Source of the DNA: Candidatus Parcubacteria bacterium
GTDB taxonomy: Bacteria; Patescibacteriota; Patescibacteriia; Patescibacteriales; UBA12465
NCBI GenBank assembly: GCA_037076615.1
Contig: AP029158.1
Span: 261,470 to 325,469, forward strand
Reading direction: 5' to 3'
DNA length: 64,000 nt
Shown: piece by piece, positions 1 through 64,000 of the stretch
How positions within the stretch are numbered: the stretch's first letter is position 1
Layout: each line of letters begins with the position of its first letter
The notes under the pieces: generated by a model
Databases searched by the model: none
What the model was told of the DNA's origin: nothing
The model's input: only the letters and a program-made list of their open reading frames with translations
Made by a program: the position numbers and the translations under genes

Positions 1-1
1 G

Positions 2-622
2 GGGCCGGAAGTCTTTGCTGATTATGTGGCCGCTTTCGGTTTTGGCGCGAGAACCGGTATTGAATTAAGCGGTGAAGCTTTTGGTGATATTAATAATTTA
101 AAACAAAAAAAGATTAAAGATATTGATGCCGCCGTCGCCTCTTTTGGCCAAGGCCTAGCGGTGACTCCTTTACAAATGTTATCTTCTTATCAGGTCTTTG
201 CTAACGATGGTTATCTGATGAAGCCTTATATTGTTAAAGAGATTCGTCGCCCCGATGGTAAAGTCGAAGTTACCAGTCCGGTTCGTCAGCGCCAAGTTAT
301 TTCCGCGAAAACCGCGACCACTATTTTGGGCATGCTTGGCAATGTGGTGGTCACCGGGCATTCTAAAAAAGCGGACATCCCTGGTTATTATATTGGCGGT
401 AAAACTGGGACGGCGCAAATTGCTGTTAATGGTCAGTATGTAACTGGGCGCTATAATCACACTTTTGTGGGTATTGCGCCGATTGATGAACCTCGCTTTG
501 TCTTATTGACCAGAATTGACAGCCCCGAAGGAGTGCAGTACGCTGAAGGTTCGGCTTTACCATTATGGACAGATGTGGCCAAATTTATGCTTCAATATTA
601 TGAAGTCCCTAAGAGCAAATAA
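2..622 (+). CDS. Penicillin-binding protein, transpeptidase domain (C-terminal fragment; 5' end lies left of the window)
   Basis: The frame stays open back to base 2 (GPEVFADYVAAFGFG...). FGQG..TPLQ and GGKTGTAQ (KTG box) are typical of class B PBP/FtsI transpeptidases. It sits directly upstream of murF, as in dcw clusters. Confidence 0.85.
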   Translation, partial: GPEVFADYVAAFGFGARTGIELSGEAFGDINNLKQKKIKDIDAAVASFGQGLAVTPLQMLSSYQVFANDGYLMKPYIVKEIRRPDGKVEVTSPVRQRQVISAKTATTILGMLGNVVVTGHSKKADIPGYYIGGKTGTAQIAVNGQYVTGRYNHTFVGIAPIDEPRFVLLTRIDSPEGVQYAEGSALPLWTDVAKFMLQYYEVPKSK

Positions 623-633
623 TAATTAATTAT

Positions 634-1920
634 ATGCGGACGCTAGTGAAGAAAAGTTTAAAGTTTTTAGCCAAGCGGATTTTAGCGAAATACCGTCCTC
701 AGTTGGTGGGGATTACCGGCAGTGTTGGTAAAAGCAGTGCTAAAGAAGCAGTCTACCAAGTCCTGGCGAGCGAGTTTAGGGTGCGAGCGACGGCAAAAAA
801 TTATAATAATGAGTTGGGTGTGCCTCTAACAATTATTGGTCGAGAGTCCGGTGGACGTTCCGCTAAGGAATGGCTGAGAATCTTTTTCTATGCCTTAGGC
901 TTACTACTAAGGCGGCGGTCAGATTACCCGGAGATTTTAATTTTAGAATTAGGAGTGGATCACCCTGGTGATATGACCTATCTCTGTTCCATCGTTAGTC
1001 CGGAGGTGGGCCTAGTAACCGCCGTTTCCTACGCGCACCTCGAGTTTTTTGGCACTATTAATAACATTAAAAAAGAGAAGCAATTTTTAATTGAGCGCGT
1101 TAATAACAAGGGTTTATCAATTTTAAACTACGATAATGAGCTCGCCAGAGAAATGATGTCCGCTAGTCGGGCCCGGGTGCTTACTTATGGTTTAAATGAG
1201 AAGGCTGATTTAAGGGCGCAAGATATTGTTTATAATTTTGAAAAAGGTGATTACGATTTATCTGGGGTCCATTTTAAATTAAGTTATGACGGCGCGATCG
1301 TGCCGGTGTTTATGAAAAATGTTTTATCGGAGCCCGCTCTTTATGCAGCTTTGGCCGGTGCGGCCGTTGGTTTACACTTCAAGCTTAATTTAGTTAATAT
1401 TGCCGAGGCCTTAAATGATTTTAATTTGCCGCCTGGGCGCATGAACTTACTGGCGGGTCTCAACCATAGTTTTGTTATTGATGATACTTATAACGCTTCT
1501 CCAGATGCGGCCGTGGCCGCCTTAGATATTTTAGGACGTTTGCAGGTGGCGCCGGCTAGTAAAAAGTATGCGATCTTAGGCGATATGCGTGAAATTGGGG
1601 ACTTTACTGAAGATGGCCACCGCTTAGTCGGCAAAAAAGCCGCCGCCGCTGGTGTTTATCAATTGCTGGTGGTGGGCGATTGTGCTCAGTTTATTAAAGA
1701 AGGTGCTCTAGAGACCGGATTAGCCGCCGAAAAAATTAAACATTTTACTAACAATCAGGAGGTAATTGATTTTATTAGCCCCTTAATTACTTTTGGAGAT
1801 GTTATTTTAGTCAAAGGTTCGCAGGCGATGCGCCTCGAGGGAATTGTCAAAGCTATTATGGCCGAACCTGAGCGGGCCGGCGAGTTATTAGTACGCCAGG
1901 GGCCAGAATGGCGCCAATAA
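634..1920 (+). CDS. murF: UDP-N-acetylmuramoyl-tripeptide--D-alanyl-D-alanine ligase
   Basis: Mur ligase P-loop GITGSVGKSS. The central and C-terminal Mur ligase regions carry DDTYNASP and VLVKGS. Length is 428 aa and it is adjacent to the PBP gene. Confidence 0.9.
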   Translation: MRTLVKKSLKFLAKRILAKYRPQLVGITGSVGKSSAKEAVYQVLASEFRVRATAKNYNNELGVPLTIIGRESGGRSAKEWLRIFFYALGLLLRRRSDYPEILILELGVDHPGDMTYLCSIVSPEVGLVTAVSYAHLEFFGTINNIKKEKQFLIERVNNKGLSILNYDNELAREMMSASRARVLTYGLNEKADLRAQDIVYNFEKGDYDLSGVHFKLSYDGAIVPVFMKNVLSEPALYAALAGAAVGLHFKLNLVNIAEALNDFNLPPGRMNLLAGLNHSFVIDDTYNASPDAAVAALDILGRLQVAPASKKYAILGDMREIGDFTEDGHRLVGKKAAAAGVYQLLVVGDCAQFIKEGALETGLAAEKIKHFTNNQEVIDFISPLITFGDVILVKGSQAMRLEGIVKAIMAEPERAGELLVRQGPEWRQ

Positions 1921-1943
1921 ATTTTCAATTATTTTCTTTAAAA

Positions 1944-1966
1944 ACCGTCACTAATGGCGGTTTTTT
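1944..1966 (+). terminator. Rho-independent terminator after murF
   Basis: 7-bp stem accgtca/tggcggt (one G-U pair), 4-nt loop, followed by TTTTTT. Confidence 0.6.
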
Positions 1967-1979
1967 AGAGGTTTTTGGC

Positions 1980-2008
1980 TTGCTTATTGAAAAAGTCTGA
2001 CTTATAAT
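1980..2008 (+). promoter_or_regulatory. Sigma-70-type promoter candidate for the rfbD operon
   Basis: TTGCTT - 17 nt - TATAAT, located 28 nt upstream of the ATG at 2037. Confidence 0.45.
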
Positions 2009-2036
2009 AAATCCAGTTGGTTGTTAATAATTATTT

Positions 2037-2894
2037 ATGAAAATTTTGATTATTGGTAGTCGAGGCGCGCTCGGACAGCAGTTAAGTCGGGTTTTATCGG
2101 TGGATCACGAATTGGTGGGGTGGGACTTTCCGGAAGTAACTTTGACTGATCTAAAATCTTTACCGGCAAAATTAGAAATTTTAAAACCGGATTTGATTAT
2201 AAACGCCGCCGCGTATAATATGGTTGATAAATGCGAACAGGATGAAGCGGAAAAAGAATTAGCTTTTACTTTAAACGAATCTTTACCAAAAACTTTAGCG
2301 ACTTTTTGTGCGGCTAATAAAATTGTTTTGATTCACTATTCCACTGATTATGTTTTTAGTGGTGCGGGCGAACAAGAATTGAATGAGGCCGCTCAACCAG
2401 CGCCAATTAATGTTTATGGAGCTAGTAAGGCGGCCGGGGAGCAAGCGGTGGTTAGCACTATTGGTCTCGATTATTACTTAATTCGAACTTCGAAATTGTT
2501 CGGGCCCAAAGGTGATAGTCCTTTTGCTAAAAATTCTTTTTTTGCGACCATGAAAAAATTGATCGAGGAAAAAACAGTTTTAGAAGTGGTTGATGATGAG
2601 CGGAGCTGCTTCACTTATACGCCTGATTTAGCCGCTGCTACGGCCACCCTCATTACTGAAAAATACCCAGTCGGCATTTATCATCTAACTAATCCGCCGG
2701 CGGCGACCTGGTATGAAGGAGTTGTAGCTTTAAAAGAATTAGTGGCTTTAACGGTGGAAGTTTTACCAATCACCGGGGCAAATTTAGAGCGCCCGGCGAA
2801 ACGGCCGGCTGACTCCGCTTTGATTAATACAAAATTTCCCCCCCTGCGAGATTATCGAGAGGCTTTAAAAGAGTATTTAAATAATTTTCTATGA
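2037..2894 (+). CDS. rfbD: dTDP-4-dehydrorhamnose reductase
   Basis: N-terminal Rossmann ILIIGSRGALG, STDYVF, and YGASK (YxxxK catalytic motif). Its stop overlaps the next gene in an ATGA. Confidence 0.85.
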   Translation: MKILIIGSRGALGQQLSRVLSVDHELVGWDFPEVTLTDLKSLPAKLEILKPDLIINAAAYNMVDKCEQDEAEKELAFTLNESLPKTLATFCAANKIVLIHYSTDYVFSGAGEQELNEAAQPAPINVYGASKAAGEQAVVSTIGLDYYLIRTSKLFGPKGDSPFAKNSFFATMKKLIEEKTVLEVVDDERSCFTYTPDLAAATATLITEKYPVGIYHLTNPPAATWYEGVVALKELVALTVEVLPITGANLERPAKRPADSALINTKFPPLRDYREALKEYLNNFL

Positions 2895-3616
2895 AAGGAA
2901 TAATCTTGTCTGGCGGTAGCGGTACTCGTCTTCGCCCTTTAACAAAAATAACTAGTAAGCAATTGCTACCGATTTATGATCGGCCGATGATTTATTACCC
3001 TTTAAACACTTTAATTAAGGCAGGGATTAAAGAAATTTTAATCATTGTTGCTCCCGAGCGCGCCGGCGATTACTTAAATCTTTTAGGTAGCGGTCAGCAA
3101 TGGGGAGTGAAGCTGACTTACGAAATTCAGGACGAGCCCAAAGGTTTAGCGCAAGCCTTTTTAATTGGTGAGAATTTTATTGATGATGATAATGTCGCGC
3201 TCATTTTAGGCGATAATATTTTTGAAGATGATTTGGCGGCCGAAATAAAAAATTTTTCCGGCGGCGCCAAAATATTTGCCAAGTCCGTTCCTGATCCGGA
3301 ACGTTTCGGCGTAGTTAAATTTAATGATCGTCAGGAGGCGGAAAAACTGGTGGAAAAACCAAAAGAATTTTTAAGCTCTTATGCGGTTACTGGTTTATAT
3401 GTCTGCGATTCGCGCGCGGCAGAATTTGCCAAAGAAATAAAGCCGAGCGACCGCGGGGAATTAGAGATTGTTGATGTCTTGAATAAATATTTAGAAAAAA
3501 ATGAATTAACGGTGGCCTCAGTTAGTGGTGAATGGTTAGACGCCGGCACTTTTGATAGCCTGCTTAAAGCGCAAATTTTGGCTAAAGACCATTTAACAAA
3601 AAACATGATTATCTAA
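2891..3616 (+). CDS. Sugar-phosphate nucleotidyltransferase, short glucose-1-phosphate thymidylyltransferase-like form
   Basis: MKGIILSGGSGTRLRPLT signature (GxGTRLxPxT) and a YGVV-like region FGVVKF. At 241 aa it is shorter than classical RmlA. Confidence 0.75.
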   Translation: MKGIILSGGSGTRLRPLTKITSKQLLPIYDRPMIYYPLNTLIKAGIKEILIIVAPERAGDYLNLLGSGQQWGVKLTYEIQDEPKGLAQAFLIGENFIDDDNVALILGDNIFEDDLAAEIKNFSGGAKIFAKSVPDPERFGVVKFNDRQEAEKLVEKPKEFLSSYAVTGLYVCDSRAAEFAKEIKPSDRGELEIVDVLNKYLEKNELTVASVSGEWLDAGTFDSLLKAQILAKDHLTKNMII

Positions 3617-3618
3617 TT

Positions 3619-4590
3619 ATGAAACTAGCGGTGGGTTTTATCACTTTTAATAGCGCGACGGCCATTTATTTGCCCTATTTTTTAGATAGCTTATTTAAAG
3701 CGTTGACCGCTTGGCCTGAAGAAAGTTTAAAGATTTTGGCAATTGATAATAGCGACGAGGAGGATAACCATAACCAAGATTATGTGGCTGAGTTTATCAA
3801 TCGCACCCAGGCGCTAATTGATTTTGAGTGGTCCGGAGTAAATCTTGGTTTTTCTAAAAGTTATAATCGGATGATTAGTAAGGCTGCCGACTGGGGGGCT
3901 GATTATTTTTTAATGATTAATCCTGATACCGTGATTGACCCCGAAGCTATTAATTTATTAGTGGCTGCTTTAGAAGTTAATCAGGGCTGGGGGTCAGTCG
4001 CTCCGAAAATTAAACGCTGGGATTTTGAAAAATTACAACTCACTAATTATCTTGACAGCTGTGGTCTGAAAATGGGCACCGGTTTACACTTTTTTGATTT
4101 AGGTCAAGGTGAATTAGATGAAAAACAATATGATCGGGCCGAAATTTTGGGCCCCTCGGGGGCGGCGGCCTTATTTAGAATGACAGCGTTAACCGCCGTT
4201 AAAGAAGCGACCGGTTATTTAGATGAGCGCTTTTTTATGTATAAAGAAGACTGTGATTTAGCTTATCGCTTAAATAAGGCTGGCTGTCCCTGCCATCTTG
4301 TGCCCGCGGCTCTTGTTTATCATGACCGAACAGTGGCGACTCCCGGCCGGGGTTTTAAAGACCGCCTAGCTTCACGCCGCGCGCGCAGCCGGAAGGTGCG
4401 CTCTTGGTCTTTTATAAATCAGCATTTATTATTTTTTAAACATTGGTCATATCAAGAAGCAAAAGACAAACTAATTATCATCTCCAAGCTTTTAAAAATG
4501 GCTATTTGGGTTCTTATTTTTGAACCTTTTTTACTTAAAGATTACAAGAAAATTAATGAATTGCGCCGAGTGCCAACCAACTTCCACTAA
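3619..4590 (+). CDS. Glycosyltransferase family 2 (rhamnosyltransferase-like)
   Basis: N-terminal GT-A fold (VGFITFN, AIDNSD). MINPDT is a DxD-equivalent and YKEDCDLAYR is an ED motif. It is coupled to the rfb genes. Confidence 0.8.
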   Translation: MKLAVGFITFNSATAIYLPYFLDSLFKALTAWPEESLKILAIDNSDEEDNHNQDYVAEFINRTQALIDFEWSGVNLGFSKSYNRMISKAADWGADYFLMINPDTVIDPEAINLLVAALEVNQGWGSVAPKIKRWDFEKLQLTNYLDSCGLKMGTGLHFFDLGQGELDEKQYDRAEILGPSGAAALFRMTALTAVKEATGYLDERFFMYKEDCDLAYRLNKAGCPCHLVPAALVYHDRTVATPGRGFKDRLASRRARSRKVRSWSFINQHLLFFKHWSYQEAKDKLIIISKLLKMAIWVLIFEPFLLKDYKKINELRRVPTNFH

Positions 4591-4644
4591 ACACTTGACT
4601 AATATAATATAATATGCTAAATTGGGGCTAATATTTATTGAATT

Positions 4645-4666
4645 AAAGTCTTAAAAAGACTTTTTT
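4645..4666 (+). terminator. Rho-independent terminator after the GT2 gene
   Basis: Stem aaagtctt/aagacttt, 3-nt loop, then a T-run. Confidence 0.5.
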
Positions 4667-4742
4667 AAAAAATATTTTTTAGACCTTTTCTGGTCTTAAG
4701 TGGGGGCCTAGATAGTTATAATTAAGGGATAATTTTTTTAAT

Positions 4743-5795
4743 ATGGAAAATATTCTCGAAAAAATCGTTAAAGAACAAAAACAAGAAGAACTGGAAAAAC
4801 TGAATGCGATCAAAATCGTGGACAGTTTGTTTGACGAATTACCGGAGCGAGAATCTGATGTTTTGTCACGGCGCTATGGTTTGCGTGGTGGTCGCGGTGA
4901 GACTTTGGAAAAAATTGGACAAACACATAATTTAACCCGCGAGCGGGTTAGGCAAATCGAATCAGCGAGCGTGAAAAAAATTAAAAAACTGGAAAAGATT
5001 GATTCCTGTTTAAGCTCTTTTAAAGAAGCGGTTTCGGAATTAATTAAACGTCATGGAGGCCTACTTAATCGTGAATACTTATTAGATATTCTAACGGTTT
5101 ATGCTTTAGAATTGGGCGGCGAAAATTGCCGGGAACTTGATTCGGAGATGAAAGAAGTTTATCGCAATCATGCGGACTTTTTGATTTCTAAGCTCTTGGA
5201 AGATGAGATTGAAATTGTTAAAAAATCCGATCGTTTTGTCGTCTCTTATAAATTAAAATCCGCAGAAACCAGAGCTTTAGAGGAGTTGGCTGATGATTTA
5301 TTAAGTAAAGTTTCTCATTTAAGCGAGACAATGCCGACGGCCGACTTATTAGAATTAATTAAGAGTTTGGACGCTTACAATCGTTATCAAGGTGAAATCC
5401 GCCGTGAAGAAGATTTAGACGTGACGCCAATCTTTAAGAGTAAAATTTTCCCCGACCAGGGTGAGCTGATTAATTCCAATAAAGTTTTGTATGGCTTGTT
5501 GCGTGCGGTCCGCGGCGTGGCCCGAAATAATTTCGGTTATTGGGGCTCAACCGCTTCGCATGAAATCCGACCCAAGACGGTCAATGATAAAATCTATTTA
5601 ATTTTAAAGAATGCCGGACACCCCTTACATTTTACCGAAATCGCTCAAAAAATTAATGAAGTGAAGTTTGATAAAAAAACCGCTAACCCCGCGACCGTGC
5701 ACAATGAATTAATTTTAGATAGTCGTTACGTTCTAACGGGTCGAGGTCGCTATGGTTTAAAGGAGTGGCAAGAAGTTCCGGTTGAGAAAATATAA
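4743..5795 (+). CDS. Sigma-70 region-4-only protein with a C-terminal HARE-HTH-like winged helix
   Basis: LPERESDVLSRRYGL...ETLEKIGQTHNLTRERVRQIESASVKKIKKL matches the sigma-70 region 4.2 HTH. Only about 30 aa precede it, so there is no region 2 or 3. The C-terminus KIYLILKNAGHPLHFTEIAQKI...GRGRYGLKEW resembles the HARE-HTH of RNAP delta. Confidence 0.6.
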   Translation: MENILEKIVKEQKQEELEKLNAIKIVDSLFDELPERESDVLSRRYGLRGGRGETLEKIGQTHNLTRERVRQIESASVKKIKKLEKIDSCLSSFKEAVSELIKRHGGLLNREYLLDILTVYALELGGENCRELDSEMKEVYRNHADFLISKLLEDEIEIVKKSDRFVVSYKLKSAETRALEELADDLLSKVSHLSETMPTADLLELIKSLDAYNRYQGEIRREEDLDVTPIFKSKIFPDQGELINSNKVLYGLLRAVRGVARNNFGYWGSTASHEIRPKTVNDKIYLILKNAGHPLHFTEIAQKINEVKFDKKTANPATVHNELILDSRYVLTGRGRYGLKEWQEVPVEKI

Positions 5796-5824
5796 AACAA
5801 AATTTAGCTTAAAAATAAAAGTGA

Positions 5825-5855
5825 AAACGCCTCTGGTAGGCGTTTTTATTTTTGG
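5825..5855 (+). terminator. Rho-independent terminator
   Basis: Stem aaacgcct/aggcgttt with a 5-nt loop, followed by TTTTTATTTTT. Confidence 0.6.
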
Positions 5856-5877
5856 GGAGATATGGTAAAATAGGGCT

Positions 5878-7413
5878 ATGAATATTGAGATTGACACCTC
5901 ACGTTTGGATTATTTTTTTGCGGCCGATTTTGGTGAAATGATGTGGCTTTTTTTTGCCAACGTTGGTTGGATTATTTTGGCGATCTTTTTTCTTTTAGGG
6001 GTTCGGGAAATTTATCTTTTTTATATTCAAACTAAATTTGCCAAAGGTTTGAAGTATGTCTTATTGGCGGTTGATGTTCCTCGAGGTAATGCCCAATCGC
6101 CGAAGGCCGTGGAAAATCTTTTTACTTATTTAGGCGGAGCTCATGGCTCGGTAAGTTTTTATGAAAAATGGTTTGAGGGGCGCTTTCAGCAAGCGTTTAG
6201 TTTTGAAATTATCGGTATTGATGGCTACACGCAATTTGCTATTCGCACTCCCGTCGAGCAACGCTTTCTTTTAGAATCGGCAATTTATTCACAGTATCCC
6301 GATGCGGAAATAAGTGAGATTGATGATTATACTCCGAATGTTCCTAATCGTTTTCCTGATGACGAGTGGGATCTCTGGGGTGGCGAATTTATTTTAAGCG
6401 CTCCTGACGCTTATCCGATTAAGCTTTATTCGGAATTTGAGTCCATGCAAGGGGAACCGGAAGAGCGCTTTAAAGACCCAATGGCTAGTTTAATGGATTT
6501 AACTAGCTCTTTAAATAAGGGCGAACAACTGTGGTTGCAATTTATTGTGATTCCCACAGATTTTGCTTGGGTGAAGCGTTCCGATGCCGAGGTTGATAAA
6601 ATTTTAGGGAAGACACCTAAGACTAAACAAGGGCTATTTATGAGTTTCTTGATTTGGTTAGGTGAGCTTAGTGAACAAGTTTTTGCTATTTGGAAGGATA
6701 TTAAACCGAAAGAAGAAAAAAAGGCACTTTCCATGATGGAACTAACGCCTAAGAAAATAAAACAAATTGAAGGTGTTCAGAATAAAGCTTCAAAACTCGG
6801 GTTTGGTTTTAAGATGCGGGTGATTTGTATTGGTCGCAAAGGTATTTTTAATAAGGGGAAAATGGTTTCCGGTCTGGTTGGTTGGGTCAAGCAATTTACG
6901 GCCTTGGATTTAAATGGCTTTAAACCGGATATGAAAGTAACGGCGACTAAAACGGCTTATTTTAGAAAAGATGCGCGTCTCGTAACCAAGAAGAACATTA
7001 TCATGCAAAATTATGTTAACCGATCTCTTGCTGGGCGCCCGCCGTCAATTTTGAATATTGAAGAGCTGGCGACGCTCTGGCATTTTCCTTTAGATGCAGT
7101 CGTTAAGGCGCCGTTAATCCAAAAGGCGCCGGGACGAAAATCCGATGCTCCGGCCGCACTGCCGCTCGCCGATGATATCTCTAACACTCAAGCGCCACCA
7201 CCAGATATTTTTAGTGGTCTAACCAAGAAGAAAGAGCAGCCGACTTCAGAAAAAACAGTTGCTGAAAATAATAGTGCTGTGGTTGGAGATGATCGTTTTT
7301 GGTTGGAACCGAGCGGTCCGGCTCAGAATAATTTTTATCAACACGCTCCAAAAACAGCGGTCGAAAAATTGAGCGATACGGCTGAGCCACCGGCCGATTT
7401 ACCTTTTGTTTAA
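5878..7413 (+). CDS. Hypothetical two-TM membrane protein with a large soluble domain
   Basis: 511-aa ORF with N-terminal hydrophobic helices (MMWLFFANVGWIILAIFFLLGV). No Walker A is visible. It has an ELATLWHFP motif and a Pro/Ala-rich tail, and it is first in a tightly packed operon. Confidence 0.7.
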   Translation: MNIEIDTSRLDYFFAADFGEMMWLFFANVGWIILAIFFLLGVREIYLFYIQTKFAKGLKYVLLAVDVPRGNAQSPKAVENLFTYLGGAHGSVSFYEKWFEGRFQQAFSFEIIGIDGYTQFAIRTPVEQRFLLESAIYSQYPDAEISEIDDYTPNVPNRFPDDEWDLWGGEFILSAPDAYPIKLYSEFESMQGEPEERFKDPMASLMDLTSSLNKGEQLWLQFIVIPTDFAWVKRSDAEVDKILGKTPKTKQGLFMSFLIWLGELSEQVFAIWKDIKPKEEKKALSMMELTPKKIKQIEGVQNKASKLGFGFKMRVICIGRKGIFNKGKMVSGLVGWVKQFTALDLNGFKPDMKVTATKTAYFRKDARLVTKKNIIMQNYVNRSLAGRPPSILNIEELATLWHFPLDAVVKAPLIQKAPGRKSDAPAALPLADDISNTQAPPPDIFSGLTKKKEQPTSEKTVAENNSAVVGDDRFWLEPSGPAQNNFYQHAPKTAVEKLSDTAEPPADLPFV

Positions 7414-7417
7414 ATGT

Positions 7418-8617
7418 ATGAAAAGAAAATCTACTCCCCGGCGCACTATCGGCGTCGATGCTCGTTTTTATGGCCCTCTAGGAAAAGGGCTGGGGCGCTA
7501 CACTCAAGAAGTGGTTGATAACGTCATTAGAATTAATCAAGACGAACCGCTAGATTTCGTAATTTTTTTATCACCGGATAATTTTGATGAATTTGTTTGC
7601 CCCAATGAAAATGTGCGCAAAGAATTAATTAAGGCACGTTGGTATTCTTTGGCGGAACAATTTGAGGTGCCTTATAAATGGTGGCGGGCGAAAATTGACC
7701 TGATGCATTTTCCGCATTTTAATGTCCCTTTAATTAAAATGGGGGCATTTGTGGTTACTATCCATGATCTTATTTTGACGAAGTTTCCGACGGTGCGAGC
7801 TACCACCAGGCCCCCTTTTATTTATTGGCTAAAGGATAAGGCTTATCGTTTGGTCATTAGATTAGCGATTAAAAAAGCTAAACAGGTGATTACGGTTTCT
7901 GAATTTACGAAAAAAGATTTAATAGCTCAATTTAAAACGCCGCTGGAAAAAATTATTGTCACCTATGAGGGGGTGGCGAATTTAAGCAAGGGCGGAGATT
8001 CTCTTTTTGTGGCCAAGCTTGATCACCAGCGCACCTTGGAACTTTATAATATTCGCAGCCCTTACTTGTTATATGTTGGTAATGCTTATCCACATAAAAA
8101 TTTAGAAGGTTTAATTAGAGTTTTTGCTGAACTGCGAAAGGGGTATCCGGATTTACGTTTAGTGTTAGTGGGGAAAGAAGATTTTTTCTATGAGCGGGTG
8201 CGTCTTTACGCCCAGCAATTAAATTTATGGCAAAAAGAGAATCATAATACTCCGGTCGTTTTTCCTGGCTATGTCCCCGATGTTGATTTGGAGACCTTGT
8301 TCCAAGAAGCCACTCTCTATGTTTTTCCTTCTCTTTATGAAGGCTTCGGTCTGCCGCCACTTGAAGCGATGGTTTATGGCTGTCCAGTGGCGAGCTCTAA
8401 TTGTGCTAGTATGCCGGAAATATTAGGAGCGGCTGCGGTTTATTTTAACCCTGAGAATGAGAAAGAAATGCGAATGGTGGTTGGTGATCTTTTAAAAAAT
8501 AGAGATGCCAGGGAAGAGTTAAAAGTTTTAGGAAAACAGCAGGTGAAAAAATATAATTGGTGGGAATGTGCTTGTCTAACCTCTGAAATCTACAAACGCT
8601 TACTAATTAAAGGTTAA
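7418..8617 (+). CDS. Glycosyltransferase family 4 (GT-B, GT1 clan)
   Basis: FPSLYEGFGLPPLEAM signature (the E-x7-E region). I moved the start from the TTG at 7406 to the in-frame ATG at 7418, just after the upstream stop. Confidence 0.85.
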   Translation: MKRKSTPRRTIGVDARFYGPLGKGLGRYTQEVVDNVIRINQDEPLDFVIFLSPDNFDEFVCPNENVRKELIKARWYSLAEQFEVPYKWWRAKIDLMHFPHFNVPLIKMGAFVVTIHDLILTKFPTVRATTRPPFIYWLKDKAYRLVIRLAIKKAKQVITVSEFTKKDLIAQFKTPLEKIIVTYEGVANLSKGGDSLFVAKLDHQRTLELYNIRSPYLLYVGNAYPHKNLEGLIRVFAELRKGYPDLRLVLVGKEDFFYERVRLYAQQLNLWQKENHNTPVVFPGYVPDVDLETLFQEATLYVFPSLYEGFGLPPLEAMVYGCPVASSNCASMPEILGAAAVYFNPENEKEMRMVVGDLLKNRDAREELKVLGKQQVKKYNWWECACLTSEIYKRLLIKG

Positions 8618-11056
8618 ATGTTCAAGAGCAGAAAAGCAAAAAAATCTTTATTAACGGGGAAGTATCAGGCCGCCCCGGATTTTTTGCGCGGCCTTGATGA
8701 TGCGCTGCTTAAGGGCACTAAAAGAGATAAAGCCGAGCGACCACGACAGACACGACGGCAATTGGAAAGACAAGCGCGGCGTGATTTAAAATTGTTAGCC
8801 AAAAATGTAAAAACTGCTCAGCGGGAGGTGAAAAAAATAGACCGCGAGTCGTTGCCCAAGAAGTGGACTTTAAGTTATTTTGGCCGTCGCTGGCGAGAGC
8901 GGCAAACTCAGCTTCGCTTGAAATTTTATGAAAAAAAACTTGATGCTCAGCTTCGGAGTGGCGAAAAAAAATTATCTTCCTGGCGCCGAAAAAATTTTAA
9001 AAAACCTTCAAGTTCTCGCCGCCCTTGGTTTTGGCGCATCATTATTTTTGCCGGAGTCCTTTTTTTAGTGACCATTCCTTTCCAAATTTTGGTGCAATTT
9101 AGTGACCGGGATGACTATTCTTTTAAAGACTATCTCTTAAACATCACCAAAAACGCTTGGGGTAATTTAACCAGTGGTGGCGAAGCCCTAACTAATCAAG
9201 ATTGGAATCGAGCCGAAAAAAGTTTTAACCAGGCGGGCGACCAATTTTATCAAGCGGCGGCTGGTTTAAAAATTATTAACGATCGACTCTTATCTTTAGC
9301 GGCTTACACCAGTAATCCGGAATTAAAATTAGTGGCGGAAAGTAAAAAATTATTAAAGATTGGCGCTCTAGGTTCGGAATTAGCGGCGGAGATCACGGCC
9401 GCCCTTAACGGCTGGGATCGCGCCAATGGTGATTGGTTGGTACTACTAACTCAACTTGAGAAACGTGCGGCAACCGCTCAATCTTTAGCCAATAATCTCG
9501 TTTCTGAATTAGAAACAGTAAAGGTGGAAAATTTGCCCGTGGCCTATCAAGCGGATTTTGAAGAAATTGTTGACCAGGCTAAAGCTCTGCCAACGGCTTT
9601 AAGTTTGATTACCGACAATGCCGGTCGCTTTAAAAAATTATTAGGCAGTGGTCAGGATAAGCGGTATTTATTAGTTTTTCAGAATAATAATGAAATTAGA
9701 GGTTCGGGCGGATTTTTAGGAAGTTATGCCTTAATTGATTTTCGTGATGGGCAGATAACCAACTTAGAAGTCCCTGGTGGGGGTTCTTACGATACCGAAG
9801 CGGGGCTTAAATTAAATATTATTGCGCCCGAGCCCTTGTGGTTGGTTAATCCGAAGTGGCATTTTTGGGACGCTAACTGGTGGCCAGATTGGCCAACAAC
9901 AGCGCGCAACCTCAGCTGGTTTTTAGAAAAAAGTGCGGGCCCGACGGTTGATGGCGTGATTTCTTTTACTCCGAGTGTGATTGAAGAATTATTAAAGATT
10001 ACCGGACCGGTTGATTTAAGCGCCGAGTATGGGGTGATAATAACCGCCGAAAACTTTTGGCAAGAAGTACAGTTAACCGCCGAGCGCGATAATTTGGTGG
10101 ACACTAATCCTGATTTAGTCGCGCACTTGCCGATAGGGGAAGAAAATAAACCGAAAAAAATTATTGGTACTTTAGCCGAAGAAATCTTAGAGATCTTACC
10201 GGCAAAAATGAATCAAGATAATTTTCTTAAACTCGCTTCTTTAGCCGAAGAAAGTTTGGCCGCCAAGCAAGTGCTCCTTTATTTTTCTGATCCCGATTTG
10301 CAGGCGATGGTTTCTCAGTGGGGTTGGAGCGGGGAAGTGGCAGCGGCGCCTTACGATTATTTAATGGTGGTTAACACTAATATTGCGGGCGCTAAAACCG
10401 ATCGAATGATTAAAGAAACAATTAGTCAGGAGGTAAACATCAAAGAGGATGGCCGCGTGGTTGTTAATTTAAAAATAAAACGAGAGCACACCGCGCCGCC
10501 GCACACGCCTTTGGTGGGGGTGCGGAATGTTAATTGGCTTCGCGTTTATGTGCCCCACGGCGCTAAACTGCTACAAGCCGGAGGCTTTAGCGCTCCAGAC
10601 GCCGAGTATTTTTCTTATCCGGAGGCCGGCTGGCAAAAGAATGAATTGCTCGCCACTACCGAAGGGCAGTCTTTAGTTGAACCGGTTAGCGGCACTAAAG
10701 TTTATTCGGAGTCCGGTAAGACGGTCTTTGCTAATTGGAGCATGATTGATCCGGGGGAGACAGCTGAGTTGTGGTTCGAATACGAACTACCGCAGCCCGT
10801 GCCCGAATTAAAAGTTGCCGATAATTTATTTCAACGCCTAAATCATTGGCTTAATCCCGAAAAAATAAGTCGCTCCAATTATTCTTTATTGGTGCAAAAA
10901 CAACCGGGAGCGGTTAATGATAACTATCAGCTCCAAGTTAATTGGCCGGATAATTATCATTTAAGTTGGCAAGGTCCGGGCTTAATTGGTGGTCAAGCGC
11001 CGCTGACCCCCTTAACTCGGGATCGCTTTTTTTCTTTAGCTTTTAGTAATTATTAA
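8618..11056 (+). CDS. DUF4012-like membrane-anchored protein
   Basis: A basic N-terminus of about 140 aa, then one TM (WRIIIFAGVLFLVTIPF). DKRYLLVFQNNNEIRGSGGFLGSYALIDF is the core I recall for DUF4012. The ATG directly abuts the upstream stop. Confidence 0.8.
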   Translation: MFKSRKAKKSLLTGKYQAAPDFLRGLDDALLKGTKRDKAERPRQTRRQLERQARRDLKLLAKNVKTAQREVKKIDRESLPKKWTLSYFGRRWRERQTQLRLKFYEKKLDAQLRSGEKKLSSWRRKNFKKPSSSRRPWFWRIIIFAGVLFLVTIPFQILVQFSDRDDYSFKDYLLNITKNAWGNLTSGGEALTNQDWNRAEKSFNQAGDQFYQAAAGLKIINDRLLSLAAYTSNPELKLVAESKKLLKIGALGSELAAEITAALNGWDRANGDWLVLLTQLEKRAATAQSLANNLVSELETVKVENLPVAYQADFEEIVDQAKALPTALSLITDNAGRFKKLLGSGQDKRYLLVFQNNNEIRGSGGFLGSYALIDFRDGQITNLEVPGGGSYDTEAGLKLNIIAPEPLWLVNPKWHFWDANWWPDWPTTARNLSWFLEKSAGPTVDGVISFTPSVIEELLKITGPVDLSAEYGVIITAENFWQEVQLTAERDNLVDTNPDLVAHLPIGEENKPKKIIGTLAEEILEILPAKMNQDNFLKLASLAEESLAAKQVLLYFSDPDLQAMVSQWGWSGEVAAAPYDYLMVVNTNIAGAKTDRMIKETISQEVNIKEDGRVVVNLKIKREHTAPPHTPLVGVRNVNWLRVYVPHGAKLLQAGGFSAPDAEYFSYPEAGWQKNELLATTEGQSLVEPVSGTKVYSESGKTVFANWSMIDPGETAELWFEYELPQPVPELKVADNLFQRLNHWLNPEKISRSNYSLLVQKQPGAVNDNYQLQVNWPDNYHLSWQGPGLIGGQAPLTPLTRDRFFSLAFSNY

Positions 11057-11059
11057 TAT

Positions 11060-13108
11060 ATGTCTATTAAAAAAAATATTCCGGTCACGGCCGGTCCGGC
11101 ACAAAATAATCCCGCGCCCAAAGATTCTAATCCGGGAAGGGTAAAAAAATCCGAGCCTAAGTTTCGGCCGAGATCCGCGCCGCAGCCAACACGGCGTCCT
11201 GTTTTTAGTGCTCATCCGGTGCCCACTAAGGAGCAGGTCAAAAAATTTGAACAGGCCGTTCGCCGCGAGGCCCGCCAAGAAGAAATTGAGGATAATCTCT
11301 CGGAAATTTATCGTGATAAAAAGGGTGAATTGGTTGATGTTTCCGAATTTAAGGCGCGTAAAAAACCAATTTTAATTTTGTTGCTAAAAAATATCTTTGT
11401 CTTAGCGGTTATTGCTTCGCTGGCTTACGCCGCCTTCACTTATTTTTTCAGCCCCAACGCTAATGAGGCGAGAGTTAGTCTAGAGATCACCGCTCCGGAT
11501 AAAGTTAAGGCTGGCGAACCGTTTAACTATTCGATCGTTTACGAAAACCGGAGTGAGTTCTTTTTAAAAAATTTACGTCTTGAACTTAAATATCCAGAAA
11601 GATTCATTCGCGAGGAGGTTAGCGGAGAGCTAACACCGCTGGGCAGTGCCGGTAATTATTTTGAATTACCGGATTTACCGATTGGTGGTCGGGCGGAAAT
11701 AAAAATTTCCGGCCGATTGATTGGTAAACAAGATTCTACGAATATTTTAACCGCCGGTTTAAGTTTCGCACCGCAAGATTTTTCTAGTCAATTTAAAGAG
11801 GAGGCCGTTTCGGCAATTACGATCAGTAGTCTCGGTTTTGATTTAGGCTTCGAGTATAGCAATGCCGTCTTAGTTGGTCAGGAAAATGAAATAGAGCTTA
11901 ACTTTAGTCGTCCTAATGACACCTTCTTAGAAAATTTTGATTTATCTTTTTCCTTCCCGGAAAATATTTCTTTAGTGAACGCCACCACGACCGCTACTAA
12001 TACTCCCATAACTGTTGATAAAAGTAATTTAGTTTGGCGAATAGAAAATTTTGCCACGGCGACCGATGATTATCGTTTGCCAGTTCGCTATAAAGTTAAC
12101 CGCAAAGTTTCTGATAGCCAGGATTTAATTATTCGCCTTAGTCAAAAAGATGAAAAGGGGCAAGAATATGTCTTTTTAGAAAAAGTTATCAACCTGTCAA
12201 TAATGACCAGTAACTTGAATTTAACTTTAAGTGTTAACGGTAATAAAACTGAGGGGGCGGCTAGTTTCGGTGAGACGCTTAAATATTCTTTAAGTTATGT
12301 TAATAAAAGTGATAATGATTTACAGGATATAGTTTTGATGGCAGTTTTAGATGGTGATTGGCTCGACTGGAAATCAATTAAGGAAACTGATGGCGGAAAA
12401 ATAAAAAATAATACGATTATTTGGGCTAAGGAGGAATTGCCCGCTTTGGCGACTTTAGAGCCGGGCGCTAGCGGGGAGCTGAACTTTGAGATTGCTATTC
12501 AAGATTATACCCCCGATAAGTTGGGCGATAAGACAACCATTGCCAGCTATGCTTACTTTACTTTAGGCAGCCAAAGCACCGGCCTTAATGATAGTAAGAG
12601 TAATACGGTGACGACTAAAATAAATAGTGATTTCCAATTTACCGAGCAGGTCTTATATTTTGATGAAAATAATATGCCTGTCGGTAGTGGCCCTTTGCCG
12701 CCGGTAGTTGGTCAAGAAACGGGCGTGCGCGTTTATTGGAACTTGGAAAATAACCTCAATGAATTAAAAGGAGCTCGAGTGGTGGCTGTTTTGCCGGAGT
12801 ATGTTAATTTTGCCGGTGCTCGCAATACTTCTTGGGGGAGCCTTAGTTTTGATCCCGGCACTAGATTTGTTAACTGGGAGCTCGGTGATTTGCCGCTGAG
12901 TACTTATCAAGCGCAAGCCCAATTTGATTTAACCTTGACGCCGACTGAAGATCAGCGCAATACTCTGTTGGTTATTTTGCCGGGGAGCACGGCCCAAGCT
13001 TTAGATGCGGAAACGGGAATTATGCTGACCGCCTCGACTCCAGCAAAAACAACAAAACTAGAAGATGATAGTATCGCTGCTTTAAGTAATTCCGGCTTGG
13101 TTCAATAA
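11060..13108 (+). CDS. Membrane-anchored surface protein with repeated Ig-like (DUF11/CARDB-like) modules
   Basis: Basic N-terminus and a single TM (ILILLLKNIFVLAVIASLAYAAF). It has repeated beta-rich segments such as LEITAPDKVKAGEPFNYSIVYEN and GETLKYSLSYVN. It starts 3 nt after the upstream gene. Confidence 0.7.
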   Translation: MSIKKNIPVTAGPAQNNPAPKDSNPGRVKKSEPKFRPRSAPQPTRRPVFSAHPVPTKEQVKKFEQAVRREARQEEIEDNLSEIYRDKKGELVDVSEFKARKKPILILLLKNIFVLAVIASLAYAAFTYFFSPNANEARVSLEITAPDKVKAGEPFNYSIVYENRSEFFLKNLRLELKYPERFIREEVSGELTPLGSAGNYFELPDLPIGGRAEIKISGRLIGKQDSTNILTAGLSFAPQDFSSQFKEEAVSAITISSLGFDLGFEYSNAVLVGQENEIELNFSRPNDTFLENFDLSFSFPENISLVNATTTATNTPITVDKSNLVWRIENFATATDDYRLPVRYKVNRKVSDSQDLIIRLSQKDEKGQEYVFLEKVINLSIMTSNLNLTLSVNGNKTEGAASFGETLKYSLSYVNKSDNDLQDIVLMAVLDGDWLDWKSIKETDGGKIKNNTIIWAKEELPALATLEPGASGELNFEIAIQDYTPDKLGDKTTIASYAYFTLGSQSTGLNDSKSNTVTTKINSDFQFTEQVLYFDENNMPVGSGPLPPVVGQETGVRVYWNLENNLNELKGARVVAVLPEYVNFAGARNTSWGSLSFDPGTRFVNWELGDLPLSTYQAQAQFDLTLTPTEDQRNTLLVILPGSTAQALDAETGIMLTASTPAKTTKLEDDSIAALSNSGLVQ

Positions 13109-13119
13109 AGTTAATTTTT

Positions 13120-14271
13120 ATGATTGTTTGGAAAAATAAAAATGGCTATCGTCAAGGAAAAATAAAAACGCCCCACGGATTACTCACCACGCCATTTTTT
13201 ATGCCGGATGCGACGAGAGGTGTAGTTAAGCATTTAACAACCAATGATCTCAAGCAAGTGGGAACAAGTGCTTTGGTGGTTAATACTTTCCATCTTTATC
13301 TGCGGCCGGGGATAAAAACAATTGAAAAAGCCGGCGGCTTACATCAATTTATGAGTTATCCGGGCCCCTTATTATCAGATAGTGGCGGCTTTCAGGTGTT
13401 TTCTTTGATTCACCGACGGCCGGGCCACGGCGACATTAATGATCAGCGAGCCCGGTTTAAATCGCCGTTAGATGGCAGTTTTCACGAGCTCACCCCGGAA
13501 AAATCTATCCAAATCCAATTCTCTTTGGGGGTTGATTTCATGATTTGTTTAGATGATTGTCCGCCGAATGAATTTTCGCGACCGGATTTAGAGGCGGCAG
13601 TGGCGCGAACAATTGCTTGGGCGCGTCGAGCTAAAGCGGAATATAATCGGCAAGTTAAAAAAAGAGGTTTAAGTGAAGTAGCGCGACCGCGCTTATTGGC
13701 GGTTATCCAAGGAGGGGTGGATATCGATTTGCGCCAAGCTTGTGCCGCCGCTTTGGTGGAAATCGGTTTTGATGGTTATGGTTTTGGGGCGCGCCCGGTT
13801 GATAAAGAGGGTAATTTTTTAGCGGGTGTGATGGCAGCGACGGCGGCGGCGATTCCCGAAACTAGTTTACGCTTTGCGCTCGGAGTTGGTTTACCAGAAG
13901 ATATTTATCGTGCTTACCTGATGGGCTGGGATATGTTTGACTGCGTGATTCCTACTAGAGAAGGACGGCATGGGAAGTTATTTTCTTTTAAGCCCCGCTT
14001 TAAGGAATTTAAGAAGCCAGCTTCGCGTTCGAAAATAGTGGCGACGGCGCCGGATTTTTACCAAACGACTAATATTTTGCGAGCCGAGTACGCTCATGAT
14101 CAGCGACCAATTAATCCTCAGAGCAATTTTCCTGAGCTAAGAACTTACAGCCGCGCTTACTTACATCATCTTTTTAAGAGCGGAGAACCCTTGGGTCAAC
14201 GTTTGGCTAGTTTAAATAATTTAGAATTTTTTAATGAATTGTTGAATAAACTTAAAGATTTAGCCGATTAA
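13120..14271 (+). CDS. tgt: tRNA-guanine transglycosylase family protein (divergent, no Zn-cysteine motif)
   Basis: TPFFMPDAT, LSDSGGFQV, ICLDDC and DMFDCVIPTREGRHG match TGT catalytic regions. The C-terminal region lacks CxCxxC. Confidence 0.8.
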   Translation: MIVWKNKNGYRQGKIKTPHGLLTTPFFMPDATRGVVKHLTTNDLKQVGTSALVVNTFHLYLRPGIKTIEKAGGLHQFMSYPGPLLSDSGGFQVFSLIHRRPGHGDINDQRARFKSPLDGSFHELTPEKSIQIQFSLGVDFMICLDDCPPNEFSRPDLEAAVARTIAWARRAKAEYNRQVKKRGLSEVARPRLLAVIQGGVDIDLRQACAAALVEIGFDGYGFGARPVDKEGNFLAGVMAATAAAIPETSLRFALGVGLPEDIYRAYLMGWDMFDCVIPTREGRHGKLFSFKPRFKEFKKPASRSKIVATAPDFYQTTNILRAEYAHDQRPINPQSNFPELRTYSRAYLHHLFKSGEPLGQRLASLNNLEFFNELLNKLKDLAD

Positions 14272-14291
14272 AAATTGAAAATTATTTAGGC

Positions 14292-14320
14292 TTGGCAAAA
14301 CTCCAACTTTTTTCTATACT
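14292..14320 (+). promoter_or_regulatory. Sigma-70-type promoter candidate upstream of pyk
   Basis: TTGGCA - 17 nt - TATACT. Confidence 0.45.
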
Positions 14321-14382
14321 GAAAGCCGAGCCGATAGCGGCCTTTTTTTTGCCGCCGGTAAAATTTTATCTTTATATTTACT

Positions 14383-15405
14383 ATGACGAGAACTAAAATT
14401 ATTGCGACCGTTGGTCCAAAAACAGAAACAGCTGAAACTTTAGAACCGCTTTTAAAAAACGGTGTTGACATGGTGCGTTTAAATTTTTCTCATGCCACCG
14501 AGGAGCAGTATCTGCGCGTCCAAAAAATTGTTAAAAATTTTAATAAAAAAAACGAACGCTCGGTGTCAATGATGCTTGATTTACAGGGTCCGAGAATCCG
14601 AGTGGGGGTAATTCCGGAAGATAATTTAACTATGCGTTTGGGGGAAGAATTTGTCTTTGAATATTCCACCAAGCCTTACGAACCTGGCGGTTCAATCCCG
14701 ATTGATTCAAAAGAACTGCCGGATAGTATAAAAAAAGGTCATCAATTATTCTTAGCTAATGGCGCGATCGAATTAGTCGTTAAAAAAGTTAAAGACGGTA
14801 AAGTGACGGCTCAAGTAATTAATAGTGGTGTCTTAAGCTCCCATAAGGGTGTTAATGTTCCTAACACTGATTTAAAGGATTTTGGCTTAACCGCTAAAGA
14901 TAAACGTGATTTGAAAATTGGTTTGAAGGTGGGCGTTGATTGTGTGGCTCTGTCTTTTGTGCAAACAGCCGACGATGTTTTACGTTTGCGTAAATTAATC
15001 GGTAAGAAGCCGATTAAAATTATTTCTAAGATCGAGCGCGGTATCGCTTTAGAAAATATCAACGATATTATTGAAGTCTCCGATATTATTATGGTCGCCC
15101 GCGGAGATTTAGGGATTGAAGTCCCGGCCGAGCGTTTGCCGATAATCCAGAAAAATTTAATTAGTCAGGCGCACTGGCACAAGAGGCCGGCTATTTTAGC
15201 TACTCAGGTGATGACGTCAATGATTAAAAATCCTCATCCGACGAGAGCAGAAGTGAGCGATATCGCTAATGCCGTGATTGATGGCGCCGACATGATTATG
15301 CTTTCTGATGAGACAACTGTTGGCAATTATCCTTTAGAGGCGGTTAAAATGTTAAAGAAGGTGATTGTTTACACCGAAGAAAGTTTGACTAAAAAATATT
15401 TCTAA
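14383..15405 (+). CDS. pyk: Pyruvate kinase, short form lacking the C-terminal domain
   Basis: [27 protein letters not shown] and [12 protein letters not shown] motifs. The ORF ends about 30 aa after the last motif, at 340 aa. Confidence 0.85.
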
Positions 15406-15409
15406 AAAT

Positions 15410-16693
15410 ATGAAAATAAAAACAATTAAAGCGAGTCAGATTTTAGACTCCAGGGGAAATCCGACTGTGACGGCGACCGTAGTCTTAGAAAGTGGCGCTT
15501 CTGGTTGGGCGGCTGTTCCTAGCGGTGCTTCAACCGGCAGTTATGAAGCAGTGGAACTACGTGATGGTGGCGAGGCTTACGGCGGTTTAGGCGTTAGCGA
15601 GGCTATAAAAAATGTTAATGAAAAAATTGCCCCCGCTTTAATTGGCCAACTAGCTACCGAGCAATCAGCAATTGATAAGTTAATGATCGATTTAGATGGT
15701 ACTCCCAATAAGGCTAATTTAGGGGCGAATGCGATTTTAGCTGTTTCCTTGGCGGTGGCGCGCGCGGCGGCCGCCGGGCTAAACCAGCCTTTGTATAAAT
15801 ATTTGACTCAGTTTAATCCGCGCTTTGATGGTACCTACAAACTGCCTTTACCGATGTTAAATATTTTAAATGGTGGTAAACACGCGGATTGGGCAACTGA
15901 CATTCAGGAATATATGATTTTGCCGGTGGGCGCCAAAAGTATGGCCGAAGCGGTAAAGATGGGGGCCGAAATTTATCAGGCCTTAAAAAAGACTTTGAAG
16001 AAAAAGGGGTATCAAATTACGGTTGGCGATGAGGGTGGTTTTGCACCGGCGGTTAAAACTAATGCCGAGGCTTTTGATCTGCTTAATGAAGCGGTTAGCA
16101 GTGCCGGCTACAAGCCGGGGGAAGAAGTGGTTTTTGGAATTGATGCCGCCGCCACTGAATTCTTCCATGAGGGTAAGTATCAATTAAAAAAAGAAGATAA
16201 AATTTTGAGTGCTAGTGAGTTAGTGGGATTTTACCAAGGCTTGGCGGCCAAATATCCATTAGTTTCTTTTGAGGATATTTTAGCGGAAGATGACTGGTCC
16301 GGTTGGGGAGAGTTTATGGCGGCCTTCAACAGTCAGGTTCAGGTCGTGGGTGATGATTTATATGTTACTAATGTTGAACGTTTAAAGAAGGGGATTGAAA
16401 CTAAGGCCAGTAATTCTATTTTGATTAAACTTAATCAAATTGGTACTCTAAGCGAAACAGTCGCCGCTATTAATTTAGCTTTAGAAAATAATTTTACAGC
16501 AGTGATCTCGCACCGCAGCGGCGAGACCGAAGACGCTTTTATTGCTGATTTAGCGGTCGCTTTGGGCACGGGGCAAATTAAGACTGGTGCTCCGGCGCGC
16601 TCGGAGAGAACTGCCAAGTATAACCGTTTATTAGCAATTGCCGAAGAATTGGGTGAAGCTGGCCAATTAGCGCCGTTTCCTTTCCGATCCTAA
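15410..16693 (+). CDS. eno: Enolase
   Basis: [30 protein letters not shown] and SHRSGETED signatures across 427 aa. Confidence 0.95.
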
Positions 16694-16732
16694 AATAAAA
16701 AGGGTTGCCAATTTCTTTGCCCGCTTTTTCTT

Positions 16733-17836
16733 ATGAGAGTTTTTAAATATCTCAATTGGACAATTTTTATTGGCGGCTACATCTTAGTATGGATTTTAAG
16801 CAGCTGGCTTTTTGCTTGGTCGTCTTTCGGCGCCAAAGCGCTTTCGGCCACTGCTTTTATTTTGCTGGCGGTTTTAACAATTATTGTTTTTAAGCATACT
16901 AATAAAAAAGATTCGCCTTGGTGGCGCTTCCTCTATCAGCTCGTTTTTGGACTCCTCGGAGTGGGCTTTATTTTTTTATTAGTGGCTCTTTTGGCTTGGC
17001 TAATTTATTTAATCCTTGGTTTCTTTGGAATTACTTTACCCTTTAATATCTTAAGACCTTTAATTTTAGCGCTAGTAGCAGTCTTAACCTTAATTTCTAT
17101 CTATCAGGCCCGAGAGCCAAAGATTAAATCTTACGAAGTGAAGATTAATAAGTTACCAGACTCTTGGGTGGATAAAAAAATTGTTCATCTTTCCGATCTA
17201 CATTTAGGGCCGGTCTGGCGGGAAAAATTCTTAAAAAGAGTTTTGAAAAAGGTTCAGTCTTTAGCGCCAGAAGCAATTTTTATTAGTGGTGATTTATTTG
17301 ATGGCAGCCAGGTTGATTTCTCCTGGCTCGGCAATCTATTAAATGAATTTCAGCCGCCGCGCGGAGTGTATTATTCTTTTGGCAATCATGATTTAGATTT
17401 AGGCAGTGAGAAGGTTCATGAGTTGTTAGACCCCTGGTTGATAGAGATTCTAGAAAATCGTTTAATCGAAGATTCGGGTTTACAAATTATTGGCCTTAAC
17501 TTTCAGGATAAGCACAATTATTTAAGCCCGGGTGAGCAATTAGCCAAAACTCCTTATCAGGCCGATAAGCCGAGTATTCTTCTTTATCACGAACCTAAAG
17601 ATCCACTGGCTTTCAAAATTGCCGGAATTGATTTACAGTTATCGGGACATACGCACGCCGGCCAGATGTTTCCTTTTAATCTAGTAGCTGCTAATCTTTA
17701 TGACTGGCGCGCGTATGGTTTGTACCAAGACGGTCATTATCACTTATCGGTTAGTAGTGGAGTCGGTACTTGGGGGCCACCCTTGCGTTTGGGGACGCGC
17801 TCCGAAATTGTTTTAATTACTTTAAAGAGCGCATAA
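16733..17836 (+). CDS. Membrane-bound metallophosphoesterase
   Basis: Several N-terminal TM helices, then calcineurin-like motifs HLSDLHLG, SGDLFDG, GNHD and SGHTHAGQ. Confidence 0.8.
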   Translation: MRVFKYLNWTIFIGGYILVWILSSWLFAWSSFGAKALSATAFILLAVLTIIVFKHTNKKDSPWWRFLYQLVFGLLGVGFIFLLVALLAWLIYLILGFFGITLPFNILRPLILALVAVLTLISIYQAREPKIKSYEVKINKLPDSWVDKKIVHLSDLHLGPVWREKFLKRVLKKVQSLAPEAIFISGDLFDGSQVDFSWLGNLLNEFQPPRGVYYSFGNHDLDLGSEKVHELLDPWLIEILENRLIEDSGLQIIGLNFQDKHNYLSPGEQLAKTPYQADKPSILLYHEPKDPLAFKIAGIDLQLSGHTHAGQMFPFNLVAANLYDWRAYGLYQDGHYHLSVSSGVGTWGPPLRLGTRSEIVLITLKSA

Positions 17837-17844
17837 ATATATAT

Positions 17845-18840
17845 ATGAATTTATCTAAAGTCCACGAGAGTTTGGCTGGCGAACTTAAATTCCGTCATAG
17901 TCAAGCCGAGCAGGCTATTTTTAAGGACTTGGTGACGAGTTGGCAAGAGGTTACTAATTTTCCTAAAGATTTACGCGAACGCTTAGAAACTGATTGTCCG
18001 CTCACAATTGAGGCGGAATTATTTAGTAGCACTGATAAAACTACTCAAAAAGCGCTGATCACTTTAGAGGATGGCCTAAAAATTGAAACAGTTTTAATTA
18101 GTCAAAGCGATGGCCGGCAAACAGTCTGTGTTTCTTCGCAAGTTGGTTGCCCTTTGGCCTGCGAATTCTGTGCGACTGGGCAAAGTGGTTTTAGTCGTAA
18201 TCTAACGGCCGCGGAAATTGTGGAACAAGTTTTATTTTGGCAACGTGAGTTAAAAGCTAGTGATAATAAGGTTGATAATGTGGTTTTTATGGGTATGGGT
18301 GAGCCTTTATTAAATTATGATCAGGTAATTAAAGCTTTAAAATGGCTTAATGACCCGGAAACTTTTGGTCTCGGCGCGCGGCGTTTATCCGTTTCCACTG
18401 CCGGTATTCCTGCCGAGATTAAGCGCTTAGCCGGTGAGCCGCTACAAGTTAATTTAGCGATTTCTCTTCACTTTGCTGTTGATTTACAAAGAGAACGTTA
18501 CATGCCGATTGCGCGACGCTATTCTTTGGCGGAGCTAATGGCCGCCGTGGAGGTTTATCAGAAAAAGGCCGGTCGCCAGGTAATGTTTGAATATTTGATG
18601 ATTAAAGGAATTAATGATAGTGATAATGACGTCCAGTTGTTAATTCGCTTGTTAAGTGGCCGACCATTAAGTGTCGTTAATCTTATCCCCTATAATCCCA
18701 CCGGCCGATTTTTACCGAGTTCCGCGGAACGAGTTAGAGAGTTTAGAAAAAAATTAGAAGACGCCGGTCTAAAAGTAACCACTCGTCGTTCTTATGGTGG
18801 CGACATTGCCGCCGCCTGTGGCCAGCTAGCGAAAAAATAA
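17845..18840 (+). CDS. rlmN: 23S rRNA/tRNA (adenine-C2)-methyltransferase, radical SAM
   Basis: Radical-SAM cluster motif CPLACEFCATG, with GMGEPLLNY and LIPYNP. I moved the start to the ATG at 17845 because the 17770 extension overlaps the upstream gene. Confidence 0.9.
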   Translation: MNLSKVHESLAGELKFRHSQAEQAIFKDLVTSWQEVTNFPKDLRERLETDCPLTIEAELFSSTDKTTQKALITLEDGLKIETVLISQSDGRQTVCVSSQVGCPLACEFCATGQSGFSRNLTAAEIVEQVLFWQRELKASDNKVDNVVFMGMGEPLLNYDQVIKALKWLNDPETFGLGARRLSVSTAGIPAEIKRLAGEPLQVNLAISLHFAVDLQRERYMPIARRYSLAELMAAVEVYQKKAGRQVMFEYLMIKGINDSDNDVQLLIRLLSGRPLSVVNLIPYNPTGRFLPSSAERVREFRKKLEDAGLKVTTRRSYGGDIAAACGQLAKK

Positions 18841-18853
18841 TTTAATTTAAATT

Positions 18854-18885
18854 TAAAAAAACCTATCATTTTGATAGGTTTTTTT
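18854..18885. terminator. Bidirectional rho-independent terminator between convergent genes
   Basis: Stem aacctatca/tgataggtt, flanked by an A-run upstream and a T-run downstream. Confidence 0.65.
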
Positions 18886-18902
18886 AGGGCTTTTTTTGAT
18901 TT

Positions 18903-19265
18903 TTAGTAAAAAATCCATGAAGCGGTGGCATTGGTGCCTGTTGTTCTAAATATTGCCATATAACGAACATTGTCATTCGTGCCACTGTGTAAAAGTACAG
19001 TTTGTTGGTTTACTCTACTAATGTAAAAATTTTTCCACCCCGGATAGGTATCACTTTGCCAATACACAGAAACTTCAACATAATGCGGCCAAAGATTTGA
19101 AAAATTGTAATAAAAATAATAATCACCGATAGAATTTGGTGAAAAGTAAACGCTAAGGCCTGCATTAATTGGCACATTGGTTCCGCTTGTTTGGGCAGAT
19201 AAATTAGAAGGTAGGGCCACCCATAAAAACAAAAAAATCAAAATAACTCCAGTAATCTTTTTCAT
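18903..19265 (-). CDS. Small secreted hypothetical protein
   Basis: Signal peptide MKKITGVILIFLFLWVALPSNLSA-Q. The 120-aa protein is aromatic and Asn-rich, with no recognisable family. Confidence 0.6.
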   Translation of the reverse strand: MKKITGVILIFLFLWVALPSNLSAQTSGTNVPINAGLSVYFSPNSIGDYYFYYNFSNLWPHYVEVSVYWQSDTYPGWKNFYISRVNQQTVLLHSGTNDNVRYMAIFRTTGTNATASWIFY

Positions 19266-19411
19266 TTTTAATAATTTTTTAAATTGTTAATAATTTTTTA
19301 CAATTCTCATATAAATTTAATTATTTAACAAATTTTTATTTATTTTTTTTATAATAATTAGTTAAAATACCTGTATAAATTTAAAATTTTTTATTATTAA
19401 AAAATAAAAAC

Positions 19412-20347
19412 ATGTCTAAGCAAAACAAAGGTTATCTAAGGGTGGCGATAGTCATGATTATTATTGTCGGGGCGGGCAGCTATTTTTTGTCAGGCTCTTC
19501 TGTTTTTAAAAATTATACTTGTGAAAAACGGGGCGGTGGGCTGGTGGGACCTGATAAGCAAGAATGTTTTCCGAAAGATGTAAAATTGGCAGCCGCTAAA
19601 AATTTAAAAGGCAACACGATCACTATTCCTAATAAAAATGAAGAAATAGTGAAACTAGATTTTAAAGATGATAATTATGTTAGCGGCGATTTAAAAAACA
19701 CCACTGGCAAAATTGGTCAAGTGCTTATTGATACTAACCGAGTAGAAGCTTTTTTAAATGGTGATTCGTTTTTGAGCCCGATCCAGGTTAATTATCAAAA
19801 TGCAGACAACGCTCTTTATCTTGGTGCTTTTCAATTTGAGGGCGGTGATATTAGTAAAATAAATTTTCTGGGCGGGTATCTCGTTGTTGCTGGTGATAAA
19901 TATTTAGTGGATAAAATATCCGCAGAGCTAGGCCCTTATTTTCATGTTATCAGCGTTGTTTACCATCAAGAAAATGATTCTAATAACCAAAGAACAGCTG
20001 TTATTCATTTAAACACGGAGGATGCTAAGTTTTATGCCGGTAAAAATTGTTCAGAAATTGTCAATACTGAAACTAGGGTTAGGGGCGATAATAAGGAATA
20101 TGAGGTGTGTGTTTGGGGTAGTGGCAAGGAATGCGCCGTTTCTGCCTATAAGCAAGGAGCTTGCCCCTTAGATGGCATTGAGGTGGCGAATTTAAGTGAA
20201 GTTGATAAATATCTTAAGATTCATGGAATTTTACTGCCCGATGGTCGGTTTGTAACTGATCCGGAGCGATCAGACTGTGATCAAGAAAAAATATATAACG
20301 GCCTTTGTCCAACGATTCCATTTCTCGGTCAAGCAATTGGTTACTAA
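19412..20347 (+). CDS. Hypothetical membrane-anchored or secreted Cys-containing protein (weak DUF333-like Cys pattern)
   Basis: N-terminal TM (VAIVMIIIVGAGSYFL). The segments TCEKRGGGLVGPDKQECFP and YEVCVWGSGKECAVSAYKQGACP resemble the C..GG...C.fpdG.eC..w....C pattern of DUF333. This is recalled from memory only. Confidence 0.55.
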   Translation: MSKQNKGYLRVAIVMIIIVGAGSYFLSGSSVFKNYTCEKRGGGLVGPDKQECFPKDVKLAAAKNLKGNTITIPNKNEEIVKLDFKDDNYVSGDLKNTTGKIGQVLIDTNRVEAFLNGDSFLSPIQVNYQNADNALYLGAFQFEGGDISKINFLGGYLVVAGDKYLVDKISAELGPYFHVISVVYHQENDSNNQRTAVIHLNTEDAKFYAGKNCSEIVNTETRVRGDNKEYEVCVWGSGKECAVSAYKQGACPLDGIEVANLSEVDKYLKIHGILLPDGRFVTDPERSDCDQEKIYNGLCPTIPFLGQAIGY

Positions 20348-20350
20348 GAT

Positions 20351-20380
20351 AAAAAAATCCCGCCCGCGCGGGATTTTTTT
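20351..20380 (+). terminator. Rho-independent terminator
   Basis: Stem atcccgc/gcgggat, 4-nt loop, then TTTTTTT. Confidence 0.65.
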
Positions 20381-20450
20381 AGGGCTATTTTAAAAGCAGT
20401 CTAACATCTGCTATACTAAAGAGAACGTTAATAAATTAATATTTAATACT

Positions 20451-21047
20451 ATGGTTACTTTAAACGAATTGCCTTTTGCGATTGCCGACTTAGAGCCGCA
20501 TATTTCTGCTAAAACTCTGGAATTTCATCATGGTAAACACCACCAGGCTTATATTGATAACCTCAATAAATTAATTGCCGGCACTCCTTGGGAAAAAGAC
20601 AGCTTGGTAGGCTTATTGGTAAAAAGTTATGCCCGCGAAGGGAAGGAGGGCGTTTTTAATAATGCCGCTCAAGCCTTTAACCATGAGTTTTTCTGGAAGT
20701 GCCTGCGGCCCGCCCGTCATGAGGCGGTGATCCCGGTGGAGCTTAAAAATGCCGTTATTCATTCTTTTGGCTCTTGGGAGAAAATGATTGAAGAATTAAA
20801 AGGAGCGGCGTTGTCTCAGTTTGGTAGCGGTTGGGCGTGGTTAATTAAAGAAGATGATCACGTGCGTGTTTTAAAAACCGCTAACGCTGACACGCCTTTA
20901 GCTCATGGCCAAACCCCCTTGTTTGCCATTGATGTCTGGGAACATGCTTATTATTTAGATTATCAAAATAAACGCGCGGCTTATGTTGATGCCGTCATTG
21001 ATAATTTGGCTAATTGGGAATTTGCTTTAGAGAACTTGAAGGATTAA
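20451..21047 (+). CDS. Superoxide dismutase, Fe/Mn family
   Basis: LEFHHGKHH, FNNAAQ.FNH and DVWEHAYYLDYQN signatures across 198 aa. Confidence 0.9.
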   Translation: MVTLNELPFAIADLEPHISAKTLEFHHGKHHQAYIDNLNKLIAGTPWEKDSLVGLLVKSYAREGKEGVFNNAAQAFNHEFFWKCLRPARHEAVIPVELKNAVIHSFGSWEKMIEELKGAALSQFGSGWAWLIKEDDHVRVLKTANADTPLAHGQTPLFAIDVWEHAYYLDYQNKRAAYVDAVIDNLANWEFALENLKD

Positions 21048-21060
21048 GTATTAGGTATTT

Positions 21061-22557
21061 ATGACTTTTTGGCGGCGCCGAAGCCTAATAGTCGGACTCT
21101 TATTTTTAAGTGGTGTCTTATTTTTCTTCTCGCCCACTCAAGCGCAAACGTTACCAGAGCGCTTAACGGGCCGTATTTTACTTCAAGTAGAAAGCCATGG
21201 TGAAGCCTGGTATGTTAATCCGACTAATTTAAAACGTTATTATTTAGGGCGCCCTAGTGACGCCTTAGTTTTAATGAGACAACTCAGCCTTGGCATTTCC
21301 GAGGCCGAGTTTGCGACTTGGAATCAAGGCGCGCCGGCTTGGGCCAAGGGGCGCTTGTTTTTGCGACCCGAGAGTCACGGTGAAGCTTATTATGTCGACT
21401 TAAATCAACGTTGGCATTATTTAGGTCGCCCTGATGACGCTTGGCAGCTGCTACGTCAGCAAGGTTTGGGAATTACAAATATTGATCTAAACAAAATCCC
21501 GGCGGCAACTAGCGCTCCTCTTAGCGCGACAATCGCTCCGCCTTCACCGACCAGTTCGTTAGATTTAGACCATTTAAGCTCTTTAACTTGGAAATATAGG
21601 CAAGAAAATTACGAACAAAATTTTTCTTTATCAAGCCAGTTGAATAAAGATTATGCCGCCAGTCTAAAAGTTTTTTATTACAATGATCAGGCTGATGTTC
21701 AAGCGGTGCGAGAAGGATTTTATGGTTTATTTTTAAAACCTAAAGAGGGTGATACTTTAGTCGGTGATTTAGTGGCCTATGCCCGGCGCACGGGTCGCAG
21801 CCGCGGCTGGAGCAGTGATCAGGTGGCGGAATTTGTTTTGGCGCTAGTGCAGTATATTCCTTATGATCAGAGTAAACTCACGCAATCGCCAATTATTCCT
21901 AATTACCCTTATGAAACCGTCTATAAAAATTCCGGCGTTTGTTCTGATAAGACTTTTTTAGCGGTTAGTCTTTTACGAGAGCTTGGTTATGGAGCAGCAA
22001 TTTTAGATTTTCCGGAAAAGAATCACTCGGCGGTCGGCATTGCTTGCCCTCCAGAGGACTCACTTGCCGGTAGTGGCTATTGCTTTGTTGAAACTACTAA
22101 TTATTTTCCGCCCGGAGTTGTGCCTGGAGCAATTTCTTCCGGACAAGCCGTTGGTGGTTCGGAGATGCCCCTGGCCCTATTTACGGCCGATCATTTAGGT
22201 CGTTTAGAAATTTATCAAAAAACACCAGGATCTTTTTATGAGGGGGTCAGAGTCACTAAAGAAAAGGCAGAATCTTTAAAAAATCTTTATCAGCGCTTAG
22301 CCACCGAAAAACAGTTATTAGATGTGGCTGGGAAGGAGTTGAGTGCCGAGCAAGAGCGTTTAAGCGCTCAGCGCGCCAAACTCGATGCCTATTTAGTCAC
22401 CGGCGATTTAGTGGCCTATAACAAGGAGGTAGATGCTTATAATCAGGCGGTTAATCAATATAACAGTGATTTAGAAGGCTACCGCCAGCAGCAGAGAGAA
22501 TATAATAATTTAGTGACTACTTATAATCAGGGGTTGGCTGATTTTTACCAAAAATAA
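21061..22557 (+). CDS. Secreted protein with a tandem N-terminal repeat, a transglutaminase-like core and a C-terminal coiled coil
   Basis: It has a signal peptide and two repeats of about 47 aa (ESHGEAWYV...YYLGRP.DA). The arrangement SGVCSDKTFLAVSLLRELGY ... NHSAVGI looks like a Cys-His papain/transglutaminase fold. The tail is Y/N/Q-rich and helical. Confidence 0.55.
   Translation: MTFWRRRSLIVGLLFLSGVLFFFSPTQAQTLPERLTGRILLQVESHGEAWYVNPTNLKRYYLGRPSDALVLMRQLSLGISEAEFATWNQGAPAWAKGRLFLRPESHGEAYYVDLNQRWHYLGRPDDAWQLLRQQGLGITNIDLNKIPAATSAPLSATIAPPSPTSSLDLDHLSSLTWKYRQENYEQNFSLSSQLNKDYAASLKVFYYNDQADVQAVREGFYGLFLKPKEGDTLVGDLVAYARRTGRSRGWSSDQVAEFVLALVQYIPYDQSKLTQSPIIPNYPYETVYKNSGVCSDKTFLAVSLLRELGYGAAILDFPEKNHSAVGIACPPEDSLAGSGYCFVETTNYFPPGVVPGAISSGQAVGGSEMPLALFTADHLGRLEIYQKTPGSFYEGVRVTKEKAESLKNLYQRLATEKQLLDVAGKELSAEQERLSAQRAKLDAYLVTGDLVAYNKEVDAYNQAVNQYNSDLEGYRQQQREYNNLVTTYNQGLADFYQK
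21169..21489 (+). repeat. Intragenic tandem duplication (two ~47-aa repeats about 60 aa apart)
   Basis: GRILLQVESHGEAWYVNPTNLKRYYLGRPSDALVLMRQLSLGIS versus GRLFLRPESHGEAYYVDLNQRWHYLGRPDDAWQLLRQQGLGIT. Confidence 0.7.
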
Positions 22558-22580
22558 TCTTTTTTTAGGGCGCAAAAGCG

Positions 22581-22609
22581 TTGACAAGAAGGCCGCTTTC
22601 GGTTAAGAT
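22581..22609 (+). promoter_or_regulatory. Near-consensus sigma-70 promoter of the rpsB-tsf operon
   Basis: TTGACA - 17 nt - TAAGAT, followed by a structured leader of about 110 nt. Confidence 0.55.
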
Positions 22610-22727
22610 GAGTCCGTGATTGACGCTTAGCGTCTAGTCATTTTTACTAAATAACACATCGCCATTTTTTCTGGTCTCAAGACCTGGGCGATGGACGCCT
22701 CCACGCGGGGGATAAAAGAAAAATCAT

Positions 22728-23447
22728 ATGGAAAACAAAAAACTACCTAGTGTAGAAGAAATGATGATGGCCGGGATGCATTTTGGTCATCGCACCAATC
22801 GCTGGCATCCAAAAATGAAACCCTTTATCTTTGCTGATAAAAAAGGGGTTTATATTATTGATTTAAGAAAGAGTCAAGAGCAATTAGCGACCGCTTTAGA
22901 TTTTATGGCGCAACTGATTTTTGAAAACAAGACAATTTTATTTGTTGGCACCAAAAATCAAGTTAAAGGTCCTCTAAAGGCGATGGCGAAGGCAATTAAT
23001 CAGCCTTATATTGTGGGTAAATGGTTGGGTGGATTTTTGACCAATTTCTCCATGGTGAAGAAATCAGTGCAAAAATACAAAGAGTTAGTGGCCGATAAGG
23101 AGAGCGGTCGTTTAGATCGTTATACTAAAAAGGAGCGCTCTGACTTTGACCGGGAAATTAAAAAATTGGAAGAACGGGTGGGTGGTTTAACCAATGTTTC
23201 TAAACTCCCAGATGCTTTATTTGTTTGGGATATTAAAGAAGAGGAAACCGCTGTTAAGGAAGCCCGGGTTAAAAATATTCCAGTCATCGCTATTTGCGAT
23301 ACCAATGTTGATCCGAGTCTAGTTAATTATCCGATTGCCGGCAATGACGATTCAACCAAAACCATTTCTTTAATTACGGAAACTATCCGTTATAATTTAA
23401 GCCAAATTAAGCCGGTGACAAAAGACGAAGAAAAGAAAGAGGCTTAA
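22728..23447 (+). CDS. rpsB: 30S ribosomal protein S2
   Basis: MMMAGMHFGHRTNRWHPKM, an rpsB signature, with conserved rpsB-tsf synteny. Confidence 0.95.
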   Translation: MENKKLPSVEEMMMAGMHFGHRTNRWHPKMKPFIFADKKGVYIIDLRKSQEQLATALDFMAQLIFENKTILFVGTKNQVKGPLKAMAKAINQPYIVGKWLGGFLTNFSMVKKSVQKYKELVADKESGRLDRYTKKERSDFDREIKKLEERVGGLTNVSKLPDALFVWDIKEEETAVKEARVKNIPVIAICDTNVDPSLVNYPIAGNDDSTKTISLITETIRYNLSQIKPVTKDEEKKEA

Positions 23448-23482
23448 GAAAATTTAAGTTATTAATAATTAAGTATAAGTAT

Positions 23483-24277
23483 ATGGAGAATATTAAAAAA
23501 TTAAGAGAAATGACCGGCGCCGGAATGGTTGATTGTAAGAAAGCTTTGGATGAAGCGGGTGGTGATTTAGAAAAAGCGGTAGAAATTTTACGCAAGAAAG
23601 GAATTGCCAAGGCTGCCAAAAGAACCGATCGCGAAGCGAGCGAGGGGTTGGTCGCGGTAAGAGTAAGTGCTGAGGCGACTGAGGGGTACATGGTGGAAGT
23701 TAATTCCGAAACTGATTTTGTCGCCCGCAATGAGAAGTTCCAAGAATTTGCGGAGCAAGTTTTAAACTTGATTGTTGAAAAGCAACCAGAAAATCTTGAG
23801 GCTTTATTGGCTTTAGAATTAAATGGGAATAAGGTTCAAGAAGTACTTGATCAGCTTTCAGGAGTAATCGGTGAAAAATTGGCAATCAGCCGCTTTACTG
23901 TTTTAAAAGGCGCCAGCGTGGCGGCGTATTCTCATTTAGGTGGCCGCATTGGTGTTTTAGTAGCTTTAGATGAGCCCGAAAAAAGCGACTTAGCCTTGGA
24001 CGTTGCCATGCAGGTAGCGGCGGCTAATCCAAAATATATTAGCTCGGATGAAGTTAGCGCTGAGGAATTAACTAAGGAGAAAGAAATTGCTCGCGAAATT
24101 CTAATCAAAGAAGGGAAGCCGGAGGAAATGGTAGAAAAGATTTTGACTGGAAAAATGAGCAAATATTACTCCGAGGTCTGCTTAGTGGAACAAGAGTATA
24201 TCAAGGATGATAAGAAAAAAGTAAAAGATATTCTTGGTGACTCGGTGGTGCTCGGCTTCGTTCGGTTTAGTCTTTAA
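23483..24277 (+). CDS. tsf: Elongation factor Ts
   Basis: LREMTGAGMVDCKKAL (UBA-like N-terminus) and ETDFVARNE. Confidence 0.9.
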   Translation: MENIKKLREMTGAGMVDCKKALDEAGGDLEKAVEILRKKGIAKAAKRTDREASEGLVAVRVSAEATEGYMVEVNSETDFVARNEKFQEFAEQVLNLIVEKQPENLEALLALELNGNKVQEVLDQLSGVIGEKLAISRFTVLKGASVAAYSHLGGRIGVLVALDEPEKSDLALDVAMQVAAANPKYISSDEVSAEELTKEKEIAREILIKEGKPEEMVEKILTGKMSKYYSEVCLVEQEYIKDDKKKVKDILGDSVVLGFVRFSL

Positions 24278-24286
24278 ATTTGACCA

Positions 24287-24316
24287 AGCCGCGCCCCATA
24301 AAGGGCGCGGCTTTTT
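24287..24316 (+). terminator. Rho-independent terminator after tsf
   Basis: 10-bp GC-rich stem agccgcgccc/gggcgcggct, 6-nt loop, then TTTTT. Confidence 0.7.
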
Positions 24317-24320
24317 CTAT

Positions 24321-25253
24321 ATGAACTTAGTACAAATAAAATTTTCCCCCTGGGATAAGAGTTATACCTTTGAAACCAATGACCCCACTTTAGCGGCTGG
24401 TGATTATGTGGTTTTAGAAACAGAGGTTGGTGAGGATTTGGGCCAGGTTGTGGAGATCTTAACAGATACCACTTTAGATCCGGAGGCGCCGCCTTTAAAA
24501 ATGGTTAAAAGGCGAGCTCAAAAAAATGATTTAAGTCGTTTGCCGAGTCTAGCCGAGAAGGAGGCGGCCTTAGAGATTTGTCAGGAGCGTGCCGATTTTT
24601 ATCAGCTAGATCTAAAATTAATTGATGTTAGTTTTTCTTTGGGTGGTAATCGTTTGAATTTTGCCTTTACCGCTAATGGCCGAATTGACTTTCGTGAGCT
24701 GGTTAAAGATTTAACAGTTCGGTTCAGTAAAAATATTCGCCTCACTCAGATTGGCGCTCGCGATGAAGCCCGATTTTCCGGTGATTGCGGTGCTTGTGGC
24801 AAGCCCTTGTGTTGTCGGACTTTTGTGAAAGATTTTTTTTCCGTGACCTCGGAGATGGCCGAAGCACAGCAAGTTGTTCATCGCGGGAGCGAAAGAATTT
24901 CCGGAATGTGCGGTCGTCTAATGTGTTGTCTGTCTTTTGAGTATGAAGGCTATCAAGAACTAAATGATAAATTGCCGCCTTTGGGAACGCGAGTGAATGT
25001 TGATGGGCAGCGCGGTGTCGTTGTTGGTCATCATGCTTTAAAACAGGCTGTGGACGTCAAATTCCCGGGCAGCCGGGAAGGGGAACGCGATTTAATTGTC
25101 CGTGTTGACTTAAACCGTCACCAGAAAAAGGAAGCGGCTGAGAAAAAAGCGGTCACCGAAAAGAAGGCGACTACAGAAAGAGCGGATAATCGTAAAAAAA
25201 ATTCCCCTCGTCAACGCTCAGCCCGCAGCTGGTCTCCCAAAAAGAAGCGTTAG
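24321..25253 (+). CDS. PSP1 domain protein (YaaT/RicT-like) with a lysine-rich C-terminal tail
   Basis: The Cys cluster CGACGKPLCCRTF...GMCGRLMCCLSFE is typical of PSP1 C-terminal domains. I moved the start to the ATG at 24321, downstream of the tsf terminator. Confidence 0.8.
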   Translation: MNLVQIKFSPWDKSYTFETNDPTLAAGDYVVLETEVGEDLGQVVEILTDTTLDPEAPPLKMVKRRAQKNDLSRLPSLAEKEAALEICQERADFYQLDLKLIDVSFSLGGNRLNFAFTANGRIDFRELVKDLTVRFSKNIRLTQIGARDEARFSGDCGACGKPLCCRTFVKDFFSVTSEMAEAQQVVHRGSERISGMCGRLMCCLSFEYEGYQELNDKLPPLGTRVNVDGQRGVVVGHHALKQAVDVKFPGSREGERDLIVRVDLNRHQKKEAAEKKAVTEKKATTERADNRKKNSPRQRSARSWSPKKKR

Positions 25254-25258
25254 TTACC

Positions 25259-25284
25259 GAGAACCCGAAAAGAGTTCTCTTTTT
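25259..25284 (+). terminator. Weak rho-independent terminator candidate
   Basis: 6-bp stem gagaac/gttctc, 9-nt loop, then TTTTT. Confidence 0.4.
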
Positions 25285-25345
25285 GGAGCTTTATGATTTT
25301 TTGTGTTATTATTGACAGGTAAATAAGTTTAATAATTAATAATTT

Positions 25346-26362
25346 ATGGCACAAAAAAAGTTAAAAATCGCAATTAATGGCTTTGGCCGTATTGGCCGCG
25401 CCGCCTTTAGAATTATTTTAGATGAACATCCGGAACTGGAGGTGGTGGCCGTTAATGATTTGGTGGGGGCCGAAGATTTAGCCAAGCTTTTACAATTTGA
25501 TACTTGCTATGGTCGTTTTAATAAAACCGTCGGCGTGAGAGGAAAGAATTTAGTTGTTAAAAGTAAAAATTATCCGGTTTTTTCCGAGAAAGATCCCACT
25601 AACTTGCCCTGGGCAAAACTGGGAGTAGATGTTGTTTTAGAATGTACCGGACGTTTTCGTGGCGCTGATGATGCGGCCGTCCATTTAAACAGTGGCGCTA
25701 AAAAAGTAATTATTTCCGCGCCGGGAAAAAATTGTAAAACTATCGTTTTGGGCGTCAACGAAAAAAACGTTAAAAAAAGTGATCACATAATTTCTTGTGC
25801 TTCTTGTACCACGAATTGCTTAGCACCGGTGACAGCCGTAATTGCCAAAGAATTTGGCATTAAAAAAGCTTTGATGTCTACTGTCCATGCCTATACCGGT
25901 GATCAGAATTTAGTGGATGGTCCTCATCCTAAAGACCCACGCCGGGCGCGCGCGGCGGCGGTGAATATTGTGCCGACCACTACCGGTGCGGCCGTGGCCG
26001 TGACAGAAACGATTCCAACCTTAGCGGGAAAATTTGATGGTTTGGCTTTTCGTGTTCCGGTTCCGGTTGGCTCGCTCTGTGATGTGACTTTTTTGTTAAA
26101 TAAAAAGACGACGGCCGCTGAAGTTAATAAAAAATTTCAACAAGCGGCCAAGGGGCGTCTAAAAAATATTTTAGAAGCCAGTACGGGTGAATTAGTTTCT
26201 TCAGATATCATCGGTAATTCTCATAGCAGCATTGTTGATTTGCCTTTAACGAGAGTGGTCGATGGTGATTTACTAAAGGTGGTGGCATGGTATGATAATG
26301 AATGGGGTTATTCCCAGCGTCTAGTAGAATTAGCCGCTTATTTAAAAAAATATCTTAACTAA
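25346..26362 (+). CDS. gap: Glyceraldehyde-3-phosphate dehydrogenase (type I)
   Basis: INGFGRIGR, the active site SCTTNCLAP, and WYDNEWGYS. Confidence 0.93.
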   Translation: MAQKKLKIAINGFGRIGRAAFRIILDEHPELEVVAVNDLVGAEDLAKLLQFDTCYGRFNKTVGVRGKNLVVKSKNYPVFSEKDPTNLPWAKLGVDVVLECTGRFRGADDAAVHLNSGAKKVIISAPGKNCKTIVLGVNEKNVKKSDHIISCASCTTNCLAPVTAVIAKEFGIKKALMSTVHAYTGDQNLVDGPHPKDPRRARAAAVNIVPTTTGAAVAVTETIPTLAGKFDGLAFRVPVPVGSLCDVTFLLNKKTTAAEVNKKFQQAAKGRLKNILEASTGELVSSDIIGNSHSSIVDLPLTRVVDGDLLKVVAWYDNEWGYSQRLVELAAYLKKYLN

Positions 26363-26368
26363 AAAAAT

Positions 26369-27097
26369 ATGAGAATGACAGGAAAAGTGGCGATTGTCAC
26401 CGGTGCCACTTCAGGAATTGGCCGGGCAATAGCTGAGCACTTCTTAAAAGAAGGAGCGCAAGTAGTTTTTTCGAGTTTGTCGGAAGAAATGGAATTAAAC
26501 AATCCAAATGCTATCTATGTAAAATGTGATGTTTCTAAAAGCGCTGAGGTTGATAATTTGGTCCAGGCCGCCGTTGATAAATTTGGACGCTTAGATGTGA
26601 TGGTTAACAACGCCGGCGTTGGTGACTCTCATACTTTAATTGAGACTAGTGATGAAGAGTGGGATAAAATTATTTCCATTAATTTGACGGGTGTTTTCTA
26701 TGGTGCGCGTGCGGCCGCCCGCAAGATGAAAGAGTTAAAGATTGCCGGTAACATTATTAATATGAGTTCGGTTTTGGGTAAAGTTGGTTTTTTCGGCGCC
26801 ATCAGTTATTGCAGTGCTAAGGGCGGCGTTGTTCAACTTACCAGAACAGCCGCTCTGGAATTGGCCCCATCAGGAATTAGAGTTAATGCGATTGCCCCTG
26901 GTTTTATTACCACCAAGATGACTGAAGGGATTCTAGAGAATGAACAATTTAACAAAATAATTGTTGACAGCACGCCCTTAGGGCATGTTGGCGATGTGGA
27001 TGATATCGCCTTAGCCGCTGTTTATCTAGCCAGCGATGAAGCTAAATATGTTACTGGCGAGATGTTATATGTTGATGGCGGCTGGACCTCGAGATAA
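26369..27097 (+). CDS. Short-chain dehydrogenase/reductase (FabG/glucose 1-dehydrogenase-like)
   Basis: TGATSGIGRA, NNAG and YCSAK (YxxxK) motifs. Confidence 0.85.
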   Translation: MRMTGKVAIVTGATSGIGRAIAEHFLKEGAQVVFSSLSEEMELNNPNAIYVKCDVSKSAEVDNLVQAAVDKFGRLDVMVNNAGVGDSHTLIETSDEEWDKIISINLTGVFYGARAAARKMKELKIAGNIINMSSVLGKVGFFGAISYCSAKGGVVQLTRTAALELAPSGIRVNAIAPGFITTKMTEGILENEQFNKIIVDSTPLGHVGDVDDIALAAVYLASDEAKYVTGEMLYVDGGWTSR

Positions 27098-27108
27098 TAA
27101 TAATTTTT

Positions 27109-27867
27109 ATGAAAATCTTAAAAAAAATATTTGCCAAGAAAGAAAGTAAACTAGAGCCAGTAGGCTCCTTACTGAAGAGTACTTGGTCAGATTATAAAAA
27201 ACAGGCCTTTAAGTTTATTGAGCTTTTAGTTTACGGCTTAATCGGTTCTTTGCCTTTCATGTTGCTCCTTTTTATTTTTATTAGAGTACTGATGGTCGGT
27301 GGTGAGACTTGGCCCGGTTTTGGTGTTTTAGGAATTTTTATTGTCTTTTTCTTGGTCTCTTTAGTCTTAATGATTGTTTGGAATTTGCGAGCGCAAATAG
27401 GTGGCATTCTTCTTTTAAAAGAGAATTATCAGTTATCGCCGCGAGAAAGTTTTAAGAGGGCCGATAAGTATATGGTTCCTTTTATTGGCGTCACCGCTTT
27501 ACTTTCGGTCTTAATCTTTGCTTGGGGCTTACTATTCTTATTACCGGCTTTAATTTTTGGGATTTATTACGGCTTCTCTCAATATGTTCAGGTCGCCGAG
27601 GATGAGCGCCCGTTTCGATCGGTTGAACGCAGTTATGACCTGGTTAGAGGGCACTGGTGGCCAGTCTTTGGTCGCTTCCTCCTCTTAATTTTAGTCGGTT
27701 TTCTTGCCTACGGTGTCCTCAGCATTCCTTTTTTCTGGATTAGTGAAGGTGGCTGGCTCTTTGAGGCTTATAATCTGCTGATTAACTTAATCTGGATTCT
27801 ACTTTCTCCGTTTTTCACAATTTATCCTTATAAGGTTTATCGCAACTTAGTCAGAATAAAAGGCTAA
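27109..27867 (+). CDS. Hypothetical polytopic membrane protein
   Basis: The 252-aa ORF has about 5-6 hydrophobic helices. I recognise no family motif. Confidence 0.65.
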   Translation: MKILKKIFAKKESKLEPVGSLLKSTWSDYKKQAFKFIELLVYGLIGSLPFMLLLFIFIRVLMVGGETWPGFGVLGIFIVFFLVSLVLMIVWNLRAQIGGILLLKENYQLSPRESFKRADKYMVPFIGVTALLSVLIFAWGLLFLLPALIFGIYYGFSQYVQVAEDERPFRSVERSYDLVRGHWWPVFGRFLLLILVGFLAYGVLSIPFFWISEGGWLFEAYNLLINLIWILLSPFFTIYPYKVYRNLVRIKG

Positions 27868-27892
27868 GAAAAACAAAAAAATAGTTTTACCA

Positions 27893-27924
27893 AGAAAACG
27901 GCTTAGGCCGTTTTCTTTTTTTTT
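27893..27924 (+). terminator. Rho-independent terminator
   Basis: 10-bp stem agaaaacggc/gccgttttct, loop ttag, then T8. Confidence 0.7.
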
Positions 27925-28031
27925 GTTGAATTTGAGGCGCTCTTTAAATTAAGACCGAAAATAATTGATAAAAGGTTCAGGGGTTTTTAATAGGGCAGCT
28001 GTTAGACTGGAGGTAGCTTAAAATATCTTTT

Positions 28032-28946
28032 ATGTCTAAGAAAAATTGGCTGCCGCTAACACTCCGAATTAAAATTAGAAAATTTTGGCGCGCCTACCGT
28101 CGGCCACTGCTTATTATCCTGCCGCTGTTAATTTTATTTTTAGGGCTCTTGCCGATTTTAAAGAAGAGCTGGTTGAATTATCCGGCGCCGCTGCGAGCCA
28201 AGATCGCGCTTAGTTATTTATTGGCGGATAAGTCAACCGGGGTGGCTTGTCGAGAGACTTGTCAAAAACAGCGCCAACAATATCTTAATTTAATATTTAG
28301 GGGTGGTGGGCAGGCACGCTCCGAGACGGAAAAGGCTTTAGTTAGTTCTAGTACCAGCCCCGAAATCAGGTCCTTATTAATTAAGGGGTGGCAATCCGCC
28401 GCTTGGGAGGCTCCGGAACCAGATATTTTAACGAGCGCGCCTTCTTTAGGGGTGCAAACGACCCTAATTGAGGCTTGGCCTGAACTGGCTCCCGCTAATT
28501 GGTGGGCAGAAATTAGTAATCGTTTTTATGCTAGTCAGGAGGATGAGGAGCGACTGTTAATTTTAAAAAATTTATTAGGGCGCCAGGATCCAGTGGCGGA
28601 GGAGTTGGTGGTGGCAGTTTTAATGGATCCTGACTATTTAGGGGCGCTTCAAGAGCAGGCTTATTTTCTGTGGGCGAACTTGCCTGAGAGAGAGCGGGCC
28701 CAAGATTTAATGCCGCTAGCCGCCTGGGGAGAAATTTTGTTGCGTCCTGATTATTCGGGGGCGCTTAAAGAGATGATTATTTGGGGCTTAACGCCCGCGC
28801 CGGAGTTAATAAGTGAGGGCGAAGAAATAAAAGAATTATTAAAAATAATTTTAAGTAAGCCCGAAGATTTTGATGCGCATTTACGCTTAGCAGCCGAGTC
28901 GATTTTAGCGGACTGGGTATTAATAATTCCCGATTCTCGTTCTTAA
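28032..28946 (+). CDS. Hypothetical N-terminally anchored helical-repeat protein
   Basis: It has one TM (LLIILPLLILFLGLLPIL). The remainder is Trp/Leu/Glu-rich and helical, with no recognised family. Confidence 0.55.
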   Translation: MSKKNWLPLTLRIKIRKFWRAYRRPLLIILPLLILFLGLLPILKKSWLNYPAPLRAKIALSYLLADKSTGVACRETCQKQRQQYLNLIFRGGGQARSETEKALVSSSTSPEIRSLLIKGWQSAAWEAPEPDILTSAPSLGVQTTLIEAWPELAPANWWAEISNRFYASQEDEERLLILKNLLGRQDPVAEELVVAVLMDPDYLGALQEQAYFLWANLPERERAQDLMPLAAWGEILLRPDYSGALKEMIIWGLTPAPELISEGEEIKELLKIILSKPEDFDAHLRLAAESILADWVLIIPDSRS

Positions 28947-28966
28947 TTTATCGGTCTTAAAAATAT

Positions 28967-31900
28967 ATGAAAAATTTAAAAATTAAAATTTTATTTTTTT
29001 CCCTCAGTCTAGTTTGGAGTTTAAGCGCCACAGCCGCTCACGCTTTGCCTGTCGGAACCTTACTATTTAGGACCTCGGGCGGTGGCCTCTCTTATGGCTA
29101 TAATACCAACATCTTAGTGATCACCGAAAATGGTTTTCCGAAACATTTTTATTCTGGACATACCGGTATTTATGTTGGCCAAGAAGATGGGGTTGATTAT
29201 GTGGTGGAAATGCAGCCTCAAGGAGCAATTAAAATACCCGCCAATCAGTTTGTAAATACTGCTTTAGGCGAGAAATTAATTAGTGCCAAAATCCCCAAAA
29301 ACTCTACGGCGGCGCAACGAGCGCGGGCGGCGGCTTTGGCCAAAAATTTAGCTCGGGCGGCAGTTGATTATGATTTTGATTTTAAACATCAGAAGGGGCC
29401 GGGCTCGGCGGAGTGGACCTGTGTTGGTTTGGCGGAAAAAGTTTATGAAAGCGCTAATACTAGTAATCCTGCTGATTTAACGACCCTGGTTTATGACTCC
29501 CAAGATTATGCGGTTGATATTACTCCGGACGGCTTTGATAAGGTTAGTGTTTATAATCAAGGGGGTGATTGTTTTTCCGAAACTAAAGAGTTTTCTAAAA
29601 TTGCTCGCAAAACAGAGCTCACTTTGCCGTTGCCGGAAAAAATTGGTTATGATTTTGGCTTGGAAAAAGGCGGCGATCGCTTTATTTTTTTTCCGCAAAC
29701 TCAAGAAAGGCAAAATTCTTTAATATCCGTACCAGTTGATATTGATTTAGATTCCGAGTTTAAAGCTGATCCGGTGCGCGGGCGAATTCCCGTGATAAAG
29801 GTAGCTCTTAAATGGAGCTTAATTAACAATCCGGTTTCTACGGTTAAACAAATTGCTTATCAGGCGACTAATATTGCTCAGAAAATAAAAGATTTTATTT
29901 CTCCCACTGATGATAATTTAGTTTATCTTGAAGAAGAAGAGATAGAGTCACCTCCGTCTAAAAAAGTTAGCAGTGTCAAAGAGCCGGCCTCGACAGCGGT
30001 GGTTAAAACTGTCCCCAAAACTAGCGCCCCGGCTCCAACTAAAGTCGTGCCGGCCCCGGCCCCAGTAACTAATCTGCCGGCAAAAACGACGCCTATCCCA
30101 ATCTCAAAAACTGAGGCGAAAACAGAACCAATTAAAGTTTCGGCGCCGGTTCCTAAAAAAGAAACCCCAGCGTCTAAGGCGGAAAGTGATCGGCCTGCCA
30201 CCACCGTTTTGCCTAGTACTGCCCCGGCGCCACCACCGATTGAATATGTGCCAATTAAAATCGCCACTCCCAAAGGATCAGTAACCAATCAATTAAAAAA
30301 GCTGGCCTCAGAAGAGGCAAAAACCGAAACTAATAAAAATACTGTTCCTGTTAATACCGAGACGGAAGAAGAGTTAGTCTCCGCGCCTCAGGCCCTAATC
30401 TCTAAAGTTTATAGTAATGGCACCGATGATTGGTTGGAGATTGTTAACGCCTCAGACGAGGACTTAGATTTAGTAGTGCACGACTATCGTTTAGTTAAAG
30501 TAAAAGGGGGCAGTCCGGTTTTAATTATGGATTTTGGCAACGAAAATCACGGCACTTATCCTGGCGGGACGGTCATTGCGCCGCACAGTAGTTATTTAGT
30601 GGTCCGCTCTTCGGCAGCGGAAAACGTCAAAGCTTTAGCGGACGCTATCTCTACTCGTGATAATTTTTCTTGGACCGAGGATGGCTACACCTTATATCTC
30701 GGTACCGGCGCTATTTCCTCTGATGAGGATGTTGATATTGTTGATCGCCTGGGTTATGGCGAAGCCTTATATTATTCGGGTGCGCCCGCGCCCGCGCTCG
30801 TTCCTGGCTACGCACTCGAGCGGAAGGCGACCGCCAGTTCAACAGTAGAATCTTTGTCCTCTGGTGGCCTGGAGGAATTATGGGCGCGCCTATATGATAG
30901 TCGAGATAATAGTCGCGATTTTTTATTGATTCCTTATGATTATGAATTAATTAAAGCCAACGAAGAAAAGAATAATCCTCCAGAGGCTGATGAAGAAGAT
31001 AAAGAAGAGACGGAGACGGAGGTTATTCCTCCGGAATTAATTGATACCGCTGAAGGCCTGTTTGTTAATCCGGCGAGTTTGGAGTCGGAAGCCTTGACCC
31101 AGTTATGGCATTTTGATGAATGTTTTGGTGCCGAGCACCGTAATGCGCTAGCTGCGGTCAGTGATTATCCGCAGGAGTTAGTGGCGGCGGATTTGTGGGG
31201 TATTGGCAAGTGGGGGTGTGCTCTTAAATTAGATTTAGAAAATCGCGGCCTAAAAAGCGATTTGCCGCCAGATTTTGATAGCAATAATTTTACCATTGCC
31301 TTTTACTACCGCAAAGATATTCATGGAAACTTTTTTATTGATTGGCGTTTAAATAATCGCCAGCCGGAGACACAACAATTTTCTCTTAACTTAAATGAGT
31401 ACCGGAGCGAAGTTCACGGTTTTCCCGGACCCAATGGTTATTTTTTTGACATGGCCTGGCCGGCTGATGACAATTGGCACCAGGTGGCGTTAGTTGTTAA
31501 TCAGGCGGCTGGCTATTGGGGGCTTTATCTTGACGGTGAAGAGAAGTATCTTTACGAAAACAGTTGGATCATTCCGGAGTTTACAGATTGGGAAATTGAA
31601 TTAAGGCCGAATACGCCGGCCGTTTTAATTGATGAGTTAAGTCTCTGGTTGCGACCTTTATCACCAGCCGAATTAAAGGAGATTTTTGATTACAATTTAC
31701 CCTTTAATCCTTACACCTGGCCCGATCCGCAACGGGCGCCGGAGCTCGAGCACTATTGGCGCTTTGATGAAAATAACGAGGAGGTTGCGAGAGATGAGAT
31801 TGGTGGTGATGACCTAGCAGTGAAAGTGAGCGATTGGAATATGGAAGGCTTTATTGATAGCAGTTTAAAGGCAGTCGGTGATTTTTCCTGGAATATTACT

Positions 31901-32347
31901 GAAATGCCCTTAAAGGACAGTTCTTTCGCTTTTTGGTGGCGAAATACTTCTTACCCCAATGAAGGTCGCTTCAATCTTAAGTTGCGGGGCGACGATAAAG
32001 ATATTTTTACTTTAATGCCGACAATTTATAACCCCAGTTTTTCTTTTAATGGTAGCGGCGGATTTTTAGGAGAATACGGCAAAGATTATTTTCCGAAGGA
32101 TAAAAATTGGCATCATTTGGCGATTACCTATGATTCCTATCGTTATCGCTGGCGCTTTTTCTTTGATGGTGAGCTATGGAAAGAGCTGCCCGCCATGAAA
32201 TTGAGGCCCGAGGCTGTCTTAGATCAGCTTGTTATTGATACCGAAAATTATCCCTCCGATATTGATGAGCTTAAAATTTGGAGTGGTGTCTTGAATAAAG
32301 AGGCAATTTTAGTGGAATATGAGAGTTATCGTGAGTATTTAAATTAA
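28967..32347 (+). CDS. Giant secreted multidomain protein: permuted papain-like amidase + Pro/Thr/Ala linker + lamin-tail (LTD) + two LamG-like domains
   Basis: It has a signal peptide. SGHTGIYVG (His) precedes EWTCVGLAEKVYE (Cys), the order seen in permuted NlpC/P60 (YiiX-like) enzymes. The PAPT-rich linker spans aa ~325-440. ISKVYSNGTDDWLEIVNASDEDLDL is LTD-like. Two blocks end in IDELSLWLRPLSPAELKEIF and IDELKIWSGVLNKEAIL, typical LamG_3 endings. Confidence 0.75.
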   Translation: MKNLKIKILFFSLSLVWSLSATAAHALPVGTLLFRTSGGGLSYGYNTNILVITENGFPKHFYSGHTGIYVGQEDGVDYVVEMQPQGAIKIPANQFVNTALGEKLISAKIPKNSTAAQRARAAALAKNLARAAVDYDFDFKHQKGPGSAEWTCVGLAEKVYESANTSNPADLTTLVYDSQDYAVDITPDGFDKVSVYNQGGDCFSETKEFSKIARKTELTLPLPEKIGYDFGLEKGGDRFIFFPQTQERQNSLISVPVDIDLDSEFKADPVRGRIPVIKVALKWSLINNPVSTVKQIAYQATNIAQKIKDFISPTDDNLVYLEEEEIESPPSKKVSSVKEPASTAVVKTVPKTSAPAPTKVVPAPAPVTNLPAKTTPIPISKTEAKTEPIKVSAPVPKKETPASKAESDRPATTVLPSTAPAPPPIEYVPIKIATPKGSVTNQLKKLASEEAKTETNKNTVPVNTETEEELVSAPQALISKVYSNGTDDWLEIVNASDEDLDLVVHDYRLVKVKGGSPVLIMDFGNENHGTYPGGTVIAPHSSYLVVRSSAAENVKALADAISTRDNFSWTEDGYTLYLGTGAISSDEDVDIVDRLGYGEALYYSGAPAPALVPGYALERKATASSTVESLSSGGLEELWARLYDSRDNSRDFLLIPYDYELIKANEEKNNPPEADEEDKEETETEVIPPELIDTAEGLFVNPASLESEALTQLWHFDECFGAEHRNALAAVSDYPQELVAADLWGIGKWGCALKLDLENRGLKSDLPPDFDSNNFTIAFYYRKDIHGNFFIDWRLNNRQPETQQFSLNLNEYRSEVHGFPGPNGYFFDMAWPADDNWHQVALVVNQAAGYWGLYLDGEEKYLYENSWIIPEFTDWEIELRPNTPAVLIDELSLWLRPLSPAELKEIFDYNLPFNPYTWPDPQRAPELEHYWRFDENNEEVARDEIGGDDLAVKVSDWNMEGFIDSSLKAVGDFSWNITEMPLKDSSFAFWWRNTSYPNEGRFNLKLRGDDKDIFTLMPTIYNPSFSFNGSGGFLGEYGKDYFPKDKNWHHLAITYDSYRYRWRFFFDGELWKELPAMKLRPEAVLDQLVIDTENYPSDIDELKIWSGVLNKEAILVEYESYREYLN

Positions 32348-32416
32348 GCTATTTTTTGAGTAAGCGCTTATTTAAATAATGTTTGCCAACGCCAGATCGA
32401 GAGACGGTGGTGGCCG

Positions 32417-32456
32417 CCCCGACTATTTGTTAAAAATAGTCGGGGTTTGTATTTTT
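32417..32456 (+). terminator. Rho-independent terminator
   Basis: Stem ccccgactattt/aaatagtcgggg, followed by TTTGTATTTTT. Confidence 0.6.
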
Positions 32457-32500
32457 AACTTGATTTTTACCCCATTTTTTTGTAATCTATAAGTGTTATC

Positions 32501-32856
32501 TGGGGGGCAAGTAGATGATTGCTCGGTTCGCCGAGAGGAAAGTCCGGACTCCTTAAAGGGGCAGTGGATAACGTCCACCAGGGGTAACCCTAGGGAAAGT
32601 GCCACAGAGACAATACTAGTCCGCCCGTTGGCTTCGCCAGCCGGTGGATGAAAGGTGAAAAGAAAGAGGGTGTCGCAAGGCTACCTTTTTCGCTTAGCGG
32701 TGACGCTAAGATCGCGGTAAACCCTGCCTGGAGCAAGGACAAACTCTGTTGCTTTTTAAGTAGCAGAAGAAAAGTGGTCCGCTTGATCGGTTTGGCAACA
32801 AATCGGCTTAGATAAATAATCATCCTAGACAGAATCCGGCTTATCGCTTACCCCCA
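32501..32856 (+). ncRNA. rnpB: RNase P RNA, bacterial type A
   Basis: It carries both conserved P4 strands, GAGAGGAAAGTCCGGACTCC and GACAGAATCCGGCTTAT. The P3 hairpin is CTCGGTTCGCCGAG, and P1 pairs GGGGGGCAAG with CGCTTACCCCC. The ends are approximate, within about 10 nt. Confidence 0.85.
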
Positions 32857-32879
32857 AAATAACTTTTTTAAAACTTTTT

Positions 32880-34301
32880 ATGAAACACAAGCGTGCAGAA
32901 TTATTTTTTACGACGGTTTTAGTACCTTTAGATTTCATTCTTATCTTTCTCGCCGGAATTTCCGCTTACTACCTTCGTTTTTCTGATTACTATCGTCAAG
33001 TGCGTCCGGTTATTTTTGATTTACCAATCAATGAATACTGGCCGGCCTTACTAGTAATTAGCGCCCTCATGATTCCGGTGATGTTTTTTTCTGGCGCTTA
33101 TAGCTCAAAGCGCGACAAGCAGCCGGCTAAAGAGGTGGTGAGAGTGGTTACTGGCGCTTCCGTTGGCTTAGCGCTGGTAACTTTAATTATTTTCTTACAA
33201 CGAGATTTATTTGATTCTCGTTTTATCGTTTTAGCGACTTGGGCCTTCGCGATTCTTTATTTGAGTATCGCTCACCCCTTAGTTAATTGGCTGCAGAAAA
33301 AAATGTATGCTCGGGGCATTGGTGTTAGCCAAGCCATTTTAGTAGGAAACAGCAAAACCGCTGATAATTTAATTGCGGAATTTTCCACCAATAAATACTC
33401 CGGTTATGAAGTTGTTAAGCGGTTACGTGATTTTTCTTTAGAAACCGCTCAGGAGTTAAGAGAATTTATTAAGGATCACGCGGTAGATGAGGTGATTCAA
33501 GCTGATCCTAATTTAAGTAAGGCCGAAACTTTAAGGCTTTATGATTTTGCTAACGAAAATCAACTCACTTTTAAGTATGTTGCCGATTTGTTAGAGATTA
33601 AAGTTTTACGTCATGAAGTCCAAGAAATTATTGGCATTCCCGTAGTAGAGGTGAAGAGAACAACCTTGGAAGGTTGGGGTCGAGTAGCGAAACGGATTAT
33701 GGATTTAATTTTTTCTTCTCTATTAATCATTATTCTTTCACCGGTCTTTTTATTCACCGCCCTAGCAATTAAATTAGATTCTCGAGGGCCAGTTTTCTTT
33801 TCTCGTCGTGATGATGGTACGCCGGTGACCAGGGTCGGTGAAGGTGGTCGTCCGTTTCGTTATTTTAAATTCCGGTCCATGCGCGATAAGGTTGACAGTA
33901 TGCGCTATAACGAGTTGGCCGATAGAAATGTCCGCAGTGACGGGCCGATGGTTAAAATTAAAGACGACCCGCGCGTTACCAAAGTCGGCAAATTTATTCG
34001 TCGCTTTTCCATTGATGAGTTGCCGGAATTATTTTTAGTTTTTGTCGGCAAGATGAGTCTGGCTGGCCCCCGACCGCATTTACCGGAAGAGGTGGCTAAA
34101 TACCAACATCATCACAAAAAGACTTTAACGATTAAGCCGGGAATTACTGGCTTAGCGCAAGTGTCTGGACGCAGCGATTTATTGTTTGAGGAAGAGGTTA
34201 AGTTAGATGTTTACTACATTGAAAACTGGACCTTAATGTTAGATTTTGCCATTTTATTAAAAACGCCAGCCGCTGTTTTTAAAAAAAGACAAGCTGATTA
34301 A
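32880..34301 (+). CDS. Polyprenyl-phosphate hexose-1-phosphate transferase (bacterial sugar transferase, WbaP/WcaJ-like initiating enzyme)
   Basis: N-terminal TMs, with C-terminal motifs RPFRYFKFRSM, DELPELF and KPGITGLAQVSGR. Confidence 0.85.
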   Translation: MKHKRAELFFTTVLVPLDFILIFLAGISAYYLRFSDYYRQVRPVIFDLPINEYWPALLVISALMIPVMFFSGAYSSKRDKQPAKEVVRVVTGASVGLALVTLIIFLQRDLFDSRFIVLATWAFAILYLSIAHPLVNWLQKKMYARGIGVSQAILVGNSKTADNLIAEFSTNKYSGYEVVKRLRDFSLETAQELREFIKDHAVDEVIQADPNLSKAETLRLYDFANENQLTFKYVADLLEIKVLRHEVQEIIGIPVVEVKRTTLEGWGRVAKRIMDLIFSSLLIIILSPVFLFTALAIKLDSRGPVFFSRRDDGTPVTRVGEGGRPFRYFKFRSMRDKVDSMRYNELADRNVRSDGPMVKIKDDPRVTKVGKFIRRFSIDELPELFLVFVGKMSLAGPRPHLPEEVAKYQHHHKKTLTIKPGITGLAQVSGRSDLLFEEEVKLDVYYIENWTLMLDFAILLKTPAAVFKKRQAD

Positions 34302-34305
34302 TTTT

Positions 34306-35439
34306 ATGAAAGTTGCTTTAGTTCATGATCATTTAGCTCAGACCGGCGGAGCGGAAAAAGTTTTAAAAGTTTTTGCCGATATTTTTCCCGAGGCCACTAT
34401 CTACACGTTGCTGGCCGATAAAGTCAAGACTGATACTTATCTTGAAGGGCGCCGCATTGATACTTCTGTTATTCAAAAATTGCCCGGAGGGGTTAATCAT
34501 TATAAATGGTACTTACCCTTAATGCCGATGGCGGTGGAATTTTTCGATTTAAGTGAATATGATTTAGTTATCTCTGATACTAGTTCTTTTGCTAAAGGCG
34601 TTATCACTTTGCCTGATGTACCTCATATTTGCTATTGCCACACTCCGACGCGCTATTTATGGAGCGATGCACATAGTTATTTAAATGAGCTCAAGTATAA
34701 TAAATGGCTGAAAAAAATCATTGCCCGGGTGTTAGTAAAGTTGCGTCAGTGGGATTTTTTGGCGGCCAGTCGGGTTGATTATTTTGTCGCTAATTCAAGA
34801 ACAGTTGCTAAAAGAATTAGTAAATATTACCGCCGCGAATCACAAGTTATTTATCCGCCGGTAGAAACTGATAATTTTTTTGTGAGCGATTTAAGCACTC
34901 AGGCTCCGGAAGAGCGTTATTTTTTAGCCGGTTGCCGTTTAGTTCCTTACAAGCGGATTGACTTAGTTGTTGAAGCTTTTAAAGAATTGGGTCCGGATTA
35001 TCGGCTTAAGGTTTTTGGTGATGGGCTGGACTTATCGCGTCTTAAAAAAATTGCCGGCGAGGCGGAAAACATTGAATTTCTAGGGCGCGTGAGCGATGAT
35101 CAAAAAGCGGTTTATTATAGTCGGGCTCAAGCCTTTATTAATCCGCAAGAAGAAGATTTTGGTATTACTCCCTTAGAGTCAATGGCTTCGGGGCGCCCGG
35201 TGATTGCTTATCGTAAAGGTGGGGCCACTGAAACCGTTAAAGAAGGGGAGACCGGAATATTTTTTGACGAGCAGACCACCGCTTCTCTAGTAGCGGCGGT
35301 GAAATCATTCCGGAGTGAAAATTTTTCATCGGCGCAGATTCGGACTTATGCGGAAACTTTTTCCGTTGCCCGTTTTAGTGAAGAAATTAAAAAATTGGTC
35401 GCCGCGGTAATGTCTAAAAATAATGAAAATAGCCGTTGA
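34306..35439 (+). CDS. Glycosyltransferase family 4
   Basis: GT-B fold with the C-terminal motif EDFGITPLESMASGRPVIA. Confidence 0.85.
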   Translation: MKVALVHDHLAQTGGAEKVLKVFADIFPEATIYTLLADKVKTDTYLEGRRIDTSVIQKLPGGVNHYKWYLPLMPMAVEFFDLSEYDLVISDTSSFAKGVITLPDVPHICYCHTPTRYLWSDAHSYLNELKYNKWLKKIIARVLVKLRQWDFLAASRVDYFVANSRTVAKRISKYYRRESQVIYPPVETDNFFVSDLSTQAPEERYFLAGCRLVPYKRIDLVVEAFKELGPDYRLKVFGDGLDLSRLKKIAGEAENIEFLGRVSDDQKAVYYSRAQAFINPQEEDFGITPLESMASGRPVIAYRKGGATETVKEGETGIFFDEQTTASLVAAVKSFRSENFSSAQIRTYAETFSVARFSEEIKKLVAAVMSKNNENSR

Positions 35440-36592
35440 TATTCGAGTTTTAATGGATCAGCAATATAGCGGAATCTCCGAGTATGTTTATTATTTGCTG
35501 CGTTCCTGGCTTGATAATCATTCCGAGCATGAATATATTTTTTATTATAATTCCTGGCGACCCTTACCGCGAGAGCTTTTTTCTTGGGTCAAAGGGCGAG
35601 TAACCTTTAAAAGAACGCGCTGGCCTAATAAAATATTTAACTATTTTCTCCAGTTTCTCTGGCGGCGGCCAAAACTAGACCAGCTTGTCGGCCCGGTGGA
35701 TATTTTTTGGTCTCCACATCTTAATTTTTCTAATTTTGGGCAGTCAGCGACACTCAAAGTTTTAACCGTTCATGATTTATCATTCTTACGCTATCCGGAG
35801 TTTTTTACCCGGCGGAAGAATTTTTGGCATCGCTTTTTAAGATTAAAAAAGTTGGTGGCCCAATATGATTTTATCGTGGCTATTTCCGAAAACACCAAGC
35901 AAGATTTAATTGAGCTTTTGGGGGTGACCGCCGAAAAAATTAAAGTAATCTATTCTGGCGTCAATCAAGATTCGGCCATGCTCACGCCAGAAGAGATTAG
36001 AGATTTTCGGATTAAGAATGATTTAAATAGCCACTTTATTCTTTATTTAGGAGCGATTGAGCCGCGAAAAAATGTTCAAGGCTTAATTGAGGCCTATGAG
36101 CGTTTGCGCGACAAGCGCTTAGATTTGTCTAATTATAATTTAGTTTTGGCCGGCGCTAAGGGCTGGAAAAATCGCGCTATCTATCGGCAAGCAAGCAACT
36201 CGCTCTATAAAGATGATATTAAGTTTTTAGGCTATGTCAGCCGAGAGGAGCGGAATTGGCTCTACAATCAAGCCACCCTTTTTGTTTATCCCTCTTACTA
36301 TGAAGGTTTTGGTTTTCCGCCGCTGGAGGCGATGAATCATGGGTTGCCGACAATTACTTCCGATGCCTCAGCTATTCCCGAAGTCGTCGGTGATGCCGCC
36401 TTAACCGTTAATCCTTATTCGGTAATTGATGTAACACATGCTCTCGAAACTTTATTAGAAGATGAATCTTTGCGCCTCTATTTTTCGGAGCGCGGCCGCT
36501 TGCGAGCGGCTTGGTTCTCCTGGCCCGAAACAGCCAAAAATTATTTCTCTTTATTTCAAGAACTTTATGCGCGCCGTCATTCAAGTCGTTAG
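35423..36592 (+). CDS. Glycosyltransferase family 4
   Basis: PSYYEGFGFPPLEAMNHGLP motif, with a 17-nt overlap on the upstream GT gene. Confidence 0.85.
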   Translation: MKIAVDIRVLMDQQYSGISEYVYYLLRSWLDNHSEHEYIFYYNSWRPLPRELFSWVKGRVTFKRTRWPNKIFNYFLQFLWRRPKLDQLVGPVDIFWSPHLNFSNFGQSATLKVLTVHDLSFLRYPEFFTRRKNFWHRFLRLKKLVAQYDFIVAISENTKQDLIELLGVTAEKIKVIYSGVNQDSAMLTPEEIRDFRIKNDLNSHFILYLGAIEPRKNVQGLIEAYERLRDKRLDLSNYNLVLAGAKGWKNRAIYRQASNSLYKDDIKFLGYVSREERNWLYNQATLFVYPSYYEGFGFPPLEAMNHGLPTITSDASAIPEVVGDAALTVNPYSVIDVTHALETLLEDESLRLYFSERGRLRAAWFSWPETAKNYFSLFQELYARRHSSR

Positions 36593-37010
36593 CGAGGCTC
36601 AAGTTGAAGTCGGTGATCAGATAGTGGGAGTGATTAAAGAAGGCTTAGTCATTCTCTTGGCCATCTCCCAAACCGATCAGGCTGAGGAGGCCGTTAAACT
36701 CGCTAAAAAAATTAGTCAGCTGCGTATTTTTCCAGATGCTCAAGGAAAAATCAATTTAGATTTAGCGGCCACTGGCGGCGAGGCTCTGGTGATTTCTCAA
36801 TTTACTTTATATGGTAAAGTAAATCGAGGTCAGCGACCAAATTTTTCGGAGGCCGCGCCCGCTTCTTTGGCGGTGCCGCTCTATGAAAAATTTATTAGCA
36901 CTTTACGAGACTTAGGCTTTAAAGTGGCGACCGGCCATTTTGGCGCTCTGATGACTGTCTCTCTAAAAAATGAAGGACCACTAACCCTCATAGTGGACAC
37001 TAATAATTAA
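36567..37010 (+). CDS. dtd: D-aminoacyl-tRNA deacylase
   Basis: MRAVIQVV..., SQFTLYG and NEGPLT signatures. I placed the start at the ATG at 36567, which overlaps the GT gene by 26 nt. The 36462 extension is spurious. Confidence 0.88.
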   Translation: MRAVIQVVSEAQVEVGDQIVGVIKEGLVILLAISQTDQAEEAVKLAKKISQLRIFPDAQGKINLDLAATGGEALVISQFTLYGKVNRGQRPNFSEAAPASLAVPLYEKFISTLRDLGFKVATGHFGALMTVSLKNEGPLTLIVDTNN

Positions 37011-37018
37011 TAATATTT

Positions 37019-38074
37019 GTGAAAAATAGTAAGCAGAATAAAAAAGTTCTGGTGGCTCTTTCGGGCGGCGTTGATTCGGCGGTGACCGCCAAAATTTTGT
37101 TAGGCCAAGGTTATCAGGTGGCCGCAGTTTATTGCCTTTTTTGGAAAGAAGGTGCGGCTGATTCTGCTTTGGAGTCCGCGCAAACGGTCGCAGAGCAGTT
37201 AAAGATCCCTCTGACCGCTTTAGATTTGCGTCAAGTTTTTAAAGAAAAAGTGGTTGATTATTTTCTAACTGAATATGCCGCGGGGCTAACTCCTAATCCT
37301 TGTGTGCGCTGCAATAAGCAGGTTAAATTAGGTGAATTACTAAAGTATGCGGCGGCTAATGGCTTTGATTATTTAGCGACCGGGCATTATTTAGAAGTAA
37401 AGGGGCGCCCGGGTAAGCGCTATTTACTTAAGGGGCGAGATTCTAAAAAAGATCAGAGTTATTTTTTATATTCCCTTAACGCTCAAGAATTAGATCATTT
37501 GCTCTTTCCTCTAGGAAAGTATAAAAAAACCAGAACTCGTCAAAAAGCCAGAAAAGAGCAGTTGGTAAATGCTGAGAAAGCGGAAAGTCAAGATATTTGT
37601 TTCTTGTCTGGACCGCATAATAATTTCTTAAAGCGTCATTTAAAGTTAGAGCCGGGGCCAATTATCTTAGAGGAAACAGGCGAAAATATTGGTGAGCATC
37701 AGGGGTTGCCTCTCTATACTATTGGACAGAGGCGCGGCTTAGAGGTGGGTGGCACCGGCCCTTATTATGTCGTGGGCTTTGATTATAAAAAAAATATTCT
37801 GAAAGTAGCGGCGACTTGGAACGATTCTCGTCTTTATCGCCAAGATCTTTTAGCAAAAAATATCAATTGGAATTATCCTCGCCCGCCGCGGAAAAATTTT
37901 CCTTGTCTAGCGGTAATTCGTTATGGTCATCCAGCCGAACCTTGCCGTCTTAATCTGACTCCGGAAGGCGAAATAAAAGTAATCTTTAAAAAACCGCAAC
38001 GGGCGATTACGGCTGGTCAAAGTATCGCCTTTTATCGAGGGCGTCGTCTCTTAGGTGGCGGTATCATTGCTTAA
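37019..38074 (+). CDS. mnmA: tRNA-specific 2-thiouridylase
   Basis: PP-loop VALSGGVDSAV, with NPCVRCN and DQSYFL motifs. It has a GTG start. Confidence 0.9.
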   Translation: MKNSKQNKKVLVALSGGVDSAVTAKILLGQGYQVAAVYCLFWKEGAADSALESAQTVAEQLKIPLTALDLRQVFKEKVVDYFLTEYAAGLTPNPCVRCNKQVKLGELLKYAAANGFDYLATGHYLEVKGRPGKRYLLKGRDSKKDQSYFLYSLNAQELDHLLFPLGKYKKTRTRQKARKEQLVNAEKAESQDICFLSGPHNNFLKRHLKLEPGPIILEETGENIGEHQGLPLYTIGQRRGLEVGGTGPYYVVGFDYKKNILKVAATWNDSRLYRQDLLAKNINWNYPRPPRKNFPCLAVIRYGHPAEPCRLNLTPEGEIKVIFKKPQRAITAGQSIAFYRGRRLLGGGIIA

Positions 38075-38083
38075 TAGTTTACA

Positions 38084-38112
38084 AAAAAGAAGCCGATTAG
38101 GCTTCTTTTTTT
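38084..38112. terminator. Bidirectional terminator shared by mnmA (+) and tRNA-Leu (-)
   Basis: Stem agaagcc/ggcttct (extendable to aaaaagaagcc/ggcttcttttt), loop gatta, flanked by A- and T-runs. Confidence 0.65.
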
Positions 38113-38113
38113 G

Positions 38114-38197
38114 TGCCGCGAGAGGGAATCGAACCCTCATGGGATTGCTCCCACACGAGTTTGAGTCGTGCGCGTCTACCAGTTCCGCCATCACGGC
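38114..38197 (-). tRNA. tRNA-Leu (anticodon CAA), class II with a long variable arm
   Basis: The reverse complement GCCGTGATGGCGGAACTGGTAGACGCGCACGACTCAAACTCGTGTGGGAGCAATCCCATGAGGGTTCGATTCCCTCTCGCGGCA folds as a cloverleaf. The acceptor is 7 bp, the anticodon loop is CUCAAAC, and the T-loop is GGTTCGATTCC. CCA is not encoded. Confidence 0.9.
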
Positions 38198-38208
38198 GTA
38201 GCTTTTAA

Positions 38209-38236
38209 ATTATAGTATAAAAGCTTTAATTGTCAA
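38209..38236 (-). promoter_or_regulatory. Consensus promoter for tRNA-Leu
   Basis: On the minus strand, TTGACA - 16 nt - TATAAT ends 11 nt before the mature 5' end. Confidence 0.55.
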
Positions 38237-38297
38237 ACCAAGGCTAACTTGTTCTTGCACTCTATTTTCGCTATAATTAAATTATAAAAAACGACTT

Positions 38298-39065
38298 ATG
38301 GGAAAAATCCTCGCTGTTGTCAACCAAAAAGGTGGGGTAGGAAAAACTACCACCTCTGTTAATTTGGGTGCTTATTTAGCCGCGGCCGGTAAGCGCGTTT
38401 TATTGGTGGACTTGGATCCGCAAGCAAATGCTAGTTCTGGTTTAGGGCTCGATCCGGATAAGTTAGAAATGGGAATTTATGAGGCCTTAATTGGCGCGCA
38501 GTCAATTTATCGAGTAATTAAAAGAACTAAGCAGGATAATTTTTTAGTCGCCCCAGCTACCGTTTCTTTAGCGGGCGCGGGGGTGGAGTTGGTCTCTTTA
38601 GAGAACCGCGAGTTCCGTTTACAGGCAATTTTACAAGTCATTCAAGCGGAATATGATTATATTATTATTGATGGGCCGCCCTCTTTAGGGCTGCTCACTA
38701 TCAATAGTTTAGTCGCCGCTGATGAAATTCTGATTCCGATTCAAAGTGAGTATTATGCCCTTGAAGGTTTAGGGCAGCTGCTACAAACCATTAATTTAAT
38801 TCAAGAAAATCTCAAGCCGGATTTAAAAATCATGGGGGCGGTGGTGACCATGTTTGATCGTCGGAATAAATTATCCGGTTTAGTTTTGGAAGATTTAAAG
38901 AAAAATTTCCCCGGTCGAGTTTTTGACACCGTTATTCCTCGAAGTGTTCGTTTAGCGGAAGCCCCCAGTTTTGGCCGCAGTATCTTACAATATGAGCCAC
39001 GCGGTCGGGGCGGAAAAGCTTATCAAGATTTAGTGGCGGAAGTAATTTCTTTAGAGACTAAATAA
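38298..39065 (+). CDS. parA: Chromosome partitioning ATPase ParA/Soj
   Basis: Deviant Walker A NQKGGVGKTTT, with a conserved DLDPQ motif. Confidence 0.9.
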   Translation: MGKILAVVNQKGGVGKTTTSVNLGAYLAAAGKRVLLVDLDPQANASSGLGLDPDKLEMGIYEALIGAQSIYRVIKRTKQDNFLVAPATVSLAGAGVELVSLENREFRLQAILQVIQAEYDYIIIDGPPSLGLLTINSLVAADEILIPIQSEYYALEGLGQLLQTINLIQENLKPDLKIMGAVVTMFDRRNKLSGLVLEDLKKNFPGRVFDTVIPRSVRLAEAPSFGRSILQYEPRGRGGKAYQDLVAEVISLETK

Positions 39066-39077
39066 TTTAGACAGCCT

Positions 39078-39956
39078 ATGGCCAGCAATTTAGGGAGAGG
39101 ATTAGAGTCTTTAATCCCCAAAAAAACCCCGCAACATTTACCTAGCTCTGCTTTAAGTGAGGCCGGAGCGCCGCTTTTGGCGCCAACGGGCGAGCAAATC
39201 TTAGAGCTTGATCCAGAGCTGATTGCTATTAATCCTTGGCAACCGCGTCAAGAGTTTGCTCCGGGAGCGCTCGATGATCTAATGAATTCTATTAAGGAAC
39301 ATGGCATTATCCAGCCTTTAATTGTCACTAAAAAGGGACAGTCTTATGAACTGATTGCCGGGGAGCGTCGTTTACGGAGCGCCCGGAACTTAAGCTTAAA
39401 GACCGTGCCGGTTCTAGTCCGTAAAGCTGATGCGCAAAAAAAATTAGAATTGGCGTTAATTGAAAATTTACAACGCGAAAATTTAAACCCCGTTGAAACC
39501 TCCTGGGCTTACGATAAGTTAATGACAGAATTTAATTTATCTCAAGAGGCGGTGGCCAAAAGAGTAGGGAAGGCCAGGTCGACAGTGGCTAATTCTTTAC
39601 GTCTTTTAAGTTTACCGGAGGAAATTAAGACGGCTTTGGCTCAAAAACGTTTAAGTGAAGCGCATGCCAAATATTTATTAGGTTTGGAGAGTGAAGCTCA
39701 GCAGTTAAATGTCTTTCGAAAAATTCTCCGTCAAAATCTAACCGTCGCTGATACTAATCAATTAATTCGCCGACTTGGTGGCACAAAAGAGGCCCGAGTA
39801 AAAGAAGCTTCTTTGATAGATAAAGAGCAGCGGTTAATCAAGGCTTTAGGAACGAAGGTGACGATTGAAAAAAAAGTGAACGGTGGTCGGATAGTTATTA
39901 ATTTTTATAGCGACGAAGAGTTGGGGGGGCTGATAAAACGTTTAAGTACCGAATAA
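39078..39956 (+). CDS. parB: Chromosome partitioning protein ParB/Spo0J
   Basis: NPWQPRQ, the GERRLRSA arginine patch, and the HTH LSQEAVAKRVGKARSTVANSLRLL. Confidence 0.9.
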   Translation: MASNLGRGLESLIPKKTPQHLPSSALSEAGAPLLAPTGEQILELDPELIAINPWQPRQEFAPGALDDLMNSIKEHGIIQPLIVTKKGQSYELIAGERRLRSARNLSLKTVPVLVRKADAQKKLELALIENLQRENLNPVETSWAYDKLMTEFNLSQEAVAKRVGKARSTVANSLRLLSLPEEIKTALAQKRLSEAHAKYLLGLESEAQQLNVFRKILRQNLTVADTNQLIRRLGGTKEARVKEASLIDKEQRLIKALGTKVTIEKKVNGGRIVINFYSDEELGGLIKRLSTE

Positions 39957-39968
39957 TTTTTCGCTGTT

Positions 39969-39994
39969 AAGCCCGCTAAAAGCGGGCTTTTTTT
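39969..39994 (+). terminator. Rho-independent terminator after parB
   Basis: Stem gcccgc/gcgggc, 5-nt loop, then T7. Confidence 0.7.
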
Positions 39995-40071
39995 GAATTT
40001 TAAAAAGATTTGAAAAGAGTGGTTTAAGTTGGTATATTAGAAGGGGTAGTTTTTATTTTTTATATTTTTAC

Positions 40072-43000
40072 ATGTCTTTTGTCCACCTCCACAATCATAC
40101 TCATTTTTCGCTCTTAGACGGTTTAACTAAGATTGATGAATTAATAGAAAAAGCTAAAAGCGAGGGGTCTCCCGCCGTCGCCATTACTGATCACGGTGTT
40201 CTCTATGGCGCTATTGAGTTTTATCAGAAGTGTAAAAAAACCGGCATTAAGCCGATTATTGGTGTTGAGACCTATGTTGCGCCGCGGAGCCGTTTTGATA
40301 AGTTAGGCCGGAGCGATGCTAAAAATTATCACTTAATACTGTGGGCGGAAAATAATACCGGTTACCATAATTTAATTGAACTGATCTCCGCCGCTCATCT
40401 GGAGGGTTATTATTATAAACCGCGCGTCGACTGGGATTTATTAACTCGCTATCACGAAGGGGTAATTGCGGCATCTGCTTGTCTAGGCGGAGAGTTAGCG
40501 CAGATGATTTTAGCCGGCGATGAGGCGGGGGCGAAAAAAAGAGCGCAAGAGTACAATGAGCTTTTTGGGCAAGGAAATTATTATTTAGAAATCATGGATC
40601 ACCCCGAACTGGAGGGGCAAGCCAAGGTTAATGAAACTTTAATTCGCTTCTCTAAAGAATTAAACATTCCTCTGGTAGCGACTAATGATGTCCATTATCT
40701 AAAAAAGGAAGACGCGGAAGCGCAAGATATTTTATTGTGTTTGCAAAACAAAAAGAAACTGGCCGATAAGGATCGCATGTCCATGTTCGGTATGGGCGAT
40801 TATTCCTTCCGCTCGGTCGCCTCAATGAAAGAGGCTTTTAAAGACACTCCAGAAGCAATTTTAAATACCTTAAAGATCGCGGACCGCTGCAATGTAGAAA
40901 TTGATCTCGGGCATACGCAGTTGCCGCACTTTGAAGTGCCAGCCGGTTTTGATGGTGATTCTTACCTGCGACACTTGTCTGAAGAAGGTATTGCCGAGCG
41001 CTATCCAGGATTAAAACTGGACTCGGATGCCGCCCAGCCGATTTTAGAGCGCATGAATTATGAGTTATCGGTGATTGCTAAGATGGGCTGGCCGGATTAC
41101 TTTTTAATTGTCGCTGATTTCGTTAATTGGGCTAAAGATAATGGTATTGTGGTCGGTCCGGGGCGCGGCAGCGCGGCTGGATCCTTGGTTTGTTTTTTAA
41201 TTGGGATTACCAATATTGATCCTTTAAAATATAATTTACTTTTTGAGCGCTTCTTAAACCCCGATCGTATTTCGATGCCGGATATTGATATGGATTTCTC
41301 CGATGTTCGTCGCAACGATGTTTTGGCCTATGTTTCTAATAAGTATGGCTCTGATCATGTGGCCCAAATTATTACTTTCGGAACGATGGCGGCGCGGGCA
41401 GCGGTGCGTGATGTCGGGCGAGTTTTAGATTACCCTTATGATTTTTGTGATGGACTCTCAAAAGCGATTCCGATGTTTACCAAGCTTCCGGACGCCATTA
41501 AAAATGTCCCGGAGTTAAAGGAGCGCTATAATACTGAACCGGATGTGCGGAAAGTTTTGGATTACGCTTTGCGTCTCGAGGGAATTTCCCGCCATTCATC
41601 GACGCATGCTTGCGGGGTGGTGATTACACGGGGAAAATTAACTGACTACACGCCGATTCAATATGTTTCGGCGAGCGACAAATCAATAGTGTCGCAGTAT
41701 TCCGCTAACCCCTTAGAGTCTTTGGGTTTATTAAAAATGGATTTTTTGGGTTTAAAAAACCTGACCATTATTGAATCGGCTTTAAAAATTATTAAAAATA
41801 CGCGCGGCCTCAAGATTGATATTGAGACCATTCCTCTTGATGATGAGGCTACTTATAAATTATTTCAGAACGGAGAAACGACCGGCGTTTTTCAATTTGA
41901 ATCCTCGGGGATGAAGCGGTATTTAAAAGATTTAAAGCCGACCGAATTTGAGGATATTATTGCGATGGTCGCTCTTTATCGTCCTGGGCCGATGGAGTGG
42001 ATTCCCGATTTTATTAAAGGCAAGCATGGCGAAAAGAAAGTCACCTACCTTCATCCTAAGCTAGAACCAATTTTAAAAAATACTCACGGCGTCGCTATTT
42101 ATCAAGAGCAGGTGATGCAGATTGCTCGCGATCTGGCCGGTTTTTCCATGGGGCAGGCTGATGTGCTTCGGAAAGCGATGGGAAAAAAGATTTCGGCGCT
42201 CTTAGCTGAGCAGAAAGAAAAGTTTATTGATGGCTGTGTAAAAAATGGCATTTACCAGGAGCTCGCGGAAAAAGTTTTTTCTTTTATTGAGCCTTTTGCC
42301 GGTTATGGTTTTAACCGCTCCCACGCCGCTTGTTATGCTTTAATCGGTTATCAAACCGCTTATCTAAAAGCGCACTGGCCCGTGGAGTTTATGGCTGCCC
42401 TCTTAACCTCCGATCAGCACGACAATGATCGCATTGCGATTGAGATTGAGGAGTGTCGCAATATGGGTATTAAAATTATGCCACCGGACGTTAATCAATC
42501 TTTCGCCTCTTTTACGGTGGTGACGCCCAATACAGCTACCAACCAGGCGGTTGCTCCGGGTGAAGTTTTAGATACGATTCGCTTTGGTTTGAATGCCGTT
42601 AAGAATGTCGGTGAGCATATTGTGGAGGTGATTATTTCCGAGCGCAAAGAAAGAGGTCCTTACCGTGATTTGTTCGATTTTTTAGAAAGAATCACTGATA
42701 AGGATTTAAATAAAAAATCTTTAGAAAGTTTGATTAAGTGCGGCGCTCTAGAAAGCTGGGGCGAGCGCGGTTATCTATTGTCCAATAGCGAAAAACTTTT
42801 AAATTTTAATAAAGAAATTATAAAAGAGAAGGCCAGTCGACAAGATAGTTTGTTCGTTTCTTTGGGGGTCGAGAGTTTTAGTGCACGAATCACTTTAGAT
42901 AATTATCCGCCAGCGGGCCAAGAAGAAAAGTTGTCTTGGGAAAAAGAACTTCTTGGTTTGTATGTCAGCGAACATCCTTTTAATTTATACAAAAATCGTT

Positions 43001-43704
43001 TATTGGGTTATGCCGTGCCTTTGGTTAATTTATCAGGCCATCGCGGCGAGCGTTCGGTGGTGACGGCCGGAGTTATTAATACGATTAAAAAAATTATTAC
43101 CAAGAATAATGAGTCAATGTTGTTTGTAAAAATTGAAGACGCGGTGGCGTCAGTGGAGTTGTTAATTTTTCCCCGTCTTCTGAAAGAGACGGAGACGCTT
43201 TGGGTGTCCGGACGACCAATTATTTGCGAGGCGACGGTTTCGGAAAAAGATCAGGATATAAAATTATTAGTTAACACAGTGGCGGCTTTAGACCCGGATA
43301 ATTTAGATGCCAGTATTGATAATTTTAAGCGTGCCGTTTTAGCGCAGCGAGAAAATAATGGTAATGGTTCTTGGCGACGCAATAACTATCGCCGCGCTGA
43401 CAATAAAGCTTCTACCACCCCGGCCAAAACGACTCCGGCGCCAACCGCTCCGGTTGCGCCCCCGGCCGCCGCAACGACTAACCAGGTGCCGTTAAAAATT
43501 CTTTTTGAACAAGTGCCAGCGGCGGAAGAGCTGGAAGATTTAAAAAAGATTTTAGCAACTTATCCGGGAGAGTCAGAAACCTTGTTTAAAATTAAGCAGC
43601 CGAATAAAGATACCGTAATTAAAACGGGTTTAACGGTTAACATTTCTTCCTCGCTAGAAAAGGCGATTATCGAAAAATTTACGGGCCGCTTAAAAATTGT
43701 TTAA
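40072..43704 (+). CDS. dnaE: DNA polymerase III alpha subunit
   Basis: PHP domain FVHLHNHTHFSLLDG, with the polymerase core motifs PDIDMDF and FNRSHAACYA. Length is 1210 aa. Confidence 0.95.
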   Translation: MSFVHLHNHTHFSLLDGLTKIDELIEKAKSEGSPAVAITDHGVLYGAIEFYQKCKKTGIKPIIGVETYVAPRSRFDKLGRSDAKNYHLILWAENNTGYHNLIELISAAHLEGYYYKPRVDWDLLTRYHEGVIAASACLGGELAQMILAGDEAGAKKRAQEYNELFGQGNYYLEIMDHPELEGQAKVNETLIRFSKELNIPLVATNDVHYLKKEDAEAQDILLCLQNKKKLADKDRMSMFGMGDYSFRSVASMKEAFKDTPEAILNTLKIADRCNVEIDLGHTQLPHFEVPAGFDGDSYLRHLSEEGIAERYPGLKLDSDAAQPILERMNYELSVIAKMGWPDYFLIVADFVNWAKDNGIVVGPGRGSAAGSLVCFLIGITNIDPLKYNLLFERFLNPDRISMPDIDMDFSDVRRNDVLAYVSNKYGSDHVAQIITFGTMAARAAVRDVGRVLDYPYDFCDGLSKAIPMFTKLPDAIKNVPELKERYNTEPDVRKVLDYALRLEGISRHSSTHACGVVITRGKLTDYTPIQYVSASDKSIVSQYSANPLESLGLLKMDFLGLKNLTIIESALKIIKNTRGLKIDIETIPLDDEATYKLFQNGETTGVFQFESSGMKRYLKDLKPTEFEDIIAMVALYRPGPMEWIPDFIKGKHGEKKVTYLHPKLEPILKNTHGVAIYQEQVMQIARDLAGFSMGQADVLRKAMGKKISALLAEQKEKFIDGCVKNGIYQELAEKVFSFIEPFAGYGFNRSHAACYALIGYQTAYLKAHWPVEFMAALLTSDQHDNDRIAIEIEECRNMGIKIMPPDVNQSFASFTVVTPNTATNQAVAPGEVLDTIRFGLNAVKNVGEHIVEVIISERKERGPYRDLFDFLERITDKDLNKKSLESLIKCGALESWGERGYLLSNSEKLLNFNKEIIKEKASRQDSLFVSLGVESFSARITLDNYPPAGQEEKLSWEKELLGLYVSEHPFNLYKNRLLGYAVPLVNLSGHRGERSVVTAGVINTIKKIITKNNESMLFVKIEDAVASVELLIFPRLLKETETLWVSGRPIICEATVSEKDQDIKLLVNTVAALDPDNLDASIDNFKRAVLAQRENNGNGSWRRNNYRRADNKASTTPAKTTPAPTAPVAPPAAATTNQVPLKILFEQVPAAEELEDLKKILATYPGESETLFKIKQPNKDTVIKTGLTVNISSSLEKAIIEKFTGRLKIV

Positions 43705-43821
43705 GCAGTCGCTTTTTGTTATAATCTAAAGACGAAATAATTTTCTTTAGAAAATAATTAGTTACTCCATTCATTTTTCAAATATATTTCAAGATTTTTT
43801 TTCTTGAGTAAGTTTAATTTT

Positions 43822-45423
43822 ATGCCCAAAGAGAGCCCCAGCGGTAAAAAGAAAAATACGGCTAAAACTTCTAAGCCGGTTTCCAAAAAAACAGCTGCTT
43901 CCAAAAAAACAACTGCTTCCAAAAAAACTCCGGCGAAAAAGGCGCCGGTTAAAAAAACTCCGGCGAAAAAAGCGACCGCCAAAAAAAGTGCTGTTAAAAA
44001 ACCGGTGGCCCAAAAGTCGGCCGAAACCAAAGCTTCCAAAGTGAAGCCAGTTTTTGTTGACGTCATTGCTGATCAAGAAACAGAGGCGATCTTTGACAGT
44101 CCGGTTTATCGTCCCGATTATTTAGAGGAAAATGATGGTGAGGAAAATTTTTACAATAACGAAGTGGGTACTTTAGATTTTGAACCAACCGACAACAGCG
44201 CTTTTGATAAACAAAAAAACTTTTTTTCCGAGTTAATTGAAGAGAGCGAAGACTGGGATGGCGCTGAGGAAGCGGTGCCGACACCGGTAATCAGAAAAAA
44301 ACCGATTAAACTTTATCGCCGCCAGGCTTGGGGCTATATTGCCGCGACGATGGTTTTATTGGCAGCGGTTTTTTATATTTTTTCCGTTAAATTAACGGTG
44401 CATGTTTATCCGCAAGGAGCAGAAATAATTAATGACACCACAGAATTTACGGTGAGTTCGGCTTCGGAGTTAGATTCCGATAAGCCCCTAGTGCGCGGGG
44501 AAGCTAAAATTGTAGAACAGGTCGCCGAAAAAATTTATCAAGTCGAGACCGATGGTGAAGTCGATGATGTGAGTGGTCGCGTCCGCGGCACCGTTACTTT
44601 AGTTAATAAGTTGAACCGTAATCAACGTTTAGTGGCGACGACTCGGTTACTAACTGCTGATGGTCGTCTTTATCGTTTAGATGAAGCGGTTAATATTCCG
44701 GCCGGCGGGGAACTAGAAACAACAGTTTATGCCGATGAGTTAGGTCGAGATAAATTATTAAGCAATTCAGAGAAATTAACTATTCCTGGTCTATGGGAGG
44801 GCTTACAAAATAGTGTTTATGCTGAGGGTGGAGAATTTTTCTATCAAGCCGACACTCGGACGGTTATAACCCAAAAAGATTTAGATAAGGCCGCTGCCGA
44901 TTTAGAGGCGGTTTTAGACGAGAAGGCCAAAAATGAATTTAAGCCGGCCGCCGGACAAGCGACCGCCTATAAGCAAGTTCCCGATTCTTTTAAAGTTGAG
45001 TTTAGCGCTGAGGCGGGTGATATTGGAACGGAGTTTACAGCGACCGGCAAAAAGAGTTATGGTTTAGTCCGTTTTGCTAAAGAAGATGCCATTAATCTCG
45101 CTAAAAATAAACTCGCTCTGACTATCTCCGATGATCAGCGGCTAACGGGTTTTAATCCGGATTCCATTGTCTTTACTTTAGGTGAGTATAAAAATAATCC
45201 CGCTCAAGCGACCGTCACCGCTTCTTACTCTGGACAGATGGCGGCCACCGGTCAAAATATTCCTGTTGATCCGCAGAAGTTAACCGGTTTAAAGGAAGCG
45301 CAAATTAAAGATCATCTTGATACGATTCCGGAACTACGTAAATATGAATTAGAATTTTGGCCCCGATTTGTTAAAAGGGCGCCCTATTTACCAGACAGAA
45401 TTAGCGTGGAGCTAGCCGAGTAA
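43822..45423 (+). CDS. Membrane protein with a histone-H1-like lysine-repeat N-terminus and a large extracytoplasmic domain
   Basis: The ATG at 43822 is preferred over the TTG at 43804. KK-x-x-A pentapeptide repeats run over aa ~20-65, followed by an acidic segment and one TM (GYIAATMVLLAAVFYIFSV). The C-terminal region of about 350 aa is beta-rich. Confidence 0.65.
   Translation: MPKESPSGKKKNTAKTSKPVSKKTAASKKTTASKKTPAKKAPVKKTPAKKATAKKSAVKKPVAQKSAETKASKVKPVFVDVIADQETEAIFDSPVYRPDYLEENDGEENFYNNEVGTLDFEPTDNSAFDKQKNFFSELIEESEDWDGAEEAVPTPVIRKKPIKLYRRQAWGYIAATMVLLAAVFYIFSVKLTVHVYPQGAEIINDTTEFTVSSASELDSDKPLVRGEAKIVEQVAEKIYQVETDGEVDDVSGRVRGTVTLVNKLNRNQRLVATTRLLTADGRLYRLDEAVNIPAGGELETTVYADELGRDKLLSNSEKLTIPGLWEGLQNSVYAEGGEFFYQADTRTVITQKDLDKAAADLEAVLDEKAKNEFKPAAGQATAYKQVPDSFKVEFSAEAGDIGTEFTATGKKSYGLVRFAKEDAINLAKNKLALTISDDQRLTGFNPDSIVFTLGEYKNNPAQATVTASYSGQMAATGQNIPVDPQKLTGLKEAQIKDHLDTIPELRKYELEFWPRFVKRAPYLPDRISVELAE
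43882..44010 (+). repeat. Coding tandem repeat, 15-18 bp units (SKKTAA/KKTPA/KKATA...)
   Basis: Eight consecutive units start with aaaaaa(a): tccaaaaaaacagctgct, tccaaaaaaacaactgct, tccaaaaaaactccggcg, aaaaaggcgccggtt, aaaaaaactccggcg, and so on. Confidence 0.8.
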
Positions 45424-45435
45424 ATATTTACTAAT

Positions 45436-45470
45436 AAAAAAAGCGCCTCTTAAGAGGCGCTTTTTTTTTT
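45436..45470. terminator. Bidirectional terminator between convergent genes
   Basis: Stem gcgcctc/gaggcgc, 4-nt loop, with A7 upstream and T10 downstream. Confidence 0.7.
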
Positions 45471-45482
45471 GTTACTGATAAT

Positions 45483-46439
45483 TTAAAACAGTCCGAGGAA
45501 TTTAGAGCTCTTATTCTTCTGGGTCTTAATTTTCTTTTTACCCCGATAGACCGCCAATGCTTCCGCTAAAGTTGCTTCATGATTAATGATGAGGGCGAGA
45601 GCGGTGGCGAGTCGGACCGCCTCGTCTAAGGGGCGCTGGTGGAGATTACGACCGACCGCCATGCCACCAGCCTGAGCAGTATTAACTTGCTCCCAAGCTT
45701 GTTTTAATAAATCTTCGGCTTTTTGTTGACTACCACCGACGCAAATAATTTTCGTTTCGCCGGCGGCTAAAACCACTTCCTTAAATTTTTTCGCGGTGGC
45801 CGCTGGCGTTTTGCTGTAGGGGTATTTAGTTTTGACAAAGTCCGCCCCTAAAGCGGCGGCCACTCCGGCGCCACCAGCTATTGTCTTAATCGCGTTTTCA
45901 TTTATTTTCTCACCGCGCGGATACATCCAAATCACCGCCAAAAGTCCGTGCGTATGAGCGTCTTTTACTAGCTGCGCTGCTTCTTTTAACATCCGATCCT
46001 CATCTTGACCACCTAAATAAATGGTGTAGCCGACGCCTAAAATATTTAAGCCACTTTGTTCTTTAAAATTAATTACATCAGCGACTGACCACCAGGCTTC
46101 ATTGCTAACTGCACTATAATCTTTGTAAAGATTGGAACGTCCATTTATTTTTACTAAGTAGGGAACTTTCGGATATTTAGAGCCATAGCGAGCAATTAAG
46201 CCTAATTGAGTCGCAAAGACGCCAATTGGGGCGGCGGCGGCAATTTGAAAAAGATGTTCGGGGGAGGCATCGGCAGCCGCTACATTAGCGCCCACAAAAT
46301 CAGCGTTTAAATGCTCTACTTTTTGGTCGCCAGCAAAGAGCAGGAGGCGGCCACTGCCTAAGGTCGCGCGGTGTAGATTTTTGCGGTAGTCGGCGCGTTT
46401 TTTTAAGGGCACTGATAAAGGAACAATTGCTTGGTTCAT
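45483..46439 (-). CDS. Class I fructose-bisphosphate aldolase, DhnA/FbaB (archaeal-type) family
   Basis: TIM-barrel aldolase pattern GADFVKTKYP (Schiff-base Lys context), with the C-terminal GGMAVGRNLHQ that is typical of DhnA-family aldolases. Confidence 0.75.
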   Translation of the reverse strand: MNQAIVPLSVPLKKRADYRKNLHRATLGSGRLLLFAGDQKVEHLNADFVGANVAAADASPEHLFQIAAAAPIGVFATQLGLIARYGSKYPKVPYLVKINGRSNLYKDYSAVSNEAWWSVADVINFKEQSGLNILGVGYTIYLGGQDEDRMLKEAAQLVKDAHTHGLLAVIWMYPRGEKINENAIKTIAGGAGVAAALGADFVKTKYPYSKTPAATAKKFKEVVLAAGETKIICVGGSQQKAEDLLKQAWEQVNTAQAGGMAVGRNLHQRPLDEAVRLATALALIINHEATLAEALAVYRGKKKIKTQKNKSSKFLGLF

Positions 46440-46531
46440 AAAAAATAAGTAATAATAATTTTAAAATAGTTTAAAAACTTGGTTGAATATGATATTATTA
46501 AACCAGTTAAGCGCTTCAATTATATCATTTT

Positions 46532-47422
46532 ATGGCTCAAGGTAAAAGTAAGATTTCCGATGAGCAAATTAATGCTTATCAGGATCCTAGTAATATTGCC
46601 CCCAAGAATTTAAAAATAGGTCTCTGGATTGCTAATAATCGCCGCCGCCTTTACCGACTGTTGGTCGTTTTTTTAGGGTTAATCGCTTTGGTTTCAGTTG
46701 TTTATGCTCTTTTTGGTTTTGTTGAGTATAACACTATTGGCAGGGAGCGAGAAAAAACGCTGCTTTATTCTAGTGGTGGCGTAGATATTTCTGATTATCG
46801 CGAGCAGAATCGTCCGGAAGATTTAAGAATTAGTACGCCGCGAGCAATTGCCAGTACTGACGGCGCTGACTTAACGGTTCGCCTCGGCAATAGTAATGAT
46901 AAGCAGTACGCTTTATTTGATTTTTGTTTTATAAGCGGCGAAGATGAGGCCTGCGGACAAGATTTTATTTTACCGCAAGAACAAAAAGATATTTTTCTTT
47001 TGAATACTAACTTAGAAGCGAGCGCCGATGTTCGCTTTGTGATTAATCACATTCTCTGGCAAAAAATAAAAGCTTATGAGGTTCCCGATTGGTCTATTTT
47101 TCGGGCGGAGCGGCTTAATTTTGAAATTGCTGACGCTAAGTTTACCACCTATAGCAATGATGTTTCTTATTTGGAATTTACTATCGAAAATAATACCGCC
47201 TTTGGTTATTTTTCTGTGCCCTTAGATATTATGATTCGCCAGGGTGATAGAATTATGGCCGTTAACCGCTACGTAATCTATGATTTTTTGAGTCGCAGCA
47301 CCCGAGAGATTCGTCTCTTGTGGCCGGAAGGAGAGGCTCGGGGTGGTAGTATTGAGATTGTGCCTGTCTTAAATATCTTAAGCGACGCTATCTATAAACC
47401 CTACTCGGCCACGGACAACTAG
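46532..47422 (+). CDS. Hypothetical single-TM protein immediately upstream of the SEDS gene
   Basis: The TM is LLVVFLGLIALVSVVYALFGF. I recognise no family. Its stop is 1 nt before the next ATG. Confidence 0.6.
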   Translation: MAQGKSKISDEQINAYQDPSNIAPKNLKIGLWIANNRRRLYRLLVVFLGLIALVSVVYALFGFVEYNTIGREREKTLLYSSGGVDISDYREQNRPEDLRISTPRAIASTDGADLTVRLGNSNDKQYALFDFCFISGEDEACGQDFILPQEQKDIFLLNTNLEASADVRFVINHILWQKIKAYEVPDWSIFRAERLNFEIADAKFTTYSNDVSYLEFTIENNTAFGYFSVPLDIMIRQGDRIMAVNRYVIYDFLSRSTREIRLLWPEGEARGGSIEIVPVLNILSDAIYKPYSATDN

Positions 47423-47423
47423 T

Positions 47424-48533
47424 ATGAAAAGCAGTTTTCGGACTTATTTTAAGAATTTTGATTGGATTTTATTTTTTGCCGTTTTTTTGTTGGCTATTTT
47501 TGGCGTTCTAGAAATTTATAGTGTGGCTCTCGGTGTCGGCGGCGAGGCAATCAACAATTTTTATAAACAACTGCTTTTTATTGGTCTCGGTTTGACGGCG
47601 ATGTTTGCGATGACCTTTTTTGATCATCGCTTTTTAAGAAGTTTAAGAGCCTATCTCTATTGGTTGGCGGTTCTCCTTTTAATTCTGGTTTTAATTTTTG
47701 GTAAAACGGTTAATAATACGACTGGTTGGTTTGAGATCTTTAATTTTAGGATTCAGCCGGTGGAATTTGTTAAAATAATTTTACTCATTTATTTAGCTGG
47801 TTATTTTTCTAATTTAGCCACGCGAGTCAAAAACTCTCGTCATTTTTTAACTTCTTTAGGGGCGACTTTAGTGCTCTTTGTTCTGGTAGGCTTACAGCCG
47901 GATTTTGGCTCGTCTCTAGTTTTGCTAGCGATTTGGTTGATTGTCGCTTTAATGGCTGGCTTTAATAAAAAGTATTGGTTGATTACATTTTTAGTGGCTT
48001 TAGTGGGCTTAATTCCACTTTGGTTTAATTTAAGTCCTTATCAAAAGCAAAGAGTAACAACCGTTTTTAACAGTGCGCAAGAAGTTTGTCGCGAAGAGGA
48101 GTGTTATAATAAACAACAGGCCTTAATTGCGATTGGTGCCGGTGGTTTGGCCGGGCGCGGCTTAGGGTTTGGTTCGCAATCGCAACTAAAATTCTTGCCG
48201 GCGGCGCAAACAGACTTTATTTTTTCAGTGATTGCGGAAGAATTGGGATTTTTGGGCATCTTGATTATTCTCGGTCTCTTTATGATTTTCTTTTATCGCG
48301 GCTTATCCGCCCTTCGGAAAATAAAAGATGATTTTGGGATTTATTTCATTCTTGGTTACTTGGGGCTTGTTTTTACTCACATGTTTGTTAATATCGGTAT
48401 GAACCTCGGTCTTCTGCCGATTGTCGGCATTCCACTGCCTTTTGTGAGCTATGGTGGCAGCGCCCTAATTGCGATGTTCCTTGGCTTAGGAATTGTTCAA
48501 AATATTATCATTAAATCTAAAATAAATTATTAA
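47424..48533 (+). CDS. SEDS family peptidoglycan polymerase (FtsW/RodA)
   Basis: About 10 TM helices, with QPDFGS, TDFIFSVIAEELGF and PFVSYGGS signatures. Confidence 0.88.
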   Translation: MKSSFRTYFKNFDWILFFAVFLLAIFGVLEIYSVALGVGGEAINNFYKQLLFIGLGLTAMFAMTFFDHRFLRSLRAYLYWLAVLLLILVLIFGKTVNNTTGWFEIFNFRIQPVEFVKIILLIYLAGYFSNLATRVKNSRHFLTSLGATLVLFVLVGLQPDFGSSLVLLAIWLIVALMAGFNKKYWLITFLVALVGLIPLWFNLSPYQKQRVTTVFNSAQEVCREEECYNKQQALIAIGAGGLAGRGLGFGSQSQLKFLPAAQTDFIFSVIAEELGFLGILIILGLFMIFFYRGLSALRKIKDDFGIYFILGYLGLVFTHMFVNIGMNLGLLPIVGIPLPFVSYGGSALIAMFLGLGIVQNIIIKSKINY

Positions 48534-48549
48534 ATAATAGCCAAAAATT

Positions 48550-49176
48550 ATGGAAATGAAATTGAGCGGGGCGATTCGTGACCCCAAAGAAAGATTAGAC
48601 GATAGCCTGGTTCCAGCCATTTTATATGGTAGAGAAGTAGAGAATGTCAGTCTAAAAATAAAAAGAACGGATTTGGATCGCTTAGTAAAAGAGGCGGGCG
48701 AGTCCAACTTAATTGACTTAAGTTATGGCGACGCCAATGTTAAAGTTTTAATTAAAGAAAGTCAGCGCCATCCGGTCAGTAATCTCTTGCAACATGTCGA
48801 CTTCTTTCAGGTGAATATGAAAGAGAAAATTAATACGGAGATTCCGTTAGAGTTTGTTGGCGAGTCAAGAGCAATCCGCGAGCTGTCTGGCTCCCTGATT
48901 AGAAATGTCAACGCTTTAGAGATTGAGTGTTTACCTAAAGATCTCGTTGATCATATAGATGTTGATATCTCCGTCTTAGATAACTTTGAAGATGAAATTA
49001 AAGTTTCGGATATTAAAATTCCGGCCACTTGGGATCTTTTAAGTGATCCAGATGTTATCGTCGCTTCTGTTATTCCTCCTCGCGTTGAAGAAGAGGTGGA
49101 GGTGGCCATTGAGACTGAAGCTGGAGAAGGCGAAGAGAAAAAAGAAGAAAATAAAGATGAAAAAGATAAGGCCTAA
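48550..49176 (+). CDS. rplY: 50S ribosomal protein L25 / general stress protein Ctc form
   Basis: VPAILYG, HPV..LLQHVDF, a two-domain length of 208 aa, and an acidic/lysine tail. Confidence 0.85.
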   Translation: MEMKLSGAIRDPKERLDDSLVPAILYGREVENVSLKIKRTDLDRLVKEAGESNLIDLSYGDANVKVLIKESQRHPVSNLLQHVDFFQVNMKEKINTEIPLEFVGESRAIRELSGSLIRNVNALEIECLPKDLVDHIDVDISVLDNFEDEIKVSDIKIPATWDLLSDPDVIVASVIPPRVEEEVEVAIETEAGEGEEKKEENKDEKDKA

Positions 49177-50272
49177 AAAAATAAAAACTGACAAAACGGT
49201 CGCCCCGGTGGCGACCGTTAGCTTAGACCGGGTCATGATTATTGCGGGTCTGGTTTTAGTTTTTTCTCTAACAGCCTTGAGTTTATATTTATGGCAGCCC
49301 ACCTGGTTATTTCCGGTTGCCGAAGTGACACCGCCGCTAGTAGAAGAAATTATCATTGAGCCTATCTCCGAACCGGTTTGTTTGGATTGTGTATCAGACC
49401 CTCTGAGTGGTGCGGTCCTTCCTAAGGCAGAAACTGAGGGGCGGCCGTGGGCAGTTATGATTGATAATTATGTGGGCGCACGGCCAACCGTAGGCGTTAG
49501 TGCGGCCACCATAGTTTATGAAGCGCCAGTGGAGGGCGGGGTAACCAGATTAATGGCAGTGATAAGAGCCCAAGATCTACCTGCGACTATTGGTCCCGTG
49601 CGCTCAGCGCGGCCGTATTTTTTAAAGTGGGCCCAAGAGTTGGGGGCGACCTATGTTCATGTCGGTGGGAGTCTCGAGGCCTTGGCTTTAGCTAAAAAAT
49701 TAGGTTCTCAAGACCTCAATGAGTTTTATCAGGGCGCTTATTTTTGGCGGGCTAACGATCGTCCCGCACCGCATAATATTTTAACTTCTCAAGAAAAATT
49801 AAAGTCTTACCGAGAAAGCTTAGGTCAAGAAAAGGATGATTTTTATTTAGCGCCCTATCAATTTAAGGAGAGTTTAATTGATGAGTTAAGACTAGGCTCC
49901 GAGATTAGAGTTAAATATAGCGAGGGCTATAATGTTTCTTGGGATTATTTGCCAGTGACTAATAGTTATCAACGTTATTTAGAAACCGGCCCTCACCAAG
50001 AGGCAGATGGCGGCTTAATAACTGTTAATAATCTAATTTTTCCCTTACGGACCTTTAAAATTGTTGATGACGATTTGCGTTTAGAGTTGATTCCACAAAC
50101 CGGTGGCACCGCTTTGCTTTGCCAGGATGGTGCTTGCGAGTGGGGATCTTGGAAGCAAACGGATCCATTGGAGCGTTGGCGTTTTTACAAAAAAGACGGC
50201 ACGGAGTTCGTCTTTAATATCGGAAAAACTTGGATTTCGCTTATTTCTCGTTTGGATAATGTTCAGTATTAG
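49157..50272 (+). CDS. DUF3048-like secreted or membrane-anchored protein
   Basis: The ATG at 49157 is preferred; the upstream extension lies inside rplY. It has an N-terminal TM. RPWAVMIDNYVGARPTVGVSAATIVYEAPVEGGVTRLMAV matches the DUF3048 core as I recall it. Confidence 0.8.
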   Translation: MKKIRPKKIKTDKTVAPVATVSLDRVMIIAGLVLVFSLTALSLYLWQPTWLFPVAEVTPPLVEEIIIEPISEPVCLDCVSDPLSGAVLPKAETEGRPWAVMIDNYVGARPTVGVSAATIVYEAPVEGGVTRLMAVIRAQDLPATIGPVRSARPYFLKWAQELGATYVHVGGSLEALALAKKLGSQDLNEFYQGAYFWRANDRPAPHNILTSQEKLKSYRESLGQEKDDFYLAPYQFKESLIDELRLGSEIRVKYSEGYNVSWDYLPVTNSYQRYLETGPHQEADGGLITVNNLIFPLRTFKIVDDDLRLELIPQTGGTALLCQDGACEWGSWKQTDPLERWRFYKKDGTEFVFNIGKTWISLISRLDNVQY

Positions 50273-51119
50273 TCAGTTTAAAGAAGCGATTTTGTCCGGA
50301 ATAATCTTGATAAAAACTTAAAGATAAGTTTTTAAAACTGGCGTTGGCCAGTTTTTTTATGGCCGCCGTTTGCGTCGGGTCAATTTCCGTTAAAAGAATA
50401 AAGGGTCGGACGAAGTCAGCTAGTTGTACTAGGAGGCGACGATAATGATCAAGGCCGTCAGGCCCGGAAACTAGAGCGGTTAAAGGCTCGCGCTTAATCG
50501 AGGGCTCAGCTAATTGTTCGGGTGTTAAATAGGGAAGGTTGGCAACAATAATTAAGCGCTCCGAATGATTTAAAACTTCTTGATGTGGAGTAAGTAGATC
50601 GCCCTGGCGCCAATTAATCTGTGCGCCCCGGCGCCGAGCGTTTTCTTGCGCTACTTTTAAGGCAGAGTGAGAAAGGTCGGAAGCGTGGTAGTTAGCAGCG
50701 TCTCTTAACTCGGCCGCTAAAGTAAGAATGATTGCGCCACTACCGGTGCCCAGATCAATTAGGTCTGGCTTCGGTCCTGGTTTTTTTACTTCTGCTAAAA
50801 CCAAATCAACTAATAATTCAGTTTCTGGACGAGGGATTAAGACTCGGGAATTAACAATAAATTCGCGGCCATAAAATTCTTTTTTCTTAGTGAGTGCCGC
50901 CAGTGACCAACCGGCTAAGCGTTTTTTTAAAAAATAATTAGCTCGCCAAAGATCTTTAAGTTTTAATTTTTGGTCAAGATTAGTTAAGGTTGCCGCCGCT
51001 GATTTTTTTTGCGCAGCCGCTAGAGTAGCTAAAGCTTCTTTTTCGGGGTCAGTAAAACCGGCGCTTTTAAAGCGCCGGGAAGAGAAGTCTAAATATTGTT
51101 TAGTGGTTTTTAAGAGCAT
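50241..51119 (-). CDS. prmC: Release-factor glutamine N5-methyltransferase
   Basis: SAM motif IDLGTGSGAI. Motif IV reads VANLPY where NPPY is expected. It is coupled to prfA by a 20-nt overlap. Confidence 0.85.
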   Translation of the reverse strand: MLLKTTKQYLDFSSRRFKSAGFTDPEKEALATLAAAQKKSAAATLTNLDQKLKLKDLWRANYFLKKRLAGWSLAALTKKKEFYGREFIVNSRVLIPRPETELLVDLVLAEVKKPGPKPDLIDLGTGSGAIILTLAAELRDAANYHASDLSHSALKVAQENARRRGAQINWRQGDLLTPHQEVLNHSERLIIVANLPYLTPEQLAEPSIKREPLTALVSGPDGLDHYRRLLVQLADFVRPFILLTEIDPTQTAAIKKLANASFKNLSLSFYQDYSGQNRFFKLTNTEHYPNEK

Positions 51120-52173
51120 TGTTTTGGCGTTTGGCTTTGGCTGCTTTTTTTAAAGCATCAATAATCGGTTCTAATTCTCCAGCCATAATTAGATTTAAGC
51201 TGTGCCAAGATTCGCCGATGCGATGATCAGTGACTCTGTCTTGAGGAAAATTATAGGTGCGAATTTTATCACTGCGATCACCACTCCCCACCTGGTCTTT
51301 GCGCGCACTAGATTCTTTCGCTTGGCGCTCTTCTTCTTCTTTGGCTAACAGACGAGAACGCAGAATTTGCAAAGCTTTTTCTTTGTTTTGGTGTTGTGAT
51401 TTCTGATCTTGGCAGCTAACGGTAATCCCGGTAGGAATGTGGACAATTCTAATGGCGGAATAAGTGGTGTTAACACTCTGGCCACCCGGACCACTGGAGC
51501 AGAAAGTATCAATTCTTAAATCACTCATTTTAAGTTCAATATCCACCTCTTCGGCTTCTGGCAGAACCACGACTGTGGCGGTGGAGGTGTGGACGCGGCC
51601 TTGCTTTTCAGTTTCCGGAACCCTTTGGACGCGGTGGGTGCCGGCTTCATACTTTAAGAAACCATAAGCCCCGCGACCAACAACCGAAAAGATAACTTCT
51701 TTATAGCCGCCGACGCCAATTAAATGAGAATCTAAAAGCTCAATCTTTAAATTATTATTTTCCGCAAATTTACTATAAGCATGGAAGAGATCGCCAGCAA
51801 ACAAAGCAGCTTCGTCGCCACCGGCGCCGGCTCTAATTTCCACAATCGCATTTTTAACATCATGAGGATCAGCCGGGAAGAGCTCTTCGTCAATTTCTTC
51901 TTTTAATTTATTTAGGTTTTTTTCAAGTTCTGACAATTCGCTCTGCGCCAGTTCTTTAAGTTCGGAGTCAGTCGTGTCTGTTTGGTTGATAATTTCTTGA
52001 TAGTCAGTGATGGTGGCGGTAATTTTCTCCACTTGATTGATTTTTTCAATGATTCCTTTAAGAGCTGAATGTTGTTGAGAGGTCTTGATGTATTCTTTTT
52101 GGTCAGCTAAAAGCACCGGATCGCTAAGCCGGGTTTCAATATTTTTAAATTGTTCTTTAATTTCTTGGTACAT
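51100..52173 (-). CDS. prfA: Peptide chain release factor 1
   Basis: GGQ motif SGPGGQSVNTT. The RF1 tripeptide position reads RVQRVPETE, so it is of the P-x-T type. Confidence 0.93.
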   Translation of the reverse strand: MYQEIKEQFKNIETRLSDPVLLADQKEYIKTSQQHSALKGIIEKINQVEKITATITDYQEIINQTDTTDSELKELAQSELSELEKNLNKLKEEIDEELFPADPHDVKNAIVEIRAGAGGDEAALFAGDLFHAYSKFAENNNLKIELLDSHLIGVGGYKEVIFSVVGRGAYGFLKYEAGTHRVQRVPETEKQGRVHTSTATVVVLPEAEEVDIELKMSDLRIDTFCSSGPGGQSVNTTYSAIRIVHIPTGITVSCQDQKSQHQNKEKALQILRSRLLAKEEEERQAKESSARKDQVGSGDRSDKIRTYNFPQDRVTDHRIGESWHSLNLIMAGELEPIIDALKKAAKAKRQNNALKNH

Positions 52174-52191
52174 ATTTTTTAGGGAAAAGAT

Positions 52192-52254
52192 TAAAAAAAA
52201 TGACCACTATTTTAGAGAGGAAACGACAAAAGTCGCCGCTCTCTAAGTGATCAT
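52192..52254 (-). terminator. Long interrupted hairpin plus T8 between rpmE and prfA (terminator or attenuator)
   Basis: On the minus strand, atgatcacttagagag...ctctctaaaatagtggtcat forms a stem with the apical cgac-tttt-gtcg. It is followed by TTTTTTTT, about 20 nt before the prfA ATG. Confidence 0.55.
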
Positions 52255-52272
52255 TTTAAAAGTCTAAAATAG

Positions 52273-52611
52273 CTATTTCTTTTTCCCTAAGCTCACTTGC
52301 GCAATCTTTTTAATATCTTTAGTTTTGACGACAATTTCTTTCTTGGCGCGTTCTTTAGCGCGTTCCTCGTTCTTTACTTTCTTACCACGACGAACAGCAG
52401 ACACTTTTTTACTGGCTTCTTTCTTGGCGGAGAATTTCTCTACCCGGCGGGCAGTGTCAACTAACTTTTGCTTACCAGTGTAGAAGGGGTGGCAAGCAGA
52501 GCAGAGCTCAACTTTGATTTCCGGTACGGTCGCGCCGGTAACAAAAGAGTTGCCGCAGACACAAGTGACTTGGCAATCAGTGTAATATTGTGGGTGAATT
52601 CCATTTTTCAT
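52273..52611 (-). CDS. rpmE: 50S ribosomal protein L31 (Cys-containing form) with a ~40-aa basic C-terminal extension
   Basis: [14 protein letters not shown] and [13 protein letters not shown] motifs. At 112 aa it exceeds the roughly 70 aa typical of L31. Confidence 0.9.
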
Positions 52612-52643
52612 ACAAAAAAAGTATTAAGCAATAAATAATTGCT

Positions 52644-52665
52644 GAAGTTATGCTATCATAACTTC
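52644..52665. promoter_or_regulatory. Perfect 9-4-9 inverted repeat (candidate operator) in the rpmE/flippase divergent region
   Basis: gaagttatg-ctat-cataacttc. No T-run follows it on either strand, so it is not a terminator. It overlaps the putative -35. Confidence 0.5.
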
Positions 52666-52691
52666 AAAAAAGGCGCAAGAGTTGCTATAAT
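52663..52691 (+). promoter_or_regulatory. Promoter candidate for the flippase operon
   Basis: TTCAAA - 17 nt - TATAAT. The -10 ends 7 nt before the ATG at 52699. Confidence 0.4.
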
Positions 52692-52698
52692 CTCTCTG

Positions 52699-54129
52699 AT
52701 GACTAAAATACCAAACATTGCCCGCAGCACTTCATACCTAACCTTAGCCTTAATTATTCAGAAGATAATCTCTTTTGCGTATTTTATTATTCTAACACGA
52801 GCCCTGGGGTTAGAGGCGATGGGGCAATACTACACAGCCATTTCCTTTACGACAATTTTTGGAATCTTTATTGATTTAGGCCTGGCGAACACTTTAACCC
52901 GCGAAGTGGCGAAAAAACCGGAGGAGGTGGGGGAGTGGTTAGGCAATGTGATTGGGATCAAGATTTTTTTAGCCGGGATTACTTTTGTGATCGCCCTTTT
53001 AACCGCTCAAGTCTTAGGGTATGAGTCTTTAGTCTTCCGTTTAATTTTAGTTTCGTCCTTAAGTATGGTACTCGATTCTTTTAGCACTACTTTTTTTGCT
53101 GTTTTGCGCGGCTTACATACTTTAAAATATGAAAGCTTGGCGTCAATTGTTTTTCAAGCTTTAGTTTTTATGGCCGGCGGAATTGCCTTATATTTTAATC
53201 AAGGCGTTTTAACGGCCATGGCGGCCCTGGTTTTGGCCAGCAGCTTTAATTTTATTTTTAGTTTTGGAGCCATTAAACGAGAAGTAAAAACCCCTTGGCG
53301 TCCCTTATTTGATAAAGTGGCTTGGCGACAAATTTGGCTTATTAGTTGGTCTTTCGGCCTTTTTGCGATCGCGCAAAGACTTTATCTTTATCTAGATTCG
53401 GTGCTTTTAAGTAACCTAGCCGACTTCCACCAGGTGGGTGTTTATCAAATTGCTTTTAAGATTATTAATGCCTTGCAATTTTTACCACTCGCTTTTATCG
53501 CTTCACTTTATCCAGCCATGAGTACTTATTGGCTTAATAACCGGGAGCAATTGGCGATTTCTTTAGAACGGGCTTTAAACTATTTAACGATAATTTCACT
53601 CCCCATTATGGCCGGGGTTTTAGCCCTAGATCAAACGATTCTCAATATTTTTAAAGCCGGCCCTGAGGCTCTTTGGCCTTTGCGAATTTCTATTCTGGCG
53701 CTTTTCTTTATTTTTGTAAATTATCCGGTTGGGTCCTTACTTAATGCTTGTGATCGGCAAAAGAAAAACTTATTATTTATTTCCATTGTTGCCGCGACCA
53801 GCGTACTACTTAACCTTTTTTTGATTCCGCGCGCCGGCGCTCTAGGCGCCAGTATTACCGTTTTAATTACCAACGGGTTAATGTTTATTTTAGGGGTCCT
53901 AGAGATCAATAAAATTATTAAATATAATTTCAAGAAAAATTTAATTATTTTAGGCAAGTCGCTTTTAGCCGCCGCGGTGATGGCCTTGATTGTTTATAGC
54001 GGTAAAGACTGGCTTTCTCTTCCGGGGGCAATTATTTTAGGAGGGGTAGTTTATTTCTCTGCTCTTTATTTGGTTGGCGGTTTTTCACGCGCCGATATTT
54101 TAAGCGTTAAACAATCTTTCAAGCACTAG
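52699..54129 (+). CDS. Polysaccharide flippase (MOP/Wzx family)
   Basis: About 12-14 TM helices with a typical Wzx N-terminus (ARSTSYLTLALIIQKIISFAYFIILTRALG). The ATG at 52699 is preferred over the TTG at 52639. Confidence 0.8.
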   Translation: MTKIPNIARSTSYLTLALIIQKIISFAYFIILTRALGLEAMGQYYTAISFTTIFGIFIDLGLANTLTREVAKKPEEVGEWLGNVIGIKIFLAGITFVIALLTAQVLGYESLVFRLILVSSLSMVLDSFSTTFFAVLRGLHTLKYESLASIVFQALVFMAGGIALYFNQGVLTAMAALVLASSFNFIFSFGAIKREVKTPWRPLFDKVAWRQIWLISWSFGLFAIAQRLYLYLDSVLLSNLADFHQVGVYQIAFKIINALQFLPLAFIASLYPAMSTYWLNNREQLAISLERALNYLTIISLPIMAGVLALDQTILNIFKAGPEALWPLRISILALFFIFVNYPVGSLLNACDRQKKNLLFISIVAATSVLLNLFLIPRAGALGASITVLITNGLMFILGVLEINKIIKYNFKKNLIILGKSLLAAAVMALIVYSGKDWLSLPGAIILGGVVYFSALYLVGGFSRADILSVKQSFKH

Positions 54130-54132
54130 TTT

Positions 54133-55179
54133 ATGAAAACTTTATTAATTACTTGCGAGTATCCACCCTTTAAGGGTGGTGTCGCCAACTACTACGGACA
54201 ACTAGTCGCTAATTGGCCCGAGGCGGAGTCCCCGGAGGTCTGGGAAATAAAGGGCTCTTGGTGGCGCCTGATTTCGCGCCTTGTTAAATATTGGCGGAAA
54301 AATTCTCAAGCGTTGGTGATTGTTGGCCATATTCTACCTTTAGGCACCGCCGCTTGGTTAGCTTCAAGGCTGACAAAAGGAAATTATGTGGTAGTTTTGC
54401 ACGGGATGGATTTCAGTTTCGCGCATAAAAAGAAACGGAAGGTTTTTTTAAGTAAAAAGATTCTAGGTGGGGCTAAAAAAATTATTAGTGCTAATTCCTA
54501 TGTCGCCGGGCTGGTGTCGACTCGCTATCCTGATTTTGGTTCTAAGGTGGCGGTAGTTAATCCTGGTGTCAGCCACAGTGGCCGTCTTGATGAAGCTAAT
54601 TTAGCGCCTTTTTTAAGAGAAAAATATCAACTGGGTAATAAGGTGATTTTACTCACTCTGGGGCGCTTGGTGGCTCGTAAAGGGGTAGATTATACCATTA
54701 AGGCCTTAGCTGTACTTACCCCTCAAGAACGTGAAGATTTGGCTTATGTGGTCGTCGGTTCGGGCCCCGAAGAAGGTGATTTACGTCTTTTAGCGGAGAA
54801 AACCGGGGTGTCGGTTATTTTTACCGGCCCAGTTAGTGAAAATGAAAAATGGTCGTGGTTAAATTTATGTGATATTTTAATAATGCCGTCACGGGAGATT
54901 AAAGGAGATTTTGAGGGCTTTGGCATTGTTTATCTTGAAGCCAACTTAAATGGCAAGCCGGTAATTGCTGGTCGCTCCGGTGGTGTTAGTGATGCGGTCA
55001 GTCACGGCGTGAGCGGTTTATTAGTCGATCCGGAAGATCCAGCCGCCATTGCCCTAGCAATTAAAACTTTAAGCTCTGACCCCGTCTTAAGAGAGGAGTT
55101 GGGACGTCAGGGGCGAGTACGCGCTTTGGCCAATTTTTCTTGGGAAAAAAAGGCTCAAGAATTTTATCAATATTTATGA
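54133..55179 (+). CDS. Glycosyltransferase family 4
   Basis: GDFEGFGIVYLEANLNGKPVIAGRSGG motif. Confidence 0.85.
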   Translation: MKTLLITCEYPPFKGGVANYYGQLVANWPEAESPEVWEIKGSWWRLISRLVKYWRKNSQALVIVGHILPLGTAAWLASRLTKGNYVVVLHGMDFSFAHKKKRKVFLSKKILGGAKKIISANSYVAGLVSTRYPDFGSKVAVVNPGVSHSGRLDEANLAPFLREKYQLGNKVILLTLGRLVARKGVDYTIKALAVLTPQEREDLAYVVVGSGPEEGDLRLLAEKTGVSVIFTGPVSENEKWSWLNLCDILIMPSREIKGDFEGFGIVYLEANLNGKPVIAGRSGGVSDAVSHGVSGLLVDPEDPAAIALAIKTLSSDPVLREELGRQGRVRALANFSWEKKAQEFYQYL

Positions 55180-55877
55180 TTTCTATTATTATTCCGGTTT
55201 ATAACCAGGCCAAAAAAATTAAGGCGACTTTAGAAAGTATTGCCAACCAAACCTTAGCTGATTGGGAAGTGATTGTGGTTAACGATGGCTCCACTGATAA
55301 TTTAGAGGCGGAATTTACTGCTTTTCTAGATAAGTTTTCCGGCGCCAACCCTTTCATCTTTTTAAATCAAGAAAATAAAGGCGCCCCGGCCGCCCGTAAT
55401 ACTGGTCTTAGTAAAGCTCGCGGTGAATTTCTCTTGTTTTGTGATAGTGATGCGATTTTAGATCCTCGCGCTTTAGAGCTTTGGCAAGCCGCTTTGCTTT
55501 TCGATTCTCAAGCCGCCTTTGCTTATTCGGCTTTTAAATGGGGACGGCGCTTATTTAAAGTTGGTTCTTATGATTACGATCGTCTCCGTCGTGAGCCTTA
55601 TATTCACACCACCTCGCTTATTCGTCGTTCTGCTTTTCCGGCCAGCGGCTGGGATGAGGATTTAAAACGTTTTCAAGATTGGGACTTGTGGCTCACTATC
55701 GCCGCTGCCGGCGGTTATGGGGTTTTTGTTGATCAAGTTCTTTTTGCTGTTAGCCCCGGTGGTCATATCAGCGCTTGGCTGCCCGCCTTTTCTTATCGCT
55801 TTTTAAAATTTTTACCGGCGGTAAAAAAATATCACGCCGCTAAAGAAATTATTTATAATAAACACCAAATCGTATGA
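55176..55877 (+). CDS. Glycosyltransferase family 2
   Basis: ISIIIPVYNQ, VVNDGSTD and FCDSDA motifs. ATGA overlaps occur at both ends, and the start is trimmed to 55176. Confidence 0.85.
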   Translation: MISIIIPVYNQAKKIKATLESIANQTLADWEVIVVNDGSTDNLEAEFTAFLDKFSGANPFIFLNQENKGAPAARNTGLSKARGEFLLFCDSDAILDPRALELWQAALLFDSQAAFAYSAFKWGRRLFKVGSYDYDRLRREPYIHTTSLIRRSAFPASGWDEDLKRFQDWDLWLTIAAAGGYGVFVDQVLFAVSPGGHISAWLPAFSYRFLKFLPAVKKYHAAKEIIYNKHQIV

Positions 55878-57337
55878 AACTAGTCGGTAAAACAAGCAGC
55901 CTTACTTTTGCGCTCTTAGCAGTTGTTAGCGGCCTGTCAATTTTGAATTATTTTTTCCCGGGTTACAGTTGGTTAATGCTGGCGGTGATTGGCCTTGCTG
56001 TTTTTGGTTTATCTCTTTACCGTCTCGAGTATGGAGTTTTAGCGCTAGTGGCCGAATTAGTTGTTGGCTCCAAGGGGCGCTTATTAGAAGAAGGTCTGGC
56101 TTCCTTGCGCATGGTTATTTTTGTCGCGGTCATGACGGCCTACTTAATAAAAATTATTAAAGCCCGATCACTGGGAAATTTACCCACCTTTATTAAAAAT
56201 AATAAAACAGTTGTTTTCTTTGTGGCCCTGCTATTTTTTTTAGCACTAGGATTTGTCAGCGGCCTTATCTATTCTTATCCACTTACGACTATTTTTGCCG
56301 ATGTTAATAGTTGGCTCTTTTTAGCCCTGATTTTTCCGATTATTGCCGTCTATTATCAAGCCTCGGCTTCGGTCTATCAACGTTTGGTTCAAGTTTTAAG
56401 TGGCGCGCTCTTATGGTTAATTGGCGAAACTTTTTTTATTCTCTTCGCTTTTACTCATAGCCTTCCTTTTATCTCCGACCTCTATTGGTGGCTGCGGAAA
56501 ACTGGGTTAGCGGAAGTGACGGCGGCGGCGGGTTCCTGGTCGCGCATCTTTTTTCAGTCACATCTTTACCCGGCTTTGGCGGTGGTCATTTTGCCTTTTA
56601 TCAAAACAAAACAACGTGGGGCCGCTCTGGCTTTAAGTGTTTTATCTTGGGGCGCCTTAATTCTTTCCATGTCGCGTAGTTTTTGGTTGGCAGTAATTTG
56701 TGCGGCCGGAGTGGGAATTTTTATACTTTTACTCAGCAAAAAATGGAAGCTAGCCGGGCAAACGCTTCTAAAAATTATCTGGCCAGCGATTTTGGGGGTT
56801 GTACTAATTTTTGGTACAGCCGCTTTTCCTTTTCCTAAACCGGGGTTAATTTCAGTTGAAGCGCTATCAGATCGTTTGGAGGTTGATAGTTCGGAGCCAG
56901 CTGTCGCCTCTCGCTGGTCTTTGCTTGGCCCGCTCTGGAAAGGTATCGGCGAAAATTGGCTTTTAGGTAGCGGTTTCGGGCGTGAAATCGTTTATGAAAC
57001 TTCTGATCCGCGCTTTTTAGATATGCAAAAGACGAGCACTTACAGCACTTATGCTTTTGAGTGGGGCTATTTTGGACTCTGGTTAAAGATTGGTGTTTTG
57101 GGTCTTTTAGCTTATTTAGCCTTACTTTTTTCTTTCCTCGGGCAAAATTTAAAACGCTGGCGCGCTGGCGATGATCTTTCTGGAGCCTTGGCGGTGGCAC
57201 TACTCGCCTTAATAGCTATTCATTTTTTTACCCCTTATCTTGATCACCCACTCGGTTTTCTAATTTGGTTTTTAATTTGGGTTATTGGTGCCAGCCGAAG
57301 ATTGGAGGCAAATAACTTGCCAGAAATAACAAAATAG
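55874..57337 (+). CDS. O-antigen ligase/polymerase-like membrane protein (Wzy_C family)
   Basis: It is polytopic, about 12 TM. The SMSRSFWLA motif and a following periplasmic loop are typical of the O-antigen ligase domain. Confidence 0.75.
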   Translation: MKLVGKTSSLTFALLAVVSGLSILNYFFPGYSWLMLAVIGLAVFGLSLYRLEYGVLALVAELVVGSKGRLLEEGLASLRMVIFVAVMTAYLIKIIKARSLGNLPTFIKNNKTVVFFVALLFFLALGFVSGLIYSYPLTTIFADVNSWLFLALIFPIIAVYYQASASVYQRLVQVLSGALLWLIGETFFILFAFTHSLPFISDLYWWLRKTGLAEVTAAAGSWSRIFFQSHLYPALAVVILPFIKTKQRGAALALSVLSWGALILSMSRSFWLAVICAAGVGIFILLLSKKWKLAGQTLLKIIWPAILGVVLIFGTAAFPFPKPGLISVEALSDRLEVDSSEPAVASRWSLLGPLWKGIGENWLLGSGFGREIVYETSDPRFLDMQKTSTYSTYAFEWGYFGLWLKIGVLGLLAYLALLFSFLGQNLKRWRAGDDLSGALAVALLALIAIHFFTPYLDHPLGFLIWFLIWVIGASRRLEANNLPEITK

Positions 57338-57406
57338 CGTATATTAAAAAGCGTTAAATTTTAAAATCGCCGCTTAGGCGATTATTAGTTTTTAAGTGTT
57401 TAAACT

Positions 57407-57865
57407 ATGTCTTCAGAACAAATTATTACCCAGGCCGGGTATGATAAACTAAAGGAGGAATACGACTTTTTAACCACCACCAAGCGGCGCGAAATTGCTG
57501 ATCGGATTGAGCGGGCCAAAGATTTAGGTGACTTATCGGAGAATGCGGAATACAGCGAAGCTAAAGACGCCCAAGCTTTGAATGAGGGGCGGATTTTAGA
57601 ATTGGCAGCTACTTTAAAAAATGTCACGGTTGTTAACCATCAGTCTAATGGTGAAGTGGTTTTAGGTTCAGTAGTCAGTGCTAAAGTGGATGGCAAAGAG
57701 AAAAAATTTACAATTGTCAGTTTTAACGAAGCTGATCCGTTAAATGGTTTTGTTTCTAATGAATCACCGTTAGGCGTCGCCTTTTTGGGAAAGAAAAAAG
57801 GTGCTATAGTAGAGGTGGAAACTCCGCGTGGAGTGGTCGTTTATAAGATTATTAAAGTCGCTTAA
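57407..57865 (+). CDS. greA: Transcription elongation factor GreA
   Basis: DLSENAEYSEAK coiled-coil tip, and a C-terminal domain with ESPLGVAFLGKKKGAIV. Confidence 0.92.
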   Translation: MSSEQIITQAGYDKLKEEYDFLTTTKRREIADRIERAKDLGDLSENAEYSEAKDAQALNEGRILELAATLKNVTVVNHQSNGEVVLGSVVSAKVDGKEKKFTIVSFNEADPLNGFVSNESPLGVAFLGKKKGAIVEVETPRGVVVYKIIKVA

Positions 57866-57867
57866 AT

Positions 57868-59346
57868 ATGAGTGAAGAGCTGCTCGCAAATTCAGGCAGT
57901 GAACGGGAAGACCGTGTAAAAAAATTAGCCGCCTTAAAAGAATTGAACATTGCCGCTTATCCGGCTCAGGTCCATCGCGATAAAATGATCGCCGAGTTTT
58001 TGAGCAGTTTTGATAATTTAATTAAGTCTCAGGAAAAACTTATTCTGGCTGGACGTTTGCGAGCCAAAAGGGAACACGGTAATTTAGCTTTTGCCGATTT
58101 AGAGGATGTGAGCGGTCGTTTACAGTTGGTCTTTTCTAAAAAAGAATTGGGGCCGGAAAAATATAAAACTTTTTTAAAGTTAATTGATGTTGCCGATTTT
58201 ATTCAAGTGACCGGTACCGCTTTTTTGACTCATAAAGGAGAAAGCAGTTTATTGGTTAGCGACTGGACTTTATTAACTAAGTCTTTGCGGCCTATTCCTG
58301 ATTCTTGGTATGGCCTCAAGGGTGAGGAGGATCGTTTACGTAAACGTTATTTGGATTTACTGCTCAATCCCGAGAAGCGGGAGTTGTTTATCAAAAAGGC
58401 GCATTTTTGGGAAGTGACCAGAGATTTTATGAAACGTCACGGCTTTTTTGAGGTGGAGACGCCAACCCTAGAGCTAACCACCGGCGGTGCCGAAGCCAAT
58501 CCTTTTAAAACTCATCATGATGATTTTGATCTGAATGTTTATCTACGCATTTCCGTTGGCGAATTATGGCAGAAGCGTTTGATTGCTGCTGGTTATGAAA
58601 AGGTTTTTGAAGTTGGCCGGGTTTATCGCAACGAAGGTTCAAGCGCCGATCACTTGCAAGAATTTACTAATTTGGAGTTCTATTGGGCTTATGCTGATTA
58701 TGAAATGGGCATGAAGCTGGCGCAAGAATTGTACCAAGAAATTGCGCAAGAGGTTTTTGGTCGCACCGATTTTGAAACTCGAGGAATGAAGTTTGATTTA
58801 GCGGGTGAGTGGCCACATTTAGATTATTGTACGGCAGTTAAAGAGAGAACAGGGATTGATGTTTTGACTGCTTCCGAGGAAGAAATGAAGGCTAAACTAG
58901 AAGAGTTACAAGTAAAATATGATGGCGATAATCGTGAACGTTTAATTGATACGCTTTGGAAGTATTGCCGCCGCCAAATTGCCGGTCCGGTATTTTTAGT
59001 TAATCATCCAAAATTAGTTTCACCACTAGCTAAGGCTAAGGCTGATAACCCGGAGCTGACCGAACGTTTTCAAATTATTATTGCCGGCTCGGAAGTGGGT
59101 AACGGTTTTTCGGAATTAAATGATCCGATTGATCAGGCCGAACGTTTTCGTTTGCAGCAGGAGTTGATTGATCGAGGCGATAAAGAGGCAATGATGCCGG
59201 ACTGGGAGTTTGTGGAAATGTTGGAACACGGTTTGCCGCCGACTTGTGGTTTTGGTTTTGGGGAAAGGTTATTTGCTTTTATGTGTGATAAGCCGGTGCG
59301 CGAGGTGACGCTTTTCCCGCTCTTAAAGCCGAAGCAGGGGGAGTAG
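57868..59346 (+). CDS. lysS: Lysine--tRNA ligase, class II
   Basis: OB-fold N-terminus, with class II motifs FFEVETP, YRNEG and GFGFGERL. Confidence 0.95.
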   Translation: MSEELLANSGSEREDRVKKLAALKELNIAAYPAQVHRDKMIAEFLSSFDNLIKSQEKLILAGRLRAKREHGNLAFADLEDVSGRLQLVFSKKELGPEKYKTFLKLIDVADFIQVTGTAFLTHKGESSLLVSDWTLLTKSLRPIPDSWYGLKGEEDRLRKRYLDLLLNPEKRELFIKKAHFWEVTRDFMKRHGFFEVETPTLELTTGGAEANPFKTHHDDFDLNVYLRISVGELWQKRLIAAGYEKVFEVGRVYRNEGSSADHLQEFTNLEFYWAYADYEMGMKLAQELYQEIAQEVFGRTDFETRGMKFDLAGEWPHLDYCTAVKERTGIDVLTASEEEMKAKLEELQVKYDGDNRERLIDTLWKYCRRQIAGPVFLVNHPKLVSPLAKAKADNPELTERFQIIIAGSEVGNGFSELNDPIDQAERFRLQQELIDRGDKEAMMPDWEFVEMLEHGLPPTCGFGFGERLFAFMCDKPVREVTLFPLLKPKQGE

Positions 59347-59362
59347 GGAACAATAAAATAAT

Positions 59363-59433
59363 TCGGGGATCGTCTAATGGTAGGACTGCAGGTTCTGGTC
59401 CTGTATATCTGGGTTCGAATCCTAGTCCCCGAG
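59363..59433 (+). tRNA. tRNA-Gln (anticodon CUG)
   Basis: TCGGGGATCGTCTAATGGTAGGACTGCAGGTTCTGGTCCTGTATATCTGGGTTCGAATCCTAGTCCCCGAG folds as a cloverleaf. It has a U1-A72 pair, anticodon loop UUCUGGU and T-loop GGTTCGAATCC. CCA is not encoded, and it lies 17 nt after lysS. Confidence 0.88.
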
Positions 59434-59442
59434 CAAATTTAC

Positions 59443-59477
59443 AAAAATAGACTACTGATCGTAGTCTATTTTTTTTA
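59443..59477. terminator. Bidirectional rho-independent terminator after tRNA-Gln
   Basis: 9-bp stem atagactac/gtagtctat, 5-nt loop, T8 downstream and an A-run upstream. Confidence 0.7.
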
Positions 59478-59496
59478 TTATTTATTTATTCAAGAT

Positions 59497-59719
59497 TTAA
59501 TCTCCAAGCCAATCACCGTGTATCCTTAAAGTTTGCATATGTACGGCTTGGTGTTCTGCCGGAGTGCAAACATATAAGTTATACGGTTGATTGTTTTTTA
59601 TTTCCATCTTGATGGTGAACTACCTCGTCGAATCTCAGTCTTCTGCCCAAAGATAAAAATCTTATGGCCCCTCCTAACTCCCACCGCACAAAGAGAAGTG
59701 TAAAAGTTGATGTTGGCGA
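59497..59719 (-). pseudogene. HNH endonuclease remnant, split by a frameshift in an A-run
   Basis: One minus-strand frame reads ...LGRRLRFDEVVHHQDGNKKQSTV*. The adjacent frame reads (M)EIKNNQPYNLYVCTPAEHQAVHMQ...*. Removing one A from aaataaaaaac gives VVHHQDGNKNNQPYNLYVCTPAEHQAVH, the HH-N-N-H signature. No ATG start is present upstream. Confidence 0.55.
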
Positions 59720-59841
59720 CTACCGAATATAACAAACTATCTTATAATTACCGCGAAGATTAGGCCTTAAAGCTTTTTTGTGGTTTTTTGGGGTATAGCT
59801 ATCTAAAAAATTCTTAATCTTAGGTGGGTTATCTTACTATA

Positions 59842-59870
59842 TTGACAAAATGTTTCTTTTGTGATACAAT
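59842..59870 (+). promoter_or_regulatory. Strong promoter with an extended -10
   Basis: TTGACA - 17 nt - TACAAT, with a TGn extension (tgaTACAAT). Confidence 0.55.
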
Positions 59871-59877
59871 TCTCTTA

Positions 59878-59925
59878 GTTAAATATTGGAAACTTGTTAG
59901 CTAGAATCTAACGACAATATTTAAC
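59878..59925 (+). other. Structured 5'-UTR element (nested hairpin)
   Basis: A perfect 11-bp outer stem gttaaatattg/caatatttaac encloses a 5-bp inner stem gttag/ctaac with a 7-nt loop. It lies between the promoter and the ATG at 59951. Confidence 0.45.
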
Positions 59926-59950
59926 CGGCACCTTTAAAACTCAATAAAAA

Positions 59951-60949
59951 ATGAAGAAATTTTCTCTATTCCTAATCCTAACACTCATTAGCCTGTCCTC
60001 CACATTCTCTCAAAAAAATTTCAGCCAAATCTTTAATGAAACGGTTGAATTGAATGAAAATCGGTTTAAAGATGTAAACATCATCCAACCGGGAGACACC
60101 GTTTTACTGCCTGCCAGAAGTGGCATGGGAGTTGAGGCCTGGATTACTGATTGGCCGATTCAAAATAACCACGACTGCATGTGGAAGATTGCCGAAAGGT
60201 ATTGGAGCTCAGAAATTCCGACTTTCCCGATCGATACAGTGACGGTGACTCTACCCAGCCCGGCACCAGAAGTTGTCAAAGAAAAAGGGTTGCTCATCTG
60301 GGTGCTTTTAAGTCTATTAATCCTTTTCATTGCCGCTTTTGTTACAATGCTTATCACTCTTTGGAAAAAAAGAGTATACCGTAATCCCGTCATCCCTGGC
60401 GGTTTAAGTAACAACGCCGGTATTGCTGCCAACCAGATTCAGAGCGTGAGTCCAAGCGCTACACTTTCGAAGGTAGAGCGGGGAAAAATTATGGGAGAGG
60501 GGAAGAAAAAAGTGTCCGTTATGTTTAGCGACGGCTTAAAAACTATCTCCTTAAGTCCAGGATTATCAGCTTATCGAGCAACAGAAGTCAATGGCAATAT
60601 CAGTTACTACTTACAACATTGTGGTAACTTAACCGGTGTCTTCGCTGATGGTCGTTTCTCTTTGCCTGAGGGTTGGTATTTCTATCCAGATGTTAAGTCT
60701 AATCACAATGACACAACAGTCTGGGAAAGCACCGCAAATGTTTTTTCAGAAAAAAAAGAAAGTCCTGAGTCTCCTGCCTCCGTCTCCGACACTAAAGTAA
60801 ACCTTGAATCATCGGTTCCCGGAGAAAAGCCCGATAGCGACATCGTTGCTGCTATAAAGGCAATCGGGGAGCTGAAATCTCCGGTCACTAGAATGACCGC
60901 GAATGATGGTCGACTCAACATAACGGTTGAGTTTGATCAAAAGAAATAA
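59951..60949 (+). CDS. Hypothetical bitopic membrane protein (signal peptide, ~100-aa outside domain, TM, ~190-aa cytoplasmic domain)
   Basis: Signal peptide MKKFSLFLILTLISLSSTFSQ and central TM LLIWVLLSLLILFIAAFVTMLITLW. I recognise no family. By eye its codon choice differs from its neighbours, being richer in C-ending codons and in cta/ctc Leu codons. Confidence 0.65.
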   Translation: MKKFSLFLILTLISLSSTFSQKNFSQIFNETVELNENRFKDVNIIQPGDTVLLPARSGMGVEAWITDWPIQNNHDCMWKIAERYWSSEIPTFPIDTVTVTLPSPAPEVVKEKGLLIWVLLSLLILFIAAFVTMLITLWKKRVYRNPVIPGGLSNNAGIAANQIQSVSPSATLSKVERGKIMGEGKKKVSVMFSDGLKTISLSPGLSAYRATEVNGNISYYLQHCGNLTGVFADGRFSLPEGWYFYPDVKSNHNDTTVWESTANVFSEKKESPESPASVSDTKVNLESSVPGEKPDSDIVAAIKAIGELKSPVTRMTANDGRLNITVEFDQKK

Positions 60950-60987
60950 CCCATGTTTTTCCTTTCGTCCTAACATTGGTTATTAGT

Positions 60988-61022
60988 CCCATTACTCTGC
61001 GAAGAGTAATGGGGCTTTTTTT
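60988..61022 (+). terminator. Rho-independent terminator
   Basis: 11-bp stem cccattactct/agagtaatggg, loop gcga, then gcTTTTTTT. Confidence 0.7.
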
Positions 61023-61089
61023 AAATGATTGACAAAGACTGATTATATTGATTAACTGTAGTCAGTTTTTTAACAAAAAAGGGGGAATA

Positions 61090-61545
61090 ATGGAAATAAA
61101 AATTTATGAGAAAGAGCCTGTCGTTTTGAACATGGGCCATGACTGCAGTTTAAAAGAAATGATTGTGGTCGCTAATTACAATTTTTGTAATTATGACATC
61201 AAGAGGGAAAAGCTCCCACTGACAGAATTATCTGATCCGCAAAAAACCTTATTGGTTTCATTACTTTCTTTTGATCAGAGAATTGATTCTAAAGAGGTTA
61301 TTTTACAAATGAAACTTAAAGGTTTTCGTCCCGCTTCTTTAGCGGAACTAATTTATTTTGAGATGGCCTATCCTGAACTTTGCGCCGGCGTTCCCATCAT
61401 TGCTTTGGGCTCTGTTTACCGAGACTCGTTTGGAATTAACAGCGTCCCGCAATTTGTGGCTGACAAAAATGGTCGTAACCTTTTTCTTGATTTAGTTGAT
61501 GGTGATTGGGAGATTGGCGACAAATTTTTGGCCGTTGCTATTTAA
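61090..61545 (+). CDS. Hypothetical cytoplasmic protein (151 aa)
   Basis: The ATG at 61090 is preceded by a GGGGG Shine-Dalgarno 5 nt upstream. The motif block GFRPASLAELIYFEMAYPEL...PIIALGS...KFLAV recalls an uncharacterised family, but I cannot name it. Confidence 0.6.
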   Translation: MEIKIYEKEPVVLNMGHDCSLKEMIVVANYNFCNYDIKREKLPLTELSDPQKTLLVSLLSFDQRIDSKEVILQMKLKGFRPASLAELIYFEMAYPELCAGVPIIALGSVYRDSFGINSVPQFVADKNGRNLFLDLVDGDWEIGDKFLAVAI

Positions 61546-61553
61546 AATTAATT

Positions 61554-61582
61554 CCGTCTACGAAATGTAGACGGTTTTTTTT
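61554..61582 (+). terminator. Rho-independent terminator
   Basis: 8-bp stem ccgtctac/gtagacgg, 5-nt loop, then T8. Confidence 0.7.
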
Positions 61583-61633
61583 ATTAAGCCTAAGAGATAT
61601 GGTATTATATAAAATAGTTAATAATTTAATTAA

Positions 61634-62629
61634 ATGACTATGAGTATTTTAGTAAGCGGCGGAGCGGGTTATATCGGCTCGCACACCTGCGTTGAATTAC
61701 TAAACAATGGTTATTCCGTGATAATTGCTGACAATTTAGTTAATAGTAAAATTGAAGTTATTGATAGAATAAAAGAAATAACCGGCCAGGAACTGACTTT
61801 TTATAAGGTTGATGTTACCGACGAAGTGGCCGTTGAGGAAATATTTTCAAATCATAAAATTGACGGTGTTCTTCATTTTGCCGGTTTTAAAGCGGTGGGT
61901 GAATCTGTGGCCAAGCCTTTAGATTACTATTACAACAATACTCTTAGCACGATGGTTCTGGCTCGAGTTTGTCTGAAGCATGGGGTTAATAAATTTGTCT
62001 TTAGCTCGTCAGCGACGGTCTATGGCGATAACAAATCACCACTTTTAGAAACAATGGAGCTGCTCCCAACGACTAATCCTTATGGTGAAACAAAAGTAAT
62101 AAGCGAGAGAATACTGACCGATGTCGCCCTGGCTAATCCCAATTTTTCTGTGGCCTTGCTCCGTTATTTTAATCCTATTGGTGCTCATAAAAGCGGCTTA
62201 ATTGGCGAATCGCCAAGCGGCGTTCCTAATAATTTGATGCCCTACATTACTCAAGTGGCGAAGGGCCGTCTAGAAAAGTTAAAGATTTTTGGTAACGATT
62301 ATCCAACTATTGATGGCACTGGCGTTAGGGATTACATTCATGTCGTCGATTTGGCTCAGGGTCATGTCTTGGCACTTCAAAAATTAAATGCCGGCGCTCA
62401 TATTTATAACCTAGGCACCAGCCAGGGGACTTCGGTTTTAGAATTACTACAAGCTTTTGAGGAGATTAATGGCCTTAAAATACCTTATGAAATCGTTGAT
62501 AGAAGGCCGGGTGATATTGCTGAGTGTTTTGCTGATGTTGGTAAGGCCGAGCAAGAATTAGGCTGGGAATCTAAATTAAATATCAAGGATATGTGTGAGG
62601 ATGCTTGGCGGTTTGAAAATAATTTTTAA
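61634..62629 (+). CDS. galE: UDP-glucose 4-epimerase
   Basis: GGAGYIGSH, SSSATVYG and YGETK (YxxxK) motifs, with LRYFNP. Confidence 0.92.
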   Translation: MTMSILVSGGAGYIGSHTCVELLNNGYSVIIADNLVNSKIEVIDRIKEITGQELTFYKVDVTDEVAVEEIFSNHKIDGVLHFAGFKAVGESVAKPLDYYYNNTLSTMVLARVCLKHGVNKFVFSSSATVYGDNKSPLLETMELLPTTNPYGETKVISERILTDVALANPNFSVALLRYFNPIGAHKSGLIGESPSGVPNNLMPYITQVAKGRLEKLKIFGNDYPTIDGTGVRDYIHVVDLAQGHVLALQKLNAGAHIYNLGTSQGTSVLELLQAFEEINGLKIPYEIVDRRPGDIAECFADVGKAEQELGWESKLNIKDMCEDAWRFENNF

Positions 62630-62638
62630 TGGTGATCT

Positions 62639-62959
62639 ATGCCCAGAAAGGATATTACCCCATTTTCTCAAGCCGTTTACGAGGCGACGCGCTTAATCCC
62701 GCTGGGCCGTGTTTCTACTTATGGCACGATTGCTAAATTTTTAGGAAAACCGCGGGCGGCGCGAGCGGTGGGCAATGCTTTACACAATAATCCTTTGGCG
62801 CCGCAGGTGCCTTGCCATCGGGTAGTTATGAGTGGCGGCCATCTTGGTGGTTTTGCCGAAGGAATAAAGAAAAAGAAAAAGCTTTTAGAAACAGAGGGTG
62901 TTATTTGTAAGTCTGGCAGGGTAGTTAATTGGTCAGAAATATTTTTTTCCTTTAAGTAG
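62639..62959 (+). CDS. ogt: Methylated-DNA--protein-cysteine methyltransferase (DNA-binding/active-site domain only)
   Basis: IPLGRVSTYG...AARAVGNAL..NP and the active site VPCHRVV, across 106 aa. Confidence 0.85.
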   Translation: MPRKDITPFSQAVYEATRLIPLGRVSTYGTIAKFLGKPRAARAVGNALHNNPLAPQVPCHRVVMSGGHLGGFAEGIKKKKKLLETEGVICKSGRVVNWSEIFFSFK

Positions 62960-63019
62960 TTTTATTTTGGTTTTTTTGGTAAAATTTAAATATCTTAAAG
63001 AAAATTTAATTATTTTCTC

Positions 63020-64000
63020 ATGTTTGCTTTTTTAAAGAAAAATAAAATAAGAAAAAAGGTTTTGCTGGTTTTTTTATTCACAATCCTTGTTTTAGTGGGG
63101 TCTTTTTTTGTTTATAAATATACTAAAGCTAGTTACGCAGTAATATCTTTTACCGAAGTCGGGCCTCATACCTGGGTTGTCCCCGATGGAGCAATTAGTG
63201 CCGATATTTTAATAGTGGCTGGCGGCGGTGGCGGCGGTTATAGGCATGGAGCTGGTGGCGGCGCTGGTGGCCTTATTTTTAAAGAAAATTATTCCTTAAC
63301 ACCAGGGAGCTCGATCACTATCAATGTTGGCGCGGGAGGAAAAGGGGCAACTGGTTCTAGTGCTGCTACCAGATCAACAAATGGAGGTGACTCTTCTTTT
63401 GATTCTTTCATTGCTATTGGCGGTGGTGCCGCTGGTCAATGGGATGCCTACCGGAGCGGTTCGAGTGGTGGATCCGGTGGAGGCTCAGCTTCTAACTATA
63501 AAGCTTCGGGAACTGCTGGGCAAGGTAATTCTGGCGGTGGTCTTTTATCTAATTATAAACATGGCGGTGGCGGTGGTGCCGGGGAGGCAGGAACCGATGG
63601 AACAGCTGATTCTAATGGCATGGGCGGCAAGGGTTTATATTATGGAAATATTTTTGGTGATGATTATGGTGAAAATGGTTGGTTCGCCGGTGGTGGCGGC
63701 GGCGGCAGTCATAACCCCGCACCTCTAAATAGAGGCTTAGGAGGATTAGGTGGTGGTGGTAATGGTGGAACGCCAGGTACTTTCCAAGATGGTGATAATG
63801 GTTTATCTAACACCGGTGGTGGTGGGGGTGGGGCATCTTCTATTACTGGTGGATCAAATAAGGGGGGTAATGGCGGTTCAGGGGTGGTTATAATAAGATA
63901 TAAACTAAAACCTGGCACAGCTAAAGGTATTCAGACTTATAGCGGTCTGGTTGGACACTTTAAAATGGGCGCTGATAGCTATATTGAAGGTACAAATAAT
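63020..64000 (+). CDS. Glycine-rich-domain surface protein (partial; runs off the right edge); absent from the ORF track
   Basis: The ATG at 63020 opens a frame that stays open to 64000 (327 codons): MFAFLKKNKIRKKVLLVFLFTILVLVGSFF (TM) ...HTWVVPDGAISADILIVAGGGGGG...ITINVGAGGKG...GGDSSF...AIGGGAAG...GGSGVVIIRY, then GLVGHFKMG (a LamG-like start). Confidence 0.75.
   Translation, partial: MFAFLKKNKIRKKVLLVFLFTILVLVGSFFVYKYTKASYAVISFTEVGPHTWVVPDGAISADILIVAGGGGGGYRHGAGGGAGGLIFKENYSLTPGSSITINVGAGGKGATGSSAATRSTNGGDSSFDSFIAIGGGAAGQWDAYRSGSSGGSGGGSASNYKASGTAGQGNSGGGLLSNYKHGGGGGAGEAGTDGTADSNGMGGKGLYYGNIFGDDYGENGWFAGGGGGGSHNPAPLNRGLGGLGGGGNGGTPGTFQDGDNGLSNTGGGGGGASSITGGSNKGGNGGSGVVIIRYKLKPGTAKGIQTYSGLVGHFKMGADSYIEGTNN

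Follow-up and report, generated by a model that had tools for sequence, protein, structure and literature searches.

What can a protein do that carries the promoter-reading end of a sigma factor and a domain of the type found in the delta subunit of RNA polymerase (RNAP), and nothing else that is recognisable as sigma? The question is raised by an open reading frame in a 64-kb stretch of Candidatus Parcubacteria DNA, which was analysed as a whole and is called the window below. The gene, the domains of its product (D1 to D4) and the flanking features are listed in Table 1.

Table 1. Features of the sigma-4 gene and its surroundings, in window coordinates.
Feature	Position	Strand	Basis
Candidate promoter TTGACT-17-TAAATT, TG before the second hexamer	4595..4623	+	Consensus scan, 9/12 matches
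Two small hairpins (4645-4663 and 4681-4696), upstream of the ORF	4645..4696	+
ORF, ATG start, 350 aa	4743..5795	+
D1, complete sigma-70 domain 4 (regions 4.1 + 4.2), aa 1-85	4743..4997	+	Pfam, PDB, Foldseek
D2, acidic divergent winged-helix-like domain, aa 86-175	4998..5267	+	AF2, profile-profile
D3, degenerate HARE-HTH-like winged helix with insertion, aa 176-278	5268..5576	+	Profile-profile, AF2
D4, HARE-HTH winged helix, aa 279-345	5577..5777	+	Pfam, Foldseek
Intrinsic-terminator hairpin, then T run, between the ORF and the DUF8128 gene	5816..5854	+
DUF8128 protein, 511 aa, conserved neighbour	5878..7413	+	PF26449 in annotation of orthologous contigs

A complete sigma domain 4 without regions 2 and 3

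A first-pass annotation of the sequence had placed a region 4.2 helix-turn-helix at residues ~30-85. Pfam confirmed this placement, with Sigma70_r4 matching residues 30-82 (E = 2.8e-14, 52.8 bits against a cut-off of 24.1); the helix that had been quoted, NLTRERVRQIESASVKKIKKL, occupies residues 63-83. When the 350-aa protein was searched against PDB sequences, every match was to sigma region 4, down to E = 1e-11. Foldseek aligned D1 with sigma-4 structures at a TM-score on the target of 0.6-0.9, and the identity of D1 to solved sigma-4 structures is 36-48%. The NCBIfam sigma models (RpoD, RpoS, SigA, and MzaA) align by their last 60-90 positions only, with residues 3-97 of the query. The first-pass annotation had further remarked that only about 30 residues precede the helix-turn-helix. 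The count is right, but these residues are not a spacer: in the alignment, residues 1-30 correspond to the first helix of region 4.1, and the sigma domain 4 is therefore complete.

The recognition helix of D1 reads T65-R66-E67-R68-V69-R70-Q71. Its residues T65, R66, E67, R68, R70, and Q71 (TRERxRQ), which we take to be the equivalents of the -35 contacts T583, R584, E585, R586, R588, and Q589 of sigma70, are kept in 126-129 of 129 diverse family members, and the motif is that of the primary sigma factors in the same alignment. With domain 4 of the group-1 sigma-70 factors (RpoD/SigA) the protein shares the fold, the recognition helix TRER[IV]RQIE, and the region 4.1 pattern LxxRExxVLxxR[FY]GL. 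In contrast, the C-terminal sigma tail RHPSRSxxLxxYL is absent when the protein is aligned with primary sigmas, and the first helix of a winged-helix domain stands in its place. This tail contributes to beta-flap binding in sigma70, and with the tail missing, docking on the beta-flap is doubtful.

Unlike RpoD/SigA, the protein has no regions 1.2, 2, 3, and 3.2, and so cannot bind the beta-prime coiled-coil, recognize a -10 element or melt promoter DNA. Pfam gave no match to Sigma70_r2, Sigma70_r3 or Sigma70_r1 in the 350-aa protein, even at E≤10, and at that threshold nothing was found besides Sigma70_r4 and HARE-HTH. The about 25 residues before region 4.1 contain no region 3 or 3.2 linker (Sigma70_r3 without a match), and the residues where region 2 could sit fold as winged helices (AF2, Foldseek). 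HMMs find neither sigma region 2 nor region 3 in 128 of 129 diverse family members. The earlier view that the protein lacks core-binding and -10-recognition regions, and hence is not an initiation sigma factor, thus stands: in the Pfam scan that the first-pass annotation had proposed, both terminal domains passed their cut-offs and no region 2 or 3 appeared in the middle. Lacking both regions, the protein is unable to engage core RNAP in the manner of a sigma factor or to open the DNA duplex.

MzaA, of the MZA defence system, was rejected as an identification: the match is confined to positions 632-718 of the 726-position model and scores 61 bits, where the cut-off is 800; PADLOC found no MZA components among the neighbours. 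Membership in a known defence system was rejected as well, the PADLOC matches being restricted to the sigma-4 part (MzaA) and to generic HerA and mad8 for a neighbouring ATPase.

An array of winged helices behind domain 4

The last ~70 residues had been described as HARE-HTH-like, and they score above the gathering threshold of HARE-HTH (PF05066, residues 279-342, E = 6.8e-8, 33.2 bits against 25.9). D4 is the most conserved part of the family, with the motifs TVHNELIxDxR[FY] and GRGxYxLxxW. Its best HMM and structure matches are to the N-terminal domain of RNAP delta (RpoE of Firmicutes), the closest solved fold; the delta chains 8x6g_E, 9a6y_A, 2krc, 7f75_L, 6zca_D, and 2m4k were retrieved by Foldseek with probabilities of 0.95-1.0, all at E>0.01. 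In delta this domain is an RNAP-binding module that lies between the beta-prime shelf and jaw (PMC7749165).

Existing names could suggest that we are dealing with a true, if divergent, sigma factor or with a delta subunit orthologous to that of Firmicutes: Prokka calls the orthologue SEML1_0294 "RpoS", NCBI calls one family member "RNA polymerase subunit delta", and the delta model TIGR04567 (NCBIfam) scores 38.6 bits on residues 282-345. We regard this reading as extremely improbable. A divergent genuine sigma is ruled out by the absence of regions 2 and 3, both by HMM and by fold. A delta orthologue is rejected on three counts. The TIGR04567 score lies below the cut-off of 42 (another family member, L004, reaches 30.8 bits). 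The HARE-HTH domain, N-terminal in delta, is C-terminal or internal here and follows extra sigma-4 and winged-helix domains. Finally, delta has its active part in an acidic disordered tail, and no such tail is present here; the window protein stops 8 residues after D4, and most family members carry in the place of this polyanionic tail D5, a winged helix of basic character (median charge +4).

The ~200-aa middle, in which no region 2 signatures had been noticed, has none, but it is not featureless. AF2 modelled the whole protein from 62 homologues with a pLDDT of 88.9 and a pTM of 0.85, and a second model of residues 86-350 alone reached a pLDDT of 91.8. Three helix-strand-helix-helix-strand-strand units follow the sigma-4 domain, at residues 86-171, 177-269, and 280-339; the first of these, D2, is modelled with pLDDT >90 except for a loop at residues 123-133. 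The diverse family alignment was then cut into segments, and profiles of the segments were compared with each other. D3 matched D4 (92.9% probability, E = 3.8e-7), D4 matched D5 (96%, E = 4.6e-9), D2 matched D5 (91%, E = 9.5e-7), and D2 matched D3 (71.5%, E = 3.6e-5), and the domain HMMs cross-match one another in real proteins. The middle is thus made up of two degenerate winged helices that are homologous to HARE-HTH, D2 being the least certain of them.

Outside the family, all structural matches besides sigma 4 were weak (E>0.01). With the model of residues 86-350, Foldseek retrieved the tandem winged helices of UFL1/DDRGK1, Rpc82, Rpc34, FokI, and ESCRT-II as the sole whole-array matches (E 0.016-1, TM about 0.2), along with single-domain matches such as the Rok DNA-binding domain and the Z-alpha domain of ZBP1. 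In Pol III Rpc34/Rpc82, the FokI recognition domain, ESCRT-II, and UFL1/DDRGK1, winged helices are likewise set head to tail with short linkers; there is no sequence relationship, and the likeness is an analogy of construction only. A profile search with residues 86 to the end gave no real match among PDB sequences, and viral structures yielded single-domain matches of the sigma-4 and Rok type only, with no full-length counterpart.

Charge is unevenly distributed along the array. The family medians are basic for D1 (+3), D4 (+3), and D5, and acidic or neutral for D2 (-4) and D3 (-1); in the window protein D2 has a net charge of -5. The abstract of the HARE-HTH paper by Aravind & Iyer (2012) is said to mention bacterial proteins that mix RNAP alpha and sigma features. 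A parse of the orthologue SEML1_0294 by DPAM has been published (Wang et al. 2023, Table S2, PMC10633639) and lists a tri-helical domain (sigma70, 5vt0L) followed by three winged domains, the second of them assigned to delta (7f75L) and the third to ZBP1 (2lnb). This parse agrees, independently, with the winged-helix array found here.

Distribution of the family in Patescibacteria

A word-indexed search returned 1,756 relatives of the protein. The best 120 of these have the same two Pfam domains and 338-362 aa, and the names among them are Candidatus Falkowbacteria or Patescibacteria, the closest named relative being 88% identical. An exhaustive HMMER search with residues 86-350 reached 868 clusters (50% identity) at E≤1e-3; at E≤1e-10 the number was 584. 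On the phyletic distribution, a check proposed in the first-pass annotation, the answer was uniform: all full-length matches that bear an organism name are Patescibacteria (CPR). Species-representative genomes were scanned with a pattern for the sigma-4 helix, which matches mostly ordinary sigma factors, and all 16 full-length matches were CPR (Falkow-, Doudna-, Kaiser-, Parcu-, Peregrini-, and Saccharibacteria, including the cultivated Nanosynbacter). Metagenomes were scanned with a pattern for the HARE-HTH helix.

Among 129 diverse representatives, Sigma70_r4 is found in 128 and HARE-HTH in 127. The only representative with regions 2 and 3 is P0236, an 800-aa fusion of a complete sigma factor with a complete family member, seen in one cluster. 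This fusion suggested adjacency to rpoD; within 6 kb of the gene in the 16 GTDB loci, no second ORF bearing sigma 4 was detected. Besides the family member, CPR genomes encode an ordinary RpoD that has a sigma 4 of its own (L023; SEML1_0063).

The HMMs of D1-D4 all match the window protein in order (E 2e-31 to 6e-16). A typical family member has five domains, D5 being a fourth winged helix, which every one of the 16 GTDB loci has, as do most of the metagenome loci. In the window protein and 15 related loci nothing corresponding to D5 follows D4; identity within this D5-less clade is 52-100%. The clade shares with typical members such as SEML1_0294 the order of sigma 4, winged helices, and HARE-HTH, and a DUF8128 gene thereafter. 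It differs from them in having neither D5 nor the VirD4-like ATPase that follows DUF8128.

The first-pass annotation was aware of no characterised function for this architecture, and our literature search likewise found no functional study of the family. It has already been catalogued but not studied, is CPR-specific, and is essential in the one species tested (see below). The winged-helix middle, the D5-less variant, and the linkage to DUF8128 and a VirD4-like ATPase with its co-loss are new here.

Gene neighbourhood and flanking signals

Close relatives keep the gene order PBP, Mur ligase, RmlD, RmlA, GT2, sigma-4 gene, DUF8128, GT4, DUF4012. In distant CPR the sole persisting neighbour is the DUF8128 gene directly downstream. 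Read by the positive-inside rule, the DUF8128 protein has one N-terminal transmembrane helix and a bulk predicted to be cytoplasmic; phmmer against the PDB and scans of NCBIfam and Pfam gave no match for it. We fetched 96 loci and counted neighbours only where there was enough downstream sequence. DUF8128 follows directly in 62 of 75 loci (49 of 62 with D5 and 13 of 13 without). After it, in many loci, comes a TrwB/VirD4/TraD-like ATPase of the HerA-FtsK type, found downstream in 38 of 44 D5-containing loci and in none of 10 D5-less ones. An HMM of this ATPase had no match at E≤1 anywhere in the window. The gene, which the first-pass annotation had called monocistronic, is not free-standing: DUF8128 adjoins it across CPR classes, usually with the ATPase. 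The remaining flanking genes vary by lineage and are housekeeping genes (SecDF, TopA, DprA, EF-P, MetRS, PGK), so the locus is not a mobile element. We propose that the window clade has lost D5 and the neighbouring ATPase while keeping the core protein and DUF8128.

By analogy, these associations raise the possibility that the protein is the DNA-recognition or substrate-adaptor subunit of a translocase formed by DUF8128 and the VirD4-like ATPase, whose sigma 4 and winged helices would hand specific DNA to the membrane motor. Relaxosome accessory proteins that serve coupling proteins, and the FtsK gamma winged helix that serves KOPS, would be the analogues. The conserved order in Parcubacteria, Doudnabacteria, Falkowbacteria, and other CPR supports such a role, as do the joint loss of D5 and the ATPase neighbour and a Rosetta-stone link in the Saccharibacteria loci L014 and L015, where DUF8128 and the ATPase form one polypeptide after the sigma-4 gene. 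Among 2,918 Patescibacteria genomes, a 2025 survey counted 5,713 VirD4-like genes; just 148 lay close to virB4, and the authors could not rule out exaptation for other functions (PMC12102498); we found no literature that links these genes to the sigma-4-winged-helix protein. As in the TraM/TrwA-type partners of conjugative coupling proteins and in FtsK gamma, a sequence-reading helix-turn-helix protein is tied genetically to a membrane ATPase of the HerA/FtsK superfamily. The differences from the TraM/TrwA-type systems are that relaxase, VirB4, and a mobile-element context are missing here, and, from these and FtsK gamma alike, that the protein is essential and the ATPase dispensable in the Saccharibacterial orthologue. 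The window clade, moreover, keeps the protein with no ATPase nearby, the co-loss is confined to this single clade and so counts as one evolutionary event, and for a private DNA site one would not expect the very recognition helix of primary sigmas. On balance we judge an adaptor role unlikely.

Between the sigma-4 gene and the DUF8128 gene stands a textbook terminator (hairpin of -18.5 kcal/mol, z = -3.0). Terminators of differing sequence stand at this position in 15 of 15 D5-less and 34 of 60 D5-containing loci; the other 26 have none before DUF8128, and their gaps are mostly short (4-106 bp). Upstream, the RNA fold of 4624-4742 is weak (-24.9 kcal/mol, z = -1.7), and the two small hairpins there may belong to a leader or terminate transcription of the GT2 gene upstream. 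Hairpins on both sides of the gene, as first described, are thus present, the downstream one strong and the upstream ones weaker. That the gene is monocistronic, also claimed at first, is plausible from the terminator shared by the whole clade, but the gene is also one half of a conserved pair with the next. Promoter-like sites in the region are as numerous as expected from shuffled sequence, so the candidate promoter in Table 1 is weak as evidence. The density of TTGACA in the window is about 3-fold higher in intergenic than in coding DNA, on small numbers, and an Rfam scan of the window gave no match near the ORF.

The terminators also bear on the idea that the protein is dedicated to repressing or otherwise regulating the DUF8128(-ATPase) genes downstream of it, its essentiality being due solely to the toxicity of their derepression. 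A helix-turn-helix gene directly upstream of possible target genes fits such a role, and an essential regulator of a dispensable target is the pattern that toxic derepression predicts. However, strong terminators separate the gene from DUF8128 in many lineages, five domains go far beyond the needs of an operator-binding repressor, and conservation this deep, with recognition helices nearly invariant across CPR and about 60% identity across the clade, is unusual for a local regulator. We consider a local repressor improbable.

Essentiality of an orthologue and the proposed role

Tn-seq data for Southlakia epibionticum (Wang et al. 2023, Table S1, PMC10633639) include the orthologue SEML1_0294, a gene of 1,050 bp with PF04545 and PF05066 whose family is marked there as core and as enriched in Patescibacteria. 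The gene was called essential at all three time points, with 24 insertions in the input DNA and then 1, 1, and 2 after selection, and its essentiality calls are those of RpoD. The adjacent SEML1_0293, a DUF8128-ATPase fusion, was non-essential, with 87-120 insertions. SEML1_0294 is not discussed in the main text of that paper, and the Prokka name RpoS given to it is a misnomer. Its surroundings (DprA, CDP-alcohol phosphatidyltransferase, TopA) are those of locus L014, which supports the orthology. The essentiality is that of a five-domain orthologue from another CPR class, about 30-40% identical to the window protein. As the protein is essential and the ATPase is not, the core role of the sigma-4 protein would be independent of the ATPase; the full dispensability of the fusion also weighs against a translocase adaptor.

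The first-pass annotation had offered as one function a decoy or anti-sigma-like competitor, which would sit on -35 elements or the beta-flap and block the sigma-A holoenzyme. An intact sigma 4 with conserved -35-reading residues and no sigma 2 is what such a competitor might look like, and the normal RpoD of CPR genomes would be its target. The idea fits poorly with an orthologue that is an essential, Patescibacteria-enriched core gene, since a purely inhibitory competitor is unlikely to be one, and it leaves the winged-helix array and the DUF8128/ATPase neighbourhood unexplained. We give it only a slim chance. Of the other roles raised in that annotation, an RNAP accessory subunit and a reader of -35 elements are still viable candidates.

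Our preferred reading of the sequence data, which we hold tentatively and at somewhat less than even confidence, is that the protein may be an essential, general, non-initiating factor associated with promoter DNA or RNAP, and a D5-less member of a CPR-wide sigma-4 family. The near-invariant -35-reading residues suggest that its sigma 4 would read -35 hexamers of the TTGACA type. A recognition helix frozen in the primary-sigma form across CPR suggests that the target is this common hexamer and not a private operator. The intergenic enrichment of TTGACA in the window, on small numbers, and the sigma fusion P0236 are in keeping with the preferred reading. The basic D4, and D5 where present, may add contacts to DNA or RNAP, and the acidic D2 and D3 may contact proteins or act as spacers. 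In most CPR lineages the protein may also be coupled, probably via D5, to the membrane-anchored DUF8128 protein and the VirD4/TraD-like ATPase, as gene order, gene fusion, and co-loss point to; this link would be a second function, kept in most lineages. Against the role proposed here, gene order, the strongest comparative signal, points to the membrane ATPase module and not to RNAP genes. Simultaneous occupancy of the flap and the delta site by a compact four-domain protein also seems geometrically unlikely.

A bolder version of this role, which we rate as quite unlikely, is a second sigma domain 4 supplied in trans as an essential, lineage-specific component of transcription. It would be a -35 reader fixed to RNAP or DNA through winged helices of the delta type, tethering promoter DNA or the transcribing RNAP to a membrane VirD4-like motor in most lineages. 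If this were true, the family would add a new class to the general transcription factors of bacteria, one that is coupled to a DNA/RNA translocase.

Implications

A large part of bacterial diversity belongs to the CPR/Patescibacteria, in which very few transcription factors can be recognised. The family described here combines pieces of two RNA polymerase subunits and is as essential as RpoD in the one genetically tractable species. The role of an isolated, -35-competent sigma domain 4 would bear on how promoters are read in this major bacterial branch, and the pattern of gene order, fusion, and co-loss gives concrete candidate partners for it. The family might also explain the many VirD4-like coupling proteins that Patescibacteria encode as "orphans", at a distance from type IV secretion genes.

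Genomic context of the gene

The gene under study is embedded in a cell-envelope cluster on the forward strand (window 26-14271 as a whole; see table), and the synteny of this cluster is kept in relatives at 60–65% identity. If TTGACT-17-TAAATT is the promoter of the gene, its transcript would begin with a leader about 120 nt long that contains two small hairpins. For the DUF8128 membrane protein encoded nearby, local searches of Pfam, NCBIfam and PDB returned no match. In loci of other family members DUF8128 is paired with a VirD4/TraD-like ATPase, and in Saccharibacteria the two are fused. The pair resembles a coupling protein split in two, in a housekeeping context.

Over the whole window, the forward strand holds about 48 of the 54 large ORFs, a strong strand bias, and the G+C content is 42%.

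Features of the window and DUF8128/ATPase genes in loci of other family members (L004, L014, L015)
Feature	Position	Strand	Remark
Envelope cluster, 5' of the gene under study	window 26-14271	+	PBP transpeptidase, Mur ligase, RmlD, RmlA, GT2
Envelope cluster, 3' side	window 26-14271	+	GT4, DUF4012, DUF11-repeat protein, then tRNA-guanine transglycosylase
Candidate promoter and leader of the gene under study	window 4595-4742	+	TTGACT-17-TAAATT
DUF8128 membrane protein gene	window 5878-7413	+	partner of VirD4/TraD-like ATPase in other loci
Bacterial RNase P RNA class A	window 32503-32859	+	211 bits, full-length match
tRNA-Leu(CAA)	window 38113-38197	-	
tRNA-Gln(CTG)	window 59363-59434	+	
DUF8128/ATPase	L014:7116-9764		Saccharibacteria
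DUF8128/ATPase	L015:4097-7093		Saccharibacteria
DUF8128/ATPase	L004:7091-10360		

Unusual relatives and other isolated sigma-4 proteins

Two cluster representatives from the HMMER search with residues 86–350 of the window protein depart from the typical five-domain architecture. P0236 (800 aa) is an in-frame fusion of a complete sigma factor (regions 2, 3 and 4) with a family member that has all five domains; the sigma-4 helix of the family part has diverged to TRQRIQQ. This composition was seen in a single cluster, and it could be a true fusion or a read-through gene call. P0146 (627 aa) lacks sigma 4 and consists of about seven tandem HARE-HTH domains. The HARE-HTH repeat is able to expand alone.

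Southlakia epibionticum encodes a further small protein, SEML1_0582, described as “Sigma70 r4 domain-containing” and listed with RecX-like structural neighbours (Wang et al. 2023, Table S2). Isolated sigma-4-like modules may be recurrent in CPR. Matches in BFVD included the phage proteins A0A6J5S254, A0A6J5LJJ3 and A0A6J5LKM7, which at 94–136 aa comprise hardly more than sigma region 4 and are a further case of stand-alone sigma 4.

Follow-up and report, generated by a model that had tools for sequence, protein, structure and literature searches.

The four genes at positions 5,878 to 13,108 of the window (the whole 64-kb stretch of DNA that was analysed) are best read as two functional units, an envelope-glycan module consisting of a GT4 glycosyltransferase, a DUF4012 protein and an Ig-like surface protein, and a membrane anchor for an ATPase. 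These would have been joined by a lineage-specific rearrangement, with tgt carried along as a passenger, a reading to which we assign a probability of roughly 0.55. Four open reading frames were confirmed on the plus strand: G1, a probable DUF8128 protein of 511 aa (5878..7413); G2, the GT4 glycosyltransferase, of 399 aa from its ATG (7418..8617, with an in-frame TTG at 7406 as an alternative start); G3, the DUF4012 protein, of 812 aa (8618..11056); and G4, a DUF11/CARDB-type Ig-like protein of 682 aa (11060..13108). The tRNA-guanine transglycosylase gene tgt follows on the same strand (13120..14271; Pfam TGT, 2.7e-99) and scores 316 bits against the NCBIfam equivalog TIGR00430 (cut-off 306.75); it is functionally unrelated, a passenger in a tightly packed unit.

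The initial annotation described these genes as translationally coupled, with gaps of 4, 0 and 3 nt and a further 11 nt to tgt. The ORF coordinates bear out these distances, and the near-contiguous stops and starts are kept in relatives, where the gap medians along G1-GT4-DUF4012-Ig-tgt are 6.5, 2, 14 and 7 nt (61–68 loci of the clade A introduced below, the last junction being covered by 61). However, such tightness is commonplace in the window: of the 34 same-strand junctions in its first 45 kb, 17 measure at most 12 nt (median 12.5). Tight gaps are thus the norm in this genome and the packing of the four genes is not distinctive. No Shine-Dalgarno sequence precedes any start of the packed genes, which fits coupling but equally fits SD-independent initiation throughout the genome. 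Judged from the sequence, translational coupling is therefore plausible.

A terminator and an extended -10 element had also been claimed directly before the first gene, and both are present and conserved in relatives. The intrinsic-terminator-like hairpin, AAAACGCC / GGCGTTTT followed by a T-run (5824..5853, plus strand), was read directly and agrees with a terminator scanner; the hairpin itself spans 5824–5846 and closes the upstream gene, which encodes sigma-70 region 4 and HARE-HTH domains (4743..5795, plus strand; Pfam Sigma70_r4 2.8e-14, HARE-HTH 6.8e-8). The -10 element TGGTAAAAT lies at 5863..5871 on the same strand. Among 10 aligned relatives with 52–93% protein identity, the stem carries compensatory changes and TATGnTAAAAT is unchanged. 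Moreover, TGnTA[AT]AAT occurs within 130 nt upstream of G1 in 70 of 79 loci (60/68 in clade A and 10/11 elsewhere), against a chance expectation of 0.03. The final base of TGGTAAAAT is 7 nt ahead of the G1 ATG, so that the G1 mRNA probably has little or no leader. The sigma4/HARE gene is found upstream of G1 in 73/80 loci at a median distance of 115 nt and never at 30 nt or less; it is a conserved neighbour of G1 but a separate transcription unit. G1, GT4, DUF4012, Ig and tgt would then form one transcription unit read from its own extended -10 promoter, holding two functional units and a passenger. Further upstream are rmlD-like, nucleotidyl-transferase (rmlA-like) and GT2 genes (2037..4590, plus strand; Pfam), which probably belong to the same glycan pathway as GT4 and DUF4012, with the sigma4/HARE and G1 genes intervening.

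Outside this genome the four genes do co-occur, with their order kept, in 62 of 80 related species genomes, but all of these come from one Falkowbacteria-like clade (clade A). The conserved block there is longer, running GT2-sigma4/HARE-G1-GT4-DUF4012-Ig-tgt, often extended by PBP-Mur ligase-rmlD-rmlA on the upstream side and by pyruvate kinase-enolase on the downstream side. A tight junction between G1 and GT4 is present in 58/68 clade-A loci. A motif scan of metagenomes returned 120 loci, 117 of which contain a true DUF4012 ORF, and DUF4012 is located amid glycan-biosynthesis genes both here and in these 117. The DUF4012 subfamily of the window accounts for 26 of the sampled loci, which are 28–42% identical to G3 and range in GC content from 0.27 to 0.62. 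A G2-like GT4 lies upstream of the subfamily member in 14/19 loci, and on the downstream side 8/16 loci have a G4-like DUF11 Ig protein and 6/16 a MurJ flippase, whilst the outer flanks vary (PMT_2, LepA, CysS, FtsW, UppS). A GT2 like that of the window is directly upstream of DUF4012 in seven unrelated metagenome loci. Neighbours in other phyla include a priming sugar transferase, Wzz, a tyrosine kinase, an O-antigen-ligase-like protein, GT4/GT2 and rfbABC, with rfbA/B/C near DUF4012 in Rhodococcus; proximity to glycan-pathway genes in other phyla (PMC5412050) and enrichment of DUF4012 in CPR (PMC6744442) have been reported. No G1 homologue was found in the 120 sampled DUF4012 loci, at least 6 of which extend beyond 1 kb on the upstream side of GT4.

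Outside clade A, G1 has a different partner: a T4CP-like ATPase is encoded immediately downstream in 10/11 loci. Conversely, DUF8128 is immediately upstream of the ATPase in all three ATPase-anchored loci, and their flanks differ. The ATPase matches TrwB_AAD_bind, T4SS-DNA_transf, TraG-D_C and DUF87, is of VirD4 type with a C-terminal CxxC-x17-CxxC zinc finger, and is soluble in that it has no hydrophobic segment. We found no T4CP-like ATPase within the 64-kb window, no other type IV secretion genes near G1, and no G1-ATPase fusion among the best 150 family representatives. Patescibacteria are reported to carry 5,713 VirD4-type T4CP homologues, only 148 of them near virB4 (PMC12102498). In 8/13 loci of a sister clade, genes for DUF1361 and a membrane-embedded GT2 come after the G1-ATPase pair. 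One locus of order sigma4/HARE-G1-ATPase-DUF1361-GT2-tgt frames a replacement of ATPase-DUF1361-GT2 by GT4-DUF4012-Ig, and the rearrangement in clade A would have been just this, GT4-DUF4012-Ig taking the place of those three genes after G1. With distance, then, the set splits into GT4-DUF4012 with Ig or MurJ but without G1, and G1 with a T4CP-like ATPase, so that G1 is not supported as a module member. The initial view of a dedicated envelope module is thereby supported for GT4, DUF4012 and Ig, but not for G1.

The first protein had been described with two N-terminal TM helices. We find one hydrophobic segment only (aa 24–42), modelled as a single long helix, with a flanking charge of -4 before and +3 after. 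This positive-inside pattern places the large domain probably in the cytoplasm rather than in the envelope. Beyond the TM segment, G1 has an alpha/beta domain (aa ~60–400) and a disordered tail, and its C-terminus bears a conserved PPxNLPF motif. Although G1 itself has no match in the local Pfam copy, precomputed matches place PF26449 (DUF8128) on all of its best 120 homologues, one of them 95% identical, and the family is also found on called G1 genes in related loci. The single AF2 model is of medium confidence (pLDDT 72); its best nine Foldseek matches in the PDB are all TrwK/VirB4 (E 6e-5, probability 1.0), but at low TM scores of ~0.3. Sequence and profile searches of PDB proteins gave no signal and no VirB4, hhalign against pGO1 TrsD gave a probability of 0.1, and a Walker A motif is absent from the sequence. 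G1 is probably a DUF8128 protein, with a predicted fold that may resemble VirB4 and would not be an ATPase; within clade A, where no ATPase gene is adjacent, ~130 of its positions are invariant. G1 probably works at the membrane with a T4CP-like ATPase for which this window has no gene. It would be a single-pass protein with a cytoplasmic VirB4-like domain, a membrane anchor for an 'orphan' T4CP ATPase, and elsewhere in Patescibacteria a soluble, zinc-finger ATPase of VirD4/TrwB type would invariably follow it as its partner.

The GT4 and DUF4012 assignments survive testing against profile HMMs, and that of the Ig gene does so weakly, through DUF11. Both GT-B halves are recognised in G2, as Glycos_transf_1 (PF00534; 1.7e-29, 103 bits, cut-off 26.4) and Glyco_transf_4 (PF13439; 1.8e-9, 38.3 bits, cut-off 28.5), and the EX7E motif of its C-terminal domain reads EGFGLPPLE in the translation and is intact. 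It is a cytoplasmic GT-B enzyme with no hydrophobic segment, and MshA-like and other GT4 enzymes are its closest solved relatives. All 27 NCBIfam matches fell far under their cut-offs (the best, MSMEG_0565, at 95 versus 260 bits), and no characterised orthologue with known donor and acceptor could be assigned from NCBIfam.

G3 and G4 share the architecture first attributed to them: a basic N-terminal tail, one hydrophobic segment and a large C-terminal domain. In G3 the cytoplasmic tail covers aa 1–136 (net charge +31) and the TM segment aa 141–159; beyond it, on the extracytoplasmic side, AF2 (pLDDT 78) models a helical bundle, an alpha/beta core and a beta-sandwich C-terminus. DUF4012 (PF13196) is matched at aa 346–485 with 93.6 bits (cut-off 28). 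The core motifs Y..Q-N..E-x-R..GG..G and VDG are universal in the family, and Y350, Q355, E359, R361, G364, G365, G368 and V444-D445-G446 are invariant in comparison with proteins from Lachnospira, Rhodococcus and Streptomyces. No solved or characterised homologue was found in our searches; Foldseek returned partial beta-sandwich matches only, at TM 0.15 or below. To our knowledge, biochemical function is known for no DUF4012 family member.

The tail of G4 has a net charge of +8 over 100 aa, bears a conserved E..L..IY.D..G...DV motif and is followed by one TM segment (aa ~104–130). DUF11 is matched over the whole protein (34.6 versus 24.6 bits, 2.7e-8), with no single stretch passing alone, and DUF7619 is matched at 4.8e-4 (both Pfam). 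The domain start G-x-x-[FL]-x-Y-x-[IL]-x-Y-x-N is repeated at aa ~146 and ~397, the former coinciding with a second, weak DUF11-like start in the family HMM (i-E 0.004). The best-conserved part, aa 520–682, matches no family.

The GT4-DUF4012-Ig set recurs across the ultra-small Patescibacteria and, from these gene contexts, probably builds a cell-surface sugar polymer. On the inner side of the membrane, the soluble GT4 would glycosylate an intermediate linked to undecaprenyl phosphate, the lipid-linked substrate being suggested by neighbouring genes only, and a MurJ/Wzx-type flippase would move the product across. Genes for such a flippase adjoin DUF4012 in other lineages, and one lies elsewhere in this window. 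On the outer side, the DUF4012 core, which has a Gly-rich loop and Glu, Arg, Asp and Lys positions that do not vary, might then process or attach the glycan at the cell surface, with the membrane-anchored Ig-repeat protein as scaffold or acceptor. No priming transferase, flippase or polymerase is encoded within 5878–13108, and Wzz was not found in the window. Candidates for other steps are a priming transferase with two GT4s (32880–36592; Bac_transf at 32880–34301) and a Wzx-like flippase with a GT4 and a 14-TM protein (52639–57337; Polysacc_synt at 52639–54129, 14-TM protein at 55874–57337).

Could all four proteins instead form one dedicated system for assembling or decorating a surface structure, with G1 as a cytoplasmic-membrane organiser or energy-coupling adaptor? 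The shared order in the 62 species genomes, the single conserved promoter, the short G1-to-GT4 gap (some of the genes even overlap) and the strong conservation of G1 without an adjacent ATPase favour it. So does the sister clade, where DUF1361 and GT2 follow the G1-ATPase pair: this indicates that G1 is repeatedly co-transcribed with envelope-glycan genes, and a functional link between them may exist. We nonetheless judge a four-protein system improbable, as the adjacency is seen in one clade only, whose extended synteny also takes in tgt, G1 was found in none of the 120 independently sampled DUF4012 loci (at least 6 of them reaching more than 1 kb beyond GT4), its conserved partner elsewhere is the ATPase, its large domain is probably cytoplasmic and tight gaps are the genome's norm. 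A broader version is similarly speculative. DUF8128 and the 'orphan' zinc-finger ATPase might be a Patescibacteria-wide membrane motor recruited from type IV secretion, whose operon was repeatedly wired to envelope-glycan genes, so that the four genes belong to one ATP-driven system. If so, the wiring would be to GT4-DUF4012-Ig in clade A and to DUF1361 and the membrane-embedded GT2 in the sister clade, and the four proteins, with an ATPase encoded elsewhere in the genome, would assemble or export a surface glycoconjugate or structure.

DUF11 domains are typically found in proteins of the surface-layer type, and G4 might accordingly be an S-layer-like glycoprotein substrate, with the GT4 building a lipid-linked oligosaccharide that DUF4012 transfers, or chaperones, onto it. 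Within the subfamily, what most often follows DUF4012 is the DUF11 Ig protein, a PMT_2 (GT-C) gene is next to GT4 in one locus, and Foldseek matches G3 best, if weakly, to ribophorin-1 subunits of oligosaccharyltransferase. This protein-glycosylation reading is nevertheless unlikely: MurJ rather than the Ig protein follows DUF4012 in 6/16 loci, DUF4012 outside the subfamily is found in ordinary polysaccharide clusters without an Ig protein, and the resemblance to ribophorin is that of a generic beta-sandwich (TM 0.15). Finally, packing might reflect only genome compaction, and gene order the inherited synteny of unrelated housekeeping and envelope genes. Half of the window's junctions measure at most 12 nt, and tgt, pyruvate kinase and enolase sit within the conserved block. 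This explanation is very improbable, since neutral synteny does not account for the persistence of GT4-DUF4012 with Ig or MurJ at 28–42% identity and amid varied GC content and flanks.

Under the preferred reading of two joined units, each part can be compared with known systems. G1 may resemble the N-terminal half of VirB4, or TrsD, of monoderm type IV secretion systems, given the structural matches of its model to TrwK/VirB4, and pGO1 TrsD directly precedes the VirB4 ATPase, as G1 precedes its ATPase elsewhere. Unlike in those systems, G1 has no sequence similarity to TrsD, and its partner is of VirD4 type, with a zinc finger, and is absent from this window; in Patescibacteria the VirD4-type T4CP is usually far from virB4 (PMC12102498). 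The glycan module recalls the logic of Wzx/Wzy and wall-glycopolymer pathways on undecaprenyl phosphate, where a flippase is combined with an extracytoplasmic ligase such as an LCP enzyme. It has a cytoplasmic glycosyltransferase, DUF4012 is next to a MOP-family flippase in 6/16 loci, Arg and acidic residues are conserved in its extracytoplasmic protein, and UppS or FtsW occasionally turn up alongside. It differs from Wzx/Wzy in having no priming transferase, polymerase or chain-length regulator, such genes or candidates for them being 20–45 kb away in the window. No relationship of DUF4012 to LCP, Wzy or WaaL could be detected, and the analogy would be one of function only. G4 is like DUF11/CARDB-type surface proteins in its DUF11 and DUF7619 matches and repeated domain start, but it has an N-terminal TM segment and a 100-aa cytoplasmic tail instead of a signal peptide and C-terminal sorting signal, and at most one domain reaching the Pfam threshold. 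Compared with the DUF4012 proteins of Gram-positive capsule and exopolysaccharide loci (for instance BL105A_0406 of Bifidobacterium longum 105-A; Rhodococcus and Streptomyces plasmid clusters), the window's subfamily is ~200 aa longer, with C-terminal insertions and a strongly basic 136-aa cytoplasmic tail. The fixed neighbours of this subfamily are a specific GT4 on the upstream side and, on the other, a DUF11 Ig protein or MurJ, whereas the usual priming transferase, Wzz and tyrosine kinase are not adjacent. What both groups share is the Pfam family with its universal motifs, an N-terminal TM segment with an outside domain, and a position always amid glycosyltransferase and glycan-export genes (PMC5412050).

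The five genes from the DUF8128 gene (G1) to tgt form one packed unit behind one promoter. All are on the + strand, as is nearly every gene of this Patescibacteria (Parcubacteria/Falkowbacteria-like) segment: G1 (5878-7413), the GT4 gene G2 (7418-8617 from ATG, with an in-frame alternative start TTG at 7406), the DUF4012 gene G3 (8618-11056), the Ig-like gene G4 (11060-13108) and tgt (13120-14271), whose Tgt assignment passes equivalog level. Proteins identical to G1, G3 and G4 are BFD24941.1, BFD24943.1 and BFD24944.1 respectively ('Candidatus Parcubacteria bacterium'). The reading frames and packing of the initial annotation were recovered, with intergenic gaps of 4, 0, 3 and 11 nt, as were its terminator and extended -10 upstream of G1 (hairpin with T-run at 5824-5846; TGGTAAAAT at 5863-5871). 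Across ten relatives with 52-93% G1 identity, the terminator stem carries compensatory changes and TATGnTAAAAT is invariant. Moreover, TGnTA[AT]AAT lies within 130 nt 5′ of G1 in 70/79 loci, against 0.03 expected by chance. The preceding sigma4/HARE gene (sigma-70 region 4 plus HARE-HTH, 4743-5795) is never closer than 57 nt to G1, and thus G1 heads its own unit. In clade A, the Falkowbacteria-like clade sharing the G1-GT4-DUF4012-Ig order, the median gaps from G1 to tgt are 6.5, 2, 14 and 7 nt. The G1 ATG follows the end of the -10 element by 7 nt, so the mRNA is probably leaderless or nearly so; this spacing widens to 20-45 nt in more distant relatives. Tight packing is not special to these genes, being the genome norm (the first 45 kb has 34 same-strand junctions, 17 of them ≤12 nt), nor is the packed run confined to the envelope, since it takes in tgt, which is envelope-unrelated. 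The description 'translationally coupled' is plausible given the tight gaps; no Shine-Dalgarno precedes any of the seven gene starts inspected, which fits coupling but equally a genome-wide SD-independent initiation.

The family assignments were largely upheld. G2 matched PF00534 (1.7e-29) and PF13439 (1.8e-9) with its EX7E motif intact, and G3 scored 93.6 bits against a DUF4012 cut-off of 28. The Ig-repeat call for G4 has a weak DUF11 match behind it (34.6 bits vs 24.6). Searches with G1, G3 and G4 returned nothing usable from the PDB by sequence or profile and no NCBIfam family. Foldseek offered no function for G3, matching only generic beta-sandwiches (ribophorin-1, M1 aminopeptidase N-domain) at TM ≤0.15. 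A defence role for the GT4, raised by a PF20706 'conflict-system' match, was rejected, as the generic GT4 matches are much stronger and all ordinary GT4 neighbours share this one.

GTDB species genomes were scanned with a G1 alignment, which found the gene in at least 581 species, and the best 80 loci were kept. The initial annotation would have been refuted had the four genes not co-occurred beyond this genome; they do, with the full G1-GT4-DUF4012-Ig order present in 62 of these 80 loci and tgt next in 61. GT4 lies directly 3′ of G1 in 68/69 clade loci, the contig of the 69th stopping right after G1. The conserved block exceeds four genes, running GT2-sigma4/HARE-G1-GT4-DUF4012-Ig-tgt, and most clade members extend it with PBP-Mur ligase-rmlD-rmlA upstream and pyruvate kinase-enolase downstream. 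Co-occurrence within clade A alone cannot separate function from inherited synteny.

We then turned to DUF4012 in other lineages, using its universal motif (Y-x4-Q-N-x2-E-x-R-x2-G-G-x2-G), taken from an alignment that includes proteins of Lachnospira, Rhodococcus and Streptomyces. Scanning metagenome contigs gave 120 loci, of which 117 hold a true DUF4012 gene. The long subfamily to which G3 belongs comprises 26 loci, with 28-42% identity to G3 and GC of 0.27-0.62. Its upstream neighbour is a GT4 in 14/19 cases (the rest being UppS, FtsW or reverse transcriptase), and its downstream neighbour a DUF11 Ig protein in 8/16 or a MurJ flippase in 6/16, while the outer flanks of the GT4-DUF4012 core vary (PMT_2, LepA, CysS, FtsW). 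The GT4-DUF4012-(Ig or MurJ) core thus outlasts change in all its surroundings. A G1 homologue was found at none of the 120 loci. Other DUF4012 subfamilies lie 3′ of two GT2 genes resembling the window GT2 (3619-4590), or adjoin Wzz, tyrosine-kinase ATPases, priming sugar transferases and nucleotide-sugar enzymes. In one separate subfamily (comparison loci L096, L106, L125, L135, L146, L155 and L168) two such GT2 genes always precede DUF4012, which suggests that GT2 and DUF4012 formed one ancestral cluster, split in the window by sigma4/HARE-G1.

Outside clade A, G1 keeps different company. A soluble ATPase of ~590 aa, with no membrane segment, lies directly 3′ of G1 in 10/11 loci, and GT4, DUF4012 and Ig genes are absent within 10 kb of these. 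Its Pfam matches are TrwB_AAD_bind, T4SS-DNA_transf, TraG-D_C, DUF87 and a treble-clef zinc finger, and its source names are 'type IV secretion system DNA-binding domain-containing protein' or 'CxxC-x17-CxxC'. The family is very large, with 66-77% identity across matches; among the at least 120 matches listed, none fell outside the non-A clade. Starting from the ATPase, DUF8128 was immediately upstream in 3/3 loci with three different surroundings (L208:6422-9755; L209:6216-10103; L210:6463-9836); the pair also occurs at L070, L074, L076, L077 and L079-L084 (e.g. L079:2870-6267). The partnership of G1 with the ATPase is therefore separate from, and stronger than, that with GT4-DUF4012-Ig. No G1-ATPase fusion exists among the best 150 representatives (279-691 aa). 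Comparison of the ATPase profile with single pGO1 sequences (hhalign; TrsE 72% and VirD4-like 18% probability, both weak) was too weak to choose between VirB4-type and VirD4-type, so its typing as VirD4/TrwB-type rests on the Pfam matches.

In the sister clade, 8/13 loci have DUF1361 and a membrane-embedded GT2 after G1-ATPase, so that G1 operons bear envelope-glycan genes in both arrangements. These are a polytopic DUF1361 protein and a synthase-like GT2 of ~520 aa with two N-terminal and three C-terminal hydrophobic segments (L079:6328-8649; L209:10126-12426; L210:10147-12545). The order at L079 is sigma4/HARE-G1-ATPase-DUF1361-GT2-tgt, against sigma4/HARE-G1-GT4-DUF4012-Ig-tgt in the window, where tblastn found no match to the ATPase, DUF1361 or membrane GT2 over the 64 kb. 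In the simplest history, other genes would have taken the place of those flanked by G1 and tgt. The sigma4/HARE gene, which encodes an RNAP delta-like C-terminal HARE-HTH, is present in both arrangements, lies 5′ of DUF8128 in 73/80 loci and always has its own terminator. At L075 a 694-aa CARDB/Kre9-Ig/TSP3-repeat protein (7653-9737) sits between sigma4/HARE and DUF8128, and neither ATPase nor GT4-DUF4012 genes follow.

All top G1 homologues carry PF26449 (DUF8128; 1,681 representatives at 50% identity) in precomputed annotation; a Pfam-A search of G1 itself gave no family, the PF26449 model being apparently missing from the library searched. Where the first description gave G1 two TM helices, only one hydrophobic segment is present (aa 24-42), and the model shows it as one long helix. 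Its flanking charges (-4 before, +3 after) place the large domain probably in the cytoplasm. The nine best PDB matches of the AF2 model (pLDDT 72, pTM 0.66) were all TrwK/VirB4 of R388 (E 6e-5, probability 1.0, TM only ~0.3), and G1 has no Walker A motif. The C-terminus (7300-7413) comprises ~100 disordered residues and a terminal PPxNLPF[VAG], which looks like a short docking motif and is kept in lineages with and without an adjacent ATPase.

For the remaining genes, a route of glycan assembly can be proposed. The GT4, soluble and with an intact catalytic motif, would modify an undecaprenyl-phosphate-linked glycan at the inner membrane face, and a MOP-family flippase, such as is adjacent in other lineages, would carry the product across. 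The window contains no match to MurJ. A third glycan locus (52639-57337) holds a Wzx-like flippase (Polysacc_synt, 52639-54129), a GT4 and a 245-aa ORF. It also encodes a 487-aa protein that matched no Pfam family, has ~14 hydrophobic segments and may be a Wzy/ligase-like or GT-C enzyme. A second (32880-38074), directly 3′ of RNase P RNA (32503-32859), holds a priming sugar transferase (Bac_transf + CoA_binding_3) and two GT4 genes (32880-36592), one of them G2-like (HMM score 183), with further ORFs. Outside the cell the DUF4012 ectodomain would act on the glycan. The G3 model (pLDDT 78) comprises a helical bundle, an alpha/beta core and a beta-sandwich; invariant E359, R361, D392, D445 and K593 point, together with a flexible Gly-rich loop, to an enzyme that binds a phosphate-bearing substrate. 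G4 may serve as acceptor or scaffold, G3 and G4 might conceivably recruit the soluble GT4 through their long basic tails, and the upstream rmlD, rmlA and GT2 probably supply the same pathway. Elsewhere, a 1,126-aa protein (28967-32347) with one N-terminal hydrophobic segment, Lamin-tail and C-terminal Laminin_G_3 (ConA-like lectin) domains is another putative large surface protein, and three ORFs without a Pfam family have one hydrophobic segment each (43804-45423, 539 aa; 21061-22557, 498 aa; 19412-20347, 311 aa).

What the initial annotation observed was largely right, and its dedicated envelope module holds for GT4-DUF4012-Ig; the inclusion of G1 was probably wrong, given its absence from the DUF4012 loci and its ATPase partner. 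That all four genes nevertheless form one system is unlikely, although G1 is highly conserved in clade A without an adjacent ATPase and glycan genes follow G1-ATPase in those 8/13 sister-clade loci. We are equally doubtful of a protein glycosylation variant with G4 as the substrate, which fits the Ig-containing loci but not those containing MurJ. Pure synteny with no functional module is less probable still, as it cannot account for the persistence of the GT4-DUF4012 core. The three-gene reading fixes the partners of DUF4012, with a specific GT4 on the upstream side and either an Ig-repeat protein or a MurJ-type flippase on the downstream side, and gives it a testable place in lipid-linked glycan assembly on the host-contacting surface of an epibiont.

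Separating G1 points to DUF8128 as a partner for thousands of T4CP-like ATPases far from virB4 in Patescibacteria, and this pair, the most interesting by-product, is a better lead than the window operon. In pGO1, TrsD directly precedes the VirB4 ATPase, much as G1 precedes its ATPase elsewhere; the G1 profile shows no similarity to TrsD (hhalign). Of the 5,713 VirD4-type T4CP homologues that a 2025 survey counted in Patescibacteria, only 148 lay near virB4, and the authors raised exaptation (PMC12102498). The DUF8128-ATPase pair may account for many of these 'orphan' homologues, and appears undescribed, as we found no mention of DUF8128 or PF26449 in the literature. DUF4012 enrichment in CPR is already known (PMC6744442). 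Its glycan-gene surroundings recur in annotated plasmid records, and the EPS cluster of B. longum is in agreement (PMC5412050). The GT4-DUF4012-Ig module varies this known association between DUF4012 and glycan clusters in a new way that is specific to Patescibacteria.

Follow-up and report, generated by a model that had tools for sequence, protein, structure and literature searches.

A probable gene-turnover hot spot beside tRNA-Gln in a Patescibacteria genome, with two gene relics, an orphan membrane-protein cassette and a member of an unnamed family of DGR variable proteins

The DNA analysed here (the window) is a stretch of 64 kb out of the 717-kb genome of a Candidatus Parcubacteria bacterium (Patescibacteria). 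At its left, the locus is bounded by a conserved block consisting of a 487-aa membrane protein, greA, lysS and tRNA-Gln, whose order is kept in about 58 related species. The final gene of this conserved left flank, lysS (57868-59346, plus strand; Pfam tRNA-synt_2, E 6.9e-68), is followed on the same strand by tRNA-Gln (CTG) at 59363-59434 (ARAGORN; Rfam, 55.3 bits) and by the terminator hairpin of the lysS/tRNA-Gln unit at 59443-59473 (plus strand; 13-bp stem, then a T-run). The first-pass annotation had closed the left flank with these same features, as ARAGORN, Rfam and the hairpin with its T-run confirm, and all of the sequence features that it listed are real and lie where it placed them or close by. 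An Rfam scan of 59300-61700 at E values up to 1 returned the tRNA as its sole match. On the right, galE (61634-62629) and an alkyltransferase-like DNA_binding_1 (ATL) gene (62639-62959) follow, both on the plus strand and both assigned by Pfam; among related loci, L007 lacks galE, and L004 keeps no more than a 5' stub of galE and has no ATL gene. Plain GC content is 0.36-0.45 across the stretch, the same as in the flanks, and the foreign composition that had been suspected does not appear in this measure. For the region as a whole, promoter-like sites are at chance level (6 observed vs 6.7 expected) and terminator-like sites show an about twofold excess (7 observed vs 2.9 expected).

Next to the terminator, on the minus strand, lies the relic of an HNH_3 endonuclease gene (59497-59650), identified by tblastn, PF13392 and PHROG HNH families. 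It consists of the final 51 codons and the stop codon with one frameshift, 79 N-terminal codons having been deleted, and it corresponds to residues 80-130 of intact homologues, split over two frames. In tblastn, these two frames are 64-81% identical to the proteins of L004 and L007, the two relatives in which the gene is intact. After repair of the frameshift, the peptide matches PF13392 (HNH_3) with an E value of 4e-7 and 30 bits (cut-off 24.8 bits) as well as phrog_7545 (E 2e-9), and the decayed endonuclease reported earlier on the opposite strand is a genuine relic; as it is truncated and frameshifted, it is therefore non-functional. The family resemblance is to free-standing HNH_3 homing-type endonucleases (PF13392; phage- and intron-associated HNH genes), with which the relic shares the motif HH..DGN..NN...NL......EH...H, and the intact homologue, like those genes, is small (130-149 aa) and stands alone on the opposite strand in a variable locus. 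Unlike them, the window copy is broken, and the intact proteins of the relatives have an unusual hydrophobic N-terminus. The HNH nuclease may have driven exchange at this site.

A second relic, of a dCMP/dCTP-deaminase-like gene, occupies 59652-59764 on the plus strand and was recognised by blastn and tblastn against an intact gene in L007 (6013-6498) and a pseudogene in L009. In its 113 bp, about 20 first codons are joined to the 15 last codons and the stop codon (59761-59763), and a relic of identical type is found in L004 at about 7835-7935. It had been overlooked in the first-pass annotation. The parent cassette is intact in L007, where it encodes a MazG-like protein, a 528-aa helicase and the 161-aa deaminase; PADLOC reports an Nhi/AbiO match for this cassette (E 5e-15) and, for the deaminase, a weak match to a dCTPase model (E 2.5e-9) that covers a short motif only. 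Because the deaminase match is limited to this motif, the helicase-deaminase cassette of L007 is only a candidate defence system. It resembles nucleotide-depletion and helicase defence genes (dCTP deaminase; Nhi/AbiO-like helicases) in matching both models, whereas the window retains just a non-coding stub. The HNH and deaminase stubs would both be leftovers of deletions, and the deaminase relic sits between the HNH relic and the next feature, ORF A, which therefore argues for separate events.

The deaminase stub is followed by a 1,262-bp cassette (59765-61026, plus strand), which is an insertion relative to L007, L008 and L009: in L007, the sequence equivalent to window 59719-59764 directly abuts that equivalent to window 61027 onward, without the cassette. 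On the plus strand, it contains a promoter of the form TTGACA-17-TGnTACAAT (59842-59870; 11 of 12 positions plus the extended -10, spelt TGtGATACAAT), a leader hairpin (59878-59925; MFE -12.9 kcal/mol), ORF A (59951-60949; 332 aa) and a terminator (60985-61016; 14-bp stem, then a T-run). The near-consensus extended -10 promoter and the structured UTR described earlier for this gene are both upheld. The promoter is conserved in loci L001, L002, L003 and L011, and the hairpin (z -2.99; 1 of 200 shuffles equally good) is without a match in Rfam and is kept in distant homologous loci (17 pairs, two of them compensatory, in 4 sequences); the terminator is likewise conserved in distant loci with compensatory changes. 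Homology to the distant ORF A loci extends from the -35 element (59842) through the terminator T-run (about 61021) and no further. The point of insertion of the whole unit of promoter, leader hairpin, gene and terminator lies between the stop codon of the deaminase and the promoter of the following gene, ORF B.

ORF A encodes a type I membrane protein whose orphan family is very small, with only 9 clusters among 5.8 billion proteins. No match was found in Pfam, NCBIfam, PHROGs, PADLOC or PDB, and no relatives were found in viral contigs. In line with its earlier description as a membrane protein, its N-terminus resembles a signal peptide and a single strong transmembrane segment spans about residues 113-137, and its predicted layout is a signal peptide, an outer domain of about 90 aa, one TM helix and a beta-rich cytoplasmic domain of about 195 aa. 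From this layout, we infer that ORF A would act at the cell envelope, its outer domain being coupled via the helix to the larger, conserved cytoplasmic domain. The AF2 model is poor (pLDDT 52.5), and a fold search with it was meaningless (TM up to 0.15); a LysM-like outer domain (GDTV..P, HDCMWKIAERY) was also considered and dropped, as it has no Pfam support at E values up to 1.

Homologues of ORF A evolve with a dN/dS of 0.16-0.17. Among the 51 genes of the window, ORF A ranks first in codon-usage deviation (chi2/df 2.59; the next gene has 1.89), and its GC3 skew is inverted (-0.16 vs a plus-strand mean of +0.11); the atypical codon usage that had been ascribed to both genes therefore holds for ORF A but not for ORF B, which is typical (rank 38 of 51). 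All 8 contigs of the window's species that extend to this point contain ORF A, and several species of a distant lineage have it between gyrB and tpiA. It was not found in the nearest relatives (L004-L010; ORF B 67-83% identical), which are incomplete MAGs and could carry it elsewhere in their genomes. The proteins of its two lineages are 48% identical, compared with 42% for enolase, and this higher conservation could reflect strong constraint instead of transfer. Judging from the sequence comparisons, the cassette was most likely acquired laterally, and this direction of transfer is the one that we infer.

ORF B follows with a complete set of its own signals. Its promoter region (61027-61089, plus strand) contains the putative elements TTGACA (61029-61034) and TGaTTAACT (about 61049-61057) and is conserved in L004, L007 and L010. 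The Shine-Dalgarno motif GGGGG (61081-61085, plus strand) reads GGAGG in these three relatives, and the sequence preceding the gene, AAGGGGGA, is the sole well-placed Shine-Dalgarno-like motif among the 51 genes, which agrees with the earlier claim that no other strong one exists in the window. The gene itself (61090-61545, plus strand) is monocistronic and encodes a cytoplasmic protein of 151 aa whose closest homologues are 67-83% identical, with a dN/dS of 0.12-0.15; its terminator (61554-61574, plus strand) is conserved in relatives, and both ORFs do have the private stem-loop terminators that had been reported for them. Every close relative has ORF B complete with a promoter, Shine-Dalgarno motif and terminator of its own, irrespective of the upstream cargo. 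Because of this conservation and its typical codon usage, ORF B is not recent cargo.

The earlier statement that neither protein matches a nameable family stands as far as named families are concerned, but ORF B is a member of a large family without a name (2,281 representative clusters), and this family consists of variable proteins of diversity-generating retroelements (DGR) with a putative C-type-lectin-like fold. When loci of family members were located by a degenerate DNA motif scan, RVT_1 (6) and bAvd (3) were the top families among their neighbours, and the RTs beside them have the motifs YADD and LGNLTSQ. VR/TR pairs were found at 8 of these loci, and their mismatches fall at TR adenines in 19/20, 20/20, 14/16, 3/3, 8/8, 25/27, 15/17 and 25/25 cases. 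The ORF B profile itself matches one such protein, P0022, with an E value of 9e-24, and all 8 mismatches in the VR/TR pair of the P0022 gene (L138) lie at TR adenines. A phage or plasmid origin was considered and rejected: a consensus-like member of the ORF B family gave no tblastn matches in phages or plasmids, and neither this member nor ORF A or ORF B has relatives in viral contigs.

Patescibacteria possess a DGR clade of their own (clade 2, Roux et al. 2021); its targets have no domains that can be recognised and are probably built on novel C-type-lectin folds (PMC8144416). ORF B can be compared with C-type-lectin-fold DGR variable proteins (Mtd, TvpA; the Patescibacteria clade, PMC8144416). 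It is homologous over its full length to VR-bearing proteins, in which the VR is the C-terminal part of about 140 bp, paired with a TR through adenine-specific mismatches, beside RT and Avd genes. Like the reported CPR DGR targets, it lacks a signal peptide and any other domain that can be recognised, and the top Foldseek matches of its AF2 model (pLDDT 91.9) are C-type lectin domains, at weak scores (TM 0.35-0.43, E 0.05-0.7). A match of the ORF B profile to OspC3 in a PDB sequence search (E 0.038) was treated as chance. Unlike DGR variable proteins, ORF B has no TR, RT or Avd in its window, is monocistronic with its own promoter, strong Shine-Dalgarno motif and terminator, and is under purifying selection in its VR-equivalent part in four lineages.

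These differences bear on whether ORF B could still be diversified in trans, with a DGR in another part of the 717-kb genome acting on it as a remote target. Membership of a DGR family and the hairpin after the stop codon would fit such a role, and remote targets are known to exist and to be overlooked by surveys based on contigs (PMC8144416). Yet no template repeat matching the ORF B 3' end and no RT or Avd homologue was found in the 64-kb window, and no RT was found in the ORF B loci of the relatives. Moreover, across four lineages the VR-equivalent part has a pN/pS of 0.13-0.21, compared with 0.19-0.30 in the remainder of the gene, that is, it is conserved as well as the remainder or better, and hypervariation confined to the VR is not seen. 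We therefore consider an active remote target very unlikely; with no TR or RT nearby and purifying selection on the gene, the binding specificity of ORF B is probably fixed in this clade.

The comparison with relatives shows where DNA has been exchanged. Identity to the window breaks at 59430-59437 in L007, L013 and L004, and variable DNA begins no more than 10 bp past the end of tRNA-Gln (59434). Relatives have their insertions at this 3' end, which carries none in the window, and the lysS/tRNA-Gln terminator always lies to the right of the insertions and is conserved in L004, L007 and L013. A DpnII-type R-M system occupies the site in L004, an AbiJ-like gene together with the MazG-like gene, the Nhi/AbiO-like helicase and the deaminase in L007 (whose lysS fragment is 97% identical to that of the window at the protein level by tblastx), and a type III R-M island in L013/L101. 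The last comes from a strain otherwise 99.6% identical to the window, and this island is found in some members of one species but not in others; the L013 contig ends leftward before any tRNA. On either side of their different cargo, the window, L004, L007, L009 and L013 have the same terminator/HNH side and the same ORF B side. The synteny comparison proposed earlier thus has two outcomes: the nearest relatives lack ORF A and carry other cargo at the site, but ORF B is in every one of them.

A search for a second copy of the tRNA-Gln 3' end, allowing up to 5 mismatches in 23 nt, found none in the window, and the direct repeat that the first-pass annotation had suggested looking for is absent there. 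In L007, a decayed copy of the tRNA 3' end follows the AbiJ-like gene (1427-1470; 13 of 15 core positions, with the downstream flank also copied), and it is the sole convincing one. At their right junctions, L007 and L013 have more degenerate sequences that resemble the tRNA end, which were discarded after a shuffle test (p 0.38 and 0.95, respectively). Of 61 related MAGs, 22 have a contig end no more than 700 bp past lysS, compared with 2 on the other side (p = 3.6e-5); these breaks could stem from a repeat instead of strain variation. Recognised defence systems occur at the site in close relatives, and PADLOC finds none in the window. In 31 more distant species the picture is mixed, and gene content downstream of tRNA-Gln is heterogeneous, with 90 Pfam families represented in 124 ORFs (R-M, Fic and NUDIX among them). 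Because these genes include ordinary metabolic ones, the label of a defence island would be too narrow.

Taken together, we consider it probable (about 0.75) that the stretch captures one stage of a hot spot of gene turnover on the 3' side of tRNA-Gln, holding five items with separate histories instead of one element. The first would be an empty insertion site between the tRNA 3' end and the terminator, filled in relatives, and the others would be the HNH_3 stub, the deaminase stub, the laterally acquired ORF A cassette and ORF B, a lineage resident and putatively a soluble ligand-binding protein of a family diversified by Patescibacteria DGRs. What weighs against a hot spot is that neither the window nor the cargo visible in relatives contains a recombinase or transposase: there is no integrase or other recombinase among the ORFs of 59.4-61.6 kb or among the called genes of L004, L007, L013 and L101.

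The first-pass annotation had instead seen an islet in which the HNH relic, ORF A and ORF B form one integrated-element remnant or accessory cassette, possibly with a defence or immunity role. Its recognition of a variable accessory locus beside the tRNA was right, but a decayed single mobile element at tRNA-Gln, with the two ORFs as accessory defence or immunity cargo, now appears most improbable. The tRNA-adjacent position, the nuclease relic, the autonomous expression signals and the defence cargo at the same site in relatives would suit it. However, relatives have HNH and ORF B without ORF A, and another lineage has ORF A alone; the deaminase relic interrupts the series, the window offers neither a tRNA-end repeat nor an integrase, and ORF B has typical codon usage. 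Neither protein matches a PADLOC model. ORF A and ORF B never co-occur outside the window's species, and because they do not, both a single element and a two-gene system are rejected.

At the opposite extreme, there might be nothing foreign here at all, both genes being lineage-specific core genes and the islet poorly conserved intergenic DNA. Such an account draws on the unremarkable GC content, the purifying selection on both ORFs and the presence of ORF A in every same-species contig that covers it, but it can hardly be sustained against the precise boundaries of the ORF A cassette relative to L007-L009, the two gene relics, a type III R-M island that varies within one species and the outlying codon usage of ORF A. 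Besides, neither ORF A nor ORF B was found near lysS in any of 80 related species.

A separate question is whether ORF A, with or without ORF B, could serve in defence or phage exclusion as a new single-gene system, such as a sensor or blocker in the membrane. The slot is filled by R-M, Abi or helicase-deaminase systems in close relatives, and ORF A appears laterally acquired and has a membrane topology and its own regulated-looking leader. In spite of this, we consider such a role unlikely: ORF A has no PADLOC or PHROG match and no viral relatives, the slot carries non-defence genes in other species, and the stable placement between gyrB and tpiA elsewhere, together with purifying selection, makes it resemble a housekeeping envelope gene. 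Equally doubtful is a broader proposal, in which ORF A would be a new kind of membrane-anchored module made of a single gene and used in exclusion, defence or host interaction, controlled by the conserved and previously undescribed leader RNA hairpin, on a complete cassette that moves between distant Patescibacteria, with the tRNA-Gln 3' flank as a lineage-wide hot spot.

In Enterobacteria and Pseudomonas, tRNA-adjacent genomic islands and defence hot spots have conserved flanks and interchangeable cargo. The present locus is similar in that insertion occurs exactly at the tRNA 3' end, assembly breaks cluster at the site, the cargo differs among close relatives and strains and is much of the R-M or Abi type, and one relative has a decayed tRNA-end copy at the cargo boundary. 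Unlike those islands, it shows no integrase or recombinase, its site in the window is empty and without a repeat, there is a second turnover point 300 bp inward that lies between HNH and ORF B, and its host is a Patescibacteria bacterium with a genome of about 0.7 Mb; unlike defence hot spots, its cargo in more distant species is often metabolic.

These findings leave current concepts unchanged. Patescibacteria have tiny genomes and are mostly uncultured, and little is therefore known of how they gain and lose accessory genes. Across dozens of species, the tRNA-Gln 3' flank behaves as a shared turnover site, which is probably one reason why assemblies break there, and it is a concrete place in which to seek defence and host-interaction genes in this group. 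It also provides, in ORF A, a well-defined orphan with a conserved leader. Finally, the unnamed family of DGR variable proteins comprises about 2,300 clusters, and at least one clade has kept its member without the retroelement and under purifying selection; the ORF B clade would thus be a small case of a hypervariable binding protein turned into a fixed one.

The window derives from a 717-kb contig of a Candidatus Parcubacteria (Patescibacteria) MAG, whose nearest named relatives by lysS are Ca. Falkowbacteria MAGs (74-76% identity). All features reported by the first-pass annotation were found in it: lysS (57868-59346), tRNA-Gln(CTG) (59363-59434) and the terminator behind it (59443-59473), an HNH relic on the minus strand (59497-59650), a near-consensus extended -10 promoter (59842-59870), and two genes with terminators of their own, namely ORF A (JST_000304, 59951-60949; terminator 60985-61016), which encodes a 332-aa membrane protein, and ORF B (JST_000305, 61090-61545; terminator 61554-61574), which encodes a 151-aa protein. 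That annotation had read this region as a foreign islet, which our comparison partly supports: the stretch from 59.4 to 61.6 kb, which includes a nuclease relic, is a real accessory locus beside a tRNA, but independent events made it a mosaic, and ORF B is a resident gene, not cargo. Elsewhere in the window, Rfam recognized a bacterial RNase P RNA class A (32503-32859, plus strand, 211 bits) and tRNA-Leu(CAA) (38113-38197, minus strand), and no family at threshold other than RNase P RNA and tRNAs. At ~63020-64000, the window end cuts a large gene for a Gly_rich_2/Laminin_G_3 surface-type protein, in whose 5' part GC climbs to 0.47-0.51; the protein has 964 aa in L016, a locus of the same species, and 514-964 aa with varying domain content among relatives.

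Loci for comparison were gathered by exact-protein look-up and comprised same-species loci (L013-L020, 99.6-100% identical) and three related lineages with ORF B identities of 83% (L004-L006), 81% (L007-L009), and 67% (L010). Boundaries were read from blastn alignments against these loci and from the junction sequences. The relatives' identity to the window begins at 59430-59437, which are the final bases of tRNA-Gln. Left of this insertion point, L007 has ~3 kb of additional DNA with AbiJ-like, PNPOx, and small ORFs, L013 and L101 (the same species as the window) have a type III R-M island that exceeds 6.9 kb, and L004 has NurA, HerA, and NUDIX genes. Since tRNA-Gln directly abuts its terminator in the window, the insertion site is empty there. 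Defence genes in the relatives' cargo were recognized with PADLOC and include AbiJ (E 1.7e-22), an Nhi/AbiO-like helicase (E 5e-15), DpnII-type methyltransferases (E about 1e-100) and restriction enzyme (E 5.5e-89), and type III Mod (E 1.7e-122) and Res (E 1e-23). The type III R-M island has at its right end, immediately ahead of the junction to window-like sequence, a 78-aa ORF with the HNH-like motif AHHKKPVALGG...N...H..IH (L013 6038-6274, equivalent to L101 6657-6893).

Right after the AbiJ-like gene of L007, the 3' end of tRNA-Gln and its downstream flank recur (1427-1470; 13 of 15 core positions), which is the signature of a presumptive site-specific insertion at the tRNA. No copy of this 3' end, which the first-pass annotation had proposed to look for near 61.6 kb, occurs within the window. 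Degenerate look-alikes of the tRNA end at the right junctions of L007 and L013 were individually not significant.

Scanning species-representative genomes for lysS yielded 80 loci. Upstream, the block of the 487-aa membrane protein gene, greA, lysS, and tRNA-Gln is kept in ~58 of them; in all 80, ORF A, ORF B, galE, the ATL gene, and the HNH gene are missing within 10 kb. Among the 61 closest loci, contig ends at ≤700 bp from lysS lie downstream in 22 cases and upstream in 2 (binomial p = 3.6e-5), and many breaks fall exactly at the last tRNA-Gln base (e.g., L021, L023, L043, L053, L066, and L067). The end of tRNA-Gln is a systematic assembly break point across these related MAGs (L021-L081). 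Where downstream DNA is present (31 species), its 124 ORFs contain 90 Pfam families, mixing R-M enzymes, Fic, and NUDIX with ordinary metabolic genes. The ackA gene is found on the right flank in L004 and, in three distant species (L028, L054, and L065), at 1.4-6.8 kb downstream of tRNA-Gln; its position hints at a short ancestral interval, of which ackA may have been the right border. To the right of ORF B, the presence of galE and the ATL gene varies among relatives. L004 retains a galE 5' stub (8560-8600, MNILVSGGAG...) after the ORF B terminator, indicating that galE was deleted in that lineage, and L007 has no galE at all.

The first of the two relics matches residues 80-130 of an HNH_3 gene of which L004 (130 aa; 4056-4448, minus strand) and L007 (149 aa; 3403-3852, minus strand) have intact versions. 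It has lost the N-terminal 79 codons and contains one frameshift; the repaired peptide matches PF13392 (E 4e-7) and several PHROG HNH families, confirming the proposed decayed HNH endonuclease. The intact proteins have a hydrophobic, transmembrane-like start (MTILETLTLIAFICFLCEFLSF), and such an N-terminal segment is unusual in a homing-type nuclease. The second relic (59652-59764), missed at first reading, is the remnant of a 161-aa dCMP-deaminase-like gene, in which ~20 codons of the 5' end are joined to the final 15 codons and the stop. L007 has an intact copy of this gene and L009 a pseudogene, and L004 retains only the same stub. Upstream of the L009 pseudogene lies a 147-aa ORF (1-444) with the C-terminus ...GTIYRDSSGGLGVRYLFWYDSKWRQG...AAIVR, which by eye looks like the C-terminal half of ORF B family proteins; at E up to 1e-3, the family HMM gave no match to it. 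In L007, L008, and L009, the ORF B promoter directly follows the deaminase stop codon, which identifies 59765-61026 of the window (1,262 bp) as an insertion carrying ORF A.

The foreign composition ascribed to the islet applies to one gene only. Synonymous codon usage of ORF A is the most deviant of the 51 window genes (chi2/df 2.59; runner-up 1.89), with a GC3 skew like that of minus-strand genes, but GC of the islet matches the flanks and ORF B ranks 38th of 51 in codon-usage deviance.

Homologues of ORF A are ~50% identical and occur in a different lineage (e.g., L001 and L002), between gyrB and tpiA. They have no ORF B nearby. The gyrB of this lineage (L001 4399-7725, L002 4414-7740) contains an intein (PF14890, Intein_splicing). 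Homology between the window and these distant loci spans promoter, leader, hairpin, gene, and terminator and ends at the T-run, indicating that the whole transcription unit moved; the leader comprises an invariant segment (TTAGTTAAATATTGGA) and a hairpin with two compensatory pairs. Lateral acquisition of ORF A is favoured by the between-lineage identities (48% for ORF A and 42% for enolase), the deviant codons, and the nearest relatives without the gene. ORF A is under purifying selection (dN/dS 0.16-0.17). Its family is small (nine clusters among 5.8 billion proteins), and no match was found in Pfam, NCBIfam, PHROGs, PADLOC, or PDB. A fold search with the poor AF2 model (pLDDT 52.5) was uninformative. 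From sequence, the protein has a signal-peptide-like N-terminus, an outer domain of ~90 aa, one strong predicted transmembrane helix (~residues 113-137, then KKR), and a conserved cytoplasmic part of ~195 aa predicted to be rich in beta-strands. This predicted topology points to an envelope protein in which an outer and a cytoplasmic domain are coupled, and the location of ORF A makes a defence role possible.

ORF B is a resident gene: its promoter, Shine-Dalgarno, coding sequence, and terminator (61027 onward) are kept in every relative compared. It had been singled out for the sole strong Shine-Dalgarno (AAGGGGGA; AAGGAGGA in three relatives), and indeed the other 50 window genes have no well-placed motif. 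Judged from the start regions of the 51 genes, such motifs are essentially missing genome-wide except at ORF B, and upstream regions are AT-rich and TAATAAT-like; the three related lineages retain a canonical GGAGG at the ORF B start.

Neither protein had been matched to a nameable family, which stands for ORF A; ORF B belongs to a large unnamed family of variable proteins of diversity-generating retroelements (DGRs). Scanned in full with HMMER, 1.84 billion representative proteins yielded 2,281 clusters at E ≤1e-3 and 489 at E ≤1e-10, and no convincing Pfam domain is present in any of the 64 members aligned. The AF2 model of ORF B is confident (pLDDT 91.9, pTM 0.87), and C-type lectin domains are its best matches in both PDB and BFVD, with weak scores. 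Using a degenerate DNA motif for RPATL...FPIVALG, we found 46 metagenomic family loci (L102-L147), and the commonest Pfam families among their 90 neighbour ORFs were RVT_1 (6) and bAvd (3). In eight loci, the final 135-140 bp of the gene (variable repeat, VR) are repeated 350-1,000 bp downstream (template repeat, TR), and VR/TR mismatches fall at adenines of the downstream copy in 19/20, 20/20, 14/16, 3/3, 8/8, 25/27, 15/17, and 25/25 cases. The adjoining reverse transcriptases (RTs) bear YADD and LGNLTSQ motifs. Adenine-specific mismatches together with RTs are the DGR hallmark. These DGRs are consistent with a Patescibacteria-specific clade whose targets have no recognisable domains (PMC8144416). 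Complete small cassettes (target, TR, Avd, and RT) occur on these metagenomic Patescibacteria-like contigs, notably in L102, L104, L107, L138, L141, L144, and L147, with a target family that has no Pfam model; L144 has two family members in tandem.

Unlike active family members, ORF B has neither TR nor RT within the 64-kb window, no RT is found near it in the relatives' loci, and its VR-equivalent part (codons 105-151) is under no less constraint than the rest of the gene (pN/pS 0.13-0.21 vs 0.19-0.30). A DGR elsewhere in the genome might act on ORF B remotely, which we consider very unlikely. We conclude that ORF B is a putatively non-diversifying member of this DGR variable-protein family, and probably a soluble protein whose binding specificity is fixed. 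The locus is a further example of an already known kind in an understudied phylum, and its novelty is modest; with it, a large unnamed protein family is now assigned to DGR targets.
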